A DNA stretch of 64,000 nt from an uncultured Chloroflexia bacterium (lineage in GTDB: Bacteria; Chloroflexota; Limnocylindria; Limnocylindrales; CSP1-4). Below the pieces are notes generated by a model. The model did no database searches. It saw only the letters and a program-made list of their open reading frames with translations, and was not told the origin of the DNA. Position 1 is the stretch's first letter, and each line of letters opens with the position of its first letter. The position numbers and the translations under genes were made by a program. Shown piece after piece: positions 1 to 64,000 of this stretch. Location of the stretch: the NCBI GenBank assembly GCA_963789725.1, contig CAWBLU010000003.1, positions 387,170-451,169 of the forward strand, in the 5' to 3' direction.

Positions 1-164
1 CGTCCGTTCCATCAGCCTCCCTCAGGACCCGCGACATCTGCGCCGATCCTTGCCTCTATTCGTATCGATGCTCGCCGAGGGCCCCGGGTTGCATCGAATT
101 CCGGTGGCGGACCGTGGCGGCCAGGCTCGGGCCCCCACGCCCGCCGAGACGCCATACTTTCCGC

Positions 165-1187
165 ATGCCCGACCACATCGTCCCGCTCGAACGATTCCAC
201 GACGCGCGCCGCGTCCTCGACGGGCGCATCGATCGCACGCCCATTCTGTCGTCATCGACCGCGGCGCGCGTCCTCGCGGCGCACCGTATCCGCGTGGCCG
301 GCGGCGCCGTCTACGCCAAGGCCGAGCATCTCCAGAAGACGGGCGCGTTCAAGATCCGCGGCGCGCTCAACAAGATCGGCTCGCTGACGGCCCAGGAGCG
401 AGCGGCCGGAGTGATCACCCTTTCCGCCGGCAACCACGCCCAGGGAGTGGCGCTCGCCGCCCGCGAAGCCGGAGTCCATGCCGTGGTCCTGATGCCCGCC
501 GGCGCCGTCCAATCCAAGGTGGAAGCGTGCCTCGGCTACGGGGCCGAGGTGATCCAGTTCGGCCGCGATCTGGGCGAGATGTGGGGCCGGATGGAAGAAA
601 TCCAGGCAGAACGCGGCCTGGTGTTCGTGCCGCCGTTCGACGACCCGTGGATCCTGGCTGGGCAGGGGACCGTCGGCCTCGAGATCCTCGACGACCTGCC
701 CGACGTGGACGTGGTCGTGGCCGGGATCGGCGGCGGGGCATTGTGCTCGGGCAGCGCCGCGGCGATAAAGGAGACCCGGCCCGGCGTGCGCGTCTACGGC
801 GTGGAGCCGGTCACCTCCAACTCCATGTCGCTGGCCATAGAGCGCGGGGCTCCCGTGCCGATCACGCCGGTCTCCCTCGCGGACGGGCTCAACTCGCCGT
901 TTGCCGGGGAGTGGACTCTTGCGATGACGCAGCGCTACGTGGACGGGATCCTCCTGCTCGACGATGCCACGATCCTGGCCGGCGTGCGCTTCGCGCTGGA
1001 ACGTATGAAGCAGCTGGTGGAGCCGGCCGGGGCTGCGGCCCTGGCGGCGGTGCTGTTCGGCCGCGTCCCTATCCGCGACGGCGAGCGCGTGTGCGTGGTC
1101 TTCAGCGGCGGGAACGTCGATCCCGCACGGTTGGGCGAATTGCTGGCGGGCGCGGCGCCACTCGAGGTGCCGGCGGCGGCGGGGTAG
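165..1187 (+). CDS. PLP-dependent threonine/serine dehydratase (threonine ammonia-lyase family)
   Basis: Translation has the motif GAFKIRGALNKI with SAGNHAQGVALAA, the hallmark of the fold-type II PLP threonine dehydratase family. ATG at 165 (MPDHIV...) is in frame with the ORF that starts at 114. Confidence 0.8.
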   Translation: MPDHIVPLERFHDARRVLDGRIDRTPILSSSTAARVLAAHRIRVAGGAVYAKAEHLQKTGAFKIRGALNKIGSLTAQERAAGVITLSAGNHAQGVALAAREAGVHAVVLMPAGAVQSKVEACLGYGAEVIQFGRDLGEMWGRMEEIQAERGLVFVPPFDDPWILAGQGTVGLEILDDLPDVDVVVAGIGGGALCSGSAAAIKETRPGVRVYGVEPVTSNSMSLAIERGAPVPITPVSLADGLNSPFAGEWTLAMTQRYVDGILLLDDATILAGVRFALERMKQLVEPAGAAALAAVLFGRVPIRDGERVCVVFSGGNVDPARLGELLAGAAPLEVPAAAG

Positions 1188-1470
1188 CGGGTCGGGTCGC
1201 CGGTACGGGGTGTGGCGTCGCCGGCAAGCTGGCCACCTACGAATCCGGGTAGTGGTCGGACGACTCGGACGCCGCTGCGGTAATCCGCGAGATGCCGCCG
1301 GCCCCGAGTTCGCGGCCGCTGCGACCGATCGCTACCGAACTCACGCTCGGCGCGAGGTGGCTGTGCCGCCCAGGATGCCGTCCCGACAATTCGGGCGCTC
1401 TCGGGGCTTGGCCCGGCACTCCGGGGATTTGTGGATGCCAAGTTCCGCCGGGTCGGTTCGCCGCGGCGCG

Positions 1471-1878
1471 TCAGTCCACGCCGAGGTCGTGGAGCCGCGA
1501 GTCATCGATGCCCAGGTGGTGGGCCAGTTCGTGCACGACCGTGACCCAGACCTCGTGCTGGAGCTCGACAGGATCGGGGAAGTCCTCCACCAGGGCCGTC
1601 TGGAAGAGCGTGATCTTGTTCGGCAGGAAGGCCCAGTCGGCGGCGTACTCGGTCCGAGGAATGCCCTCGTAGAGGCCGTACAGCCCTTCATCGGGGCGTA
1701 ATCCGGCCTCCCGGCGCTGCTGGCGGGACGGTTCGTCGTCGATGACGATGGCGACCTCGTCGAGGGCTCGGGCGAACGGTTCAGGGATGGTGCTCAGGGC
1801 GCGCTGGACCAGTTCCTCGAAGCCCGCGGCCCGGCGGCTCGCGCGTCGGCGGGCGCTGCCTCTTGCTCGTTTGACCAT
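1471..1878 (-). CDS. zincin-like metallopeptidase-family protein (HExxH, DUF1025-like)
   Basis: 135-aa product with GLYGLYEGIP and HELAHHLGIDD (HExxH) motifs, as in the small 'metallopeptidase family protein' group. Confidence 0.65.
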   Translation of the reverse strand: MVKRARGSARRRASRRAAGFEELVQRALSTIPEPFARALDEVAIVIDDEPSRQQRREAGLRPDEGLYGLYEGIPRTEYAADWAFLPNKITLFQTALVEDFPDPVELQHEVWVTVVHELAHHLGIDDSRLHDLGVD

Positions 1879-1966
1879 GCTCGTATGCTACGGCCCTCGC
1901 GTGGTGCCCATGGGCCTGCGACCCCGTGCGCCCTCACGGCGTACGATTCCGGCGAAGGAGCCGACG

Positions 1967-2677
1967 ATGCCGACCGATCAACCAGTCGACCGTAGCCAGC
2001 TCGACCTGGAGGCGAACGTCCGCCAGCTGGTCGAAGAGATCGAGCATGGCGATGACGAAGACGGCGGTGCGCCCGCCGAGAAACCGGCGGCTGGAGAGGC
2101 GGCTGGGGAAGGCCATCCCGTCGAGCGGGCAGTCCGCGAGATCCTGACAGAGATCGGCGAGGACCCGGACCGAGAGGGCCTTCTGCGGACTCCGGAGCGG
2201 ATGCACAAGATGTGGCGCGAGCTGACTTGCGGCTATCACGTCGACCCCGACCGGTTGATCAACGGCGCTGTCTTCGACGTGGGATACAGCGAGATGGTCG
2301 TCATCAAAGGCATCCCGTTCTACTCGCTGTGCGAACACCACATGTTGCCGTTTTTCGGTACGGCTTCGGTCGGGTATCTGCCACGTGGCCGCGTCATCGG
2401 GCTTTCCAAGATTCCACGGATCGTCGAGATGTACGCCCGCCGCCTCCAGGTCCAGGAGCGGATGACCCAGCAGATCGCCGACTTTCTCCAGTCGCGCCTG
2501 AACCCTTACGGCTCGGGCGTAGTCATAGAAGCGGAGCACCTGTGCCTGGCCATGCGAGGAGTGGAGAAAGGCGGTGCCACGATGGTTACGAGCAGCGTTC
2601 TGGGCACCTTCCGGACGTCCAGGGAAACGCGCGACGAGTTCATGTCGCACTTGCAGCGCGCGACGCCGAGGGCCTGA
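1967..2677 (+). CDS. folE: GTP cyclohydrolase I
   Basis: GIPFYSLCEHHMLPFFG and GLSKIPRIVEMYARRLQVQERMT motifs. ATG at 1967 is preceded by AAGGAG; the longer ORF from 1742 overlaps the convergent metallopeptidase gene. Confidence 0.88.
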   Translation: MPTDQPVDRSQLDLEANVRQLVEEIEHGDDEDGGAPAEKPAAGEAAGEGHPVERAVREILTEIGEDPDREGLLRTPERMHKMWRELTCGYHVDPDRLINGAVFDVGYSEMVVIKGIPFYSLCEHHMLPFFGTASVGYLPRGRVIGLSKIPRIVEMYARRLQVQERMTQQIADFLQSRLNPYGSGVVIEAEHLCLAMRGVEKGGATMVTSSVLGTFRTSRETRDEFMSHLQRATPRA

Positions 2678-2744
2678 AGGGTGCGGTGCCACCGGTCGAG
2701 GTCTGATTCAGACCAATGGTGGACGCAGGCGAAAGGGGCGCGAA

Positions 2745-2987
2745 ATGATCATCGACCCCGATATGGTCAACCCGCACGACGAGCCGTGCCTCGCCTGCGG
2801 CGAGGAGACGGCCGTGGGGAGCGTGTTCTACTCCGACCGGAGTCCGGCCGTGCTTCCCGATGGAGCATCCGGATTCCTGTGCTCCGGGTGCGTCGAGCGA
2901 ATCCGTGCGAAGGGGCACCACGTTGAGGAGACTTCGGCGCGCGGCGTCGAAGGCTCGGTCATCGTCCTGGCCCAGGGCTGGTTCTAG
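2745..2987 (+). CDS. small Cys4 zinc-ribbon protein, paralog 1
   Basis: 80 aa with CLACGEETAVGSVFYSDR ... CSGC (two CxxC pairs). Shares its motif with the next gene. Confidence 0.5.
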   Translation: MIIDPDMVNPHDEPCLACGEETAVGSVFYSDRSPAVLPDGASGFLCSGCVERIRAKGHHVEETSARGVEGSVIVLAQGWF

Positions 2988-3053
2988 ACGTTCCGTTCTC
3001 GTGATGGTCACAGTGAGCAGCATTGGGCCCGAGCAGCGCGCGGGGAGCGCGAG

Positions 3054-3308
3054 ATGAATTCGGAGACCGAGTCGATCAACAAACACGAACAGCCATGCGC
3101 ATCGTGCGGTGAGGAGACCGCCATCGGTAGCGTCTTCTTCTCGGATCGGTTCGAGGGGACATCGCCGGCCGGACAGCGGTTCTTCGTGTGCTCGGAGTGC
3201 CGCAGACCCGCTCGACAGCACGTCGGCGGGGTGGACATGAGCGACCCCGACGTCTACTGGTCGATGGTGGCGGCCGCCCAGTTCACATTCAGGGACTCCT
3301 GTTTCTGA
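3054..3308 (+). CDS. small Cys4 zinc-ribbon protein, paralog 2
   Basis: 84 aa with [18 protein letters not shown] ... CSEC. Clear protein-level and DNA-level similarity to 2745-2987. Confidence 0.5.
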
Positions 3309-3460
3309 TTGACCGCGGGCAGAACGCCGACGGGCAAGTCACCCACGCGAGCGCAATCTCGCCCATCGGCACCGCGTCAGTGGGCTACCTGCCGTACGGC
3401 GATGGGCCGCCTGCGGGCACTCCGTCGGCCGCGACGGCCGTCGGCCGCTATCATCCGCGC

Positions 3461-3865
3461 ATGACTGATCGACCGCTCAAAGTCCTCATCGCCAAGCCCG
3501 GGCTCGATGGGCACGATCGCGGAGCGAAGGTGCTCGCCCGCGGCCTGCGCGACGAAGGCTTCGAAGTCGTCTATACGGGACTGCGCCAGACGCCCGAGAT
3601 GATCGTGACCGCCGCTCTCCAGGAGGACGTCGACGTCGTTGGGCTGTCGATCCTGTCCGGCGCGCACATGACCCTTGTGCCTCGCATCTGCGCGCTGCTG
3701 CGGGACCGGGGCATGACCGACGTGCTCGTCACTGCCGGCGGGATAATCCCCGACGACGACGTGCCGGCCCTCAAGGAGGGTGGCGTGGCCGCGGTTTTCG
3801 GTCCCGGTACGACAATCGCCGAAGTGGCCGATTTTTTGCGCGCCAACGCCAGGCCGCGAGACTAG
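3461..3865 (+). CDS. methylmalonyl-CoA mutase-type B12-binding domain protein (stand-alone small subunit)
   Basis: 134 aa with [18 protein letters not shown]...GLSILSGAH...[11 protein letters not shown], the B12-binding Rossmann module of acyl-CoA mutases. Confidence 0.8.
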
Positions 3866-3875
3866 CGCGACCCGC

Positions 3876-4937
3876 GTGGCCAGGGCCTACCCCTCCGCCA
3901 TCGACCGGCCCGCGATTGCGGAGCGAGCCCGGTCCCTGTGCGACGCCGCCCTGGCGGGCGATCGCCGGGCGCTGGCGCGGTTGCTGACCGCCGTCGAGAA
4001 CCGGACACCGGTCGCCGAGGTTGCGCTTCGGCGTCTCTATCCGCTGGCCGGCAAAGCCCAGTTGGTCGGCGTCACCGGGCCCCCGGGGGCAGGCAAGAGC
4101 ACGCTGGTGGCCGCGCTGATCGCGGAATTGCGCCGCGCCGGCCGCCCCGTAGCGGTCGTCGCGGTCGATCCGTCCAGCCCCATCACCGGCGGTGCGGTCC
4201 TGGGCGACCGCGTCCGGATGCAGGCCTACGCCGCCGACGACGGTGTCTTCATTCGTTCGATGGCGTCGCGCGGCCACGCCGGCGGACTCTCGTCGGCGAC
4301 GACGGCCGCGGCCGCCGTCTTCGACGCCGCCGGCTTCGACACGATCCTGATCGAGACGGTCGGGACGGGCCAGAGTGAGGTCGAGGTAGCGGCCACGGCC
4401 GACACGACCGTCGTGGTCGAGGCTCCGGAGATGGGCGACGAAATCCAGGCGATCAAGGCCGGCCTCCTCGAGGTCGCGGACCTGATCGTCGTCAACAAGG
4501 GCGATCGGCCCGGGGCCCACCGGACCGCCGGCCAGCTCCACGCCATGCTCGCCGACGCTCCGCGCGAGGCTCGGCCGGGCCGGCCGGCGCCCAAGCACCC
4601 CGACGTGCTGGTAACGACCGCCGCGACTGGGGAGGGCGTCCCGGAGTTGCTGGCGGCGCTCGACCGCCACCGCCTCACCGCCCGCGGGTCTGAAGGAGCC
4701 GCTGCCCGGGTCGCTCGTGCCGAGGCGCAGATCTGGTCGGTGCTCTCGGACCGGCTGCACGAAAGAGCCAGATCGCTGGAGTCGGCGCCGCTGGCCGGGG
4801 CCCTGCTCGACGCCGTCGCCGCCCACGAACTCGACCCGTACGCCGCCGCGGATCGACTCCTGGCGTTGATGGCCGGCGCCGCCTCGCCGGACGCCTCGCC
4901 GCCCGCCCGAGAGCCGGAGCGCGACCAGGCCGGCTAG
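3876..4937 (+). CDS. meaB: MeaB/ArgK-family G-protein chaperone of methylmalonyl-CoA mutase
   Basis: Walker A GPPGAGKST followed by PITGGAVLGDRVRM. GTG at 3876 is the first plausible start after the upstream stop; the longer ORF from 3780 overlaps the preceding gene. Confidence 0.8.
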   Translation: MARAYPSAIDRPAIAERARSLCDAALAGDRRALARLLTAVENRTPVAEVALRRLYPLAGKAQLVGVTGPPGAGKSTLVAALIAELRRAGRPVAVVAVDPSSPITGGAVLGDRVRMQAYAADDGVFIRSMASRGHAGGLSSATTAAAAVFDAAGFDTILIETVGTGQSEVEVAATADTTVVVEAPEMGDEIQAIKAGLLEVADLIVVNKGDRPGAHRTAGQLHAMLADAPREARPGRPAPKHPDVLVTTAATGEGVPELLAALDRHRLTARGSEGAAARVARAEAQIWSVLSDRLHERARSLESAPLAGALLDAVAAHELDPYAAADRLLALMAGAASPDASPPAREPERDQAG

Positions 4938-7900
4938 GCTCCGGGCCCTCGAGACGCGGCGTCGCTCTCCGCCGCGGCCGCCAGGGCCTCGCGAACCACT
5001 CGGATGACCGCGTCGATGTCGAACGGCTTGGCCAATAGTCGAATGCCCCGTTGCGTCGCGAAGCCTCGCAGGTCCGGGTTCAGGACGTCGCCGCTCATGA
5101 ACACGGCTCGCTGTGCCAGCTCCGGTCGGTACGACACGGCCGCCTCGTAGAACTCGGTTCCGCTCATGCCGGCCATACGGTGGTCGATCAGCATCACATC
5201 GAAAATGATCTCGCGGATGCCGTCCAGCGCCTGGGCCCCATCGGCGAACGGCAAGCAGTCCATGCCGGCGGCGTTGAGCGCCTTCCTAAGGAAGGCACGG
5301 ATCGAGGGCTCGTCGTCGAGGGCCAGCACCCGAGGGCGCGGCGCGTCCCCGGTCCCCTGGTTGGCCGGGATCGGCGGCGCGGCCGCAGGTTCCGCCGGCG
5401 TGGGTTGCGCGACCGGGTCGGCCGGTCGCTCGGCCAGATGCTCCGGAACCGGGATTCCGAGGCTGTCGTCCAGCCCTCGAGCCGAGACCGGCAGCTCCAG
5501 GATGAAACTGCTGCCTGTGCCGCGGGGCCCCGGCTCGTACCAGAGAAGCCCGCCGTGCGCGGCGACGATACCGAACGAGACGGAGAGGCCCAGCCCGGTG
5601 CCCTCGCCCGGCTGCTTGGTCGTGAAGAAGGGGTCGAAAAGGCGCGCCCGAGCCGACTCCGGCACGCCCGGTCCGTCGTCTCGGATCGTGATGCGGACGC
5701 GGCCGCCATCGTCTATCGGCCTGTTCGTCCGGGCGGCCCCGCCGGACGGTCTGGTCTTGACCATGGCCGCGCTCACCCACAGGTGGCCGGGAGCCTTCCG
5801 ATCGCGTCCGCGCAGCGCCTGGATGGCGTTGATGGTCAGGTTGAGAAGCACCTGCTGCAGCTGGGCGCGGTCCAGGTCCACCTCCGGCAGGGCAGCCGCG
5901 ATATCGACGGCGACCTGGATCTGGTTGGTGTTGAGGGCATACGACTGCAGTTCCAGCACGCTCTGGACCAGGACGTTGATGCTGGTCGGTCGTCGCTCCG
6001 GCTGCCTGGCCCGGGCGAAGTCGAGCAGGTTCTGGACGATGCGCCGGGTTCGGTCGGCTTCCTGGACGAGCAGGCCGGCGTCGTGTTTCATGTCGTCCGG
6101 GAGCCGCTCGTCGCTGCGCATCAGCTGGCTGAAGGCGATGATCGCAGCCAGCGGGTTGTTGAGCTCATGAGCCACGCCCGAAACCAGCTGGCCGATGGCC
6201 TCCATCTTCTGCGCCTGCAGGAGTTCTCTCTGGAGCCGCTCCTGGTCGGATAGGTCGCGCACGAGGTGAAGGAACCGTCGCTGGCCGCCCAGCTCGACGA
6301 CGCGCACTTCGACCTCGACCGGGAACTCGGAGCCGTCCGGCCGCCGTCCCCGGTCCCGGAAGGTGCCCCTGCCCTGAGCCCAGACGATCTGGCGACGGCG
6401 GGCCATCTCCCGTTCGTCGGCCGTGACGAGCTGGCCGAAGTAGCGGCCCAGGACCTCGCCCCTGTTCATGCGGTACAGCCGGACGGCGGCCTCGTTGACG
6501 TCGAAGACCGTGCCGTCCAGGGCGGAGACAAGCAGCGCGTCGGGCGACTCCTCGAACAGGGTGCGGTATCGCTCCTCCGACGAGACCAGCCGCTCGCGGA
6601 GGCGGTAGTTGGCCAGGGCGATGCCCGCGATCCTGGCCACGGAGTCCAGGGCCGACTCGTCCAGCGACAGCATCGCCGCGGGGGATTCGAAGAAGCACAG
6701 CAGGGCGCCGGCAAGCTCCTCGCCGGTCCGAATCGGGATTGACGCGAACGATTGGAAGCCAGTGGCGCGGGCGAGAGGCAGGACACGTTCGTTCACCTGG
6801 CTGGCCACGAAGTCGCCCAGAACGCTGCTCCCGCCCGAGAGGAGCAGGCTGCCGCCGGGGGCGTCCTTCGCCGGTACGCCCTTGAGCCAGAGCCTGAATG
6901 CGCCGGTCTCCCCAGCTACCGCATGGGTCTCGAAGTGGCGGCCGGGCTCGATGAGCAAGTAGCAGACGCCTTCGGCTCCGAGGGCCTCGCGGACGAGGCT
7001 GACGGTCCGGTGGGCAAGCTCCTCGAAAGTGCTTGCCTCTTCCCCGATACGGGTCAGCTCGTCGAGGGTGTCGAGGCGATGGCCCAGGGCCCGCTGGGCG
7101 GCGGCTCGATGGAGCAGCTCCGAGCGCAGCCGGAAGTTGGCGAGCGAGATGCTGCAGACGCGAGCGATCGGCTCGAGGAAGTGGACGTCGTACTGTTCGC
7201 CGGGCTGGGATTCGGCCCACTCCAGGTGGATGACGCCCGCAAGCCGATCGTCGACCCGGAGCGGGAGCACGGCCTGCGAGAGACGAGAACCGGTCTCCGA
7301 TCCGTTGCCGGCGAGAGACGGCGATCGCCAGATGCCGTTACTCGACTGGAATTGCGACAGCGGCGGCCAGTCATCGGGCGGTTGCGACGGCTCGCCGTCC
7401 TGCGGCCATCTACCACTCTGCGGACCCACCCACGCGACCGGGTCTACCCGGGCCGACGACGGGTCGACGAGGATGTAGCCGCCAGCGATCGCCCCAGTGG
7501 CAAGAACGACGGCGTCGATGGTTTCCTGCGCGAGACGAGTCAGGTCGTCGGTCGAAGCGCCGAGCAGCGTAAGTTCCTGGAGGGCCCGCAGCTCGGCGGT
7601 AAGGCGGCGCTCATGCTCGGCCGCCTCAGCCAGGCCCTCGCTCATGCGGGCGTTGTCGTAGGCGATCGAGATTATCCGGCCCACGGCCTCGACATTTCGC
7701 GCGTCGGCCTGCGGCCGCTTCTCGGCCGACTCGTGGAAGTAGCAGATGAACGCTCCGACCAGACGGTCGCCCTCGCGGACCGGAAACGCGGCATGGCCGG
7801 TCACGCCGGACGCGATCATCCGCTCCACTCCGGGCTCGGTCCCGACGGCGTTGGCGAGAGGCTCCTGGAAGGCGCCACCGTGCTCGCTCGATTTGAGCCG

Positions 7901-10300
7901 CCGCCAGAAATGGAAGGAGTCGGGCGGTCGGGACTCAGTCAGAACCCGCATTTCGTCCGGTAGATTGCGAGACGCCACGACGCGGAAACAATCGTCCGTC
8001 ACGCGTACGACCAATCCAAGGTCGGCTTCGAGAGCGCCGATGATCCGCTCGAGCAGAACGCCGCCGATCGCCTCCTCGGACATGTCGCCGCGGGGCAGCA
8101 GGGTCAGGCTCATGAGCGTCTCGAGTTGCGTCGTCAGGCGCCGTTCCTGGTCGAGGCCGCTCTCCAGTCGCTCCATCAGTCGGGAAGTCTCGATGGCGTT
8201 GGCGATCTGAGACGCCACCTGGAGAATCGTCTCGTCGGCTGGAGGGACCCAGCCCGGACGCTCCGACGCGAGGGTCAGGAACCCGATCGACCTGTCGCGG
8301 TTCCGCAGGTCGACCACGAACCCGGCGGCGATGCCCTCGCGCGCGATGGCGGCGGCGAGGTCCGTTCCACTTAGCATGTCGGCAAGAGCTTCCAGTGGGA
8401 CGATTTCTCCCGGTCGATCGAGGATCGGACCCAGTCTCGGCAGGTCGGCTGTTTCGAGGGCCGCGATTGTCTCGCCGGAGACGCCGTAGCTGGCCTCGAT
8501 GACCTGGTGCCCATCCGCCCAGGTGCCGATGGCGCCGAACTCGGCCAGGGTTAGTTCGCACAATCGGTTCAGCGAGGCCTCCGCAGCCTCACGCCGACTG
8601 CCGGCTCGCCCAATTGCGACCGCGATGGAGCCGAGGGCCGCGACCTGCGACTCCAGCGACGCGTCGGCCGGGGCGGGCTTGCTCAAGGTGATGAACCCTG
8701 AGGGGTCTTGACCGATGTCGTAGGTGGCCGTCAGGGATAGATCGACGACCACGTTCTGCCCGGCCCGCGGGCCGATGACCGGCTGGTGTATCACGCGGCC
8801 GTGCCACAGGCCGACCGACCGAGCCGCGTCGGTGGGGACCGATCCCATGAGGCTGCCGTCGGGCGCGAAGTCCACGATCACGTCGTCGACGCGCCGGCCG
8901 ACGGCTTCCTGGGCGCCGAAGCCGTAGAGGCGTTCGGCGGCCGGGTTGACCGACGTGATCACCAGGTCCCGATCCATGGTGATGATCGACTCGGCCATCT
9001 GCGAGAGAACGATCCCACCCGTCCGGGCAGTCTCCTCGAGCCGAGCCCGCAGCGCCGCATCGCGCCGCATGGCCTGCTGGAGATCGGCATTGCCGACGGC
9101 CAAACCGCCGTGACGACCCAATTGCTCGAGGCGGATCGAATCCAGGTGCGTCTCGGGCAGGGCCGACCAGAGCAGCGCCATCGAACCGATCCTGCGGTCG
9201 GCGAACCAGAGGGGCGTGGCCCGCAGCGTCTTCAGTCCCAGGGTGCGCCAGGTTTTGACCTCGAGCGTCGAGCCGGCTCTTTCGAGGTCGACCTCGAAAG
9301 GCCGGTCCGACTCCAGAAGTCGCTTTGAGAGCGATGAAGCCGGGCCCAGGTTGGCGAAGGCAGCCTGGACAGCTGCGGAGGTATCGGGGCCGGCGATGAC
9401 GGTGCTGGCGTTCACGCCCTGAAGGACGATGACCGACGCCGCCGCATTCCGGCCGTCTGAGACGATCTCGAGGACTCGGCGGGCCGCTTCTTCCACCGTC
9501 ACAGACTCGTCCGACAGGCGGGCCACCCGTCCCAGATCGCGCAGCATCTGCTCGCGCCCCTCGGCCCGGCTCAGTTCCCGGAGACGCACCATCACGTAAC
9601 CGCGTTCGACGGGCGAGACGACCGTACAGATGGCCTCGACCCGGACGGGATCGCCGGTCTGAGACTTGATGGTTATCTCGCGGACGATGGACCCGGCCGC
9701 CTGCTGCTCTCGCCGGGCGGACTCGGCGTCCTCCTCGGTCCAGCCCTCGATCTCCGTCCTGTAAGAGATGCCGATCATTTCCTGGCGGGTCCGGCCATGG
9801 AGCGCGGCTGCGGCAGCGCTCGCGTCGATGACCATGCCGTCCATGTCCATCAGAAGCAGCGCTTCGGGCGAGCGACCGAAGAGGTCGCGGTACGGGAGCA
9901 GGACCGGCGGGGTGTCGTCGATCTCGGCGAATGGATTCGCGTCCTCCCAGAAGATGGCGGCAATCCCTGGAAGCTCGTCCTTGGTCTCGAGCGTCACGCT
10001 CTGGACATGGGCACGGACCCACACGTCGCGACCGGAGGTGACGCGCAGCTGAATCGGGCCGTGCCATCCCCCCGGCTCCATGGCCATAGCCCGGACTTGC
10101 TGGCCGGCGACGGCGCCCCCGCGGAGGACTGCCATGAAACCGGCCCAGGGCCGGCCGATGGCTTCGTCCGGGGCAATTCCGAGAATGCGCTCCGCGTGCT
10201 TGTTCCAGCGCACCACGATGCCCGCCGCATCCATGACGGCGACGCCCGCATCGAGTTGCTCGAGGAGCTGGAAATCGTCGATGGTGAAGCTTTGAGCCAC
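4934..10300 (-). CDS. hybrid sensor histidine kinase with multiple PAS/GAF domains and a C-terminal receiver domain (1788 aa)
   Basis: H-box AHELNNPLAAI, HATPase G-box GTGLGLSVSFGIVAAHGG, then a REC domain (LALDDEPSIRAF...) at the C-terminus. The N-terminal roughly 1400 aa contains repeated PAS- and GAF-like segments. Confidence 0.85.
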   Translation of the reverse strand: MAQSFTIDDFQLLEQLDAGVAVMDAAGIVVRWNKHAERILGIAPDEAIGRPWAGFMAVLRGGAVAGQQVRAMAMEPGGWHGPIQLRVTSGRDVWVRAHVQSVTLETKDELPGIAAIFWEDANPFAEIDDTPPVLLPYRDLFGRSPEALLLMDMDGMVIDASAAAAALHGRTRQEMIGISYRTEIEGWTEEDAESARREQQAAGSIVREITIKSQTGDPVRVEAICTVVSPVERGYVMVRLRELSRAEGREQMLRDLGRVARLSDESVTVEEAARRVLEIVSDGRNAAASVIVLQGVNASTVIAGPDTSAAVQAAFANLGPASSLSKRLLESDRPFEVDLERAGSTLEVKTWRTLGLKTLRATPLWFADRRIGSMALLWSALPETHLDSIRLEQLGRHGGLAVGNADLQQAMRRDAALRARLEETARTGGIVLSQMAESIITMDRDLVITSVNPAAERLYGFGAQEAVGRRVDDVIVDFAPDGSLMGSVPTDAARSVGLWHGRVIHQPVIGPRAGQNVVVDLSLTATYDIGQDPSGFITLSKPAPADASLESQVAALGSIAVAIGRAGSRREAAEASLNRLCELTLAEFGAIGTWADGHQVIEASYGVSGETIAALETADLPRLGPILDRPGEIVPLEALADMLSGTDLAAAIAREGIAAGFVVDLRNRDRSIGFLTLASERPGWVPPADETILQVASQIANAIETSRLMERLESGLDQERRLTTQLETLMSLTLLPRGDMSEEAIGGVLLERIIGALEADLGLVVRVTDDCFRVVASRNLPDEMRVLTESRPPDSFHFWRRLKSSEHGGAFQEPLANAVGTEPGVERMIASGVTGHAAFPVREGDRLVGAFICYFHESAEKRPQADARNVEAVGRIISIAYDNARMSEGLAEAAEHERRLTAELRALQELTLLGASTDDLTRLAQETIDAVVLATGAIAGGYILVDPSSARVDPVAWVGPQSGRWPQDGEPSQPPDDWPPLSQFQSSNGIWRSPSLAGNGSETGSRLSQAVLPLRVDDRLAGVIHLEWAESQPGEQYDVHFLEPIARVCSISLANFRLRSELLHRAAAQRALGHRLDTLDELTRIGEEASTFEELAHRTVSLVREALGAEGVCYLLIEPGRHFETHAVAGETGAFRLWLKGVPAKDAPGGSLLLSGGSSVLGDFVASQVNERVLPLARATGFQSFASIPIRTGEELAGALLCFFESPAAMLSLDESALDSVARIAGIALANYRLRERLVSSEERYRTLFEESPDALLVSALDGTVFDVNEAAVRLYRMNRGEVLGRYFGQLVTADEREMARRRQIVWAQGRGTFRDRGRRPDGSEFPVEVEVRVVELGGQRRFLHLVRDLSDQERLQRELLQAQKMEAIGQLVSGVAHELNNPLAAIIAFSQLMRSDERLPDDMKHDAGLLVQEADRTRRIVQNLLDFARARQPERRPTSINVLVQSVLELQSYALNTNQIQVAVDIAAALPEVDLDRAQLQQVLLNLTINAIQALRGRDRKAPGHLWVSAAMVKTRPSGGAARTNRPIDDGGRVRITIRDDGPGVPESARARLFDPFFTTKQPGEGTGLGLSVSFGIVAAHGGLLWYEPGPRGTGSSFILELPVSARGLDDSLGIPVPEHLAERPADPVAQPTPAEPAAAPPIPANQGTGDAPRPRVLALDDEPSIRAFLRKALNAAGMDCLPFADGAQALDGIREIIFDVMLIDHRMAGMSGTEFYEAAVSYRPELAQRAVFMSGDVLNPDLRGFATQRGIRLLAKPFDIDAVIRVVREALAAAAESDAASRGPGA

Positions 10301-10630
10301 GCTTCCGCCGAGCGCGCGACCGGCCTCCGACTTCCCTCGGGGCCTTCGATCGCAGGCAAGTATGGTAGCCGCTGACGGCCCCGTTTCCGCAGGGCCCGAG
10401 GGTCCCCGGCGAGGCTAGTCCATTCTGGTGATATCCGAGGGGCGTGTGGTCGTAGCGCGGAACTGAACCCGCTGGAGACGACCCGGCCGGTCCGGATTCA
10501 CGCGGCGACCCGAAGTCAGACGTCTGGGCGGCGGGCCGACGCCTCCAGTCCGACGGAGCAAGGGCCCTTCCGTTGGCCGGACGTGCCGGCTCGCCGCGGT
10601 GGCGCCTGTTGCTGTATCCTTCGCGGCCGT

Positions 10631-10705
10631 GGGCCCGTAGCTCAACGGTAGAGCAAATGACTCTTAATCATTAGGTTCTCGGTTCGAATCCGAGCGGGCT
10701 CACCA
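10631..10705 (+). tRNA. tRNA-Lys (anticodon CTT)
   Basis: Folded by hand into a cloverleaf: 7-bp acceptor stem GGGCCCG/CGGGCUC with one G-U pair, D arm GCTC-AACGGTA-GAGC, anticodon stem AATGA/TCATT with loop CTCTTAA, T arm CTCGG-TTCGAAT-CCGAG, and an encoded CCA end. Confidence 0.85.
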
Positions 10706-10810
10706 GATCCAGACGTGAAACGACCCCTCCGTATCCCGGAGGGGTCGTTTGGTGGAGGGGCCGAATTGAGCGCCCCGGCGTGAGTGGCGCGGACGCCATC
10801 AAACCGGCGA

Positions 10811-12436
10811 CTAGTACAGATCGGCCGATGTGGTGTCGACGTCGCCGTCGTATCCGCCGACCAGAAGGACCCGGCCGTTGGCGAGCATCGTGGCCGTGTG
10901 GTACTCGCGACTGCTGCTCATGGAACCGGTGACGGTGAATTCGCCGGTCGTCGGGTCGTACAGCTCAGCCGTGGCGACGTCGTCGTTGCCGTCGTAGCCG
11001 CCGGCGATCAGCACTTTTCCATCCGAGAGCAGAGTGGAGGAGTGAGCCGTTCGTTCGGTGGTCATCGGTCCGGTCGAGCTGAAGGTCGCGGTCGCCGGGT
11101 CGAAGATGTCGGAAGTGGCGTAGTAGTTCGAGGCATCCTCGCCCCCGGTGATGAGGACGCGGCCGTCGGGCAGGAGAGACGCCCCGTGCAGCTCTCGGTG
11201 CGTGCCCATCAACCCGGTCGCGGTGAAGGCGCCCGTGTCGGGGTCGTAGATCTCCGCCGAGGATAGGTAGCCCGTCTTGTAGCTTCCTCCGGCCAGCAGG
11301 ACCTTGCCGTCGGCGAGCTTGGTGGCCGTGTGATTGCGGCGGGCCGTTGTCATCGAGCCGGTCTTGGTGAACTTGCCGGTCGCCGGGTCGTACAGCTCGG
11401 TGGTGGCAAGGACGGTCCAGGTGTCGCCCGACGGCGTGGAGCCGCCGGCGATCAGCACCTTCCCATTCGCCAGCAGCGTCGCCGTTGAATACAGGCGTGG
11501 CGCCGAGAGGGATCCGGTGGCGGTGAACTTGCCCGTCTTGGGGTCGTACAGCTCGGCCGAGGCCAGGTCGCCCGTGCCGTCCCACCCACCCGCGATCAGG
11601 ACGCGGCCGTCTTGAAGCCGGGTGGCGGTGTGGCCGGAGCGCGCCGTCTTCAGCGAGCCGGTGGCGGTGAACTCGCCGGTCTCGGGATCGTAGATCTCGG
11701 ACTCGGCGAATGCCACCGAATCACTCTCGCCCCCGCTGATCAGGACCCGCCCGTCGGCGAGTAGGGTGGCTCCTTGCTGCTCGCGCTCCATGTCGAGTGA
11801 GCCGGTCGGCTCGAATGCGCCCGAATAGGCGATGCTGGGCGCGCTGGTCGGAGCGATCGAGCCGGCGGCCGTAGGCGCGTTGGAATGCTCGGCCGTAGCC
11901 GTCCCGAGCTGGCCGGACGAAGGCCGTCTCGATGGATGGGGGCCGTTGTTCGAGTTGACAAGCAGGGCGCCCCCGCCGATCACGGCGACGAGGACGATCA
12001 GCCCCAGGCCGATGAAGATCGGACGGTTGCCGCCGCGCGCAGCGGCCTGGCCGTAGGTCTGCGGCTGCTGGTACGCGGGCGGCTGGCCGTAGCCTTGTGG
12101 CTGCTGGAAGGTCTGCTGGTATGCGGGGGGCGGCGGTGGTGGAGGCGTTGCCAAAGGCTGGCTCCACGCTGTGGGCGGTGCCGGGGGCGGCGCAAGCGGC
12201 TGCTGGTATGCGGGAGGAGGAGGCGGTGGCGGCGCGCTCGGAGGCGGGCTCCAGGCGGGTGGAGCGGGAGGCGGTGCAGCGGCCGCCGGCGGGCTCCACG
12301 TGGGAGCCGGCGGTGGCGGCGCAGCCAGGGCGGACCCGCAGTTCGAACAAAAGGCTGAGCCCGTGGGTGATTGAGTTCCGCAGTTGGGGCAGGTTGTCAG
12401 TCCCTGGCCCTGGTTGTCGGTCATGAGCCGCTCCAT
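10811..12436 (-). CDS. membrane-anchored Kelch-repeat beta-propeller protein with N-terminal zinc ribbon and Pro-rich linker
   Basis: N-terminus CPNCG...CSNCG, then a long PPPPAP/AYQQP low-complexity region and a TM helix ([21 protein letters not shown]). Followed by six or more Kelch-like repeats (GH(T/S)[12 protein letters not shown]). Confidence 0.75.
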
Positions 12437-12599
12437 GGGGTTTCATTCGCGGTCGGAGGGTTGCGTGGCGACGTAGCCGTCGGACGGGATGAGTCCAGCA
12501 CGGTCGAGTCTAGCGATCCGCGGTGGCTCCGACACCCCGGACTTTGGGAGCCCCGCGCGGCCCAGGTGATGGTCGCGGGGCGCAGGCGACCGGTGCCGG

Positions 12600-13520
12600 C
12601 TATTCCTCCGGCCCGATCTCGATCCGGTTGCGACCGGCATGCTTGGCTCCGAACAGAGCGGCATCAGCTCTGACGAAGAGCGATTCGGCCGTCTCATCCG
12701 GGCGGGCCAGAGCGCCGCCAACCGAGACGTGGACGGTGGTGGCGCGGCCGCCGTGGCGAGACTCCGATTGGGCCACCAGGACCTGCAGACGTTCCGCCGC
12801 GTCGACGAGGCCTTCTTTGTCGGACGCCCCCACGAGCACGGCGAACTCGTCGCCGCCCCAGCGGGCGACTATGTCGCCCGACCGGATGGCCCCGTGCAAT
12901 GTAGCGCCGACGCCGGTCAGGACCGCGTCGCCGAACGCATGGCCGTAGTCGTCGTTGATGGCCTTGAAATGGTCGATGTCGGCTATGAGCAGCCCGAAAC
13001 GCCAGCCATATCGGGTCATGTTCTCGATCCGGCCGGCCAGGGCGGCGTCGAAGAGGCGGCGGTTGGGCAGGCCCGTGAGTTCGTCGGTCAGGGCGTCGCG
13101 GCGGGCTCGATCCGCGTCCTCCGTCGCACGCAGGACGGCCGAGTCGTCGGAGAATACTTCGACCGCCCCGACGATCTTGCCGTCCGGATTCCGAACCGGC
13201 GCGGTCTTGACCCTGACAGGCTTCCGGTAGCCATCCGCGTGCCGGAGCCAAACCGACATGTCGCGCGGCTGTCCGTCGCGCATGGTCGCAGCAAGCGGGC
13301 AGATGCTGTGGCAAAGCGAATTCCCGTGGGCGTCGACATGGTCGAGGATGTTGTCGAAGCAGCGACGGCCGACCACGTCATCGGGGCCGTAACCGGTGAT
13401 CCTCTCCGCTCCCGGGTTCCAGAAAGTGATCCTGCGGCCGGGATCGACGAAATAGACGCCGTCGGCAAGGTTGTCGACGATGGTCTTGTGGAATTCGTTC
13501 TCGAATGGGTTGTCGGGCAC
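12600..13520 (-). CDS. PAS-GGDEF diguanylate cyclase
   Basis: N-terminal PAS segment, then an RWGGDEFAVL active-site motif. Confidence 0.85.
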   Translation of the reverse strand: MPDNPFENEFHKTIVDNLADGVYFVDPGRRITFWNPGAERITGYGPDDVVGRRCFDNILDHVDAHGNSLCHSICPLAATMRDGQPRDMSVWLRHADGYRKPVRVKTAPVRNPDGKIVGAVEVFSDDSAVLRATEDADRARRDALTDELTGLPNRRLFDAALAGRIENMTRYGWRFGLLIADIDHFKAINDDYGHAFGDAVLTGVGATLHGAIRSGDIVARWGGDEFAVLVGASDKEGLVDAAERLQVLVAQSESRHGGRATTVHVSVGGALARPDETAESLFVRADAALFGAKHAGRNRIEIGPEE

Positions 13521-13851
13521 GACGGCGACTCCGGATGGCGCACCGACGCTGGTGTCGTGACGCCCGCCACCAATGTACTACGCATTCGAGGGGCGGTCGG
13601 GCAGGTCCTTCCGGCGGCGCCAGACGCAACCGAGACGCTCGCAATCGCGCCTGGCCGCCCGGTTCGCGTCGGTGTCGTTGGACCCGCCGTCGTGCGGCGG
13701 CCGGCGCCGGAATGGTAATGTCCACACCGCGCCCGGCCGTGGGGCCGCGCCCAGTCCACGAGCCAACCGCCGATCGCGATCTGCCCATCCGAGACGAGCA
13801 TCGGAAGCGGAGCCACGCGATCGGCAGAATTGGGCAGCCGAGAGGAGAGTC

Positions 13852-16302
13852 GTGCGATACGGTCACTTCGACGATGAGGCGCGCGAGTACGTCATCACCC
13901 GGCCGGATACTCCTCTGCCGTGGATCAACTATCTGGGCAGCGAGGCCTACTTCGGGATCATCTCGAACACGGCCGGTGGCTACTCCTTCTATCGCGACGC
14001 CCGTCTCCGCCGCCTGACGCGTTATCGCTACAACAACGCCCCCCTGGACCTCGGCGGGCGCTACGTCTACCTCCGAGACGACGAATCGGGCGAGTTCTGG
14101 AGCCCGAGCTGGCAGCCGACACAACGTGAGCTGGACGACTACAGCTGCCGGCACGGCCTGGGCTACTCGATCATCGGCTCGAGCTACAACGGCATCCGCG
14201 GCGAGACCCTATATTTCGTGCCGCTGGGCGAGAATCTGGAGGTCTGGCGGATCCGAGTCACCAACGAGCGAAAGACTCCGGCCAGGGTCTCGCTCTTCGA
14301 CTCGATCGAGTTCTGCCTTTGGGAGGCGCTGGACGACAACACCAACTTCCAGCGCAACTACTCGACCGGCCAGGTCGAGGTCGAAGACGGCGTCATCTAT
14401 CACAAGACCGAGTACCGAGAGCGGCGCGATCACTTCGCCTTCTTTGCCTGCTCTGCTCCGCTGGCCGGCTTCGACACGCAGCGTGACGCGTTCCTCGGCG
14501 CATACCGCGGCTGGGACCGCCCCATCGTGGTCGAGAGCGGCAAGGCCGGCGACTCGATCGCTCACGGCTGGCAGCCGATGGGCGCCCATCACGTCAAGCT
14601 CGATCTCGCGCCCGGCGAGACCCGAGAGGTGATCGTCCTCCTCGGCTATCAGGAGAACCCCCAGGACGACAAGTTCGATCGGCCCGGATCCCAGACGATC
14701 AACAAGAAGCGGGTCAAGCCGGTCATCGCCCGCTACCTGCAGCCGGCCGAGGTCGAGCAGGCCTTCACCAAGCTGCGCGACTACTGGACGCAGATGCTGG
14801 GCATCCTCCAGGTCCGGACCGGCAGCGAGCACATCGACCGCATGGTCAACATCTGGAACCCCTACCAGTGCATGGTCACGTTCAACATGTCGCGCTCCGC
14901 CTCCGGCTTCGAGTCGGGCATCGGCCGCGGCATGGGTTTCCGCGACTCGAATCAGGACCTGCTGGGCTTCGTTCACATGGTTCCGGCACGCGCCCGCGAG
15001 CGCATCCTCGACATTGCGGCGACACAGCTGCCCAGCGGCGGGGCTTATCACCAGTACCAGCCCCTGACCAAGCGCGGCAACAACGACGTCGGCAGCGGCT
15101 TCAACGACGACCCGGCCTGGCTGGTGCTGGGCGTGGCCGCGTACCTGAAGGAGACGGGCGACACCTCGATCCTCGACGAGCAGGTCCCCTACGACAACCA
15201 GCCGGACACTGAGACGCCGCTCTACGAGCACCTCCAGCGTTCCATCCAATACACCCTCGACCGGGTCGGGCCGCATGGCCTGCCGCTCATCGGCCGGGCC
15301 GACTGGAACGACTGCCTGAACCTGAACTGCTTCTCGGAGACGCCCGGCGAGTCTTTCCAGACGACGGAGAACAAGGAAGGCGGCGTCGCCGAGTCCGTGT
15401 TCATCGGCGGCCTGTTCGTCCTGGCGGCCAACGAGATGGCGGCCCTGGCGGAGCGCCGGGAGGACGCGGCCGAGGTCCGGCTCGCCAGCGATGCCGCCGC
15501 CTCGATGACGAAGGTGGTCGAGACCGCGGGTTGGGACGGAGCCTGGTTCCGCCGCGCCTACGACTACTTCGGCCGCGTGGTCGGCTCGGACGAGTGCCCC
15601 GAAGGCTCGATCTTCATCGAGCCCCAGGGCATATGCATCGTGGCCGGCATCGGCCTGGACAACGGCATGGCCGACAAGGCGCTGGCATCCGTCGCGGAGC
15701 GGCTGGCGACGCCGCACGGCATCGTCCTGTGCAGCCCGGCCTTCACCTACTACCACGTGGAACTGGGCGAGATCTCCACGTATCCGGAGGGCTACAAGGA
15801 GAACGCGGGCGTCTTCTGCCACACCAACCCGTGGGTCATGATCGCGGAAGCGATGAGCGATCACCCCGACGCCGCGCTCGACTACTACATGCGGATCAAC
15901 CCGTCCGCCCGCGAGAAGATCTCCGACCTCCACCGCTGCGAGCCGTACGTCTACGCCCAGATGATCGCCGGCAAAGACGCCCCCACTCACGGCGAGGCCA
16001 AGAACTCCTGGCTGAGCGGCACGGCCGCCTGGAACTTCGTGGCCATCAGCCAGTGGATCCTGGGCATCCGGGCCGAGTACGACGGGCTGCGCATCGACCC
16101 GGTCCTGCCGGCGGATTGGGGCGACTACCGCGTCACGCGGCGGTTCCGTGGGGCCACTTACAACATCGCCGTCCGCAAAGCGAGGGGTTCGAGTGGGCGC
16201 GTGACCCGGCTGACCGTCGACGGTCGCGAAATCGCGGGCAACCTGCTCCCGCTCCCAACGGGGCCCGGCCAGTCTTTCGAGGTCGAGGCGTCGGTGGGCT
16301 AA
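13852..16302 (+). CDS. GH94 glycoside phosphorylase (cellobiose/cellobionic acid phosphorylase family)
   Basis: N-terminus RYGHFDDEAREYVITRPDTPLPWINYLG, plus GRADWNDCLNL and other GH94 signatures. GTG at 13852 follows GAGGAG; product about 816 aa. Confidence 0.85.
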   Translation: MRYGHFDDEAREYVITRPDTPLPWINYLGSEAYFGIISNTAGGYSFYRDARLRRLTRYRYNNAPLDLGGRYVYLRDDESGEFWSPSWQPTQRELDDYSCRHGLGYSIIGSSYNGIRGETLYFVPLGENLEVWRIRVTNERKTPARVSLFDSIEFCLWEALDDNTNFQRNYSTGQVEVEDGVIYHKTEYRERRDHFAFFACSAPLAGFDTQRDAFLGAYRGWDRPIVVESGKAGDSIAHGWQPMGAHHVKLDLAPGETREVIVLLGYQENPQDDKFDRPGSQTINKKRVKPVIARYLQPAEVEQAFTKLRDYWTQMLGILQVRTGSEHIDRMVNIWNPYQCMVTFNMSRSASGFESGIGRGMGFRDSNQDLLGFVHMVPARARERILDIAATQLPSGGAYHQYQPLTKRGNNDVGSGFNDDPAWLVLGVAAYLKETGDTSILDEQVPYDNQPDTETPLYEHLQRSIQYTLDRVGPHGLPLIGRADWNDCLNLNCFSETPGESFQTTENKEGGVAESVFIGGLFVLAANEMAALAERREDAAEVRLASDAAASMTKVVETAGWDGAWFRRAYDYFGRVVGSDECPEGSIFIEPQGICIVAGIGLDNGMADKALASVAERLATPHGIVLCSPAFTYYHVELGEISTYPEGYKENAGVFCHTNPWVMIAEAMSDHPDAALDYYMRINPSAREKISDLHRCEPYVYAQMIAGKDAPTHGEAKNSWLSGTAAWNFVAISQWILGIRAEYDGLRIDPVLPADWGDYRVTRRFRGATYNIAVRKARGSSGRVTRLTVDGREIAGNLLPLPTGPGQSFEVEASVG

Positions 16303-16432
16303 CGGGCCCCGCCCGCGGGAGCCTCGCCCGCGGGAGCCTCGCCCGGATGGGCTTCGTCCGGTAGGATTCGGCCCGCGTCCACTATCGCTACCGCTCGGTC
16401 CCGTTCACTCGGCCGGCTGGGGAGACCACTCG

Positions 16433-18832
16433 ATGACTGATGTCAAGGCGCGACCGGGCGCGAACGCCTACGGCTACTTCGACGTGGCCGCTCGCGAGTA
16501 CGTAATAACCCGGCCGGACACCCCGACGCCGTGGATCAACTACATCGGCGAGGGACGCTACGGCGGCATCGTCTCCAACACGGGCGGGGGCTTTTCGTTC
16601 GACCGCGACCCGCGCAACCGCCGCGTCAGTCGCTACCGCTACAACTCGATCCCGGTCGACCAGCCCGGCCGTTACGTCTACCTGCGCGATCAGGAATCGG
16701 GCGAGTACTGGAGCCCCACAGCCCGGCCGACGAAGGTCGAACTGGACGCCTACGAGTGCCGCCACGGTGCGGCCTACACGCGGATCTCCGGTTCACGCGG
16801 CGGTATTTCCGCGGAAATCCTCTACTTCGTGCCGCTCAGCCAGCTCGACGAGCCGGTGCCCTGCGAACTGTGGGTGCTGAAGGTCCGCAACGACGGATCC
16901 GGGCCGAGGCGGCTGCGCTCGTTCAGCTACGTCGAGTTCAGCTTCGCCGACGCCGTCAGCGACATGACGAACCTGGACTGGGCCCAGCACATCGTCTTCA
17001 GCTCGTGCCGTGACGGTGTGATCCGTGTGGCAACCAAGTTCAACCCGCTTACCTCGTTCTTCGGCAGCAGCGCGGCTCCGTCTGGATATACGTGCGACCG
17101 CGAGGACTTCGTCGGCCGGGGCCGGGACCTGAGCGATCCGATCGTCGTCGAGACCGGCACGCCGTCGGACGCGCCGTCCCCGCGAGGGAACAGCGTCGGC
17201 TCGCTCACCCACGACATCGACCTGGCGCCGGGCGAGGAGCGCCAGATCGTCTTCATCATGGGCACCACGGAACGGCCGGCCGAGATAGGCCGGGTGGTCG
17301 CCCGTTACTCGCAGCCCAGCGAGGTCACGGCGGCATTCCAGGCTCTGCGCGACGACTGGGACGCATACCTCTCGCGCTTTACCGTCGAAACGCCCGACGC
17401 CGACACAAACGCCATGATCAACTTCTGGAACCAGGTCCAGTGCCGGACGACGCTGTACTGGTCCCGTTTCGTGTCCGGCTACGAGTCCGGTCTCGGCCGT
17501 GGCATGGGCACGCGCGACAGCGGCCAGGACACGCTTGGCACCATGCACACGGTCCCGGAACACGCCAGGCGGATGCTCACCACGATCTGGAAGATGCAAT
17601 TCGCCGACGGCCATACCTGGCACCAGTTCTACCCACTCACCCTCGAAGGGGGACCGGGTCTGGCCGGCGAGTTTCCCGACTGGCCGCAGTGGTTCAGCGA
17701 CGACCACCTGTGGCTGATCATCTCCGTCTGCGCCTACCTGCGTGAGACGGGGTCATTCGACTACCTGGACCAGAAGGTCTCCTACGTCGACCACACCGAG
17801 GAGACGGTCTGGCAGCACATGTTACGGGCGGTCGACTTCACCCTGGCCAACCTGGGCCCGCACGGCCTGCCGCGATCGGGCTTCTCCGACTGGAACGACA
17901 CGCTCGACGTCGACCACGGCTCCGGGAAGGCCGAGAGCGTGTGGACGGGGATGCAGTTCTGCAAGGCCATGCTCGATTTGGCCGAGCTGTGCGAGAAGAT
18001 CGATCGGCCGGCAGACGCGAATCGATTCTCAGGGCTCCACGCGTCGATGGCAGCCGCTATCAACGACCACGCCTGGGACGGTGCCTGGTACGCCCGCTCG
18101 TTCGACGACGACGGCCTGCCGATCGGCATCGCCGGGGCCGCCCACCACGCCATCGACCTGATCCCCCAGAGCTGGTGCGTCCTCGGCGAGGTTGCCCCGC
18201 CCGACCGGGCCGAGCAGGCCATGGCCTCGGCTGACGAGAAGCTCAACACCAAGTACGGCATCGCCCTGATGTGGCCGCCCTACGACGGCGCCGACCCGCG
18301 CGTCGCCGGCATGGCCACGTACGTCCCGGGCGCCAAGGAGAACGGCGGCATCTTCTGCCACGCCAACACCTGGTCCATCGTCGCGGCGGCGATGCTCGGC
18401 CACGGCGATCAGGCTTACCAGTATTACCGCCAGATCCTGCCCCTGGCCCGCACAGACTCCGATCTGTACCAGGTGGAGCCCTACACCTACCCCCAGAACA
18501 TCTGCGGGCCGGCCCACCCGTCGTTCGGCCTGGCTCGCAACGCCTGGCTGACCGGCACCGCGGCGTGGACCTTCGTGGCGGCCACGCAGTGGATCCTCGG
18601 CATCAGGCCTACCTATGACGGCCTCCTTGTGGCCCCGGCACTTCCCGGTCAATGGCCCGGGTACAAGGCCCACCGAGAGTATCGCGGCACGGCCTACGAG
18701 ATCTCCGTCCGGCGCGAGGGCCCCGGCAACTCGGTGGTCATGGTCGTCGACGGAAAGTCCGTCGCCGGGGACGTCGTTCCGCCGCCCCCGCCGGGGACGG
18801 CGACCGTCGAAGTTGACGTGGTCCTGCGATGA
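16433..18832 (+). CDS. GH94 glycoside phosphorylase, paralog 2
   Basis: N-terminus YGYFDVAAREYVITRPDTPTPWINYIG and SGFSDWNDTLDV. 799 aa, paralogous to the upstream gene. Confidence 0.85.
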   Translation: MTDVKARPGANAYGYFDVAAREYVITRPDTPTPWINYIGEGRYGGIVSNTGGGFSFDRDPRNRRVSRYRYNSIPVDQPGRYVYLRDQESGEYWSPTARPTKVELDAYECRHGAAYTRISGSRGGISAEILYFVPLSQLDEPVPCELWVLKVRNDGSGPRRLRSFSYVEFSFADAVSDMTNLDWAQHIVFSSCRDGVIRVATKFNPLTSFFGSSAAPSGYTCDREDFVGRGRDLSDPIVVETGTPSDAPSPRGNSVGSLTHDIDLAPGEERQIVFIMGTTERPAEIGRVVARYSQPSEVTAAFQALRDDWDAYLSRFTVETPDADTNAMINFWNQVQCRTTLYWSRFVSGYESGLGRGMGTRDSGQDTLGTMHTVPEHARRMLTTIWKMQFADGHTWHQFYPLTLEGGPGLAGEFPDWPQWFSDDHLWLIISVCAYLRETGSFDYLDQKVSYVDHTEETVWQHMLRAVDFTLANLGPHGLPRSGFSDWNDTLDVDHGSGKAESVWTGMQFCKAMLDLAELCEKIDRPADANRFSGLHASMAAAINDHAWDGAWYARSFDDDGLPIGIAGAAHHAIDLIPQSWCVLGEVAPPDRAEQAMASADEKLNTKYGIALMWPPYDGADPRVAGMATYVPGAKENGGIFCHANTWSIVAAAMLGHGDQAYQYYRQILPLARTDSDLYQVEPYTYPQNICGPAHPSFGLARNAWLTGTAAWTFVAATQWILGIRPTYDGLLVAPALPGQWPGYKAHREYRGTAYEISVRREGPGNSVVMVVDGKSVAGDVVPPPPPGTATVEVDVVLR

Positions 18833-19758
18833 GTGCCGCCGGCGATTCTACCGACCGCCTGCCGGGCGTTCCCGGGGAATACTTCGGCCGCGCCACTCGG
18901 CGGCTTGAAGGCGCCCATTGCTGGGCGGAGGTTCTGGCCACCGGTGGGCCGCGCGTCGTCAGGTTTGGACTCGCCGGCGGGTCGAACCTGTTCGCCGAGA
19001 CACCGACCGCGAACTGGGATGCCGGCTTCGGCACCTACGAGTTGCTGGGCGGGCACCGGTTGTGGTTTTCCCCTGAGTCGGACGAGTGCAGCGTGCCGGA
19101 TTCGACCGGGCTTACTCTGTCGGAGATGCAGAGCGTGACCGGGCCCGCGGTCATGCTCGTCGGTGCAATCGAGGCCCCGACCGGCCTGCGCAAGACGATC
19201 GAGGTCCGCCTCGATCCCGATTCGGCGGCAATGTCGTTGCACCACGTCCTCACCAACCAGGGTTCGCGTACGTTCGAACTCGCGCCCTGGCCGGTGACCC
19301 AGCTGCGACTCGGCGGCACGGCCGTCGTGCCGTTGCCGCCCGCGACCGAGGAGCCGTCGTCCCGCCCGAACCAGCTGGTAGCCATGTGGCCGTACAGCTC
19401 GTGGTCGGACGAGAGGATCGAGATCGCCGAGCATCGGCTGACCGTCGCCGCCCGCCCGGGCAGGCCCGTGAAGGTCGGTTGCCTGAGTTCGACAGGCGTC
19501 GCCGGCTACTTGCTGGACGGGCTCCTCGTGGTGCTGAAGTTCGACCCGGCTCGTGGTTCCGTTCACTCGGACCTCGGCAGCAATCTCGAGGTCTACTGCG
19601 ACGATCGGACCATCGAGCTCGAGTCCCTCGGGCCGCTGGTGACCCTGGCCCCCGGTGATGCGGTGGCGCACGACGAGCGCTGGGAGATCCTCGAGGTAGG
19701 AGATGGCCTGGACGCAGTGAGCGTTGAAGGGCTGCTGAGGGAGTTCGCACCGGCGTGA
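18829..19758 (+). CDS. hypothetical protein co-transcribed with the GH94 genes
   Basis: Start overlaps the upstream stop (ATGA) and its stop overlaps the next start. No motif I can name with confidence. Confidence 0.5.
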   Translation: MSAAGDSTDRLPGVPGEYFGRATRRLEGAHCWAEVLATGGPRVVRFGLAGGSNLFAETPTANWDAGFGTYELLGGHRLWFSPESDECSVPDSTGLTLSEMQSVTGPAVMLVGAIEAPTGLRKTIEVRLDPDSAAMSLHHVLTNQGSRTFELAPWPVTQLRLGGTAVVPLPPATEEPSSRPNQLVAMWPYSSWSDERIEIAEHRLTVAARPGRPVKVGCLSSTGVAGYLLDGLLVVLKFDPARGSVHSDLGSNLEVYCDDRTIELESLGPLVTLAPGDAVAHDERWEILEVGDGLDAVSVEGLLREFAPA

Positions 19759-20678
19759 CCGGATCCACTCCGGCCGACCCGTTCGGGCCCTCGGCGGCGG
19801 CCGAGCTCGTCGTCGACGCCCGGGCCATCATTGGCGAAGGGCCGGTCTGGGATGCCGACCGAGGCCTGCTGTGGTGGGTCGACATCCTGGGCGGGCTGGT
19901 TCACGCCTTCGACCCCGCGACCGGCAAGGACGACGCATTCGAGATCGGGCAGGCGGCCGGGGCCGTCGCGCTCCGACATGACGGCGGCATCCTCGTCCTC
20001 GGCCAGGACGCGATCCTGGCCCTGGATCCGGCAACTCGCCGCCTCGCGCCTGTGTTCGCCTTCGCCCGCGAGAACCCGCCGCGCCGGTCGAACGACGCCA
20101 AGCCCGATCCCACCGGGCGGCTGTGGATCGACCGCATGCCGTTCGATCACGCTCATGGAATGGGATCGCTGCGCCGCCTCGATGCGGACCTGAATCTGAT
20201 GTCGATCCTGACCGACCTGACCATCCCGAACGGTCTGGCCTGGAGCCCGGACGGGGCGACGCTCTACTTCGCCGAGTCGCTGAGCCGCGTGGTCACGGCC
20301 TACGACTTCGACGGCACCACCGGCGCGATATCAGGTGGCCGGCCATTCCTTCGGATCGGGGCCGAGACCGGGATGCCGGCCGAAGCCGTACCCGACGGCT
20401 TGACGGTCGACGCGGAGGGTTCCGTCTGGGTGGCGGTGTGGAACGGGCGGTGTGTCATTCGCGTCTCGCCCGCCGGTGAGGTACAGGCTCGTTTCGACCT
20501 GCCGGTGTCGCAGGTTTCGAGCGTGTGCTTCGGCGGCGCGGACCTCTCGGACCTGTACGTCACCTCGGCCAGGGAAGACTTCGTCGAGGAGGACGACGCG
20601 CGGGAACCGCTCGCCGGCGGGCTCTTCAGGGTCAGGCCGGGAGTCCGGGGCCTGCCGCCTCATCGCTTTGCCGGCTGA
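19755..20678 (+). CDS. SMP-30/gluconolactonase/LRE-family protein
   Basis: IGEGPVWDADRGLLWWVDI, NDAKPDPTGRLWI and TIPNGLAWSPDG are typical of the six-bladed regucalcin/gluconolactonase family. Confidence 0.8.
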   Translation: MTGSTPADPFGPSAAAELVVDARAIIGEGPVWDADRGLLWWVDILGGLVHAFDPATGKDDAFEIGQAAGAVALRHDGGILVLGQDAILALDPATRRLAPVFAFARENPPRRSNDAKPDPTGRLWIDRMPFDHAHGMGSLRRLDADLNLMSILTDLTIPNGLAWSPDGATLYFAESLSRVVTAYDFDGTTGAISGGRPFLRIGAETGMPAEAVPDGLTVDAEGSVWVAVWNGRCVIRVSPAGEVQARFDLPVSQVSSVCFGGADLSDLYVTSAREDFVEEDDAREPLAGGLFRVRPGVRGLPPHRFAG

Positions 20679-20854
20679 TCTTCCGCGCTGAGTTCCGCTC
20701 GGCCGAACGCCGCCGGGATTCGCACAGGGGACTCCGCTCGGCCGCGACCGGAGATTGCGTTCCGGGCCATCGAAGCGCAAGCTGAGTGCCTGTCCGACCC
20801 CGCGCCGACGCCTCGGCCACGAGACTGCGGCCCGTCGGAAGGAGGTCGGAAGCG

Positions 20855-21157
20855 ATGAAAGTCGGCGAACACCCGGGCCCGGACACCACGGTGGCCTCTT
20901 CGAGGTCGGCCGGGCGCGACACGGCCGCGGAAGACGAGCTGAACGAGCAATTCCACGCATTGTTGCGAGATGCCGCCGACCAGCGCGAGGGGCGGGCTCA
21001 GACCAATCGTCAGGCCGATACGGCCGCGGCCGCCGAAGAGTCGACGGCCCTATTCAGGCTCGCACGAGGCGTAAGGCGAGCGCCTCGGGGACCCCACGCG
21101 GAACGGCCGACCGGCTCGAGCAACCGTTCCGCTGGTGTCGAGCCGGCGTCCGAGTAG
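20855..21157 (+). CDS. hypothetical small protein
   Basis: ATG follows a strong AAGGAGG RBS. Acidic N-terminal half; no recognisable domain. Confidence 0.35.
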   Translation: MKVGEHPGPDTTVASSRSAGRDTAAEDELNEQFHALLRDAADQREGRAQTNRQADTAAAAEESTALFRLARGVRRAPRGPHAERPTGSSNRSAGVEPASE

Positions 21158-21475
21158 AGATCCTCGAAATCGGCGGATTCCGCACATTCGACTTTCAGGA
21201 TTTCTTCAAGGTTGGAAGCCTATTCTGCCCTCAGTTCCTCCTTCCAACTCCTCCTGGAAGACGCCAGTGACGGGGCGCCTTCCCAGATCAAGCGGTCCGG
21301 GTCCTCCCTCCCCGGGCCGCTTGTGTTTGTCGGCGCGGGGCCCGTCGGGCAGACTGGGCGGTGCGTAGAGCCCTTGTGCGAGCTCCGCCCGGAGAACACG
21401 GCGGGAGATTCGGAAGGAAGGGGTGGGTGGCGCTCCGCCGTGCCGTCGCTTCCTCGGCCGTTGTAGGCTCTGCCA

Positions 21476-22045
21476 ATGCCGGACTACTACGAGGTCCTCC
21501 AGGTTCACCCGCGTGCCGAATCCGAGGTCATCCGGGCTGCCTACCGAACCCTTGCCCGCAAGTACCACCCCGACCACGGCGGCGATCCACGTCGGATGAT
21601 CGATTTGAACGATGCCTGGGATGTCCTGGGCGACCCGGCCCTTCGCGCGGCCTACGATGCGTCGCGGGCCAGGGTCGCGTCCGCACCGGCTCCGGCTACT
21701 CGCGCGGAACCCGCTCGGCGTCCACCCGAGGCCGCGCCGGCGACTCCGCCGCGCCCGGAGGGTGCCCGTCCGACATACTCGTCGAGCTCGGCATCGACCT
21801 CCGAGGTGGTCCATGCGGGTCCGCCACCGGGCCGCCCGTCCGGAACGGTGCTGGATTTCGGACGATACGCCGGGTGGTCCCTGGGCGAGATCGCACGCCA
21901 CGACCTCGACTACCTGGAGTGGCTCCAGCGGGCGACCTTCGGGCGGCGGTTGCGCGCGGAAATCGACGCGCTCCTGGCAGGACGCCGCGGGTCTTCGCCG
22001 GCCGCGCGCCCGCCGACGGGCCGAGGCTGGCCGGGACGGCGCTAG
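21476..22045 (+). CDS. J-domain (DnaJ-like) protein
   Basis: DYYEVLQV...AYRTLARKYHPDHGGD is a J domain with the HPD motif. Confidence 0.8.
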   Translation: MPDYYEVLQVHPRAESEVIRAAYRTLARKYHPDHGGDPRRMIDLNDAWDVLGDPALRAAYDASRARVASAPAPATRAEPARRPPEAAPATPPRPEGARPTYSSSSASTSEVVHAGPPPGRPSGTVLDFGRYAGWSLGEIARHDLDYLEWLQRATFGRRLRAEIDALLAGRRGSSPAARPPTGRGWPGRR

Positions 22046-22367
22046 CGCCGTTGCTCTGCCGGCTCGCAACCGCGAAGGGCTCGGCGACGAATTGTCACGT
22101 CGCTCTTCGCGGCCCCCCTCATGGAGCGCGGAGTTGCGCGAGGGGTCCCGCAGGGCCAGCAACGTTCGCCCGGCGGTCTCGGTTGGATCGCGCAACGTCC
22201 GACTGCGCCACCATAGCGGCGCCCACTTATCTGCGGCTTACTTCCGTCGGGCCCGCGGCCGGCCAGGGCGCTCCGTCTCGCGGGAATCGTGCGATTCGTA
22301 CGTACCGTCAGGCGGTTGCCCGTCCCGCTCGACTCCGCACCTCCGCTGCCGGAGGTAGCATCGGGTC

Positions 22368-23216
22368 ATGATGAAATTCGGACTGTCCCTGAGGAATACC
22401 GGCCCCGGATCGAGCGCCGAGGCGATCGAGGCGGGAGCGAAAACGGCCGAACGCCTCGGCTGGGAGACCGTCTGGACGACCGATCACGTTCTGGTGCCGG
22501 GGTCCGCGGCCGGCGAGTACGGGCGCACCTTCGAGGCGATCGAGACCCTGGCCTGGGTAGGGGCAAAGCACCCGCGCCTCAAGCTGGGCACGAGCGTGAT
22601 CGTCGTCCCGCAGCGCAACGCCGTGCTTCTCGCCAAGGAGCTGGCCACGCTCGACGTGCTGAGCGGTGGCCGCCTGATCGCCGGTGTAGGCGTCGGCTGG
22701 AACGAGACCGAGTTCGCGAACCTCGGCCTGGCCGATCGTTTTCACCGTCGCGGCGCATACCTGGACGAAACGATCCGACTGTGGCGCCACCTCTGGTCCG
22801 GTTCGGCCGAGCCGTTCGAGGGCGTGTTCCACGCCTTCAGCGACTTCGTCTTTGGGCCGTTGCCGGTCCGCCGGGATAGCGTTCCGATTCTGGTCGGCGG
22901 CTCGTCGGCCGCGGCGTTGCGGCGCGCCGGGGCCCTGGCAGACGGCTATCACGCCACCCGCGCGGCGCCCGACGAGATGGCTCGCCGTATTCCGGTCGTC
23001 CGGGCGGCCGCACAAGCCGCGGGTCGGCCGGCACCGTCGCTGTCGGTTCGGATGCCCGTCTCGGCGGAGCCGGACGCCATTCTTCGGGACGTTCGGGAGT
23101 ACGAGGCGATGGGCGTCGAGCAGCTGGCGGTCGTCTTCGCCGAGACCGAACCTGAACGCCTGCAATTGGCGATCGAACGGTTCGACGCCGAGGTCGTCCA
23201 GGCTCTGGCCGGTTGA
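22368..23216 (+). CDS. LLM-class (luciferase-like) F420-dependent oxidoreductase
   Basis: MKFGLSL...ERLGWETVWTTDHV N-terminus and overall profile typical of luciferase-like monooxygenase / F420-dependent reductases. Confidence 0.75.
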   Translation: MMKFGLSLRNTGPGSSAEAIEAGAKTAERLGWETVWTTDHVLVPGSAAGEYGRTFEAIETLAWVGAKHPRLKLGTSVIVVPQRNAVLLAKELATLDVLSGGRLIAGVGVGWNETEFANLGLADRFHRRGAYLDETIRLWRHLWSGSAEPFEGVFHAFSDFVFGPLPVRRDSVPILVGGSSAAALRRAGALADGYHATRAAPDEMARRIPVVRAAAQAAGRPAPSLSVRMPVSAEPDAILRDVREYEAMGVEQLAVVFAETEPERLQLAIERFDAEVVQALAG

Positions 23217-23692
23217 GCGACCCGTTTGTGCTGGCCCCGGCCGAGCGGGCCTTCCTGCTGGCGTGCCGGCGCATCGTAATGTGCACGGTCGCGGCCGATG
23301 GTTCGCCTCGCCCGGTGCCCATCTGCTTCGCCGTCGCGGACAGCCCGGCCGTGGAAGCGGAGTGTCTGTACACGCCGCTCGACGACAAACCGAAGCAGGT
23401 CCACGATCCGCGCCTGCTCGCGCGGGTCCGCGACATCGTCGCTCGCCCCGGCGTGATTCTCCTGGCCGATCGCTGGGACGAGGATTGGAGCCGGCTCGGT
23501 TGGTTGCGACTGCTCGGCCGAGCGCTGCTTTTGGAGCCCGGTTCGGGGCAGGCTGGCGGTGCCGAGGAGCACGCCTCGGCGGTAGCAGCTCTTCGCACCC
23601 GCTATCCCCAGTACCACGATCACGACCTGGCCAGTCGGCCGCTGATTCGGGTGGACATCACCTCGGCTCGATCCTGGGGCTCCCTCGTCTAG
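23213..23692 (+). CDS. PPOX-class (pyridoxamine 5'-phosphate oxidase-like) probable F420-dependent enzyme
   Basis: About 159 aa with the split-barrel FMN/F420-binding profile (RIVMCTVAADGSPRPVPICFA...). Start is TTG at 23213 overlapping the LLM stop, or alternatively GTG at 23228. Confidence 0.6.
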   Translation: MSDPFVLAPAERAFLLACRRIVMCTVAADGSPRPVPICFAVADSPAVEAECLYTPLDDKPKQVHDPRLLARVRDIVARPGVILLADRWDEDWSRLGWLRLLGRALLLEPGSGQAGGAEEHASAVAALRTRYPQYHDHDLASRPLIRVDITSARSWGSLV

Positions 23693-23799
23693 GGCGTAGG
23701 GCGTAGGGCGTTGGCGTCCGGGCGTAGGGCGTAGGGCGTAGGGCGTCCGGGCGGTTCGGCGGGCACTCGCCCGGCTCTCCGTCCGGCCGTCGTGCTAAC

Positions 23800-23966
23800 C
23801 TACCGCCAACCTTTGTTGCCGGCTCTGTGAGGCCGGCTTCCGGTCGATCCAGGCCGGGCATGCGGTCCAGAGAGGCCGCGGAGGAGCGAATGTTCGTCTG
23901 CGAGTCAAACCACCGCGCCGGTTCGGCCGGTGGCTTTTTTGTCCGGCCCGGCACTATCGGGGCCGG
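23800..23966 (+). promoter_or_regulatory. PyrR-dependent translation-coupled attenuator (leader) of carA
   Basis: Hairpin GCCGGC-tctgtgag-GCCGGC (23824-23843), then a PyrR box GGUCCAGAGAGGCCGCGGAGGAG (about 23864-23886) that overlaps the Shine-Dalgarno sequence of a leader ORF. Terminator CCACCGcGCC-ggttc-GGCCGGTGG followed by CTTTTTTGT (23910-23942). Confidence 0.7.
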
Positions 23967-23970
23967 ATGA
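23890..23970 (+). CDS. carA leader peptide (26 aa, MFVCESNHRAGSAGGFFVRPGTIGAG)
   Basis: ATG is 7 nt after GGAGGAG. The ORF runs through the terminator and its TGA overlaps the carA ATG (ggATGAtg). Confidence 0.5.
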   Translation: MFVCESNHRAGSAGGFFVRPGTIGAG

Positions 23971-25229
23971 TGCCTTCGGTGTCGCACGCCCTCAAGCAGC
24001 CGCCGTTTCCGCGGCCCAGCTCGGTCGTCGACCCGAGGGTTGGCGACTACGGCCCGGCCCTGCTCGCGCTCGAGGACGGGCGTTTATTCCCGGGCATCGC
24101 CTTCGGTTCGCAGCGCGCCGGCCAGGGCGACCTCGTCGTGAACACGAGCCAGACTGGCTACCAGGAGATCGCCACCGATCCCTCGTATGCGGGCCAGCTC
24201 GTAGTGATGACATACCCGCTGATCGGCAACTACGGCCGGGTCCACTATGACGACCAGTCCGAGAGGCCCTGGCTGCGCGGCCTGATCGTGGCGAACGCAA
24301 CGGCCGCAGTTCTGGACGATGCCCGGCAGCTGGCGACGATGCTGCGTGAGGCCAGCATCCCGGCAATCGCCGGCGTCGACACGCGCGCCCTCGCCCGTCA
24401 CCTCAGGGCCCACGGTAGCCTGCGGGCCATCGTGACCGCGCCGGGCGAGACGGACCCGGAAGAAGCGAGGGCTCGGGCTCGGGCCGTGCCGCGGTGGGAG
24501 GATCAAGATTTTGTGGCCGCGGTTTCGCCCGTCTCTGCTCGAGACGAAGGCGACGCGTCCGAGGGAGGCCCGCTCGTCGCCATCCTCGATTTCGGCCTCA
24601 AGACGAACATCGTGCGCAGCCTTCGCCGGCGCGGCGCCCGGGTGCGAATCCTGCCTCACACCGCGACGGCGGCCGACGCGCTGGCGCCGGAGATCGACGG
24701 CGTGGTCTTTTCGCCAGGTCCGGGCGATCCGGCCAGGCTGGACGGCCCGGTCGCGCTTGCTCGCCAGGTCATAGCCGACGGCCGGCCGCTGCTCGGAATC
24801 TGCCTGGGCCATCAGATCATCGGCCGCGCCGCCGGGGCAGACACTCGCCGGCTTCCGTTCGGCCACCATGCCGCCAACCATCCGGTCAAGGACCTCGAGA
24901 CGGGCCTGGTGCAGGTAACGGCCCAGAACCACGAGGTCACTGTCATCGCCGAGACGCTGCCGGACGCGAGCGGCTTCGTGGTCAGCCAGATCGACCTCAA
25001 CGACGGGTCCGTCGAAGGTCTGCGCCACCGCGCGCTGCCGATAGAAACGGTCCAGTACCACCCCGAGGGCGGCCCCGGCCCATTGGATGCGCTTGCGGTC
25101 TTCGACCGTTTCGTGACGGCCGCCCTGGCCCACCACGGCGGAGGAGAGCCGGTGCCGACGGTCGGCGCCGTCGAGCCACTCCACCTGGACACGGCGGAGC
25201 TGGCACGGCGCCTTCAGGGGATGAGCTAG
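23967..25229 (+). CDS. carA: carbamoyl-phosphate synthase small (glutaminase) subunit
   Basis: N-terminal domain ALLALEDGRLF..GxxxGEVVFNTSxTGYQE-like segment. C-terminal class I glutamine amidotransferase with LGICLGHQ (catalytic Cys) and the Y/H of the triad. Confidence 0.9.
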   Translation: MMPSVSHALKQPPFPRPSSVVDPRVGDYGPALLALEDGRLFPGIAFGSQRAGQGDLVVNTSQTGYQEIATDPSYAGQLVVMTYPLIGNYGRVHYDDQSERPWLRGLIVANATAAVLDDARQLATMLREASIPAIAGVDTRALARHLRAHGSLRAIVTAPGETDPEEARARARAVPRWEDQDFVAAVSPVSARDEGDASEGGPLVAILDFGLKTNIVRSLRRRGARVRILPHTATAADALAPEIDGVVFSPGPGDPARLDGPVALARQVIADGRPLLGICLGHQIIGRAAGADTRRLPFGHHAANHPVKDLETGLVQVTAQNHEVTVIAETLPDASGFVVSQIDLNDGSVEGLRHRALPIETVQYHPEGGPGPLDALAVFDRFVTAALAHHGGGEPVPTVGAVEPLHLDTAELARRLQGMS

Positions 25230-25295
25230 AGTCGGACACGCCCCGGAGCCGATGGGGAAGTTGACGAGCATGCCCACGGCCAGGATGGGAGAGCG

Positions 25296-25720
25296 ATGCG
25301 ACAGGTCGACAGCCTTGGCCACGCGGACGCGGAGCGGGCGATCGAGGCCGTTCAATCGGAGTTGTTGCGCCGCGACAAGACGGCGGTGGTCGCCGTGGCC
25401 GACGCTCAGGGCGAGCTCGTCGGCCTGCTGCGTCTGGACGGTGCACCCTTGCCCTCGATCACCATCGCGACGAACAAGGCCTGACCGCGGCCCGCGAGCG
25501 AAAGCCGACACTGGAGATCGGCCAGGCGGCCCTTGATCCGGAGCGCGTCTTCGACATCGCCTACTACGGTGATCTCCGGTACGTCGGGTGGGGCGGGGGA
25601 GTGCCGGTCCTGGTGCGAGGTCAGGTCGTTGGAGCGGTGGCTGTGAGCGGGCTCACACAAGAGGAGGACGCGGAGCTGGCCGGACTCGGCGCGGGCGCGG
25701 TCGTCGCGGGATTGGGTTGA
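25296..25720 (+). pseudogene. GlcG/HbpS-like DUF336 protein, apparently disrupted by a 1-nt frameshift
   Basis: Frame A (25296-25484) encodes ...VAVADAQGELVGLLRLDGAPLPSITIATNKA*. The downstream portion is in another frame, from about 25481 to 25720: LTAARERKPTLEIGQAAL...GGGVPVLVRGQVVGAVAVSGLTQEEDAELA. Together these make a typical roughly 135-aa DUF336 protein, with the shift at about 25478-25485. Confidence 0.55.
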
Positions 25721-25897
25721 CCTGAGCGGTCGGGCCTCGCCCGAACCTTTTCGACCAGGAACCCCGCGCTGGTCTCCCCCGGCCGGTATTCGGTGGGCTT
25801 CCGCGGCGCGAGACGGTACGTCGAGGGCCCACCCCAGACCGGCCTCAAGATCCAGAATGCGGTCTAGCCGATAACTCGATTACTCGCCGGTGAAGCG

Positions 25898-27226
25898 GTG
25901 AAGCTACTCCGAGCGCTCCTCATCGCTCTTCTTGCCGCGGCTGTCACGGCCTGCGACCTCTCCCCAACGCCCCTGCCGGCGTCCTCGCCGACCGGTCGCG
26001 TCACGCCGGCAAGGCCAACAGCGGGCGCCACCCCTATCGCCGCCCCTGCGACCAGCGTCGCGGTTACACCCACGGACCATCTCATAGTGGTGCGAGAGGC
26101 AGGCGGTGTCGGAGAGTTCTACGACCGCGCCACGGGCGCGAAGTTTGTGCCGCGCGGCATGAACTACATCCGCCTGGCGAACCAGACCAAGGCCGACGGG
26201 TCGGTCACGTTCGGCCATTCCGTGTTCGATCCCGGCCGGTACGACCAGCCCCGCGTGGGCGGCGCCCTGGAGAAGATTCACGCCGACGGTTACAACACCG
26301 TCCGCGTGTTCCTCAGTCCGGACACGATGGGCACGGCCGACGGCGGTCTCTCGCCCGAGTACATGAAGAACGTCGCCGATTTCCTGCGTCTGGCGAGCGC
26401 TAACGCCATCTACGTGATGTTCACCCTCGACTGGATCCCCGGCGGCAAGTACGGCGCGATCTTGAACACGGATTGCTGTTCGGCCTTCGCCCTGATGAAT
26501 GCCAACTTCCTGCCTCCTGCTGGCCTCGAGGCGAATCAGGTCTTTTACCGGGACTTCATTCACGGATTGCTGGACCTCGGAGCGCCCACGGAGTACGTAT
26601 TCTCGTACGAATTGAGAAACGAGATGTTCTACGACTCGGACTTGCCGCCGCTCTCGTTCAAGTCGGGCGTCGTGACGACGGCGAATGGCAAGTCGTACGA
26701 CATGGCCAAGGCGTCGGACAAGGATCTGATGGTGCGCGAAAACCTCGTGTACTGGATCGACCATATGCGCGCCTCGATCCAGGAGGTCGATCCGACTGCG
26801 CTCGTGAGCGTCGGCTTCTTCCAGCCGCAACAGCCGAACCCGACCCGAGAGGAGGACCCGCGTCTCGCGATGACCGAGCCGGCCATCTGGCAGTCCACGG
26901 CCGACTTCGTCGACCTGCACGCGTACCCGGGGTCCGGCTTGACCCTCAAGCAGTATGTCGAGAACTTCGGCATCAACGGCATGAAGCAGAAGCCGATTGT
27001 CATGGGCGAATTCGGCGGCGAGATCTCCCGGTTCCCGTCCGTCTCGGTGGCGGCGCAGACATTCGCGGCCTGGCAGGCGGAATCCTGCTCCTACGGCTTC
27101 GACGGCTGGTTGTTCTGGTCCTGGGATCTGAGCGAGCAACCCGACTTCTTCAACGCCTTGATGTATCAGGGCGCGATCAACGGCGTGCTCGCCCCCGTCG
27201 CGCGGCCGGATCCCTGCTCGGTTTAA
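25898..27226 (+). CDS. secreted lipoprotein, TIM-barrel glycoside hydrolase-like (GH5-like)
   Basis: GTG start; signal peptide with lipobox LLAAAVTAC, a Pro/Thr/Ala linker, then a domain with RGMNYIRL...GYNTVRVFL...DWIPGG pattern resembling GH5-type (beta/alpha)8 hydrolases. Family assignment is tentative. Confidence 0.45.
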   Translation: MKLLRALLIALLAAAVTACDLSPTPLPASSPTGRVTPARPTAGATPIAAPATSVAVTPTDHLIVVREAGGVGEFYDRATGAKFVPRGMNYIRLANQTKADGSVTFGHSVFDPGRYDQPRVGGALEKIHADGYNTVRVFLSPDTMGTADGGLSPEYMKNVADFLRLASANAIYVMFTLDWIPGGKYGAILNTDCCSAFALMNANFLPPAGLEANQVFYRDFIHGLLDLGAPTEYVFSYELRNEMFYDSDLPPLSFKSGVVTTANGKSYDMAKASDKDLMVRENLVYWIDHMRASIQEVDPTALVSVGFFQPQQPNPTREEDPRLAMTEPAIWQSTADFVDLHAYPGSGLTLKQYVENFGINGMKQKPIVMGEFGGEISRFPSVSVAAQTFAAWQAESCSYGFDGWLFWSWDLSEQPDFFNALMYQGAINGVLAPVARPDPCSV

Positions 27227-27376
27227 GGACGGCGAGTTGCGCCGGCCGGGACGACGGGGTCGACAGGCCGACCCTATGCCGGTCCTGGCGCCGATACCGC
27301 GGCCCACCTCGAGAGACGTAGATTGGCGTCATCGCCGGTCGGGGTAGGAAACAGGGCCGGCGACGGAGGCAACTCG

Positions 27377-27610
27377 ATGGACCCGATCACCGCCAGGATG
27401 CTCAGCCAGGCTCACATTTCCGAACTCCACGCCGAAGGCGCCGCCAACCGCATGGCGGCCGCGGCCCACAAGAAGAGCCGGGTCGAGTCGCCGTGTCGGA
27501 TCGAGGCGGTCGGTCGAAAGCCCCGAGTGGAGCTTCCGCAGGTCGACTGCTCCTGGTTCGAGCGACTCTGGGCGACGATCCGCCGCGCTATCCCTGCGCG
27601 CGCCGCCTGA
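27377..27610 (+). CDS. hypothetical small protein
   Basis: ATG preceded by GGAGGC; 77 aa; no recognisable domain. Confidence 0.3.
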   Translation: MDPITARMLSQAHISELHAEGAANRMAAAAHKKSRVESPCRIEAVGRKPRVELPQVDCSWFERLWATIRRAIPARAA

Positions 27611-27630
27611 CCTCGCCCGGGCGAAGCCGC

Positions 27631-27828
27631 TCAGCGCCGCACTGGGCGGCACATTTGCCCACTGGCCCCGCGCCGCGCGACGTTTAGCGAAAGCGACTCG
27701 CTGTGGTCGCGCTCGATCAGCGACATCGTCCCCTGAGCAACCCCGGCTATGCCCGCCAGCTCAAGCTGGCTCATCCCGCGCCGCTTTCGAACGGCCCTGA
27801 TGACAGCTCCGAACTGGACATCGTTCAC
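27631..27828 (-). CDS. XRE-family (Cro/CI-type HTH) transcriptional regulator
   Basis: IRAVRKRRGMSQLELAGIAGVAQGTMSLIERDH is a canonical HTH_XRE. Divergent from the membrane-protein gene. Confidence 0.7.
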   Translation of the reverse strand: MNDVQFGAVIRAVRKRRGMSQLELAGIAGVAQGTMSLIERDHSESLSLNVARRGASGQMCRPVRR

Positions 27829-28078
27829 GCGGCGATTGTCAACGAGGCCACTTCACGACCGCTTATCTGCGAAGCTATGTCCGCCAGTTCTGTTGGATGC
27901 GCGAAGCCGGCTGGAGGCGGGAGCCCGTGGTGATGACGGTCAAGAGTCGTGACCTCGCCGCGGCCGCATCGAACCTGGGGGCGGCGCCACCCGCGACGCC
28001 ATCCTCGGCCGCATCGAACCTGGGCGCGGCACCACCCTCGGCACCACCCGCGGCAGCGGCGACCGATGTGGGCCCCCG

Positions 28079-28585
28079 ATGAAACTGCACAGCGGCCTGA
28101 CGGTCAACGGCCGATCGTACTCCAAGGGCGACGAGATCCCGGGGTTCTTCGTCTACCCCTTCTTCCTCGTGCACATGCTGGCGTTCGGCGTCTCGGGCTT
28201 CGTCCTGGCCTACAGCGGCGCGCCAGCGCTGTTTCTGTTCATGCACGGCGGCATCGCGATCTTCGTCTACACCGTCTTCTATCTGGCCATCTTCGGCCTG
28301 GACGAAGTCAAGTGGATGTTCATCAACGCCGGACTGGGGATCTTCGGGATCCTCAGCCAGATCGACTGGTTGCTCTCCCTGTTCGGCCGCCGGGTCGCCG
28401 ACTACCCGGTCTACGTGCACATCATTCCGTTCCTCTACTTCGTGCTCTACACGTTCCTGATCCGTCACGCCCTGCTCGATCTGCTGGGCGCCCGAGACGA
28501 CGACGCGAAGAGGACCCGGGTGCAGTACGGCTACATCGGCGCGTCGGTGGCCTTCTACGTGTTCGCGCACGTGCTCGAGGGCTGA
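28079..28585 (+). CDS. hypothetical integral membrane protein (5 predicted TM helices)
   Basis: 168 aa with five strongly hydrophobic 20-25 aa segments. Start overlaps the stop of a short upstream repeat-containing ORF (ATGA). Confidence 0.55.
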   Translation: MKLHSGLTVNGRSYSKGDEIPGFFVYPFFLVHMLAFGVSGFVLAYSGAPALFLFMHGGIAIFVYTVFYLAIFGLDEVKWMFINAGLGIFGILSQIDWLLSLFGRRVADYPVYVHIIPFLYFVLYTFLIRHALLDLLGARDDDAKRTRVQYGYIGASVAFYVFAHVLEG

Positions 28586-28641
28586 CGGCGAGCGTCGCGC
28601 GGACCCCGCTCGTCTGGCCGCGCGTGCGGCCTTTCGCTTCG

Positions 28642-29670
28642 TCAGCCGTCCCAGCGGACCCGGACGTGCTGCCGGATACCGGGCAGCGGCATCGACGCGG
28701 CCTCCGCCTCCACAGCCGCTCGTTCCGCGGTCGAGAGCCGGCGCCACGACTCGATCGTGACGTTGGTTTGCGCGCGTCGCCACGTCCCGGCAATCTCGCC
28801 GCTCACAAGGACGGCCCCGGGCCAGACTCGGGGCGTCCAGAGCGCGCGACGATTGTCGGGGTCAGGGACCAGCAATTCCCGATCGGCTCCTTGCAGTAGG
28901 AAGTAGGCGTCCCCGCTCGGGAGAAGCCGAGCGAGCGCCGCCGATCCGCCGGGGGCACGGAACGCCGGCTCGTCTTCGGCCAGGATCCATGCGTCGCCGG
29001 CCGGCGTTCGGACCGGCGTCAGCGATTCGCCGAGCGCGGCGAACGCGGCCCGGCCGGCGGCGGCTCTCGGCCTGATCCCGGCCCACTCGGCAAATGCGGC
29101 GGGCGTGGCCGGCCCGAAGATGTGCAGGTAGCGGCGCGCAAGCTCGAGGCGTGCCTGGCGCGGGTCGACGCCCGGTGGCGGCACGGTCCAGATGGCCGGC
29201 TGCCGCGCCCCATCCCACCGGATCAGCACCGTGCCGGTCGGCGCGGCATACCTCAGGCTGTTCGGGTGCACGCCGAGCGCGTGCCCCACTTCGCCGTAGT
29301 TCATCCTTCGACCGTCGAGGAAGCCGTGTAGCCGGAGGGCGAGATCGTCCGCCCGGCGTCGCAATTCGCCGCCTTCGGCGAGCCGCCCGAGCGAGAAGAT
29401 CGCGAGGTCAACCTCGGCGACGACGTAAACGCTCCACCGAGGTCCCCAAACCTGCACGAGCGACGCGTCCTCCCAGGTTTCCGGTCTGGTCCCCTGAACG
29501 CGTGCATGGATCGACAGGACCGCCGCGCGAGGCACGCTGTCCTGCAGCCCCGCCCAGGCCGCCCGTCTGAGCGACACAGGGCCGGGCGGCAACCGCTCGT
29601 CGAGACCACCGACCGATCGTCGGTACCTGAGGATCTGCTCGCGCGTCAACTCGAGCCGGGCCGAGGCCAT
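28642..29670 (-). CDS. winged-helix DUF1006 protein, YcaQ/AlkZ-like (putative DNA glycosylase family)
   Basis: N-terminus LTREQILRYRRSVGGL...AAVLSIHARV and C-terminus LLPSGDAYFLL...RVWPGAVLVSGEIAGTWRR resemble the YcaQ/AlkZ HTH_42 family. The Q-phi-(Q/D) catalytic motif is not clearly conserved (LQD). Confidence 0.5.
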   Translation of the reverse strand: MASARLELTREQILRYRRSVGGLDERLPPGPVSLRRAAWAGLQDSVPRAAVLSIHARVQGTRPETWEDASLVQVWGPRWSVYVVAEVDLAIFSLGRLAEGGELRRRADDLALRLHGFLDGRRMNYGEVGHALGVHPNSLRYAAPTGTVLIRWDGARQPAIWTVPPPGVDPRQARLELARRYLHIFGPATPAAFAEWAGIRPRAAAGRAAFAALGESLTPVRTPAGDAWILAEDEPAFRAPGGSAALARLLPSGDAYFLLQGADRELLVPDPDNRRALWTPRVWPGAVLVSGEIAGTWRRAQTNVTIESWRRLSTAERAAVEAEAASMPLPGIRQHVRVRWDG

Positions 29671-29855
29671 TCGATGTCATCTCCGCGGAGAGCGGGTTCG
29701 CGCGACCACTGTAGCGGGCCACATCAAGCCGCTGCGAGTCGGCCCAGGCGCCGCGCGGGGACTAGCGCTCATGAACAGCGGCACGATCAGGGCCCGAGCA
29801 GCTCCTGGCTAGAGTAATGTGCTACCGTGTGCTACATGAAGACTGCGGCGCGAAC

Positions 29856-30158
29856 ATGAGCGAAGGGGAGGCACCCGCGCGTGTGGGGGTGCGCGAGCTT
29901 CGGCAGAACCTCTCCGTGTATCTGCGGCGCGTGGAGAGAGGGGAGACTCTCGACGTGACCGAACACGGTCGCCTGGTGGCGCGCCTTGCGCCGGCGCCGG
30001 CTCCGGAGGTGAGTATCCTGGACAGGTTGATCGCGGAAGGTCGAGCCACGCCGGCCAGCCGTTCGATCGGCGACCTTCCGGAACCGATCAAACTGGCGCC
30101 GGGCTCTGAGAGCGTCTCGGATGTGCTCCGCCGGATGCGCGAGGAAGAACGCTGGTGA
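29856..30158 (+). CDS. Phd/YefM-family type II antitoxin
   Basis: VGVRELRQNLSVYLRRVERGETLDVTEHGRLVARLAP is a Phd/YefM signature. Stop overlaps the vapC start. Confidence 0.7.
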   Translation: MSEGEAPARVGVRELRQNLSVYLRRVERGETLDVTEHGRLVARLAPAPAPEVSILDRLIAEGRATPASRSIGDLPEPIKLAPGSESVSDVLRRMREEERW

Positions 30159-30556
30159 GCCAGACCTATGTCGACTCGTCGGCCCTCGTGAAGTTGATCG
30201 TCGATGAGCCAGAAACCGATGCGCTGCGGCGGCATATCGCCTCGGCCGGGCCGCTTGCGTCCAGCATTCTCGCAACCGTCGAGGTCTCGCGGGCGGTCGC
30301 TCGGGTCGCGCCTGCATCGATGGCCGAGGTCGCCGCCGTGCTCCAGGCGCTGAACGTTATGGCCTTCGACGCCCGAATCGCCGCCCGCGCAGCCGCGCTG
30401 GGTCCGGCCAGCCTGCGTGCCCTCGATGCCATCCACCTGGCGACGGCTCTCGAGTTGCGGGACGAGCTGACTGCCTTCATCTCCTACGATGAGCGCCTGC
30501 TGGCAGCAGCCCGCGACCTGGGCCTGCCCGTGGTCGCGCCGAGCGGCTACTTGTGA
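30155..30556 (+). CDS. vapC: PIN-domain toxin VapC
   Basis: YVDSSALVKLIVDE ... DAIHLATA ... ISYDERL is a PIN fold with the acidic residues in place. Confidence 0.75.
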   Translation: MSQTYVDSSALVKLIVDEPETDALRRHIASAGPLASSILATVEVSRAVARVAPASMAEVAAVLQALNVMAFDARIAARAAALGPASLRALDAIHLATALELRDELTAFISYDERLLAAARDLGLPVVAPSGYL

Positions 30557-30792
30557 AGCGGACTCTGAAGGCTGACGAGTTCGACACGAGGTTCGACACG
30601 GGGCAGGACGTCACAGGCGACCTCGACCGGTCTGCTGCCCGCCGCCCCCTTCAGAAGGCCAGGCGCGTCAACGTGGACTTCCCGTCATGGATGGTCGAGT
30701 CGCTGGACCGCGAGGCGAAGCACCTCGGCGTCACCCGCCAGTCGGTCATCAAGATGTGGATCGCGGAGCGGCTGGAGAAGCGGGCGTCGTAG
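30553..30792 (+). CDS. ribbon-helix-helix CopG/BrnA-like antitoxin-family protein (orphan)
   Basis: GTG start overlaps the vapC stop. [15 protein letters not shown]...[38 protein letters not shown] matches the BrnA/CopG-antitoxin architecture. No BrnT-like toxin is adjacent. Confidence 0.55.
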
Positions 30793-31281
30793 GTAATGGG
30801 ACCAGGCGCTGGCATCGAACGTTGTCCGAGGTGAGTGAGCTACGAGTACACCCGCGAGCCGCGGCGTCTTCGCGCCAGCGCCGACGGCGCGGGCTCATTC
30901 TGAGTGAAACGTGGCGCTGAGAATGAGCCATCCCGCTCGCTGCCGTAGAAATCGCCCGAGGCAGACAGCAACTCTTGGAGGCACTTCGCCGAGCCCCCGG
31001 GCAAAGGACGTTTCGGCCGAGCTTCTCAGCCAACTCCCTGTCGCCGTGGACGACCCGGAGCCCGCGCCGAACCTTCGTCTCGGACGGGTATCCCTCTCCT
31101 CCGCTTACCGGTCGGCTCGAAAGGAGGGGAGGTTCTCGAATTCGCTGTGGCGCATCATGTCGGGCCCTGGACCGCTCAGCAGCCAGCGTTTCATTCCGGC
31201 CGATCATCCGGTTTCGCCCGTGGCCCGGGAGTTATGCTCAACGGCAAGTTGTTGGCCAGCGACGTCGTGGGGGTGGCGTGA

Positions 31282-32301
31282 ATGGACCCTGTGTATCAAT
31301 GGAAGGCCATTGAGAGCTCCTTCAGTTCCGGCCTAGTTCTTGGCAACGGAAGTTCCATTGCTTTCGACCGGAGGTTCGCTTACGGCTCTCTCAAGGGACT
31401 CGCCGTAGAAGAGGGCCTCATCACTGCCGACGTGGACAAGGTCTTTCGCCACCTCGACTCCGATGACTTCGAATTAGTGATGCGAATGCTCTGGCACGCC
31501 AGCCAAATCAACCAGGCACTCGAAGTCGAGGACCCAAGGACGTCGGCAGCCTACTCCTCGGTCCGAGATGCTCTGATCGCGGTGGTACAGGCTGTACACG
31601 TACCGTATGGGGCGGTCTCTGATCGCCTTCCCTTGGCTGCTGACTTCATGTCGCGCTTCTCCACCGTCGTCTCCCTCAGCTACGACCTCCTGGTCTACTG
31701 GGCCATCCTTTCGGCGAATGACGAACGGGCAAATCGCTTCAAGGATTGCTTCATTAGGGGGCAATTCAATCAAGACTGGCAGTGGCTTCGGCAACCCTAC
31801 CGCTCGAATTGGGCGAGCACTCTCGTGTTCTATCCGCATGGCAACCTCGCCCTGGCGGCTACGCTTAGCGGGGCTGAGTTCAAGATCCAAGTCGACGGAG
31901 GCGCTCTCCTGGAGACCGTTTTCGATCGTTGGCGCGAAGATGCGACCCCTTTGTTCGTAAGCGAGGGCACGTCCGAGCAGAAGCGCGCGGCGATCCGTCG
32001 AAGCCCGTATCTGTCCGCCGTCTACGACGAAGTCCTACCGGAGCTGGGAGAGAGCGTAGTGACTCTGGGATGGTCAATGGGCGAGAACGACGACCATCTT
32101 CTCGAAGCGATCTGTCGAAGAGGAACCCGGAGATTCGCCGTGGCGGTCGATCCCAACTCAGACCGCCTCGCTGAGAGCCAAGCCAATGTGCGCCGCCGGA
32201 TCAGCGGTCTGCTTCGTGAAGAATTGGGCGAAGTCGTCTTCTATGATTGGACCAGCCCAGGTTGTTGGATCAATCTCGATCCCGCGGAGGTCGACAGATG
32301 A
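31282..32301 (+). CDS. SIR2-like (SIR2_2/DUF4917-type) domain protein, candidate NAD-dependent defence effector
   Basis: 339 aa with LVLGNGSSIAF (GxGxS NAD-binding motif), SLSYDLLVYW (NYD-type motif) and FYPHGNL (HG motif), in the order and spacing seen in SIR2-like domains such as ThsA. Gene GC is about 57% against a roughly 70% background. Confidence 0.55.
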   Translation: MDPVYQWKAIESSFSSGLVLGNGSSIAFDRRFAYGSLKGLAVEEGLITADVDKVFRHLDSDDFELVMRMLWHASQINQALEVEDPRTSAAYSSVRDALIAVVQAVHVPYGAVSDRLPLAADFMSRFSTVVSLSYDLLVYWAILSANDERANRFKDCFIRGQFNQDWQWLRQPYRSNWASTLVFYPHGNLALAATLSGAEFKIQVDGGALLETVFDRWREDATPLFVSEGTSEQKRAAIRRSPYLSAVYDEVLPELGESVVTLGWSMGENDDHLLEAICRRGTRRFAVAVDPNSDRLAESQANVRRRISGLLREELGEVVFYDWTSPGCWINLDPAEVDR

Positions 32302-32384
32302 TCCCCTGGTGTTCTCGCCTGGCATGGGACGCCGCTTTCTAGCGATTAGGGCCATCTTCTGCGTCGGGTGCTGCTATCCTTCCC

Positions 32385-32534
32385 CCAGCCCTTGAGGCCG
32401 GGTCTGTGAGCCCGGCGGAAGTCAAAGAGACGGCTTGCCGGCGCTTTGACTCGCGGTCCTGAGAGGCCGGGGAGGAGAACGATGCGCCCGTGTAAGCTGA
32501 ACCACCGCGCCCGCGAGGCCGGTGGCTTTTTTGT
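32385..32534 (+). promoter_or_regulatory. PyrR-dependent translation-coupled attenuator (leader) of carB
   Basis: Hairpin GCCGGG-tctgtgag-CCCGGC (same loop as the carA leader, compensatory stem changes). PyrR box GGUCCUGAGAGGCCGGGGAGGAG at 32456-32478. Terminator CCACCGcGCC-cgcga-GGCCGGTGG then CTTTTTTGT (32502-32534), with a stem identical to the carA leader. Confidence 0.7.
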
Positions 32535-32538
32535 ATGA
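32482..32538 (+). CDS. carB leader peptide (18 aa, MRPCKLNHRAREAGGFFV)
   Basis: ATG is 5 nt after GGAGGAG. The TGA overlaps the carB ATG (gtATGAcg). Shares ...NHRA..AGGFFV with the carA leader peptide because both span the same terminator. Confidence 0.5.
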   Translation: MRPCKLNHRAREAGGFFV

Positions 32539-35500
32539 CGGATGAGCCCTTGACACTTCCTGCAACTCAGCCCCTCGTGGCGCCGCGAGCGGAGCGGCGC
32601 AAGCCTGAGAGCGCGCTCATCATCGGTTCGGGGCCGGTCGTGATCGGGCAGGCGGCCGAGTTCGACTACGCCGGCACGCAGGCCTGCCGCGCCCTCCGCG
32701 CCGAGGGCGTCCGAACCATCCTGGTCAACTCGAACCCCGCGACGATCATGACCGACGCGGAGGTGGCCGACGCCGTCTACCTCGAGCCGCTCACCGTCGA
32801 GGCCATCGAGCAGGTCATCGCCAGAGAGCGGCCCGAGGGGCTCCTCGCCGGCCTTGGCGGCCAGACCGGCCTCAACCTGGCCGTGGCCTTGGCCAAGGCC
32901 GGCGTCCTCGACAAGTACAACGTCCGGCTCATCGGAACGCCGCTCGAGGCGATCGAGATGGCCGAGGACCGCGAGCTGTTCCGTGACCTGCTCGACCGGA
33001 TCGGCCAGCCGTACGCGCCCAGCTGCATCGTCGAGGGCGAGACGGATGAGGCGCGCGACAAAGCGGCCAAAGAGGCCCTGGCCGAGATCGGCCTCCCAGC
33101 GATCATCCGGCCGGCGTTTACGCTCGGGGGCACCGGGGGCGGCATCGTCGAGACGGAGGCGGCGTACTGGGAGCGCACCCGCACCGGCCTTCGGCTGAGC
33201 CCGATCAACCAGGTCATGATCGAGCGCTGCCTGGTGGGCTGGCAGGAGATCGAATACGAGGTCATGCGCGACGCGGACGACACCTGCATCGCCGTCTGCT
33301 CGATGGAGAACGTCGACCCGCTGGGCGTCCACACCGGCGACTCGATCGTGGTCGCGCCGGTCCAGACGCTGCCGGACCCGGTCCACCAGCGCCTCCGCAG
33401 TGCCGCGCTCTCGATCATCCGGGCGCTCGGCGTGGAGGGCGGCTGCAACGTCCAGTTCGCGCTTTCGCCGGACTACACCGAATACGCGGTCATCGAGGTC
33501 AACCCGCGCGTCAGCCGATCCTCCGCGCTGGCGAGCAAGGCGACCGGCTACCCGATCGCGCGTGTCGCGGCGCAGATTGCCGCAGGGCGGCGCCTGGCAG
33601 AAATCCCGAACGTAGTGACCGGCACGACGGTCGCGGCTTTCGAACCGGCGCTGGACTACGTCGTCGTCAAGCTGCCCCGCTTCCCGTTCGACAAGTTCCC
33701 CACGGCCGACCGATCGCTGGGCAGCCAGATGAAGGCGACCGGCGAAGTGATGGCGATCGACCGAACGTTTGGGTCGGCGCTGAACAAGGCCTTGCGCGCG
33801 CTCGAACAGGCCGGCGCCGGCTTCCTGGCCGAGAACGCCGCCTGGCGGGCGACGCTCGACTACCTGATGGAGCCCGCGGTAGCCCAGCCGATGGTGACGG
33901 TCGACGGCGGCGGGCTGCTGTGCGAGGCCCGGGCCCATGCCGAACGAGCCGCCTATCCGATCGTCCTCAAGCGGTTCCTGGCCCCATCCGACTCGCGGCT
34001 GTGGCGGATCCTGGCACTGCTGCGGCGCGGCATGCCGGCCGAGCGGATCCGCGGCGTGACCGGCATCTCGGCCTGGTTCCTGCAGGAGTTCGAGCGAGCG
34101 ATCACGCTCGAGCGCGACGTTCGCCGGATGGGCGCGCGCATGACCGATCCACGGGACGAGGAGACGGCCGAACTCCTGGCGACGGTGAAGCGGGCCGGCT
34201 TCGGGGATCGCGAGCTGGCGCAGATGGCCGGCGTGCCGGCCGAGTCGATCCGGCTGGCCCGGATGGAGCTGGGCCTCGTGCCCGGCTACGCGATGGTGGA
34301 CACGTGCGCGGCCGAGTTCGCCGCGGAGACGCCCTACTTCTACGCCACGTACGCCGCGGCCGGCTCGGAGCCGGAACTGCCGCCCGTGGAGCGGCCAGCG
34401 GCGCTGGTGATCGGCAGCGGCCCGGTGCGGATCGGGCAGGGGATCGAGTTCGACTATTGCGCCGTCCAGGCCGCCGCCGAGCTGCGCGCCCAGGGCTGGC
34501 AGGCCGTGATGATCAACTCCAACCCCGAGACGGTCTCGACCGACTTCGACGCCTCGTCACGCCTCTACTTCGAGCCGCTTGATCCCGAAAGCGTCCGTTC
34601 GGTCGTGGAAGCCGAGTCGCCGGCTGGCGCCGACGGCGTTGCCGCGCCGCTGCTCGGCGCATTCGTCCAGTTCGGCGGCCAGACGCCCCTCAACCTGGCC
34701 GAGCCGCTCGCGGCCGCCGGTATCCCGCTCCTGGGCGCGAACCTCGAGACGATCGACCAGGCCGAGGACCGCATCCGCTTCGCGAACCTGGTCGAGTCGC
34801 TCGGCATTCCCCAGCCCGAAGGCGGCATGGCCCGATCGATAGAGGAGGCGCTGGCGCTGGCCGACCAGATCGGCTACCCGGTGATCGTTCGGCCCTCGTT
34901 CGTCATCGGCGGCCTGGCCATCGACTTCAGCTACTCGCCGTCCGATCTCGTAAACCAGCTGGAGCGCGCGACCGTCGTCGATCCCGACCGGCCGGTCCGG
35001 ATCGACCGCTATCTGGAAGGTGTCGAGGTGGACATCGATGCCGTGGCCGACGGCGAGACGGTCCTCATTCCCGGCCTGCTCGAACACGTCGAACGGGCCG
35101 GCGTTCATTCCGGCGACTCGGTCGGGATGTTTCCGCCGCAGACCGTGTCCGTGGCGGACCAGGAGTTGATCGTCGCCGCCATGGACCGCATCGTGCGTGC
35201 CCTCGACGTCCACGGCCTGGTCAACGCCCAGTTCATCGTCCGAGAAGACGGCGTCTACTTGATCGAGGTGAACCCGCGGGCCAGCCGAACCGTGCCGTTC
35301 ATGAGCAAAGTGACCGGCGTGCCGATGGTCAAGCTGGCCGTCCGGATCGCCCTGGGCGAGAAGCTGGCGGACATGGGGTGGGGGAACGGGCTGCTGGCGC
35401 CGCCTCCCCTGGTCGCGGTCAAGGCCCCGGCATTCTCCACGGCCAAGCTGCGCGGCGTGGATCCGTCCGTGGGGCCGGGGATGCAGTCGACCGGCGAGGT

Positions 35501-36035
35501 CATCGGCATCCACCAGGACCCGCGCGTGGCCCTCGCCAAAGCGATGCAGGGCGCCGCGCTGATCCCGCCGCGGCCGGGTGCCGGCGGCGCGCTGGCGCTC
35601 ATCTCCGTCGCGGAACGAGACCACGGGGAGTTGCCGCGAGTGGCCGCCGCCCTGTCTCGCGCCGGCTACCGGTTCGCGGCAACGTCCGGCACCGCGGCCG
35701 AGCTGGCCGCTCTCGGCTTCGCGGCCCAGGTCGTGGCCAAGGTCGGCGAGAAGCCGGTCGACGGCGAGATCCCGATCCTCGACCTGATCGCCGGCGGCAC
35801 CGTCCGGCTCGTGGTAAACACGCCGGCCCCCAAGTCCGGCCCGGTCCGCGACGCCGCGGAGATCCGGCTCGCCGCCACGGCGGAAGGCATCCTGTGCCTG
35901 ACCGCGATTGAGACCGCCGTCGCCGCGGCCGAGGCCCTGGACCCGGACCTGCGGTCGCGCCTGGCCGAAGTTCGTTCCCTGGGCGATTGGGTGCCGGACC
36001 CGGGTGTGCCGCGGCCCGCGCTGAAGCTGAGCTAG
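32535..36035 (+). CDS. carB: carbamoyl-phosphate synthase large subunit
   Basis: Two ATP-grasp halves (ALIIGSGPVVIGQAAEFDYAGTQA...; ALVIGSGPVRIGQGIEFDYCAVQA...), an oligomerisation domain and a C-terminal MGS-like domain. Confidence 0.92.
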   Translation: MTDEPLTLPATQPLVAPRAERRKPESALIIGSGPVVIGQAAEFDYAGTQACRALRAEGVRTILVNSNPATIMTDAEVADAVYLEPLTVEAIEQVIARERPEGLLAGLGGQTGLNLAVALAKAGVLDKYNVRLIGTPLEAIEMAEDRELFRDLLDRIGQPYAPSCIVEGETDEARDKAAKEALAEIGLPAIIRPAFTLGGTGGGIVETEAAYWERTRTGLRLSPINQVMIERCLVGWQEIEYEVMRDADDTCIAVCSMENVDPLGVHTGDSIVVAPVQTLPDPVHQRLRSAALSIIRALGVEGGCNVQFALSPDYTEYAVIEVNPRVSRSSALASKATGYPIARVAAQIAAGRRLAEIPNVVTGTTVAAFEPALDYVVVKLPRFPFDKFPTADRSLGSQMKATGEVMAIDRTFGSALNKALRALEQAGAGFLAENAAWRATLDYLMEPAVAQPMVTVDGGGLLCEARAHAERAAYPIVLKRFLAPSDSRLWRILALLRRGMPAERIRGVTGISAWFLQEFERAITLERDVRRMGARMTDPRDEETAELLATVKRAGFGDRELAQMAGVPAESIRLARMELGLVPGYAMVDTCAAEFAAETPYFYATYAAAGSEPELPPVERPAALVIGSGPVRIGQGIEFDYCAVQAAAELRAQGWQAVMINSNPETVSTDFDASSRLYFEPLDPESVRSVVEAESPAGADGVAAPLLGAFVQFGGQTPLNLAEPLAAAGIPLLGANLETIDQAEDRIRFANLVESLGIPQPEGGMARSIEEALALADQIGYPVIVRPSFVIGGLAIDFSYSPSDLVNQLERATVVDPDRPVRIDRYLEGVEVDIDAVADGETVLIPGLLEHVERAGVHSGDSVGMFPPQTVSVADQELIVAAMDRIVRALDVHGLVNAQFIVREDGVYLIEVNPRASRTVPFMSKVTGVPMVKLAVRIALGEKLADMGWGNGLLAPPPLVAVKAPAFSTAKLRGVDPSVGPGMQSTGEVIGIHQDPRVALAKAMQGAALIPPRPGAGGALALISVAERDHGELPRVAAALSRAGYRFAATSGTAAELAALGFAAQVVAKVGEKPVDGEIPILDLIAGGTVRLVVNTPAPKSGPVRDAAEIRLAATAEGILCLTAIETAVAAAEALDPDLRSRLAEVRSLGDWVPDPGVPRPALKLS

Positions 36036-36175
36036 GCCCGGCAGCACCCCCGCGGGTATCGGCAGGCAGCACAGGAGCCCCGGTAGAGGCGGGAACGCCG
36101 GATGTGCGCGACCCTGCCGGGACCGCGATCGACGGGGCCACCCGCCGAGCTCGGTGACCTCGCGGAGGTGCCCGA

Positions 36176-36841
36176 ATGCTCTTCCCTCGACCAGGCCGCG
36201 CCGCGCCGGCCTCGATCGCACTCCTGGCTCTGCTGGTCGGCGGGTGTGTCGGCGGTCCGGCCACGTCCGTTCCTGCCGGTTCCGCCACTCAGGCCGCGCC
36301 GGCAGACGCGCCGGGCAGTCCCGCGACCGGGTCGGCCTCGGCAGTGGCCGGCGGGTCGGCCACGGCACCTGCCGACGGGTCGGCCTCGGCCGGCGCTCCG
36401 GACTGGTTCGACTTCGAACTCGTGGACGTCGTCACCGGCGAGGCCTTCACCATCAACGACTTCGCGGGCAAGGTGGTGCTCGTCGAAACCATGGCCCAGT
36501 GGTGCCCGACCTGCCGGTCGCAACAGGACGAGGTCGCGAAGCTGCACGGGCTGCTGGGCGCGTCGAGCGACCTCGTCTCGGTCAGCATCGACATCGACCT
36601 CAACGAGGATGCCCCGACACTCAAGGTGTACGCCGCGAAGCAGGGCTACGACTGGCGCATGGCCGTGGCGACAAAGCCGTTGGCTCACGCCCTCGACAGT
36701 GAGTACGGGACGCAGTACCTGAACCCGCCTTCGGCCCCGATGCTGTTCGTGGACCGGAATGGGACCGTCCACACGCTTCGGTTCGGAGTCAAGTCGGCCG
36801 AGGACCTGAGGGCGACCCTGGCTCCATTCCTGGGTTTCTGA
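36176..36841 (+). CDS. TlpA/ResA-like thiol-disulfide oxidoreductase lipoprotein
   Basis: Lipobox LLVGGC, an Ala/Ser/Gly linker, then a thioredoxin fold with WCPTC. Confidence 0.75.
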   Translation: MLFPRPGRAAPASIALLALLVGGCVGGPATSVPAGSATQAAPADAPGSPATGSASAVAGGSATAPADGSASAGAPDWFDFELVDVVTGEAFTINDFAGKVVLVETMAQWCPTCRSQQDEVAKLHGLLGASSDLVSVSIDIDLNEDAPTLKVYAAKQGYDWRMAVATKPLAHALDSEYGTQYLNPPSAPMLFVDRNGTVHTLRFGVKSAEDLRATLAPFLGF

Positions 36842-36934
36842 CGCCGCCCGGAGGCCGCGCCGGCCAAAGGCCGGACCGGCGGCCGTACCCCTGAGCCGCG
36901 GGACAGGACCGTTAACTGCTTCGTCAATACGAGT

Positions 36935-37507
36935 ATGGTGGCACTCGAGGCAGTTGAGAGAGGGGCGGGGCAGGTGCTCGAGAGGGTCGGCGTTGCCAGG
37001 CCGGTCGAAGGCGTCGACGGGACCTTCGAGGATCTTTATCGCCGGCGGTATGGCGACGTCTACCGGTACGTGCTGCTCATGCTCCGGCGTCCCGAGGACG
37101 CCGAGGACGTCACCGGTGAGGCCTTCCATCGAGCCTACGCGGCCTGGGAGTCCGGGCACCGTCCGACCGGCCCGGCACTGCCGTGGTTGCTGCTCATCGC
37201 GCGCCGGCTGGTCATCGACAGGACGCGCCGCCGCAGGCTCATCTCCTGGCTGTCCATCGGCGGCCTGGATCGGGCCAGCGAACCGGCCGCGGCTGAGGAT
37301 ACGGCCCGGACCGAGTTCTGGCTCTGGTTCGATCGCTTCGCCCGCGAGCTGCCGTCGCGGCAGAGAGAGGTCCTGATCTTGCGCTACCAACGCGACCTCG
37401 ACGACGAAGCCATCGGCGAGATCCTGGGGCTTTCGGCCTCGGGCGTCCGCTCCCTGGTCGCCCGCGCCTGCGAGACGCTTCGCCGCAACCCGGAGATCTG
37501 GCGATGA
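36935..37507 (+). CDS. ECF-type RNA polymerase sigma factor
   Basis: Region 2 (FEDLYRRRYGDVYRYVLLMLRRPEDAEDVTGEAF) and region 4 (LPSRQREVLILRYQRDLDDEAIGEILGLSASGVRSLVARA). Confidence 0.8.
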   Translation: MVALEAVERGAGQVLERVGVARPVEGVDGTFEDLYRRRYGDVYRYVLLMLRRPEDAEDVTGEAFHRAYAAWESGHRPTGPALPWLLLIARRLVIDRTRRRRLISWLSIGGLDRASEPAAAEDTARTEFWLWFDRFARELPSRQREVLILRYQRDLDDEAIGEILGLSASGVRSLVARACETLRRNPEIWR

Positions 37508-38835
37508 ACGAGAACTCGATGAATGCCACTCGACCGGCCGACGAGGAGATCCTGGAAGGGATTCGGACCCGGCTGGCCGGGGTGGAACAGTTTGTCAGCA
37601 CACCGCCGGCCTGGCGCTCGGCGGGGACGAAGCTCGGCCTGACGGAGCCGGATCGAATGACCGCGCGTGTGCAGCCGCGCGGGGCCTTCGGCTTTGGGGC
37701 CGCGCTGGCAATCCTGGTCGTGGCAGTGATGGCGGCAGCATCGCTGGGGGTGCTCGGCTCGCGCAATCCGGCCGCCTCGGGCGCGAGTCCCTCCGCGTTG
37801 GTGCCCGTGACCACTGTCGTGTATCAACTGGTGACTCCGGCCGGAGTCGAGCCGACGGCCGCCGAACTCGAAACGACTGTCCAGATCCTGACCAGCAGGG
37901 CCAATTCCACCCAGGCCACGAATGTCCGCGTCACGGCCGAACCGCCAAACCGCGTCAGCGTGACTGTGAGTGGAACAGTGGACATGTCGACGTTGCGGTC
38001 GCTCCTCGGCCAGACCGGCAGGCTCGAGATCGTCCTTCTGCCTCCGGACGTGTACGGAACCGCTGTCGCGCGCGGCGTAAAGGCGGTGCCCGCAACCGGC
38101 GATACGATCGATCCCGCGCTTCCGGCCCAGTTCACCAGCGCCGACATGGATCCGGACCAGTTCGGCGTGGCGCCGGACCCGAGTGCTCCGGACCGCTCGG
38201 TCATCGACTTTGGCTTCAAGCCGGCCGTCGCGACCGAGTTCGCCGACTGGACGGGGCAGCACGTCAACGACTACATCGCTCTCGTGCTGGATGGCGTGGT
38301 TCAGTCCGTGCCATACGTCTTCTCGAGGGTGGACGGCGGCATGGGACAGATTTCGGGCAACTACACGGCCGCGGACGCGGAGACGCTCGTGGCCCTGCTC
38401 CGATACGGCGCGCTGCCCTTCCCGGTGCAGGAAGTCTCCATCGGGACCTCTACGCCGATGCCACAGGCTTCAGTGCCGCTGTCGAGTTCGCCGCTGGTCT
38501 TCGGGCAAACGCCGACCGGCGGCCCCGTCACCGTCATCGACTACCAGCTCGTACCGCCGGATGGCAGCGCGCCTACCAGGGCCGAGCTCGAACAGACGGT
38601 CCTCATGCTCGCCTACCGGATGACTACATTCTTCCCGACGGATTCCCAGCCCAGCGCGTCCGGACAGGTCCTGCCCGACTTGAGCGCCGTGCAGGGGTTC
38701 TCGGTCACAGGCGTCCTTCCCGACCAGGTCATCGTTCGCTACGAAGCCGACGTCAAGACAGACTCGGCCGGCCGTTCGGCATGGATGTCGCGGCGATCCG
38801 GGCCTGGCTGCCCAGGGCCGGCCGCGTCTCCCTGA
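37504..38835 (+). CDS. putative anti-sigma factor: single-pass membrane protein with extracytoplasmic SecD-P1-like repeats (N-terminal part of a possibly frameshifted gene)
   Basis: Start overlaps the sigma gene stop (ATGA). Short cytoplasmic N-terminus, a TM helix (AALAILVVAVMAAASLGVLG), then two repeat units with SecD periplasmic-domain-like motifs (LGQTGRLEIVLLP; YIALVLDGVVQSVPYV...GQISGNYTAADAETLVALLRYGALPFPVQEVSIGTS). The last roughly 20 codons look out of frame. Confidence 0.55.
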   Translation: MNENSMNATRPADEEILEGIRTRLAGVEQFVSTPPAWRSAGTKLGLTEPDRMTARVQPRGAFGFGAALAILVVAVMAAASLGVLGSRNPAASGASPSALVPVTTVVYQLVTPAGVEPTAAELETTVQILTSRANSTQATNVRVTAEPPNRVSVTVSGTVDMSTLRSLLGQTGRLEIVLLPPDVYGTAVARGVKAVPATGDTIDPALPAQFTSADMDPDQFGVAPDPSAPDRSVIDFGFKPAVATEFADWTGQHVNDYIALVLDGVVQSVPYVFSRVDGGMGQISGNYTAADAETLVALLRYGALPFPVQEVSIGTSTPMPQASVPLSSSPLVFGQTPTGGPVTVIDYQLVPPDGSAPTRAELEQTVLMLAYRMTTFFPTDSQPSASGQVLPDLSAVQGFSVTGVLPDQVIVRYEADVKTDSAGRSAWMSRRSGPGCPGPAASP

Positions 38836-39500
38836 TCGACTTGACGATGCTGGGTTATGGCCGCGTGGGTGTGACGGGGGAGCGGCCCCTGCCGACTCGC
38901 GGGGATCCGGTGGATCCGTCAGCGCCGGTGATAACCGGCTCGGATGTAGCGTCCTTCGGAGTCGCCTCGGACGGTCTGGTCGGGACGGTGAGGATGGACT
39001 TCACACAGTCGGGCTCCGAGAAGATGGCCAGTTACTCAAATGCCAGTGCCGGCCACTACGTGGCGCTGACCCTCGACGGGATCGTCCTGGCCACGACGGC
39101 TATGGACGGCCAGGGCAGGTACGGGACGCTGCAAATGACGGTCTCCGTCGATGACGTCGCCGGCCTCAACTGGCTGGGCGAGGACGGCAATTCGCCGCTG
39201 CCGGAGCCGCTTGCGGAAAGGAGCTACTCAACCGCTGTCTCGCCCGCATCACCCGCCCCGAGTGGCCCGACCGTCGCGCCGACTCCGCGCCTCGATCCTA
39301 CCCCTGTCCCTGCGACGCCCGACGCCGCCGGCACCTTCATCGTCTACGTGGTGAAAGCGGGAGACACGCTGAGCGCGATCGCGGCCAGGTTCAACGTCTC
39401 ACTGCCAAGCCTGGAGGCGGCGAACCCGCAACTCGAGACCAGCGACTTGATCTTGGTCGGATCGATCGTGAACATCCCCCCGCCCCGACCGGTTCCCTAG
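38781..39500 (+). CDS. SecD-P1-like plus C-terminal LysM domain protein (probable C-terminal part of the anti-sigma gene)
   Basis: HYVALTLDGIVLATTAMDGQGRYGTLQMT is a third SecD-head-like unit. The C-terminus YVVKAGDTLSAIAARFNVSLPSLEAANPQL...GSIVNIP is a LysM domain. No signal peptide of its own; overlaps the previous ORF by 55 nt in another frame. Confidence 0.5.
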   Translation: MDVAAIRAWLPRAGRVSLIDLTMLGYGRVGVTGERPLPTRGDPVDPSAPVITGSDVASFGVASDGLVGTVRMDFTQSGSEKMASYSNASAGHYVALTLDGIVLATTAMDGQGRYGTLQMTVSVDDVAGLNWLGEDGNSPLPEPLAERSYSTAVSPASPAPSGPTVAPTPRLDPTPVPATPDAAGTFIVYVVKAGDTLSAIAARFNVSLPSLEAANPQLETSDLILVGSIVNIPPPRPVP

Positions 39501-39567
39501 ATCGTCTACCCGGTTGCACGGGGCGGCAAATCGCGGAACATCCCTACCGGCGGGAACGCGGGCGGTT

Positions 39568-40170
39568 ATGGTTCGTGGCGTGCATAAGCTGAGATCACGC
39601 CTCTCCCCCGCGGCCGGACTGCTGGTCGCCGCCGTTGCCCTCGCCGGCTGCTCTTCGTCCGCCGGCTCACCTGCGCCCAGCAGCACGTACTTCGACCCGA
39701 TTCCGGTCGTGGCGGCGCCGACGATGCCGTCGTGGTTCGCCGTCAAGATGACCGACGTCAACACGGGCAAGCAGTTCAGCATCAGCGACTTCACGGGCAA
39801 GGTCGTTCTGATAGACACGATGGCCACGTGGTGCCCGACCTGCCAGGGCGAGATGAGCGAGATCCAGCTTCTGCCGACGCTCTACCCGAGCGGCACCGAC
39901 CTGGTGAGGATCAGCCTGGACGTCGATCCGAACGAGGACGCGACGATCCTCAAGAAGTACGCGGACGCGAACAAGTTCGACTGGTACATCGCCATCGCCC
40001 CGATCGAGGTAGGCCGGTTCCTCGAGGTCAATTACGACGAGCGCTACCTCAACCCGCCGCTCCAGCCGATGCTCTTCATCGACCGCGCGGGCGGCGTATA
40101 CGGGCTCCCGTTCGGCGCCAAGTCGGCCATCAGCCTCCAGAAGACACTGGCTCAATACCTCGGGCAGTAG
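39568..40170 (+). CDS. TlpA/ResA-like thiol-disulfide oxidoreductase lipoprotein, paralog 2
   Basis: Lipobox ALAGCSSS and WCPTC; overall 40-45% identical to the 36176 gene. ATG at 39568 was chosen inside the longer ORF. Confidence 0.75.
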   Translation: MVRGVHKLRSRLSPAAGLLVAAVALAGCSSSAGSPAPSSTYFDPIPVVAAPTMPSWFAVKMTDVNTGKQFSISDFTGKVVLIDTMATWCPTCQGEMSEIQLLPTLYPSGTDLVRISLDVDPNEDATILKKYADANKFDWYIAIAPIEVGRFLEVNYDERYLNPPLQPMLFIDRAGGVYGLPFGAKSAISLQKTLAQYLGQ

Positions 40171-40174
40171 CGCC

Positions 40175-40843
40175 ATGGATGTCGCCCTGACGTCGTTCGG
40201 GTTCGGGCTGCTGGCCACGACCAGCCCATGTCTGCTGCCGCTCTACCCCGGGTTCCTGGCGTATCTGAGCGGCCAGGCCGGGTCCGATCGGGGCCGCGCG
40301 CACTACTTCCTCGGCGTGTACGTCCTCGCCGGCGTCCTGACGGCGATGCTCGTCCTGGGCGCCGTGATCGCGGCCATGTCCGTGTCGATCGGGCGGGTCC
40401 TGGCGATCCTCATTCCGGTGGCGATCGTCGTGATCCTGATCCTGGGAGTGCTGATGTTGACGAACCGCAACCCGTTCTACCGGCTGCCCCAGATCAAAGT
40501 TCCGTTGCTGCGCCGCCCGTCCCTGAACGCCTACGTCTACGGGTTGCTGTACGGCCCGATCGCGATGCCCTGCTCGGGCCCGCTCGTGGTGGCCGTCTTC
40601 GTCTACTCGTTCACCGTGGCCGAGGCCGTCGGCAAGCTCTGGGTGTTCCTGTGGTTCGGGCTCGGGTTCGGCGTCCCGCTCCTGGCGATCTCGTTGCTGT
40701 CGGGCGCCGTCCAGCGCGACCTGACCCGCTGGTTCGCCCGCCACAGCCGGGCCATCAACGTCGTCGGCGGCGTGCTTCTGATCGCCATCGCGATCTACGA
40801 CCTGGCGGAGAACTGGAACATGCTGGTTCTCTACTACTCCTGA
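40175..40843 (+). CDS. ccdA: cytochrome c-type biogenesis / thiol-disulfide transporter CcdA (DsbD-family membrane protein)
   Basis: TSPCLLPLYPGFLAYL and YGPIAMPCSGPLVVAVF, the two conserved Cys-containing TM segments of CcdA/DsbD. Confidence 0.8.
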   Translation: MDVALTSFGFGLLATTSPCLLPLYPGFLAYLSGQAGSDRGRAHYFLGVYVLAGVLTAMLVLGAVIAAMSVSIGRVLAILIPVAIVVILILGVLMLTNRNPFYRLPQIKVPLLRRPSLNAYVYGLLYGPIAMPCSGPLVVAVFVYSFTVAEAVGKLWVFLWFGLGFGVPLLAISLLSGAVQRDLTRWFARHSRAINVVGGVLLIAIAIYDLAENWNMLVLYYS

Positions 40844-40852
40844 CCGACGCGC

Positions 40853-42184
40853 TCAGGCGTGCTCGAGCAGGCTGACCGGCGACTCCGCGGGGGCCGGGGC
40901 GGGCTCCCCCGACCCGGGCTCGGCTGCGGCTCGCGCGTCCTCGTCGGTGTGGCGGAACCACTTCCACAGAAGTGCCGTGCCGATGCTGTAGAGCACGATG
41001 ATCGTCACGAAGTCGACGGCGTAGCCCGCATCGAAGCCGAGGCCGGCCTGGAGCGTTCCGTAGTAGATCGGCGCGATGGTCCAGCCGAGGGACCACAGCA
41101 GCGTCATCAACGCCGACAGGACGGCTCGTTCCCGGGCCGAGACTCTCTCCATCGCGAACGCGTCGAAGATCGGACTGCCGGCGTTCATCAGCGAGTTTCG
41201 AACGGCCAGGGCGATGATCACCGACCAGAGCATCGGCGAGAAGCCCAGGACGACCAGGAATGGAATGCTCGCTCCCTGGACGAGGACGATCGAGCCTATC
41301 CGTCCGAAGCGGCGAGCCAGAGCCGGCTGCATCATGATCGCGAGCGCGGTGCCGAGGCTGGTGATGGCAAAGACCGCGTTGAGCGACGCCAGGTCCAGGC
41401 CGAACTTCTTCTGGATGAAGAGGTTGAGGAAGGGGATCAGCTGGCCGGCGCCGAGGGACGTGATGAAGCCCGGCAGAAGGAGCTTGAAGAACAGGCCCGG
41501 GTTCGAAATATGCATTCCGAACCGGCCCGAAGGGTGAAGTTCTCTGGCCCGTTCGGCCGCGAGCGACTGGCGGTCGTCGCCCAACCGGAGCACGGTCAAG
41601 AGACCGGCCAGGCTCAGGATCGTGATCAGGACGAGAACCACCAGGTACGGCCCCGCTGCGGTGGTCAGGCCGAGCGGACCCGCCAGGTTTTGGGCGATCG
41701 CTCCGCCGAGCAACGTCGCGACGACTCCCGTCGTGAAGCTCAGGGCATTCCATGTGGCGAAGAACTCGTTGCGCTGATCCGGCCTCGTGTGCTCGGCGAT
41801 GTAGGGGATCTGGACGACGCTCACGATCTGGAACCCGGCCCCGAAGGCGATCACTCCCACGAAGATGAGCGGGAGGTAGCCCGGCATGAAGGCGATGAGC
41901 GCCACGGACACTAGAACCACGCCCGCGGCCATGACGGACCGCCGACCCACTCGATTGGAGATGGCGCTGGCCGGCAGCGCGACCACGACCCCCGCCAGCT
42001 GTGACACGGCCATCAGCCAGCCGATCGTCGGCCGGTCGACGCCGATGGCTTCCAGGTACAGGTTGAAGTCGATCCAGTAGAGGCTGATGGCAGCGCCGAA
42101 GACGATCGTGGTTAGGAGAAATCGGCGCGCGTCCGTGCCGAAGCCGGTGAAGCTGTGGATGTAGCGGAGCAGGGCGCCTTTCAC
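40853..42184 (-). CDS. MFS transporter
   Basis: Twelve hydrophobic segments, and an MFS motif-A-like NRVGRRSVM between TM2 and TM3. Confidence 0.75.
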   Translation of the reverse strand: MKGALLRYIHSFTGFGTDARRFLLTTIVFGAAISLYWIDFNLYLEAIGVDRPTIGWLMAVSQLAGVVVALPASAISNRVGRRSVMAAGVVLVSVALIAFMPGYLPLIFVGVIAFGAGFQIVSVVQIPYIAEHTRPDQRNEFFATWNALSFTTGVVATLLGGAIAQNLAGPLGLTTAAGPYLVVLVLITILSLAGLLTVLRLGDDRQSLAAERARELHPSGRFGMHISNPGLFFKLLLPGFITSLGAGQLIPFLNLFIQKKFGLDLASLNAVFAITSLGTALAIMMQPALARRFGRIGSIVLVQGASIPFLVVLGFSPMLWSVIIALAVRNSLMNAGSPIFDAFAMERVSARERAVLSALMTLLWSLGWTIAPIYYGTLQAGLGFDAGYAVDFVTIIVLYSIGTALLWKWFRHTDEDARAAAEPGSGEPAPAPAESPVSLLEHA

Positions 42185-42936
42185 GCGGCATCCCGGGCGG
42201 CCGAAGCGGCGCTACGCTCCGTCCCTACACGGGTCCTCGCATGGGACTCGGCCCGGATCCAGGGCGCGGCCGGCTGTGACGAGCAGGCCGCTGATGCGGC
42301 CGCGAATGCCGTAGTCGAGGTCGGGGCATCGAACCGACGAGTGGGCGCTTTCGAGCCGGACGAGGCGCCCGGACTCGGCGTAGCGAATGAGTTCGAGCTG
42401 TCGCTGCCTGAGCAGCCAGAGCCGGCTGCCGGCGTCCGTTTCAAGCCACATGCGGGACCTCGATCGCCGTGCGCGAGCCGTGGAAGTAACTGGCGACACG
42501 TTATCCCGGTCGGCGCCAAGGGGTCGAATCGGTCTCGCATGATGACTCGGATGCTACCTCTTGAGGTGGTACTTGGACCGCTCCCGCCACAGCGGCGAGT
42601 ACGTCCCTTCCGGGCCTGAATCTGCGAAGGAAACCTAGAAGTGGATTGGCCTGGGCGACGACTTGTCGTCGGCGAAGGTTCGCCCGACGACGATCAGGGC
42701 GCTACCCAGATGGATGTGGAGCCCGCTGAATCGGTTTGGAGCCGGTCGCGGGGCGGCCGACCGGTTTGCCGCGGCCTCCGCCCGGAGTTCGCAGCCCCGC
42801 CTGGTGATGATCGACAACCGCTGTTCGGGATCTTCAGGCCACATCGTTCACCGCTCCGTTGTTAGTAGTCCACATCTCCGTCGTTAGCTCAACATCTAAC
42901 CCGCGGACGTGGAGAAAGGTCATGCAATTCAAGGGG

Positions 42937-44022
42937 TCAGCGCGCCAGGTAGGAACGGAGTTCCACGCCGGCCTCTTCCGCTCGATCGCGTCGGAGGCTG
43001 TAGTAGGTCAGGTTGCCCTGCTCCGTAAGGGTGATCAGGCCGGCCGCCCGCAGCTGGGCGAGGTGGTGCTTGATCGTCGGTTTGCTGAGCTCGAGCTCGT
43101 TCGCTATCTCGGTCAGATAGTGGTCCTTCTCGGCGAGGAGCCGCAGGATCCTCAGCCGGCTGCTGTCGCCGAGGGCGCGATAGAGACGCACCGTCGCGGT
43201 CGGGGGAGTGACGCGGTCGGCCGCGTCCAGGGACGTATCGGCGATGGGGTAGCAGATGAACTGCACGTCGCCGACTCGCGTCAGTGAGTTGTACGGCCGG
43301 CCGAAGTAGCTCGGAGCCAGCACGATGCGACGGATCTGCGGCTCGGGCATGAACCTGATGCCGTTTGTCGCTCGCTCCACGAAACCGATCGGGTCTCGGG
43401 CGGGATCGTCCTCGCGCCGGGCGGCGACGTCTCGTTCGAGCATTCGCTCGACGCGAGCCTCGACGGCCTGATACAGCGGCAGCCAGCCACGAACCACCTG
43501 ACGCGCGATCGGGGCCAAGTCGGCCAGCGGCCTCGTCAGGACGGGGTGGCCCTTGAAGGAGTCGAGCTTGGACTGGAGTTCCACAAAAGCGGCGGTGTCG
43601 CCGTCCAAGGCGCGGCGGGTGATGCCGCCCCATTCCGGTTCGGCCAGCAGGTCTCCGACCATCTCCTCGAGCAACTCGCCGTCGGTCAACGCGTCCAGGG
43701 CGTCGACGACGTCACTCGCGGTCCGAACGGAAGGGCGCGTGACAAGCATCCTGCCCAGCTCGCCGACGAAGCCGGTGCAGGTCGAGACGAAGACGTCCGT
43801 GCCGACCAGGCCTCGCATCGTCTCGCGAGACTCCTCCAGCCAGCGGCTGTCTTCGGGCAGCAGGTCTTCGAGCTCGCCGCACTCGTTGCAGGCGCTCGTG
43901 AGGAAGTCGTATCCGGTCCGGGAGTCGATCTCGACGACGGGCATCTGGGCCGTAGTCAGCCCCGGGCGGAGGAGTCCGCCGTGCCGGTTCGAAGTCCGGG
44001 CGGGATTCTGCGTGCCTGCCAC
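42937..44022 (-). CDS. ArsR-family HTH transcriptional regulator with a large N-terminal domain
   Basis: C-terminus RLRILRLLAEKDHYLTEIANELELSKPTIKHHLAQLRAAGLI is an HTH_ArsR. The alternative start MPVVEI is at 43944. Confidence 0.65.
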   Translation of the reverse strand: MAGTQNPARTSNRHGGLLRPGLTTAQMPVVEIDSRTGYDFLTSACNECGELEDLLPEDSRWLEESRETMRGLVGTDVFVSTCTGFVGELGRMLVTRPSVRTASDVVDALDALTDGELLEEMVGDLLAEPEWGGITRRALDGDTAAFVELQSKLDSFKGHPVLTRPLADLAPIARQVVRGWLPLYQAVEARVERMLERDVAARREDDPARDPIGFVERATNGIRFMPEPQIRRIVLAPSYFGRPYNSLTRVGDVQFICYPIADTSLDAADRVTPPTATVRLYRALGDSSRLRILRLLAEKDHYLTEIANELELSKPTIKHHLAQLRAAGLITLTEQGNLTYYSLRRDRAEEAGVELRSYLAR

Positions 44023-44259
44023 CTATCCTAGTTCCTCTAACGTCTGTTAGATGAAAGACTAACATGCCGACGAGCCGTGGTCAACGCGTGTTCCGGGTTG
44101 CGTGGGAGGGGTGGCGGGCGGATTGACGCGCATTGTGACTCGCGGGCACGAGAGGGCGGCAGGGCCCTCGACGCCCGTGGGAAGCGCGGCCCGTACAATG
44201 CGGACACGGCGGCGACGGCCGCCGGTGCAACGCCGCGTCCCTGGAGGAGTATCGACCGC

Positions 44260-45573
44260 ATGACCGCCCCGAGCGTCACGTTCACCGACGAGCGCCTCGC
44301 CAACGGCCTTCGCCTGATCATCTCGGAAGACCATCTCGCACCCGTCGTGGCGGTCAACATCTGGTACAACGTCGGTTCCAAGCACGAGGTGCCGGGCAAG
44401 ACCGGGTTCGCGCACCTGTTCGAACACGTCATGTTCCAGGGCTCGGGCCACGTCGCCAAGACCGAGCACATGGCCCTCGTCCAGGCCGCCGGCGGGACGA
44501 TGAACGGCACGACCTTCCTGGACCGGACCAACTACTTCGAGACGGTGCCGAGCCACCAGCTGGAGCTCGCGCTCTGGCTCGAGGCGGACCGGATGGCCAC
44601 GCTCTTGAGCGCTCTGAACCAGGAGAACCTGGACAACCAGCGCAGCGTGGTCAAGAACGAGAAGCGCTCCTCCTACGACAACCGACCCTACGGCTCGTGG
44701 TTTCACAAGCTGCAGGAGCACGTCTTCCCGCCGGATCACCCGTACCACCATCCCACTATCGGGTCGATGGAGGATCTCGACGCGGCCTCACTCGAGGACG
44801 TGGCCTCGTTCTTTCGGACCTACTACGCGCCGAACAACGCGGTGCTGTCGGTCGTCGGCGACGTCGAGCCGGCCCAGGTTCGGACCTGGGCCGAGCGCTA
44901 CTTCGGGGCCATTCCGGCGAACACGGCCATCCCGCGGCTCGGGGACGTGTCGCTTCCGTCGACGCTCGGGGCCGAGAAGCGCGAGGTCGTCGAGGACCGC
45001 GTTCCTCTGCCGCGCCACTTCTTTGCCTTCCGGGCCCCGGTCCTGGGCGATCCTCGCTTCGACGCGCTGGAAGTCGCTTCCCAGATTCTCGCCGGGGGCA
45101 AGGGCAGCCGGCTCTATCGGCGTCTGGTCCGCGAGGAAAGGCTGGCCCAGGACGTTTCGTTCTTCTCGCTCGGTCTCGTCGGCGGGGCATCGATAGCTGC
45201 CGGGCAGGCGACGGTCCGGCCGGGCGTCGATCCGGCGGCCGTCGAGGCCGCATTCGAGGAGGAACTCGAGCGTCTCGGCCGGGAGCCGGTCACCGACGAC
45301 GAACTGGCCCGAGCCCGGGCCCTGATCGAGACCTACGAACTGGAGGCCCTCCAGAGGGTCGACGAGCGAGCCGACCGGCTCTCCAGCTACGCGACGCTGC
45401 TCGACGACCCTGACATGATCAATCGCCAGCTGGGCCGCTATCTGGCGGTCGGCGCAGCCGAGATCCAGGCCGTGGCCGCGGAGGTCCTGCGGCCCGACAA
45501 CCGGGTCGTTCTGACTTACGTGCCGGCGTCCCAATCCGCCGGTGCCGGCCACGATGAGGAGCCCACGGCATGA
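44260..45573 (+). CDS. M16-family zinc peptidase (pitrilysin/insulinase-like, active subunit)
   Basis: Inverted zinc-binding motif HLFEH (HxxEH) near the N-terminus. ATG at 44260 follows GGAGGAG. Confidence 0.8.
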   Translation: MTAPSVTFTDERLANGLRLIISEDHLAPVVAVNIWYNVGSKHEVPGKTGFAHLFEHVMFQGSGHVAKTEHMALVQAAGGTMNGTTFLDRTNYFETVPSHQLELALWLEADRMATLLSALNQENLDNQRSVVKNEKRSSYDNRPYGSWFHKLQEHVFPPDHPYHHPTIGSMEDLDAASLEDVASFFRTYYAPNNAVLSVVGDVEPAQVRTWAERYFGAIPANTAIPRLGDVSLPSTLGAEKREVVEDRVPLPRHFFAFRAPVLGDPRFDALEVASQILAGGKGSRLYRRLVREERLAQDVSFFSLGLVGGASIAAGQATVRPGVDPAAVEAAFEEELERLGREPVTDDELARARALIETYELEALQRVDERADRLSSYATLLDDPDMINRQLGRYLAVGAAEIQAVAAEVLRPDNRVVLTYVPASQSAGAGHDEEPTA

Positions 45574-47024
45574 CACTCGAGGAAATGCTGAGGTCGCGGC
45601 CGTCGCCGGGACAGCCCCGCGGATACGAGTTCCCGGGGTTCCAGCGCACGGTCCTGCCCTCGGGCCTTCAGGTTCTCGCGGTGGACGTTCCGGGGCGGCC
45701 GCTCGTTTCGGCGAACCTGGTCATCCGGCGGGGCGCCGCCGAGGAGCCGGCCGAGGCCGCCGGCGCGACCGTGATGGCCGCCCGGGCGATGACGGAAGGT
45801 ACCGAGCGCTATCCGGGCGTCGAACTGACTGAGGCCGGCGAGCGTCTCGGCGCCACTCTCCATGTGGATGCCAACTGGGATGCCTTCAACGTGTCCGTCG
45901 ACGTCGTGGCCGGCCGTCTGGGCGCGGCGCTCGAATTGCTGGCCGAACTGGCACTCCGGCCGACGTTTCCCTCAGCGGACGTCGAGCGGCTGCGCGACGA
46001 ACGTCTGAACGACCTGCTTCAGGTCAAGGCCGATCCGCGCCGGCGGGTCGACCAGGCATTCACCGCGACCATATACGCCCCGGATTCGCCCTACGCGCGG
46101 CCCGCGGGCGGCAATGAAGAAACGGTTCCGCGGCTTACGTCCGACGTCCTGCGAACCGCGCACGGCGAGATCCTGGACCCGACCCGGGCCGCTCTGGTGG
46201 TGGGCGGCGACCTGGCCGGACTCGACGTCCCGAAGCTGGTCGAGGCTGTGCTCGGGTCGTGGGACGCCCCGTCCTCTGGCGCCGCTGGAGCCGCTCGGGG
46301 GCGTGCTCCGGAGCCGCCCGCCGACTCGGCCGTGGACCACCCCATCGTCCGCTTCTATCACCGCCCCGGCTCGGTTCAGACGGAACTGCGGATCGGTCAC
46401 GTCGGCCTGTCGCGGCGGGCGCCGGACTTCCACGCCGTCCAGGTCATGGCGGCGATTCTCGGCGGCCTCTTCAACTCCCGCCTGCAGATGAACCTGCGCG
46501 AGGCGAAGGGCTACACCTACGGCATCGGGGCCGGGTTCGAAATGCGCCGCGGCCGCGGGCCGTTCTCGGTCCGGACCGCGGTCCAGACGCCCTCCACCGT
46601 CCCGTCCATCACCGAGTCGCTGTCCGAACTGCGTCGCATCCGTGAGACGCCGGTTACCCGAACGGAACTGGAGGCGGCCCGGGACTACCTGGTCGGAGTC
46701 TTCCCGCTCAGGTTCGAGACACCCGGCGCCGTCGTCGGTGCCCTCGGCGGCATCTTCGTCCACGAGCTTCCCGACGACGAGCTGGCCCGCTACCGGCAAG
46801 AGGTCGAGGCGGTGACCATCGATGCGGTCCAGAAGGCGGCACAGGACCACATCCATCCCGAACGTATCGCCATCGTCGCCATCGGAGATGCCGACGCCGT
46901 TGCCGCCGATCTGGAGTCGGCCGGCTTCGGCGAGTTGCAGGTGATCGCCGAGGAGGTCCCCGCCGAAACCGACGCGGCCGAGGAGACAGAGCTGGTCGAG
47001 GGGCCCGAGGAGGGGAGCGAGTGA
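45570..47024 (+). CDS. M16-family peptidase, non-catalytic partner subunit
   Basis: M16 fold without HxxEH. Start overlaps the upstream stop (ATGA). Confidence 0.7.
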   Translation: MTLEEMLRSRPSPGQPRGYEFPGFQRTVLPSGLQVLAVDVPGRPLVSANLVIRRGAAEEPAEAAGATVMAARAMTEGTERYPGVELTEAGERLGATLHVDANWDAFNVSVDVVAGRLGAALELLAELALRPTFPSADVERLRDERLNDLLQVKADPRRRVDQAFTATIYAPDSPYARPAGGNEETVPRLTSDVLRTAHGEILDPTRAALVVGGDLAGLDVPKLVEAVLGSWDAPSSGAAGAARGRAPEPPADSAVDHPIVRFYHRPGSVQTELRIGHVGLSRRAPDFHAVQVMAAILGGLFNSRLQMNLREAKGYTYGIGAGFEMRRGRGPFSVRTAVQTPSTVPSITESLSELRRIRETPVTRTELEAARDYLVGVFPLRFETPGAVVGALGGIFVHELPDDELARYRQEVEAVTIDAVQKAAQDHIHPERIAIVAIGDADAVAADLESAGFGELQVIAEEVPAETDAAEETELVEGPEEGSE

Positions 47025-47677
47025 TCGTCGTCATCGGTCTGCCCGCCTATGCGGATTCGCCCGAGGGCGAGAAATGCGCCGGCGGGCTCGCCGTGGAAGT
47101 CGCTGCCGCTGCCAGGGGCCGGGGCAGCGCAGTGGAGCTGGTCGGCAAGGTCGGCAACGACGGCGCCGGGGACGCGGTCGTAGTTGCCCTGGGTCGCCTG
47201 GGCATCGGCCACGCCGCCCTGCTGCGCGACCCGATACGGCCAACCCCGGTTCTTGCGCCGCCCGTCACGGAAGACGATGCCGCCGAACTGGACGCGGAGG
47301 GCGCCGAGGCACGGCTCCTGCCCGAAGATCCCGAGGCGAGGCCCGCCCTCGAAGCCGCCGACGTAGAGCTGGCTCTCAAGTTCCTGCCGGCTGCCGGCGT
47401 CGTCGTCATCGCCGATCCACTGTCCGAGGCCACGACCGCGGCCGGGGTGGACGGAGCGGCGTATGCCGCGGCAAGGCTGATCGTGCTCGTGGCGGCCGGC
47501 TCTACCCCCCCGCCGGTCCCGGCCGGAGCCACGGTGCTGGAGGCCCCGCAGGCCGACGACGGCTCGTTCGGGCGGCTTGTCGGCGTCTTCGCCGGCGCGC
47601 TGGACGCCGGGCTGGAGCCGCAGGCCGCCTTCGGCGAAGCCGTCGCCGCGGCCGGTTGGGAGCCCGCAGCGGATTAG
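47021..47677 (+). CDS. PfkB/ribokinase-like domain protein (truncated, degenerate)
   Basis: N-terminus MIVVIGLPAY...GGLAVEVAAAARGRGSAVELVGKVGNDGAGD resembles the ribokinase N-terminal region. Lacks the C-terminal DTxGAGD ATP-binding motif. GTG start overlaps the upstream stop. Confidence 0.4.
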   Translation: MIVVIGLPAYADSPEGEKCAGGLAVEVAAAARGRGSAVELVGKVGNDGAGDAVVVALGRLGIGHAALLRDPIRPTPVLAPPVTEDDAAELDAEGAEARLLPEDPEARPALEAADVELALKFLPAAGVVVIADPLSEATTAAGVDGAAYAAARLIVLVAAGSTPPPVPAGATVLEAPQADDGSFGRLVGVFAGALDAGLEPQAAFGEAVAAAGWEPAAD

Positions 47678-47759
47678 TCGGCGGGTGCTCACCCGTTGCG
47701 TCGCATGGCGAGGCCCCGCGGGCCACGGCGAAGGACTCGCTTCCTGTAGAGTGCGGGCT

Positions 47760-49103
47760 ATGGACCGCGCCACAAACGGGCTTCGAATGGAGGGGGCCGC
47801 CAGCCTCCCGCCGGGCTTCGATCCCTCCGCTCAGACCCCGCTCGACCGCACGACCGCGATCGCCGCCATCTCTCGCGCCGACGACCTGATGGAGCAGAGC
47901 GAACCGGACTACGCCCTGGCCCTCTACTCGCGGGCGACGGGCATCGCCGATCGCGATGTCGCGGCCGCTGGCTTCTACGGCGTCGGCAACGCCCTGTATC
48001 GGTTGGACCGCGAGACCGAGGCGCTGGGGGCCTGGGAACGAGCCACCAGCCTTGGAGAGACGCCGGTCGCTTATCGGGCCTGGCGACAGCTGGCCGCAGC
48101 CCGCGTTCGAGGCGGCGACCTCCGCGGCGCGCTCGAGGCCTACCGCGAGTGCGAGAAGCTTGCTCCCAGGGAGGATCGAGCCGAGATTGCCTCGCGCTTG
48201 GGCTGGCTGAACAAGGAGAGTGGCAACGCCGGCGCGGCCAACAAGTACTTCGCTCGAAGCCGCGGCGACTCGCTGCCATCCGTGATGACGTATCTGATCA
48301 TCGCCGTCACGGTCGTGACATCCCTGTCGGCGATGTCCGGCGCGGTGACCCGGTTCGGCATCGACCCGACATCTCTCGAGGGGCAGCTCGCGCTGCACTC
48401 GCTCCTGGTCGCCCACGGCGACTATTACCGTCTGCTGACGGTGACGCTGGTCCACGACCCCACGAACATCCTGCACCTGCTCTTCAACATGTATGCCCTC
48501 TGGTATGCCGGCCAGATCGTGGAGCGGATGTACGGATCCTGGGTCATGTTCGGGCTGTATTGCGCATGCGGGATCGCGGCCAGCGCGGCCAGCTATTCCC
48601 TCGGTTCGGGCGGTTGGAGCGTCGGCGCCTCGGGCGCCGTCTTCGGCCTATTCGGGATCGTGCTGGTCGGCACGCGCTACCACCACGCCATCCTGGACGC
48701 CCAATCTCGGGCCGTGGCCTCGCAGATCGGCATGCTCATCGTGCTCAACCTGGCGATCGGCTTTTCCGGGTTCCTCAACGTGGACAACTACGCTCACGTC
48801 GGGGGTCTGATCGCGGGGTTGTGGCTGGGGTTCGTTCTCCCCCCGGGCCACGTCCAGACGCTGGCGTCGGTCTGGCAGTCGCCTCGAGGCGTCCGGTCGC
48901 CGCGTCAAGCCATGGCGACCCGCGCCGCGGGGGTCGTCGCGCTCGTGGCCGTGGTCGCGGGCATCGTCGCCTACGGAACGTCCAGATGGCAGGCCGATCC
49001 CAACTATCGCCGCCAATTTCCGTTGGGAGCGGTGCCGGTGGGGCGGGTCATCGTCGTCGCGCCGGCTGCCGACACAAGCGTCGATCTGGTGTTCGCTCGC
49101 TGA
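47760..49103 (+). CDS. rhomboid-family intramembrane serine protease with N-terminal TPR-like region
   Basis: GASGAVFGLFG (catalytic Ser) and AHVGGLIAGL (catalytic His) in the TM core. The N-terminal roughly 170 aa is soluble and helical, TPR-like. Confidence 0.8.
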   Translation: MDRATNGLRMEGAASLPPGFDPSAQTPLDRTTAIAAISRADDLMEQSEPDYALALYSRATGIADRDVAAAGFYGVGNALYRLDRETEALGAWERATSLGETPVAYRAWRQLAAARVRGGDLRGALEAYRECEKLAPREDRAEIASRLGWLNKESGNAGAANKYFARSRGDSLPSVMTYLIIAVTVVTSLSAMSGAVTRFGIDPTSLEGQLALHSLLVAHGDYYRLLTVTLVHDPTNILHLLFNMYALWYAGQIVERMYGSWVMFGLYCACGIAASAASYSLGSGGWSVGASGAVFGLFGIVLVGTRYHHAILDAQSRAVASQIGMLIVLNLAIGFSGFLNVDNYAHVGGLIAGLWLGFVLPPGHVQTLASVWQSPRGVRSPRQAMATRAAGVVALVAVVAGIVAYGTSRWQADPNYRRQFPLGAVPVGRVIVVAPAADTSVDLVFAR

Positions 49104-49109
49104 CCTCGG

Positions 49110-50243
49110 TCAGGCCAGGTCGTCGCGCCAGCCGAAGCGGTCCAGAACGCGATACATGTTCCGGCGGTTGAGCCTGGATCGATCCGGCGGCCAGGGGACA
49201 TCGTCGCGCCCGATCGGCAGCTCGACTCGCACCGCCCGGCGCGGCGCGGGAAAAGCGTCGTCGGGCTCGGACTCGCTCGCGATGGCGCCGCGGCCGGGCT
49301 CCTGCGCGTCGGAGGCGTCGGCAAGGTCGGCCGCGTCGTCCGCCGGTTCGACATATTCGGAACCCTCAGGTTCGGCCCCGGCGCGCAGGCGCAGGCTCCA
49401 CCACACGTCGAGCCACGACGGCGTCACGAAATGCTCGTCGAGTGGCCCCAGGGCGACGTAATCCGCGCGCCGGAATGCGAGCCAGGCGCCCTCGAGAGCG
49501 GTGGCATCGGCCCAGCCATCGGTCGGAGAACCGGCCATGGCGGCCGGCCCGGCTCCGCCCTCCATCCGCCGGAGCGCGTTCGGGCGTAGCGGGCCCTGCT
49601 CGGCCGCAACCAGCCCGAAACCGCCCGCGGCCGCAACCCCGGGATCGGCGAGCGCGGCCGCCAGCGGACCGAGCGCATCCCCCGCCGGCCAGGCCGTGGC
49701 GTCGGTCAGAAGCACGAACTCGCCGGCGCATCGGCGCAGGCCGATGTTCAGGGCGGCGACGTAGCCCAGGCGGGTGGAGGTCCGGAGCGCTTCCGGCACA
49801 GCACCGCCGATCGAGGCACGATCCGGCGCACCCGGCGCGAGCGCGGCGGCCTGGGCGACGCTGGGGTCGTTGGCCACGACTACGACCTGCGTGCCGGCCA
49901 GGGCGTGGGCGCGCAGTTCGGCCAGGAGCCTCGAGACTCGCTCGGGATCTTCGGACGCGTGCACGATCACGGTCCAGGACGTCGAGGCCGGAGCTTCGAG
50001 CAGCGATGGGACCGCGGCCGCCGAGCCGTATCTGACTTCGCCGTCCACGTCGACCGTGGCCGGCGCGCCCGGGCTCACGCTGGTCCGACTTCCGCGATCG
50101 GTCACTCGCCAGCCGGCGGCTTCGATCTCGGCCTTCAAGGCGTCCGCGCGCAGCCAGTCGCGGCGCGCGCGAGCTTCGATGCGTTCGCGGACGAGGTGGG
50201 TAATCTCGGCCGGGGGTCCGGCGGAGGAAATTGGGTCACTCAC
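49110..50243 (-). CDS. glycosyltransferase family 2-like protein (divergent)
   Basis: A weak GT-A-like profile (VIVHASEDPERVSRLLAEL...VVVANDPS...LGYVAALNIGL...LLTDATAW); no strong catalytic motif. Confidence 0.35.
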   Translation of the reverse strand: MSDPISSAGPPAEITHLVRERIEARARRDWLRADALKAEIEAAGWRVTDRGSRTSVSPGAPATVDVDGEVRYGSAAAVPSLLEAPASTSWTVIVHASEDPERVSRLLAELRAHALAGTQVVVVANDPSVAQAAALAPGAPDRASIGGAVPEALRTSTRLGYVAALNIGLRRCAGEFVLLTDATAWPAGDALGPLAAALADPGVAAAGGFGLVAAEQGPLRPNALRRMEGGAGPAAMAGSPTDGWADATALEGAWLAFRRADYVALGPLDEHFVTPSWLDVWWSLRLRAGAEPEGSEYVEPADDAADLADASDAQEPGRGAIASESEPDDAFPAPRRAVRVELPIGRDDVPWPPDRSRLNRRNMYRVLDRFGWRDDLA

Positions 50244-50290
50244 ACGGTCAAGGATAACGGCGAAGGCGGTCCGGGCTTGTGGGCGAGCCG

Positions 50291-51733
50291 CTACCGCGGC
50301 GGCTCGGTAGGCCTGGCCGGCGGCATCAGCGGTACGACCGGCATCAGGACGGTGACGCGAGCGCCGTGAGGGGCGACGTTCTCGGCCCAGGCTTCGCCGC
50401 CGTGAGCTCGGGCCAGTTCACGCACTATGGCGAGACCCAGCCCCGAACCGCTGCCGCTGCGCGACGGATCGGCTCGGAAGAAGCGCTCGAAGACCTTCTC
50501 GCCGGTGCCAGGCGGGAAGCCGGGCCCGTCGTCGGTGACGCTCAGGGAAATGCCGGGCGGGCGGCCGGGCAGGGTCATTGGCGCCGCTCGAAGCCAGATA
50601 TGGCCGCCTTTCGGCAAGATCGACAGGGAGTTGTCGACCAGGTTCTGCAAGATCCGCTCGGCCGCGAGTCGGTCGCCGGTGAACGTCAGCTCCGGCTCGC
50701 CCGGCACAGCCCCGGCGACGTCCAACGAGACACCCTGGGCGGCGGCCTTGCTGTCGAACCGGGCCGCCGCCCCGGCCAGGAGCTTCATCGCGTCGAGTGC
50801 CTCGGGTCGAAGCGCGCCCGGCCCGTCGCGGAGACGCTCGACTACACCCAACTCGCCCACCAGCCGCTCGAGCCGCTGCGCTTCCTCGGCGATCGTTCGT
50901 GCCGCTGCCGCCGCTCGTTCGCCGCTGGCCGTTCCGTCGGCGATTGCCTCGGCAAATCCGCCGATGCTCGTGAGCGGAGTGCGCAGGTCGTGGCGCAGGT
51001 TGGCCAGCAGCTGCGTCTCCTCGTGCCGGGTGGAAGCGAGCTCGTGGGCCATGGCGTTGAACCGCTCGGTCAAGGCGATCACTTCGTTCGGGCCTTCGAG
51101 CGGCAGGGGCTCGATTTCGCCGGATGCGGTGGGAAGAGCGCGCGCGGCGGCGGCGAGACGGCGCATCGGTCCGCTCACCGACCGCGCCAGAAGCCACGCG
51201 ACCGGCAGCCCCAGGAGCAGGAGGACGAATATCACGATCAGCAACGTGCGGAAGATGTCGCTCAGGGCCTGCTGGATCGATGTGTCCGGCATCGCGAAGA
51301 CGAACTTGAACCCGCCGGTTGCGTTGGGGTTCGGTTCGATATAGACGTAGGCTTTGCCGTCGGATGTCCTTAGCGTCCCGATGGCGTTCTTCGTTCCGGC
51401 GGGCGCTGCCGGCGGCATCGTTGCCGACGAAGGCGTGCCGGCGACGACGCGGACGACGCCGCGGGGACCCTGAACCAGCACGAAGCCGCCTTCGTCGACG
51501 ATCGAGCCGGTGAGGTTCTTGATGCGCTGCTCGAATTGTCCCTGCTCGGACACGGGATTGGCGAGCAGGCTCGCCTCGACGACTACCACTTCATAGCCGA
51601 GCGACTTCTTGATGTCGTCCTGGTGCGCGTCGCGAAGGACGACGAACAGCGATGCGCTCACGGTGACCAGCATCGCGACGCCAAGGGCGGCAAAGGCCAG
51701 GAAGATCCGTTTGGTCAGGCTACGGGGAAGCAT
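50291..51733 (-). CDS. sensor histidine kinase (TM-HAMP-HisKA-HATPase)
   Basis: LRHDLRTPLTSI H-box and GSGLGLAIVRELARAHGG G-box. Follows the response regulator gene in an operon. Confidence 0.85.
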   Translation of the reverse strand: MLPRSLTKRIFLAFAALGVAMLVTVSASLFVVLRDAHQDDIKKSLGYEVVVVEASLLANPVSEQGQFEQRIKNLTGSIVDEGGFVLVQGPRGVVRVVAGTPSSATMPPAAPAGTKNAIGTLRTSDGKAYVYIEPNPNATGGFKFVFAMPDTSIQQALSDIFRTLLIVIFVLLLLGLPVAWLLARSVSGPMRRLAAAARALPTASGEIEPLPLEGPNEVIALTERFNAMAHELASTRHEETQLLANLRHDLRTPLTSIGGFAEAIADGTASGERAAAAARTIAEEAQRLERLVGELGVVERLRDGPGALRPEALDAMKLLAGAAARFDSKAAAQGVSLDVAGAVPGEPELTFTGDRLAAERILQNLVDNSLSILPKGGHIWLRAAPMTLPGRPPGISLSVTDDGPGFPPGTGEKVFERFFRADPSRSGSGSGLGLAIVRELARAHGGEAWAENVAPHGARVTVLMPVVPLMPPARPTEPPR

Positions 51734-51742
51734 CAGGACGGC

Positions 51743-52459
51743 CTATTCGGCCGACGCCGGCGGTGGGAACGCCGCGGCGGTGCCACGTGGCGGCGGCACG
51801 AGCCGGTAGCCGATGCCGCGTATCGTCTCCACCTGCGGACCGTCGTCGCCGAGCTTCTTGCGGACTTCCGCCACGTGGACGTCGACCGTGCGAGTCTCGC
51901 CCGGGAAGTCCGTTCCCCACACGTCTTCAAGCAGCGCGTCCCGGCTCAGCACGACGCCGGGGTCGCGGGCGAGAGCCGCGAGGAGATCGAACTCTCGGGC
52001 GCGGAGCTCGAGCCGGCGGTCGCCCACGGAAGCTTCGCGCCGGCGCGGATCGATGCGCAGGTTGCCCACCTGGATCGGCCGCCCGCCTTTCATCGTCACG
52101 TCGGTCCGGCGCAGGATCGCCTTGACCCGCGCCACCAGGGCGCGTGGATTGAACGGCTTGGTCACGTAGTCGTCGGCGCCGAGCTCGAGACCGACGATCG
52201 CATCGACATCCTCCGACCTGGCGGTCAGCATCAAGATCGGCACGTCGCCGCGGCGTCTCAGCTCGCGACATACCTCGAAGCCGTCCATCTTGGGCAGCAT
52301 CACGTCCAGCACCACGAGGTCAGGGCCGGTGCGCTCGTACTGGACGAGGGCTTGCTCTCCGTCGCTCGCCGCGACGACGTTGAAGCCTTCCTTCTCGAGG
52401 TAGAGGCGCACGAGTTCCACGATGTTGCGCTCGTCGTCGACGACGAGGACAGTCTTCAT
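51743..52459 (-). CDS. OmpR/PhoB-family response regulator
   Basis: REC domain (MKTVLVVDDERNIVELV...LDVMLPKMDG) plus a winged-helix DNA-binding domain (IGYRLV). ATG at 52459 was chosen inside the longer ORF. Confidence 0.85.
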   Translation of the reverse strand: MKTVLVVDDERNIVELVRLYLEKEGFNVVAASDGEQALVQYERTGPDLVVLDVMLPKMDGFEVCRELRRRGDVPILMLTARSEDVDAIVGLELGADDYVTKPFNPRALVARVKAILRRTDVTMKGGRPIQVGNLRIDPRRREASVGDRRLELRAREFDLLAALARDPGVVLSRDALLEDVWGTDFPGETRTVDVHVAEVRKKLGDDGPQVETIRGIGYRLVPPPRGTAAAFPPPASAE

Positions 52460-52999
52460 GCGCGGAGCATACGTCGGCGGGTGGACCAGTCGCCGCGCTT
52501 GTGTAAGCGGGACGTAAGGAACTCGCTGGCCTTCGACGGTCGGAATGGGCGGCCGGGAAGCCAGCGATCGATCTCGAACCGATCGCGCTTCGAAATCGGG
52601 ACCTCCCACGGCACGGCCGCGTCGGTCGACCTGATCCGGGCGGGTCCCGAGGGTCTGGGTCGAGACCCTCGGGTCGCGCGGGACGACCCTGGGCCGGCCT
52701 CAGGCGATGGCGCTTCCGGGATGCTGATCATCAAGTCCAGCATGTCCGACTCCCCAAGCCCGCAGTTTGCCGGCGGCCGGAAACCGTGCGCCGGCACCGA
52801 TGCCGAGGTTTCCCACCGGGACGCTGGATCCTGCTCGCCCGACAGTACCCCTCCGCCGTGCGAGTCAAGGGCACTTGCGTCGGGCCGGCACGAACCTGGC
52901 CGCTTGCCTGCCCGCTACGATGGGGGCCCGCGAATCCTGCGGCACTCAAGACGCGGAACGAGTTCGCCGTCGCCAGGCCTGCCCATTTCAGGAGGAACG

Positions 53000-53461
53000 A
53001 TGCACCTCTCCGGAGAAACCGAGATCGCGGCCACACGCCGACGCGTTTGGGAGACCATCAGCAACCCCAGCCGCGTCGCCGCCTCGAATTCGTCGGGCCA
53101 GGCCCAGATCGAGAGAGTCGACGACCGCCACTACAAGGTCACCGTCTCCGCGCCCTCCTCGATGATGCCAATCAATGTGGTCCTGGACCTGCAGATGACC
53201 GAGGTGGACGAACCGTCTCACATCGGCGCCACGATCGAAGGCGCGATCATGGGAGGAGCGATCAACGGCACCGGCTCGATAGACCTGGCCGAACTCGGGC
53301 CCAAGCTGACCAGGGCCACGTGGGTGGCCGATGCCACCCTGGGTGGGCTCCTCGGCGGCTTCGAATCGATGATCCAGGGACCGATCCAGAACGCGGCCCA
53401 CGAAGGCTTCGCCTCGCTCAAGGCCCGCCTCGAAGCCGAGGAGGCGGCGGCGGGGGAGTAG
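53000..53461 (+). CDS. SRPBCC-family protein (CoxG / polyketide cyclase-like)
   Basis: 153 aa with the CoxG-like profile (MHLSGETEIAATRRRVWETISNP...). ATG follows GGAGGAACG. Confidence 0.6.
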   Translation: MHLSGETEIAATRRRVWETISNPSRVAASNSSGQAQIERVDDRHYKVTVSAPSSMMPINVVLDLQMTEVDEPSHIGATIEGAIMGGAINGTGSIDLAELGPKLTRATWVADATLGGLLGGFESMIQGPIQNAAHEGFASLKARLEAEEAAAGE

Positions 53462-53570
53462 CCGGCGCACGGCTGGCCTCGGCTCTGCTCGAGTCGCTTC
53501 TGCGCTACTCGCGCTGGTCTGACGCCATCCGCGGGCACCCTCGCCAGCAGCCGAGCGCCTGCCGGCCGAA

Positions 53571-54128
53571 CTATCCCTGGCGCGTGTATGTGCCCGTCAG
53601 ATAGGTCTGGGCCAGAACCTTCGTGGTCAGCGCGGTGCGCACTTGCGCCGCCGACGGGGTTCCGCTCAGGCTGAGCCGCGAGGACAGCGCCCACAGCGTG
53701 AATCGGTAGTGGTGGGTGCCGGAAGGCGGGCACGGTCCGCCATACCCCTGCTGCCCGAAGTCGTTGCGACCCTGCGGCGCGATCGCGGTCGGCCCCACGC
53801 CCTCTGCCAACGATCCCTGCGTCCCGCCCGAAATGTCGAAGATGGCCCAATGGACGAACCCGCGGGCGTCGGGATCGTCGAGGATCAGGGCGAACGCGAC
53901 GGTGCCCCGCGGCGCTCCCTCCCAGACCAGCGCCGGCGACACGTTTGCCCCGTCGCACGAGTGTCGAACGGGGATTGCGCCGCCTTCGGCGAAGCTCGGA
54001 CTCGAGAGAACGAAACCGGCCATCGCTGTCTCCATCGCGGATTCGGCCGCGGGCGCCGTGGGCGACCCCGCTCCACTAGAGCATGACGTAAAAGAAAGTG
54101 CCAGCGCCAGCACAATTGCGCGCGTCAT
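53571..54128 (-). CDS. YbhB/YbcL-family PEBP (Raf-kinase-inhibitor-like) lipoprotein
   Basis: GGAIPVRHSCDGANVSPALVW ... DDPDARGFVHW ... GYGGPCPPSGTHHYRFTLWAL are the PEBP signature motifs. Signal peptide with a Cys lipobox; the start could also be 54152 or 54194. Confidence 0.75.
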   Translation of the reverse strand: MTRAIVLALALSFTSCSSGAGSPTAPAAESAMETAMAGFVLSSPSFAEGGAIPVRHSCDGANVSPALVWEGAPRGTVAFALILDDPDARGFVHWAIFDISGGTQGSLAEGVGPTAIAPQGRNDFGQQGYGGPCPPSGTHHYRFTLWALSSRLSLSGTPSAAQVRTALTTKVLAQTYLTGTYTRQG

Positions 54129-54210
54129 GCCCAATGTCTTGACACTTCCCATCGAGCGCAGGATGAAATGGTGCGGCCGGCGGGTCAAGACCACCAGACT
54201 TGCGCTCGAG

Positions 54211-54759
54211 TCAGGCTGTCACGCGTATGGCGATCGCAGCCAGGAGAGGGCGGTCGGCGGCAACTGGGCAGATCGCATGCCACACCTGTGCCATCGCCGT
54301 GATCTTCCACAAGCCGGGCGGCAAATGGACCAGCGCGTCCGTGGAGAACCATCGGTCAAAGTCGGAAGGCTGGGCGCTTGGGTCGAAGCCTGGGCCGCTC
54401 TTCCTGATCGGGGACGAGACCTGCTGTCCGGCCTCGAGCCGCGGGAACGTGCAATTCGGCGGGCCGCGGCCATCGACATGTCGAGGGCCGTCCAGCTGGT
54501 CGAAGGAGAAGAAGATCGGACCGCCGCCGGGGGTGCCGTAGTCGACTGCTTCCGGGCCGATGTTAGTGAGCCACGCGTGGCCCGTGATGGCCTCGGTCGT
54601 CTGCCAGTTCGCCTTGGGCATCTCGAAAGCGAGCCGGAACGATCCCTGACTGTCTTCGGCGCGGGCCGGGGTCGTGATGGTTGGGCCTGCCGTCGGGCCG
54701 GGTTCGCAGCCGGCAGCGGCCAGGCAGCAAGCGACCGCGGCGACCAGGTTTGCCCTCAT
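54211..54759 (-). CDS. hypothetical lipoprotein
   Basis: Signal peptide with AAAGC lipobox; no identifiable domain. Confidence 0.4.
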   Translation of the reverse strand: MRANLVAAVACCLAAAGCEPGPTAGPTITTPARAEDSQGSFRLAFEMPKANWQTTEAITGHAWLTNIGPEAVDYGTPGGGPIFFSFDQLDGPRHVDGRGPPNCTFPRLEAGQQVSSPIRKSGPGFDPSAQPSDFDRWFSTDALVHLPPGLWKITAMAQVWHAICPVAADRPLLAAIAIRVTA

Positions 54760-54819
54760 TCCACCCCTCACATCGCAGATACGTTTCGGCGTGTCTGCAG
54801 GTTCAGTTGCGACGCCGAC

Positions 54820-55941
54820 TCAGCGGTCTCGGTAGGTCTTCCGTTCCATGCTTTCGGTCGCGGCCCTGTGGACGGCCTTGTTGAAGCGGCGGGCTCGGTC
54901 GCGCTGCACGGCAACCGACGGCTGCTCCGCCAGTTCGTGGGCGAGGCGGCGGTAGCTCTTCAGACGGCGTTCGTCCAGTAGTCCGGACTCGACCGCCGAC
55001 CGAACCGCGCAGCCGGGCTCGAACCGGTGCGAACAGTCCGCAAAGCGGCATCGCAGGGCCAGCTCGACGATCTCCGCGAATGTTTCGTCGACTCCCTCGT
55101 CCGCGTCCCAGATCCCGAACTCGCGCATACCCGGGGTATCCAGCACCAACGCGCCGTTCGCGAGCAGGAACAGCTCGCGGTGAGTGGTGGTGTGCCGGCC
55201 GCGGGCGTCGTCCTCGCGGATCTCGCGCGTGACCATCAGCTCCTCGCCGGCCAGCCGGTTCAGTAGCGTCGATTTGCCGACGCCCGAAGAGCCGACCAGG
55301 GCGAGTGTCTGACCCGGCACGAACCAGCGAGCCACCGATTCGAGCCACTGCCCGGTTCGCGCGCTTATCGCCACCGCGGCGACGTGCAGTTCCGACTCGA
55401 TCCGAGCGGCCTGTTCGGCGGCGTCGTCGACCAGGTCCGCCTTCGTCAGCAGCAGGACGGGCTCCGCGCCGGATTCGCGCGCCATCGCAACGTACCGCTC
55501 CAGGCGGCGCGGATTGAGATCGTGATTTAGTGACGTGGCGATGAAGAGCGTGTCCACGTTCGCGGCGATCGTCTGCGCGCCCGGACGCGAACCCGCCGCC
55601 TTGCGGCGAAAGGCCGAATGCCGCGGCAGCGTCGAGTGGATGGCCGAGATCCCGCCGTGGGGCGACTCCAGGCATACGACCCAGTCGCCCACGGTCGGGT
55701 ACTCGTTGTCGCCGGCGGCGCGACGAAGCTTGCCCGTGGGCGAGGCCGTCGTCTCGCCCTTCTCGCCGATCACGATCCACATGCCGCGGTGCTGGGCGGT
55801 TACTCGAGCCGGCCACATGCCGGAATCGGCGAACGGCGCGAAAGCCTCGCCCCAGCGGGAATCCCAGCCCCAGGCCGCCAGAGAGTGGGGGAGCGACGCA
55901 GCGTTCGGCGCGGCGCCGCTCCCATCGGAAACGGATGTCAT
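54820..55941 (-). CDS. rsgA: ribosome small-subunit biogenesis GTPase RsgA (YjeQ/EngC)
   Basis: Circularly permuted GTPase motifs LVGSSGVGKSTLLNRL and DTPGMREF, and a C-terminal zinc finger CRFADCSHRFEPGC. ATG at 55941 is 1 nt after the permease stop. Confidence 0.8.
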   Translation of the reverse strand: MTSVSDGSGAAPNAASLPHSLAAWGWDSRWGEAFAPFADSGMWPARVTAQHRGMWIVIGEKGETTASPTGKLRRAAGDNEYPTVGDWVVCLESPHGGISAIHSTLPRHSAFRRKAAGSRPGAQTIAANVDTLFIATSLNHDLNPRRLERYVAMARESGAEPVLLLTKADLVDDAAEQAARIESELHVAAVAISARTGQWLESVARWFVPGQTLALVGSSGVGKSTLLNRLAGEELMVTREIREDDARGRHTTTHRELFLLANGALVLDTPGMREFGIWDADEGVDETFAEIVELALRCRFADCSHRFEPGCAVRSAVESGLLDERRLKSYRRLAHELAEQPSVAVQRDRARRFNKAVHRAATESMERKTYRDR

Positions 55942-55942
55942 G

Positions 55943-56743
55943 TCAGCCAACCCTCTTGAGCTTGCCGGTCCGCTTGGCGTAGCGCTCGGCCCGGCCGAAA
56001 CCCCACAGCCCAAGCGGGATGAATACGAAGGCCATGACCGTCAGCGGCCACAGGTCGGGTAGCAGCTGGGTGACCGACGCGCCGTCGATCAGGGCCCGCC
56101 GGACCGCATCGAGTACGTACGTCGCGGGTGAGATCCGGGATATCAGCTGCATCCAGCCCGGCAGGATGTCGGTCGGATAGTAGACGCCGCTTACGAGCAG
56201 CAGGCACGACTGAAGCACGAAGACCATCTGCGAACCTCGCTCGACCGACATCATCGGTAGGATCGCGGCAAGCATCCCGATGCCGATGAAGCTGGCGGAG
56301 CCCACGACCATGAACATCGCCGCGGCCGGAACGTTCGCCCGCCCGAGATCGAGCGAGAAGAACAGGGCCAGGACGATGAGCAGGATCGTCGTGTGGATCA
56401 GGCCGTAGATGACCGCGTACAGCGCCGATCCGAGCAGCTGCACGGAGCGCCGAACGGGCGCCATCATCGTGTACTCGAGGGTGCCTTCCCAGCGCTCCCA
56501 GGTGATCGTGTCGCCGATCGACTGGAAGACCACCGACAGGTAGTTCCAGAAGACGGCGCCTACGACGAGCAGCATCAGCAGCCGCGTGCTCCCGACCGAT
56601 TGACCGATCAGGGACACGGACAGGGCGCCCGCCACGGCGTAGACCAGGAAGGCGACCTCCCAGCCGAGGTAGCGTTTGGTGAGGTTGAAGTTGCGCTCCA
56701 CGAAGGCGTACCCGGCACGCGCTTCGCGATGAACTGCGATCAC
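55943..56743 (-). CDS. ABC-2 type transporter permease
   Basis: GTG start after AGGAGA. N-terminus IAVHREARAGYAFVERNFNLTKRYLGW and six TM segments typical of ABC-2 exporters. Confidence 0.7.
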   Translation of the reverse strand: MIAVHREARAGYAFVERNFNLTKRYLGWEVAFLVYAVAGALSVSLIGQSVGSTRLLMLLVVGAVFWNYLSVVFQSIGDTITWERWEGTLEYTMMAPVRRSVQLLGSALYAVIYGLIHTTILLIVLALFFSLDLGRANVPAAAMFMVVGSASFIGIGMLAAILPMMSVERGSQMVFVLQSCLLLVSGVYYPTDILPGWMQLISRISPATYVLDAVRRALIDGASVTQLLPDLWPLTVMAFVFIPLGLWGFGRAERYAKRTGKLKRVG

Positions 56744-57128
56744 GGTTGTATCTCCTGTGACGAACCGGCATTGCGGGTTCGTCGGTTGGCGTCGCCGCCC
56801 GGCGCCGGCTCGAATCCGCCGATCCCTGAGATCGGCGACCCGAGGCTCAGCGTCGGGCGGCAAGCTGGAGCGGCGAGTCGGCCGCGATCCTCGATCCGAT
56901 TTGGATCAAGCCGTGGCCGATTCGCTTGCGGATTGAACGGGGCGGCGCCGGAGCCCGGTCGTTGATCCGGAACTGGAGCCTTCGCTCGATCTCGCGTTGA
57001 CGTTCTCTGTGTATGTCCCGCGCTATCTGGTGCGTGAACAACTGAGTTTCCCTTTCGGAAGTGATATGCAAGTTGGTGCGACCGTGGGCCGCCGAGCGGC
57101 GCCGTCTGGTGGTTGTCATCTGGCGCTC

Positions 57129-58007
57129 CTAGTCGGTCGGGTCGGCTTCGCCCTCCTCGACGTCGTCGTCGAGGGAGCGGCCGGTGTATTTCATGAACAC
57201 GCTTTCGAGGGTCGGCTCGGCGCCTGTCTCGGCTATGTCCGTCGTGAGTCGTTCGGGCGTACCTTCGGCCGTCAATCGGCCGCCGGCCAGGATTCCGATT
57301 CGCCCGCAGAGTCGATTCGCCTCCGCCAGGTCGTGCGTCGTGAGCACGATGGTGGCGTCGTGGTCGGCCTGGAGCTCCTCGATGAATGTCTGAACGTCGA
57401 GCTTCGAGCGCGGATCCAGCCCCGTAGTCGGCTCGTCCAGCAGCAACAGCGTCGGGCTCGTCAGGAGGGCCCTGGCGATCGCGACCTTCTGCTGCATGCC
57501 CCGGCTCATCTGCTCGAGCGGCCGATTCATCCGCTTCTCGCCGATGCCGAGGCGGGCCAGGATCTGGACCGCCTCACGCCGGGCGACGTTCGGATTGAGG
57601 CCGTAAAGGCGGGCTGCGAAGGAAAGGTTCTCGGCCGGCGATAGCTTCTTGAAGAAGGCGGCATCGACGCTGACCCTGTTGATCAGCCGCTTGACCGCCA
57701 TCTCCTCGCGAACCAGGTCGTGTCCGAAGACTTCGACCCGGCCCTCGTCCAGGGTGAGCAGCCCGCTCACGAGGCGAATGAAGGTCGACTTGCCGCTGCC
57801 GTTGGCTCCCAGCAAGCCGTAGATCTCGCCTCGCTCCATTCGGATCGAGACGTCGTCGACGGCGACGACTGGGGGCTTGCGACGGTCCACCTTGAACCGC
57901 TTGGTCGCGTGTTCGACCAGGAGAGCGGCGGGGCCCATCGGCAGTGGCTTGAGGACCGGCCGGCTCGGGGCCGGCAATTCTGTTGGTGCTAGTACCGCGA
58001 TGCTCAT
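57129..58007 (-). CDS. ABC transporter ATP-binding protein
   Basis: Walker A GANGSGKST, Q-loop, signature LSRGMQQKV, and Walker B LLLLDEPTTGLD. Confidence 0.85.
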   Translation of the reverse strand: MSIAVLAPTELPAPSRPVLKPLPMGPAALLVEHATKRFKVDRRKPPVVAVDDVSIRMERGEIYGLLGANGSGKSTFIRLVSGLLTLDEGRVEVFGHDLVREEMAVKRLINRVSVDAAFFKKLSPAENLSFAARLYGLNPNVARREAVQILARLGIGEKRMNRPLEQMSRGMQQKVAIARALLTSPTLLLLDEPTTGLDPRSKLDVQTFIEELQADHDATIVLTTHDLAEANRLCGRIGILAGGRLTAEGTPERLTTDIAETGAEPTLESVFMKYTGRSLDDDVEEGEADPTD

Positions 58008-58382
58008 GTCGCCTCCCTGCTAGGTGGCGCTCGCGGATCTCGGAACCGCGAGCTGGGTGGGAGCGGAATGGGCTCGCGGCTTCGCCCTCGAGACGTACGA
58101 CGCCTGCAAGAGGGCATGAAAAAAGCCGGGGGCCCGATCTGGCCCACGGCTCAGAGGTTCTACCGGCGGTTTCTACCGCCTGGCTCTACCTCTCGGTGGG
58201 CGCAGATCTCCCGCACACGGCGAAGCTGCCGCTCGCCTGAGCGGTCGTCGCCGGAGCCTTAGAGAGATTGCGCACCATTCACCTCGTAATGCGGCTGCCT
58301 GTCTAGCAGACCGGCGCAGGATACGCGATGCCGGAAAGACCTGTCAACGACAGTAATCGTCGAGCGAGACAAAGGCGACTCC

Positions 58383-59537
58383 TCAGGAGACGACAACGCC
58401 GGCTTGAGCCTCTTCTTGGAGGTTCTCATCCGCGGATCTGGTCGATCCGATATGAGACTGTTGCCGCGGCGCGCTCGTGGCCGCCGCGGCCGTCGCCTGC
58501 CGGCTGCTCTCGCGAACGATCAGCGTGGGCTCGAGGAGGGTCATCTCAGGGATGCCATCGTCGGTTCGGCGGGTCTGTCTCGACCGGCCGATCAGTTCGT
58601 CGATCTCGTTGACCGCAAGTTCGCCGGCGTCTCCCAGGGGTTGGTGAACGGTCGTAAGGGGTGGCCAGAAATGGGAGGCTTCGGCGATGTTGTCCACGCC
58701 CACGACCGACAACTCGTCCGGTACACGCTTCCCGAGGCGATGCGCGGCATGCAGCACGCCCAGCGCCATCTGATCGTTGCTGGCAAAGATCGCGTCGATG
58801 TCGGGGCAGGACTCGACCATGCTGTAGAGCGCCCGCTCGCCGCTCGATACCGTCCAGTCGCCCTCGACGATCAGGGCATCATCGATCACGTGACCGTGAG
58901 CCAGGAGCGTCTCGCGCCAGCCCTTGAGGCGTTGCTGTGCCTCCCACCAGGTCGGCGGCCCGGTGATGATGCCGACATGCTTGGCCCCGCCCGAGATGAG
59001 ATGCTCGGCGGCGAGGCAGCCGATGGCGGAGTTGTCGATGGCGATGGAGGGCAGGTCGGGCTGACCGGTCATGCCCCCGACGAGAATCACCGGCACGAGA
59101 AGCTCAGTGATCCGCGTGCGTAGCCAATCTCGATTGTCGCCCATCTCCGGTATGGCCCAGATGATGCCGTCGACCTGCCGGGCCGAGAGGCTTTCGAGGA
59201 GGTGCGCGACGTCGTTGGTCTCGGGCTCGAGGATCAGGTTCAGCATGATCGCGTAGCCGAATTCGGCCGCGCGGCGCTCGATGGCCGTGAGAACTCGCGA
59301 CGGGCCGAAGTAGTCCAGGCCGTAGGCGACCACGCCCAGCACGTGACTGCGACCCTGGGTAAGGCTTCGCGCCAGCATGTTTGGGGCGTAGCCGGTCTCG
59401 CGGATGATCTCCTGGACGCGGCGTAGCGTCTCGGGTGCCACGTCGGGCCTGTTGTTGAGGACGCGCGACACCGTCTGAGTCGATACGCCTGCCGCGGCCG
59501 CGACCTCTCGGATGGTCAAACGCTTTCGTTGGGCCAC
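58383..59537 (-). CDS. LacI-family transcriptional regulator
   Basis: N-terminal HTH LTIREVAAAAGVSTQTVSRVLNN...TLRRVQEIIRETGYAPN, plus a periplasmic-binding-fold sugar-binding domain. Confidence 0.85.
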   Translation of the reverse strand: MAQRKRLTIREVAAAAGVSTQTVSRVLNNRPDVAPETLRRVQEIIRETGYAPNMLARSLTQGRSHVLGVVAYGLDYFGPSRVLTAIERRAAEFGYAIMLNLILEPETNDVAHLLESLSARQVDGIIWAIPEMGDNRDWLRTRITELLVPVILVGGMTGQPDLPSIAIDNSAIGCLAAEHLISGGAKHVGIITGPPTWWEAQQRLKGWRETLLAHGHVIDDALIVEGDWTVSSGERALYSMVESCPDIDAIFASNDQMALGVLHAAHRLGKRVPDELSVVGVDNIAEASHFWPPLTTVHQPLGDAGELAVNEIDELIGRSRQTRRTDDGIPEMTLLEPTLIVRESSRQATAAAATSAPRQQSHIGSTRSADENLQEEAQAGVVVS

Positions 59538-59633
59538 TAACGGTTCCTCCCCGATCGTCGAGAGCTTGCCCCTCAGTATCAGGCCCGTCGCGGGACTTCG
59601 CCTATTGACTCCCGTTCGACGGCCATGCTAGAT

Positions 59634-59671
59634 TGTTACCGCTCCCGTTACCGTTACCGGGAACGATAACA
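59634..59671. promoter_or_regulatory. candidate LacI-family operator (imperfect palindrome)
   Basis: TGTTACCGctccCGTTACCGTTACCGGGAACGATAACA. The core 24-mer GTTACCGTTACCGGGAACGATAAC is 20/24 self-complementary and lies in the LacI/sugar-ABC intergenic region. Confidence 0.4.
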
Positions 59672-60253
59672 TCAGCCAGACCAGTTAGCAACGAAGAGAG
59701 AGACCAGGGTTGGGGAGGACGCACGCGGCCTGCCGCGTCGCAGACATGGGAGCCCCTGAGAGCGCAGATCGACATCTGGGTCCGTCCGGAGTTGATGGCA
59801 GCAGTTCGGTAGCGGCTTGGGAACGCACATAAGAGACGGGTCCGGATCTGTAACCGGAAGCGCCGAATGCAATTGACGGCTGCACGAATGCGCTGTGAGA
59901 GAGGTCCGTCAAACGCTCAACGGCCCTGCGCTAGGGCGCAGCGGCGTAGACGCTAACCGACCGAGCGGGTCGCATGTCGCTCCCGCGGGAGCGACCAACC
60001 AGAGGCAGAGGCACCTTCGGCCGAACCCCGGCCTTGAACCGGCCAGTCCGGTTTTGGACCGGGTCGAGGGCCGTCTCGGCCTGTCGGCTGTCCTGAGGAG
60101 GTGCCGATGGCATCACAAGTCACCTGACTGACTGAGGCAAGGACCTGGCACGAGTCGGAGGCTCAAGCCCAACGAGGCAGTAGAGAGACTGCCCCTTCCG
60201 GACAAGTGCAGGAGAACTCCACTACTGCCCGTAGCAGACACGGAGACCAACAA

Positions 60254-61273
60254 ATGACGAAGTCTCGAACTCTCCGGATTGCCATGGCGCTGCTTGCGGT
60301 GTCGGCCGTCGTCGGCGGATGCTCCAGCGCTGCAGCCACGCCGACCCAGCGGGTCTATGACTACAAGGACATGACGGTCGGGTTCATCCAGACCGGTTCC
60401 GAGTCCGGCTGGCGCGCCGCGAACACCTCCTCGTTCAAGGAGACCGCGACCGCGGACGGCATCACCCTCAAGTTCTACGACTCCCAGAACAAGATCGAGA
60501 ACCAGATCACTGCCTTCAACCAGTTCGTGCAGGATCCGGCCGTCAACGTGATCGTTCTCGCCGCAGTCGGCACCACCGGCTATGACGACGTCCTCAAGGC
60601 CGCCAAGGCCGCCAACAAGGTGGTCGTCATCGAAGACCGCCGCATCGAGGCCGACGCGAGCCTGTACTACACGTACATCGGCTCGGACTTCAACCTAGAA
60701 GGCCACAAGTCCGCCGCGGCGATGTGCGACCTGCTCAAGGCCGCGGGCAAGACGACCGCCAACATCATCGAGATCGGTGGCGACCAGGCCGCTTCGGCCG
60801 CGATCGACCGCCACAAGGGCTTCGGCGAGGCCCTCGCGGACTGCACCGCGGTGAAGATGACGGTCCTCGACTTCCAGAACGCCCCAGGTTGGGACCCGGT
60901 CCAGGGCAAGGCCATCATGGAAGCCTTCCTCAAGAAGTACCCCGGCCAGATTGACGCCGTCTACGGCCACAACGACGAACTCGCCATCGCCGGCATCCAG
61001 GCTGCCGAGGCCGCTGGCCTCAAGGCTGGCAAGGATGTCCAGTTCGTGGGTGTCGACGCCACCGCTGACGGTTTCAAGTACCTCATCACCGGCCAGTTGG
61101 GCGCTGACATCGAGTGCAACCCGCTCCTCGCCCCGCAGGTCTACAAGGCCGCTCTTGACGGTCTCAACGGCGTCACCGGCCAGTCGTCCTGGGTCCCCTC
61201 TCAGGAGGGCGAGTTCTTCGCGGCCCAGGGTGCCTCCGCTCTGCAGGCCATCCTCGATACCCGGAAGTACTAA
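60254..61273 (+). CDS. sugar ABC transporter periplasmic substrate-binding lipoprotein (RbsB/monosaccharide-binding family)
   Basis: Lipobox VVGGCSS and periplasmic-binding-protein type I profile (VGFIQTGSESGWRAANT...). ATG at 60254 chosen within the longer ORF. Confidence 0.75.
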   Translation: MTKSRTLRIAMALLAVSAVVGGCSSAAATPTQRVYDYKDMTVGFIQTGSESGWRAANTSSFKETATADGITLKFYDSQNKIENQITAFNQFVQDPAVNVIVLAAVGTTGYDDVLKAAKAANKVVVIEDRRIEADASLYYTYIGSDFNLEGHKSAAAMCDLLKAAGKTTANIIEIGGDQAASAAIDRHKGFGEALADCTAVKMTVLDFQNAPGWDPVQGKAIMEAFLKKYPGQIDAVYGHNDELAIAGIQAAEAAGLKAGKDVQFVGVDATADGFKYLITGQLGADIECNPLLAPQVYKAALDGLNGVTGQSSWVPSQEGEFFAAQGASALQAILDTRKY

Positions 61274-61329
61274 CCTGGTTTCCAAGGTACGTTGACTTGT
61301 CGGAGTCGGCGTACTGAGTAGGTCGCGCA

Positions 61330-61358
61330 GGGGAGAAGCGGCTTGTCCGCTTCTCCCC
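61330..61358 (+). terminator. perfect 12-bp hairpin (intra-operon terminator/attenuator candidate)
   Basis: GGGGAGAAGCGG-cttgt-CCGCTTCTCCCC, downstream of the binding-protein gene and upstream of the ATPase gene. No U-tract follows. Confidence 0.45.
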
Positions 61359-61567
61359 TCGCCTGAACGGCACCTGCCCGAACGGCCCAATCTTCCCAGG
61401 ATTGGCCGCAGCCGCAGGACCCGCTGACGCAGAGGCCGCCGTCCCAGGCCCGCGCCGGGAACTGTCGCTGGCAGCAATTAGTTCGCCATCGCCGCGAGCC
61501 GGACCACCGGCTCTTCCACAGACGTGCCTGTTGGTTCTGTCGAGCCGCATGACCTGAAGGTGACTCA

Positions 61568-63094
61568 ATGCCAGACTCCGACCGAGAAATCATCGCAATG
61601 ACGGGCATCGACAAGTCCTTCCCTGGCGTGCATGCGCTCCAGAACGTGGACTTCTCTCTGGCCAAGGGCGAGATCCACGCTCTCGTCGGCGAGAACGGAG
61701 CCGGGAAGTCGACCCTGATCAAGATCCTCACAGGCGCCGATCGCGCCGACAAGGGAACCATCGAGCTCGACGGCCGAGTCGTGTCGGTCCGGTCGCCACT
61801 TCAGGCGCAGGAGCTCGGCATCAGCACGGTGTATCAGGAAGTCAACCTGTGCCCGAACCTGACCGTCGCCGAGAACGTGCTGATCGGCCGGCAGCCATCC
61901 CGCTTCTTCGGTTTCAGCGTCGACTGGAAGAAGCTCAACGACCAGGCGCGCGAGTACCTGAAGGAGCTGGGCGTCGAGATCGACGTCACCAGGCCCCTCG
62001 GCTCCTACTCGGTCGCGATCCAGCAAATGGCGGCCATCGCCAGGGCGCTCGTAATCTCCAACGCGAAGGTCCTGATCCTCGACGAGCCGACTTCCAGCCT
62101 CACCGCCAACGAGACGGCCCAGCTCTTCGCCGTAATGAGGAAGTTGCGCGCCGACGGCATTGCGGTCCTGTTCATCACCCACTTCCTTGACCAGGTCTTC
62201 GAGGTCTCCGACCGCGTCACCGTCTTGAGGAATGGCACCCTGGTTGGAACGTACCCGACTTCGACGCTGGACAGCTTCCTGCTGATCAGGCTGATGCTCG
62301 GCCGGAGCATCACCGAGCTCGACGACATGACGGCCCACAAGATCGAGAGCAGCCACCACATCAGGGCCGAAGCCCTCCTGGAAGCAGCTGACCTGGGGCT
62401 CTCCAACTCGATTGACCCCTTCACGCTGACGCTCCACGCGGGCGAAGTCGTTGGACTCGCCGGACTTCTCGGTTCCGGGCGGACCGAAGTCGCGAATCTC
62501 CTCTTCGGAGTCGACAGGCCGGATACCGGCTCGATGACCATGGACGGCAAGCCGGTCACGGACTTCACGCCGGCGGGCTCCATCCATCGCGGCATTGCTC
62601 TCTGCCCAGAGGACCGCAAGGTCGAGGGCATCATCGCGGACCTCAGCGTCCGCGAAAACATCATTCTGGCCATGCAGGCCGGCCTCGGCTGGTTCCGGAG
62701 GATCGGCACGAAGGAGCAGTACGAGATCGCCGACAAGTACATCAAGCTCCTGAACATCAGCACGCCGACGGCGGATCAGCAGATCAAGAACCTCAGCGGC
62801 GGCAACCAGCAGAAGGTCATCCTGGCTCGCTGGCTGGCCGCGAACCCGCGGCTTCTGATACTCGACGAGCCCACGCGCGGCATCGACGTCGGCACCAAGG
62901 CAGACATCCAGAAACTCGTGCTGTCGCTGGCCGAGGAAGGCAAGTCGTGCGTCTTCATCTCCTCCGAGCTCGACGAGGTGCTCCGCACGAGCCATCGGAT
63001 CGTGATCATGCGAGACCGCGCCAAGGTCACCGAATTCTCAGGTGAGGTAGACGAGACGGAAATCATGAAGGCTATTGCAGGATTTGAGTCATGA
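61568..63094 (+). CDS. sugar ABC transporter ATP-binding protein with two fused nucleotide-binding domains (RbsA/XylG-like)
   Basis: Two NBDs, each with Walker A (GENGAGKST; GLLGSGRTE), signature (LSGGNQQKV) and Walker B (LILDEPT). Confidence 0.85.
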   Translation: MPDSDREIIAMTGIDKSFPGVHALQNVDFSLAKGEIHALVGENGAGKSTLIKILTGADRADKGTIELDGRVVSVRSPLQAQELGISTVYQEVNLCPNLTVAENVLIGRQPSRFFGFSVDWKKLNDQAREYLKELGVEIDVTRPLGSYSVAIQQMAAIARALVISNAKVLILDEPTSSLTANETAQLFAVMRKLRADGIAVLFITHFLDQVFEVSDRVTVLRNGTLVGTYPTSTLDSFLLIRLMLGRSITELDDMTAHKIESSHHIRAEALLEAADLGLSNSIDPFTLTLHAGEVVGLAGLLGSGRTEVANLLFGVDRPDTGSMTMDGKPVTDFTPAGSIHRGIALCPEDRKVEGIIADLSVRENIILAMQAGLGWFRRIGTKEQYEIADKYIKLLNISTPTADQQIKNLSGGNQQKVILARWLAANPRLLILDEPTRGIDVGTKADIQKLVLSLAEEGKSCVFISSELDEVLRTSHRIVIMRDRAKVTEFSGEVDETEIMKAIAGFES

Positions 63095-64000
63095 AGACGA
63101 GCTATTCCAAGGTCTGGGGCAGCCTGACGGAGAGCATGCTCTTCCTGCCGACGATGGCCCTGATTCTGATCCTGATCGCCGACTTCTTCCTCATCCACAA
63201 CTTCTTTGCCATCGAGCTCAGAGATGGGCACCTGTACGGCAACGTAATCGACATCCTGGTGCACGGGTCGCCGACCATGATTTTGGCGATAGGGATGACC
63301 CTCGTCATCGCCACGGGAGGCGTGGACCTGTCAGTTGGCGCGATCATGGCTATTAGCGCCTCTATCGCTGCCGTCATGATCAACCCGACGATCGTCGGCA
63401 TGAACCTGACCGACCCCAAGTTCTTCATCAACAACCCGCAGTACACGTGGATGCCGCTCTGGGCCGTGATAGTCGTGCCGATAGTGATCGCCACGTTGTG
63501 CGGAGTGTGGAACGGCGTGCTGGTGTCTTATGGGCGCATCCAGCCGATGGTGGCCACGCTCGTGTTGATGATCGCAGGCCGCGGAATTGCGCAGCTCATC
63601 ACCAACAACATTCAGGTCGTCATATTCAACGACACGTATGCGTTCATTGGGAATGGCTTCATCCTGTTGCCCTTCTCCTTGTATGTCGCCCTCGCCTTGT
63701 TCTTAGGAGCCTGGCTGCTGACACGAAGAACATCCATCGGGTTGTTCGTCGAGTCCGTCGGTATCAACTTCCAATCGAGCTTCTATAGCGGCATTGACGA
63801 GAAGAAGATCAAGCTCTTTGCCTACTCGTTCTGCGGCTTCTGCGCCGGTATCGCCGGCCTGGTCGTGACCTCGAACATCCGGACGTCGGACGCCAACAAC
63901 ATCGGTCTGTATACGGAGTTGGACGCGATCCTGGCAGTGGTCATCGGTGGGACCCTCCTGGGGACAGGCGGTCGCTTCTCTCTGATGGGCAGCGCGATTG
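63091..64000 (+). CDS. sugar ABC transporter permease (RbsC-like), 3'-partial at the window edge
   Basis: ATG overlaps the upstream stop (ATGA). The frame stays open to the end of the window with multiple TM segments (LAIGMTLVIATGGVDLSVGAIMA...). Not in the ORF track because it has no stop within the window. Confidence 0.7.
   Translation, partial: MKTSYSKVWGSLTESMLFLPTMALILILIADFFLIHNFFAIELRDGHLYGNVIDILVHGSPTMILAIGMTLVIATGGVDLSVGAIMAISASIAAVMINPTIVGMNLTDPKFFINNPQYTWMPLWAVIVVPIVIATLCGVWNGVLVSYGRIQPMVATLVLMIAGRGIAQLITNNIQVVIFNDTYAFIGNGFILLPFSLYVALALFLGAWLLTRRTSIGLFVESVGINFQSSFYSGIDEKKIKLFAYSFCGFCAGIAGLVVTSNIRTSDANNIGLYTELDAILAVVIGGTLLGTGGRFSLMGSAI

Follow-up and report, generated by a model that had tools for sequence, protein, structure and literature searches.

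Anti-sigma factors such as RseA for sigmaE (unfolded outer-membrane proteins, through DegS), RsiW for sigmaW, and RsiV for sigmaV (a ligand-binding receptor) are N-in single-pass proteins co-transcribed after an autoregulated ECF sigma factor. The locus described here, found in a 64-kb stretch of DNA (the window), has the same arrangement, and the ectodomain of the sigma factor's partner protein, like those of membrane-bound ECF anti-sigmas, is a plausible sensor of a ligand or of unfolded protein. RseA leaves sensing to other proteins (DegS, through its PDZ domain, and RseB), whereas here the putative sensor lies within the putative anti-sigma itself and, unlike for RseA, RsiW, and RsiV, we identified neither a protease partner nor a site of cleavage. 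Further, the partner's tail is short and, unlike known ECF anti-sigmas, matched neither class I (zf-HC2/RsrA-like) nor class II anti-sigma domains, nor any solved anti-sigma, in Pfam and PDB.

SecDF interacts with unfolded protein through its periplasmic region, and the P1 head's cavity has been proposed to capture emerging precursors (PMC5974789). As in SecD/SecDF of Thermus thermophilus (3AQO/3AQP) and Deinococcus radiodurans (5XAM), both P1 modules of the partner have the full fold, base and head. Unlike SecD/SecDF, however, the partner lacks a 6-TM RND-type SecD_SecF membrane domain, a SecF/P4 partner, and a proton pathway; its P1 modules are anchored by one TM helix bearing a cytoplasmic tail, translationally coupled to the sigma gene. 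Genomes of the lineage keep a genuine SecDF separately from the sigma partner.

Two thiol-redox systems also bear comparison. A DsbD_TM-type CcdA beside a membrane-anchored TlpA/ResA-like thioredoxin with CxxC (WCPTC) is the classical pairing of the CcdA-ResA/TlpA reductant pathway. Unlike in that pathway, the window has two TlpA paralogs, both far below the NCBIfam TlpA/ResA equivalog cut-offs, the pair is joined to an operon for an ECF sigma factor, and ResB/ResC, Sco, and Msr client genes are absent nearby. Membrane-anchored DsbA/BdbD-type oxidoreductases (Thioredoxin_4/DSBA) resemble about half of the partner family, in which such a domain, its CxxC intact, follows P1, unlike the window's partner, which has neither a DsbA domain nor any cysteine. 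Because DsbA is an oxidant and TlpA/CcdA form a reductant pathway, the two are not equivalent partners.

Locus organization and synteny

The window's host belongs to an uncultured Chloroflexota lineage of soil and freshwater. Between 36176 and 40843, the genes run 5' to 3' as TlpA-like protein, ECF sigma factor, membrane protein (the partner), TlpA-like protein, and CcdA (Table 1), with the order and coordinates that an earlier, sequence-only reading had given. The overlap which that reading saw between the partner start and the sigma stop is an ATGA; it recurs in all 11 intact loci, and also in the divergent member P0072 (L045). Synteny is fixed across many MAGs of Candidatus Limnocylindrales (carB, sigma, and partner genes, then MFS and ArsR genes on the opposite strand), and this conserved locus contains no candidate regulator other than the partner protein.

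Table 1. Features of the sigma/partner locus, in window coordinates
Feature	Position	Strand	Evidence and remarks
TlpA1, TlpA/ResA-like thiol:disulfide oxidoreductase lipoprotein	36176..36841	+	WCPTC; lipobox VGGC; Pfam matches above cut-off to Redoxin (6.9e-09) and AhpC-TSA
Conserved ECF-type promoter	36900..36925	+	-35 GGGAC 36900-36904; 16-nt spacer; -10 TCGTC 36921-36925
ECF sigma factor, 190 aa	36935..37507	+	Pfam Sigma70_r2 2.2e-12, Sigma70_r4 1.4e-10
Cytoplasmic N-terminal tail, putative anti-sigma, aa 1-60	37504..37683	+	Conserved motif D13-x3-L17-x5-R23-x4-E28-x5-PP-x-W37
Single TM helix, aa 61-85	37684..37758	+	Read from sequence; helix 69-82 in AF2 model of homolog P0001
P1a, first complete SecD P1 module (base and head), aa 101-318	37804..38457	+	Pfam SecDF_P1_head 1.5e-16, SecD_1st 2e-4
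P1b, second, more divergent P1 module	38515..39230	+	Split by frameshift: N-terminal part in frame of 37504, rest in frame of 38781
Frameshift site	38765..38772	+	One base missing in G run, GCC-GGCC, 38769/38770
C-terminal LysM domain (peptidoglycan-binding fold)	39345..39479	+	Pfam LysM 5.1e-11, 42.8 bits (cut-off 20.9)
TlpA2, TlpA/ResA-like lipoprotein	39568..40170	+	WCPTC; lipobox LAGC; Pfam Redoxin 1.5e-08
CcdA, DsbD-type transmembrane thiol-reductant transporter	40175..40843	+	DsbD_TM 9.6e-13, above Pfam cut-off; two PC motifs

The sigma factor and its promoter

The sigma factor contains both ECF regions 2 and 4 and a conserved N-terminal extension of ~30 aa. It scores above the cut-off of TIGR02937 (73.6 bits, cut-off 42.9) and below that of its best NCBIfam subfamily, SigE-fam_strep (90.5, cut-off 141.55); SigW and SigL are the nearest solved structures, and at least 120 protein clusters share 65-82% identity with it. 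The promoter, GGGAC-N16-TCGTCAAT, ends about 9-10 nt 5' of the sigma ATG, which makes an mRNA with little or no leader probable. A position weight matrix (PWM) scan of the 64 kb returned this site as the sole match. Its spacing and its distance from the ATG are constant in the window and in all 15 orthologous loci examined. Because this distance is kept despite differing upstream flanks, we infer that GGGAC-N16-TCGTC is recognized by the adjoining sigma factor, which would make the operon autoregulated.

A frameshift in the partner gene

As given, the partner gene is divided between ORF 37504-38835 and ORF 38781-39500, which are not in the same frame. It had been read as one uninterrupted gene, and the 1-nt deletion was missed. 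The DNA alignment with two intact relatives has exactly one gap, of 1 nt, at the frameshift site, through which the frame is continuous in intact homologs (661 aa, 70% identity, 100% coverage). Three-frame translations place the LysM and most of P1b in ORF 38781-39500. Once repaired, the partner starts with a cytoplasmic tail of 60 aa and a single TM helix, followed by two complete SecD P1 modules and a LysM. The short cytoplasmic N terminus and single TM helix proposed from the letters are borne out; the C-terminal LysM is above its cut-off, with Foldseek LysM matches at probability 1.0, and is out of frame as the sequence stands.

Two origins are considered for the frameshift: an error in the assembly, or a mutation that arose very recently. 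Were the deletion real, the gene would be a recent pseudogene whose protein stops at residue 443 and lacks both the P1b head and LysM, and signaling would be altered or lost. We regard this as possible, if somewhat doubtful. The frameshift is present in the deposited sequence, whose annotation calls the 443-aa product, and all other window genes scanned have ordinary Pfam matches and show no sign of being split, so the window's background error rate looks low. However, the missing base sits in a G run, and frameshifts abound in related long-read MAGs from the same collections (e.g., carB in L005, L018, and L031). Further, the 720 nt downstream are an open frame with high GC3, 57-63% identity to homologs, and no second lesion. 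The truncated product itself (tail, TM helix, and P1a) is near the minimal form seen in relatives.

An ectodomain related to SecD

The sequence-only reading described three SecD-P1-like segments. The similarity is strong, but the count has to be revised, as the three Pfam matches form two complete P1 modules of base plus head. Pfam searches detected both SecD P1 and LysM, as that reading had proposed, and Foldseek comparison of homolog models gave SecDF P1 as the top match for both modules. P1a is the clearer of the two: aa 105-312 of the partner match NCBIfam TIGR01129 (secD) at 1.2e-25, and in phmmer against the PDB, aa 109-312 align end to end with SecDF P1 (5xam 7.9e-13, 3aqo 4.6e-11). A homolog's AF2 model, with pLDDT ~78-95 over P1a, matches 3aqo_C (E 2.5e-15, TM 0.80). 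P1b shares 29-33% identity with P1a by BLASTP (E 1e-13 to 2e-24), and its Pfam P1_head match (3e-4) is below cut-off; the P0002 repeat, modeled by AF2 at pLDDT 81.9, matches 5xap (3.3e-11) and 3aqo_C (TM 0.63) in Foldseek.

The nearest relative of P1a is the SecD that the lineage itself encodes (44-47% identity over ~210 aa with SecD from these genomes, compared with 26-33% to other phyla); L020 was confirmed as SecD plus SecF. P1a and this SecD also have lineage-specific motifs in common (VLLPP..YG, IDPxLPAQFTG, and WTGQHVNDYFA(I/L)VLDG). These resemblances suggest that the partner ectodomain was copied from SecD, and that P1a originated in the lineage's own copy.

The TlpA/CcdA neighbors

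TlpA1 and TlpA2 are 48% identical, and both are Redoxin/TlpA-like. TlpA1 is encoded upstream of the sigma promoter; the orthologous loci L001-L019 have no counterpart of it. TlpA2 matches TlpA (1jfu) and ResA in the PDB; its ORF is open from TTG 39514, but its start is most likely ATG 39568, judging from the signal peptide with lipobox, which leaves a gap of 67 nt, not 13 nt, after the anti-sigma stop. CcdA begins 4 nt 3' of the TlpA2 stop. TlpA2 has orthologs in L008, at the equivalent position (75% identity), and in L014/L017, upstream of the sigma gene and its promoter (64%), each accompanied by CcdA. The TlpA-CcdA cassette is joined to the sigma locus in three genomes at two different positions. 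It is missing from most orthologous loci and is therefore accessory.

These observations weaken the earlier suggestion of a circuit controlling TlpA/CcdA reductant delivery: TlpA/CcdA are not the conserved output, and TlpA1 has no promoter copy. A thiol-redox link more generally receives independent support from the cassette in three genomes and from relatives with a CxxC-bearing DsbA/Thioredoxin_4 domain (24 of 52, see below), although the window's ectodomain, whose translations contain no cysteine, cannot itself be a thiol switch.

It is also conceivable, though we think rather unlikely, that TlpA1, TlpA2, and CcdA are functionally unlinked to the sigma pair and represent a cassette for cytochrome c maturation or for general supply of reductant, inserted there by chance. 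Consistent with this, the cassette is absent from most loci, it does not keep one position (it lies downstream in the window and L008 and upstream in L014/L017), TlpA1 is found in the window only, and no second copy of the sigma promoter occurs upstream of TlpA1 or of the L014 cassette. On the other hand, the cassette was acquired at one same locus in three genomes, in two arrangements, and is seen only where the partner lacks DsbA (three of ~9 genomes against none of five DsbA-type genomes, both small numbers). Neither ResB/ResC nor cytochrome c genes occur in the 64 kb. A search of 35900-41100 gave no matches to sigma-70 promoters or terminators; being on the same strand with no terminator, TlpA2-CcdA are likely transcribed from the sigma promoter.

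The partner family and its likely role

We counted features among 52 representative relatives that share the partner's N-terminal tail. The tail motif is kept down to 30% overall identity, and a tail profile recovered only 60 clusters among 1.84 billion representatives; the conserved stretch is only ~28 aa long, with low AF2 confidence. Arg51, Arg55, and Arg59 precede the TM helix, which predicts an N-in topology under the positive-inside rule. Tail, TM helix, and one P1 module occur in nearly every complete member, and the C terminus is swapped: a second P1, a catalytic DsbA domain, a LysM, a propeller-like domain, or a Cys-pair tail. The DsbA/Thioredoxin_4 domain follows P1 in the 24 relatives mentioned above, its CxxC intact in every DsbA-type sequence read, and LysM is present in five. 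Judging from context, the partner is probably the sigma factor's anti-sigma, or inhibitor.

The combination had been put forward as an undescribed anti-sigma architecture, and we found no description of it: none of the papers in the collection we searched has "anti-sigma", "SecD", and "P1 domain" together, and neither SecD nor DsbA comes up in the main texts of the papers on ECF re-classification and on class I anti-sigmas. The fusion of DsbA to SecD P1 and a sigma-coupled tail is likewise not known to have been described.

We judge it somewhat probable that the two proteins are a lineage-specific module of Candidatus Limnocylindrales (Chloroflexota) and form an autoregulated sigma/anti-sigma pair sensing exported unfolded proteins, linked to thiol-redox folding. 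In such a pair, the conserved cytoplasmic tail would keep the sigma factor inactive while P1 binds unfolded polypeptide leaving the Sec channel, as proposed for SecD, and LysM would tether the partner's C terminus to the cell wall. A load of unfolded or wrongly oxidized exported proteins would then lead to removal of the anti-sigma, with regulated proteolysis the probable route, and the freed sigma factor would transcribe its own operon, yielding more P1 protein. In about half of the relatives that protein would itself be a membrane-tethered DsbA, and in the window's genome the TlpA2/CcdA reductant pathway would be made as well. The putative sensor borrowed from SecD suggests that exported proteins are monitored in a manner not described before. 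Counting against this model are the tail's short conserved stretch and its lack of resemblance to known anti-sigma domains, the failure to find a protease or cleavage site, the absence of TlpA/CcdA from most orthologous loci, the lack of a promoter copy at TlpA1, the opposed redox roles of DsbA and TlpA/CcdA, the cysteine-free ectodomain, and the chance that the gene is broken in the window's genome.

The partner might instead be a foldase or holdase anchored in the membrane and first among the regulon's members, using P1 for substrate capture and, in many relatives, DsbA for catalysis; it would be co-transcribed with a sigma factor that is controlled by other means. This would accommodate the tail's lack of resemblance to known anti-sigma domains, the apparently catalytic DsbA in nearly half of the family, and the names "protein-disulfide isomerase" or "SecD" given to members in source databases; the sigma factor's N-terminal extension could itself be regulatory. 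Nevertheless, the strict conservation of a cytoplasmic motif in a protein that crosses the membrane once speaks for a partner in the cytoplasm, the ATGA coupling is invariant, and the conserved locus offers no other regulator. We therefore find this reading improbable as a replacement for an anti-sigma role, with which an enzymatic role is in any case compatible.

Cell-wall-sensing ECF systems are well known. Control of the sigma factor by LysM binding to peptidoglycan or its released fragments, which the earlier reading had suggested as one option, is very unlikely, since a domain that is out of frame as given, is present in only five of the 52 relatives, and is absent from the same-locus orthologs P0006, P0008, P0011, P0013, and L013-L019 does not provide a conserved input, even though the clade to which the window belongs, and some members of the DsbA type, do have a good-scoring C-terminal LysM.

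A membrane protein with SecD-type domains coupled to an ECF sigma factor

The ECF sigma gene of this locus overlaps the gene of a membrane partner, the putative anti-sigma factor, and the pair stands among genes for two TlpA-like lipoproteins, TlpA1 (upstream of the sigma gene) and TlpA2 (downstream of the partner gene), with a ccdA-type gene last. The two lipoproteins, 48% identical to each other, both have the properties that characterize TlpA/ResA proteins, namely, a Redoxin match above cut-off, a WCPTC motif, and a signal peptide with lipobox, and both fall short of the cut-offs of the NCBIfam equivalog models that they match (TlpA, ResA, and DsbE). CcdA was recognized by PF02683 (48.4 bits against a cut-off of 27.1), and its translation has the two conserved cysteines in PC motifs (SPCLLP and MPCSGP). 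In all orthologous loci examined, carB, the sigma gene, and the partner gene are followed by MFS and ArsR genes on the opposite strand, and the ATGA overlap recurs in 11/11 intact pairs as well as in the divergent locus L045. With this overlap and fixed synteny, the partner gene shows the conserved adjacency to, and co-transcription with, an ECF sigma gene that is expected of an anti-sigma factor.

Features of the sigma locus (nucleotide positions in the window) and of the partner protein (residues)
Feature	Position	Strand	Identification or remark
carB	32535-36035	+	Precedes six ORFs of the sigma locus
TlpA1, TlpA/Redoxin-like lipoprotein	36176-36841	+	Pfam Redoxin, AhpC-TSA
ECF sigma factor	36935-37507	+	Pfam Sigma70_r2, Sigma70_r4
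443-aa ORF, partner protein	37504-38835	+	Pfam SecDF_P1_head 1.5e-16, SecD_1st 2e-4; ATGA overlap with sigma stop
239-aa ORF, partner protein, other frame	38781-39500	+	Pfam LysM 5e-11; SecDF_P1_head 3e-4 (sub-threshold)
TlpA2, second TlpA-like lipoprotein	ORF from 39514, likely ATG 39568	+	Pfam Redoxin, AhpC-TSA
CcdA	40175-40843	+	Pfam DsbD_TM
Cytoplasmic tail	aa 1-60		Three Arg precede the TM helix
TM helix	aa 61-85		Single hydrophobic helix
P1a, first P1 module	aa 101-318		End-to-end alignment with P1 of solved SecDF

Architecture of the partner protein

The sequence-only reading had proposed an ectodomain of SecD P1-like segments ending in a LysM domain, to be checked by HMM domain assignment and by Foldseek against SecD P1; both were run, and both SecD-like and LysM matches were found. 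Matches to SecDF P1 came from Pfam, NCBIfam, PDB sequences, and Foldseek, and the C-terminal LysM scored 42.8 bits in Pfam against a gathering score of 20.9. The first module, P1a, matches SecDF in the PDB (5xam, 7.9e-13) and the isolated P1 domain (3aqo, 4.6e-11), and the second, P1b, shares 29-33% identity with P1a across about 200-245 aa. In the AF2 model of P0001, an intact 661-aa homolog, pLDDT is about 78-95 over P1a, mostly 65-85 over P1b (lower in short loops), and 63-79 over LysM. A Foldseek search of the PDB with this model placed SecDF P1 first (3aqo_C, E 2.5e-15, target-normalized TM 0.80) and full-length SecDF next, and LysM structures matched at probability 1.0. Modeled alone, P1b reached a pLDDT of 81.9 and again found SecDF first (5xap, 3.3e-11; 3aqo_C, TM 0.63). 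Since both repeats match SecDF P1, the ectodomain consists of two complete P1 modules and LysM, an architecture of which we are nearly certain.

The protein thus has the periplasmic P1 domain (base and head) by which SecD and SecDF are recognized, and it lacks a match to the six-TM, RND-type SecD_SecF domain (PF02355 or PF03176), having one TM helix only. The predicted topology is single-pass with a cytoplasmic N terminus, and the AF2 model of a homolog places the helix at residues 69-82. The matches to NCBIfam secD models are limited to aa 105-312 and stay far short of the cut-offs (TIGR01129, 90.5 bits against 244.4). The translated ectodomain contains no cysteine, which rules out a direct thiol switch within it.

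A missing base in the window's copy

The sequence-only reading took the partner to be one protein, whereas the deposited sequence holds it as two ORFs in different frames, so that LysM and the N-terminal part are not in the same frame. A signal peptide is lacking in the second ORF, whose start (DVAAIRAWLPRAGRVSLIDL) is the counterpart of a segment within the first repeat (DMSTLRSLLGQTGRLEIVLL). With the joined protein as query, intact 661-aa homologs (P0001 and P0002) were recovered at 70% identity and 100% coverage, together with an annotated 443-aa product (P0003), and the protein alignment with homologs is continuous across the ORF junction. Aligned with two intact relatives, the DNA of the window is short by exactly one base, in the G run at 38769/38770 (GCC-GGCC).

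On the 3' side of the break, 720 nt can be read without a stop, GC3 is high, and homologs are 57-63% identical; hence the break arose either in assembly or by a very recent mutation. We think a real mutation somewhat the less probable origin. That the window's partner gene is a real pseudogene, an alternative independent of those concerning function, is likewise a minority prospect. In its favor, the break is present in the deposited sequence; many such frameshifts in related long-read MAGs speak against it. Multiple frameshifts occur in essential genes (carB, sigma gene) of several related long-read MAG loci (L005 2863-6361, L018 2194-5606, L031 2611-6011, and L014 7428-8001), a point to be weighed in deciding on the reality of the break in the window. 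From the gene list and Pfam, none of the other genes in the window is obviously split. Programmed frameshifting was ruled out by the absence of a slippery heptamer at the site. Databases annotate the window's copy as a truncated 443-aa product.

Origin of P1 and composition of the partner family

The sigma/partner family is confined to one uncultured lineage. The MAGs that hold related loci bear the names Candidatus Limnocylindrales, Chloroflexi, or Chloroflexia. Limnocylindria are abundant, uncultured bacteria of soil, peat, and freshwater. The same genomes have a true SecD-SecF pair at a separate locus (checked in L020). Along its full length, P1a shares 44-47% identity with these SecD proteins, as against 26-33%, or a match over the head only, for the SecD of other phyla. 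Lineage-specific motifs, too, are common to P1a and its own SecD, which makes the module a duplicate of the SecD P1 domain of the lineage. Metagenome contigs also encode a non-SecD protein (P0021/P0023; L046 4490-5896) with a zinc-ribbon N terminus, a TM helix, P1, and an unknown C-terminal domain, without an adjoining sigma gene, and P1 has therefore been co-opted more than once.

Searching 1.84 billion representative proteins with a profile of the cytoplasmic tail and TM helix returned 60 clusters only. Pfam, applied to 52 of them, found SecDF_P1_head in 39/52, DSBA/Thioredoxin_4 in 24/52, and LysM in 5/52. Nearly every complete member that was read or scanned has the cytoplasmic tail, the TM helix, and one P1 as a shared core. 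Association with thiol-redox functions is recurrent, DsbA being the most frequent addition to the core, and CxxC is kept in the DsbA domains. Beside the P1-P1-LysM arrangement of the window, we read P1-P1, P1-P1-DsbA, P1-DsbA, P1-DsbA-LysM, P1-LysM, P1 with a propeller-like domain, and P1 with a low-complexity tail, which in the L014/L017/L019 subgroup contains a conserved Cys pair.

P0073 (673 aa) has P1 followed by repeats resembling a beta-propeller (W-x-S-x-DG-x-x-W), and P0072 (776 aa; L045 1015-3345) is P1-P1-DsbA; both have the same sigma-coupled tail. The Cys-pair motif, CSIVPS-x10-14-CG-x2-PL-x-SGSVPSAAAT, ends the partners of L014 (~9080-9194), L017 (~3240-3356), and L019 (~8930-9053), where it may serve in redox sensing or as a mimic of substrate. 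In source databases the P1-DsbA member P0105 (cluster of P0011) goes under “protein-export membrane protein SecD,” and further members under “protein-disulfide isomerase” or “hypothetical”; the first two names are annotation transfers from single domains.

TlpA and CcdA as neighbors

The TlpA-CcdA cassette is an optional part of the locus. In the window and in L008 it follows the partner gene, in L014/L017 it precedes the sigma gene, and other loci lack it; none was seen beside a DsbA-type partner, in small numbers of loci, and TlpA1 is present in the window only, among the loci examined. With such variability, TlpA and CcdA may be incidental neighbors of the sigma pair, a reading that we consider rather unlikely. 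In the window, gaps of 67 nt (partner gene to TlpA2) and 4 nt (TlpA2 to CcdA), with no promoter or terminator matches between the partner gene and TlpA2-CcdA, make it probable that its operon includes both genes.

The sigma factor and its promoter

By an ECF (group 4) sigma factor we mean one with sigma regions 2 and 4 only, about 170-200 aa long and matching the ECF superfamily model. The sigma factor, of 190 aa, has both regions (Pfam, 2.2e-12 for region 2 and 1.4e-10 for region 4) and scores 73.6 bits with TIGR02937, the superfamily model, against a cut-off of 42.9. It passed no NCBIfam model of a named ECF subfamily (SigE-fam_strep, BldN, SigW, SigM, and others); the best subfamily match was TIGR02983 (90.5 bits against 141.55), and all equivalogs fell far below their cut-offs. 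At least 120 clusters show 65-82% identity, whereas the partner protein diverges to about 30%. The 120 matches listed were all orthologs with no less than 65% identity and thus provided no outgroup for a comparison of partners.

Promoters of ECF sigma factors combine a GGAAC-like -35 element with a CGTC -10 element. Directly upstream of every sigma gene we found GGGAC-N16-TCGTCAAT, ending 6-10 nt before the ATG, with flanks upstream of it that vary by locus (carB tail, TlpA1 tail, or CcdA tail). The form of this promoter and its place before the sigma gene imply autoregulation and a leaderless or nearly leaderless mRNA, and we infer that the sigma factor recognizes it. Regex and PWM scans of the window and loci for further sigma-dependent promoters recovered only the sigma gene's own, with a PWM over-fitted to orthologous sequence.

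In the window the conserved -10 element TCGTC (36921-36925) ends 9 nt before the sigma ATG, so close that the sigma mRNA is probably leaderless or nearly so. Source gene calls often start the sigma gene 39 nt downstream, giving a 177-aa product. Ahead of region 2 lies an N-terminal extension of ~30 aa (36935-37030) with a (V/L)LE(R/L)VG motif conserved among orthologs, which could be a regulatory or pro-sequence element.

Function of the partner protein

Known ECF anti-sigma factors respond to envelope damage, ligands, or redox state through a limited set of ectodomains. From its coupling to the sigma gene, the partner protein probably has an anti-sigma role. No anti-sigma domain was detected in aa 1-100, whether class I (zf-HC2/RsrA-like) or class II (CnrY/NepR-like), in Pfam or NCBIfam at E up to 0.1, and in the PDB, searched to E 10 with a profile of the cytoplasmic tail, the matches were at chance level and included no anti-sigma chain. 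The conserved segment of the tail spans about 28 aa, compared with an average of about 101 aa for class I domains (PMC7406223). Binding of the sigma factor by this tail, which matches no known anti-sigma domain, would make it a binding module of a new kind. The partner protein could instead be merely a sigma-dependent foldase, a reading with which DsbA-bearing members would agree; given the conserved coupling to the sigma gene, we judge it improbable.

For the P1 domain of SecDF, binding of unfolded exported polypeptide has been reported and proposed (PMC5974789). Context and conservation suggest that the tail would be the sigma-binding element; P1, as in SecDF (PMC5974789), would bind unfolded exported polypeptide, and substrate load would release the sigma factor, raising expression of its own operon. 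Taken as a whole, the model of a sigma/anti-sigma pair that senses exported protein is one we lean toward slightly; that the signal is unfolded or mis-oxidised exported protein seems to us somewhat less likely than not. Cell-wall sensing through LysM is a very unlikely input, this domain, although present in the window, being rare in the family. In an extended form of the exported-protein model, which we hold to be doubtful, the family would be a feedback device: a SecD-derived domain would capture nascent exported chains at the Sec exit and, in many members, pass them to a fused DsbA, while the same molecule would hold the ECF sigma factor via the new short tail, so that load would drive transcription of the foldase/redox operon.

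An ECF sigma factor with a membrane partner is already known; what is new here is the undescribed ectodomain and the unrecognized cytoplasmic module. A literature search found no published description combining anti-sigma, SecD, and P1 domain, and none of an ECF anti-sigma factor built from the SecD P1 domain. The main text of the ECF re-classification paper mentions no SecD, DsbA, or Chloroflexi, and that of the class I anti-sigma paper (PMC7406223) neither SecD nor DsbA. The finding, whose functional side we infer, is unexpected for specialists in ECF signaling and in SecDF. If the proposed binding holds, P1 would be a portable module for unfolded protein outside SecDF, which would bear on its debated role within SecDF, and Limnocylindria would have a direct regulatory link among protein export, disulfide chemistry, and transcription. 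If the feedback device is real, it would be a novel type of anti-sigma binding module and bring with it a novel principle of sensing, in which translocon output is read by a translocon-derived domain.

Other genes in the window

Downstream, a stretch at 44077-49103 keeps its synteny with the sigma locus in L001, L003, and L005. It encodes an M16 peptidase pair (44077-47024), an unknown 218-aa ORF (47021-47677), and a TPR-rhomboid intramembrane protease (47577-49103), the last a speculative candidate for a protease acting on the single-pass partner. Upstream, carA (23967-25229) lies ~7 kb from carB, and the interval holds a GH5 cellulase-like gene, an AlkZ-like glycosylase (28642-29670, -), and a PIN-domain toxin gene (30155-30556); relatives too have toxin-antitoxin genes (PhdYeFM, PIN, TacA) at this interval. 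A 1788-aa hybrid histidine kinase (4934-10300, -) with several PAS and GAF domains, HisKA/HATPase_c, and a receiver domain lies close to a PAS-GGDEF protein (12600-13520, -). In the region 13573-18832, two GH94 paralogs (cellobiose/chitobiose phosphorylase-type glycoside phosphorylases) stand in tandem, with an unknown ORF and then an SMP-30/gluconolactonase-like gene after them. Finally, a 153-aa high-GC3 ORF (41076-41537, +) runs antisense inside the MFS gene (40853-42184, -) and, rather than being a gene, most likely reflects the base composition of the high-GC antisense frame as an artefact.
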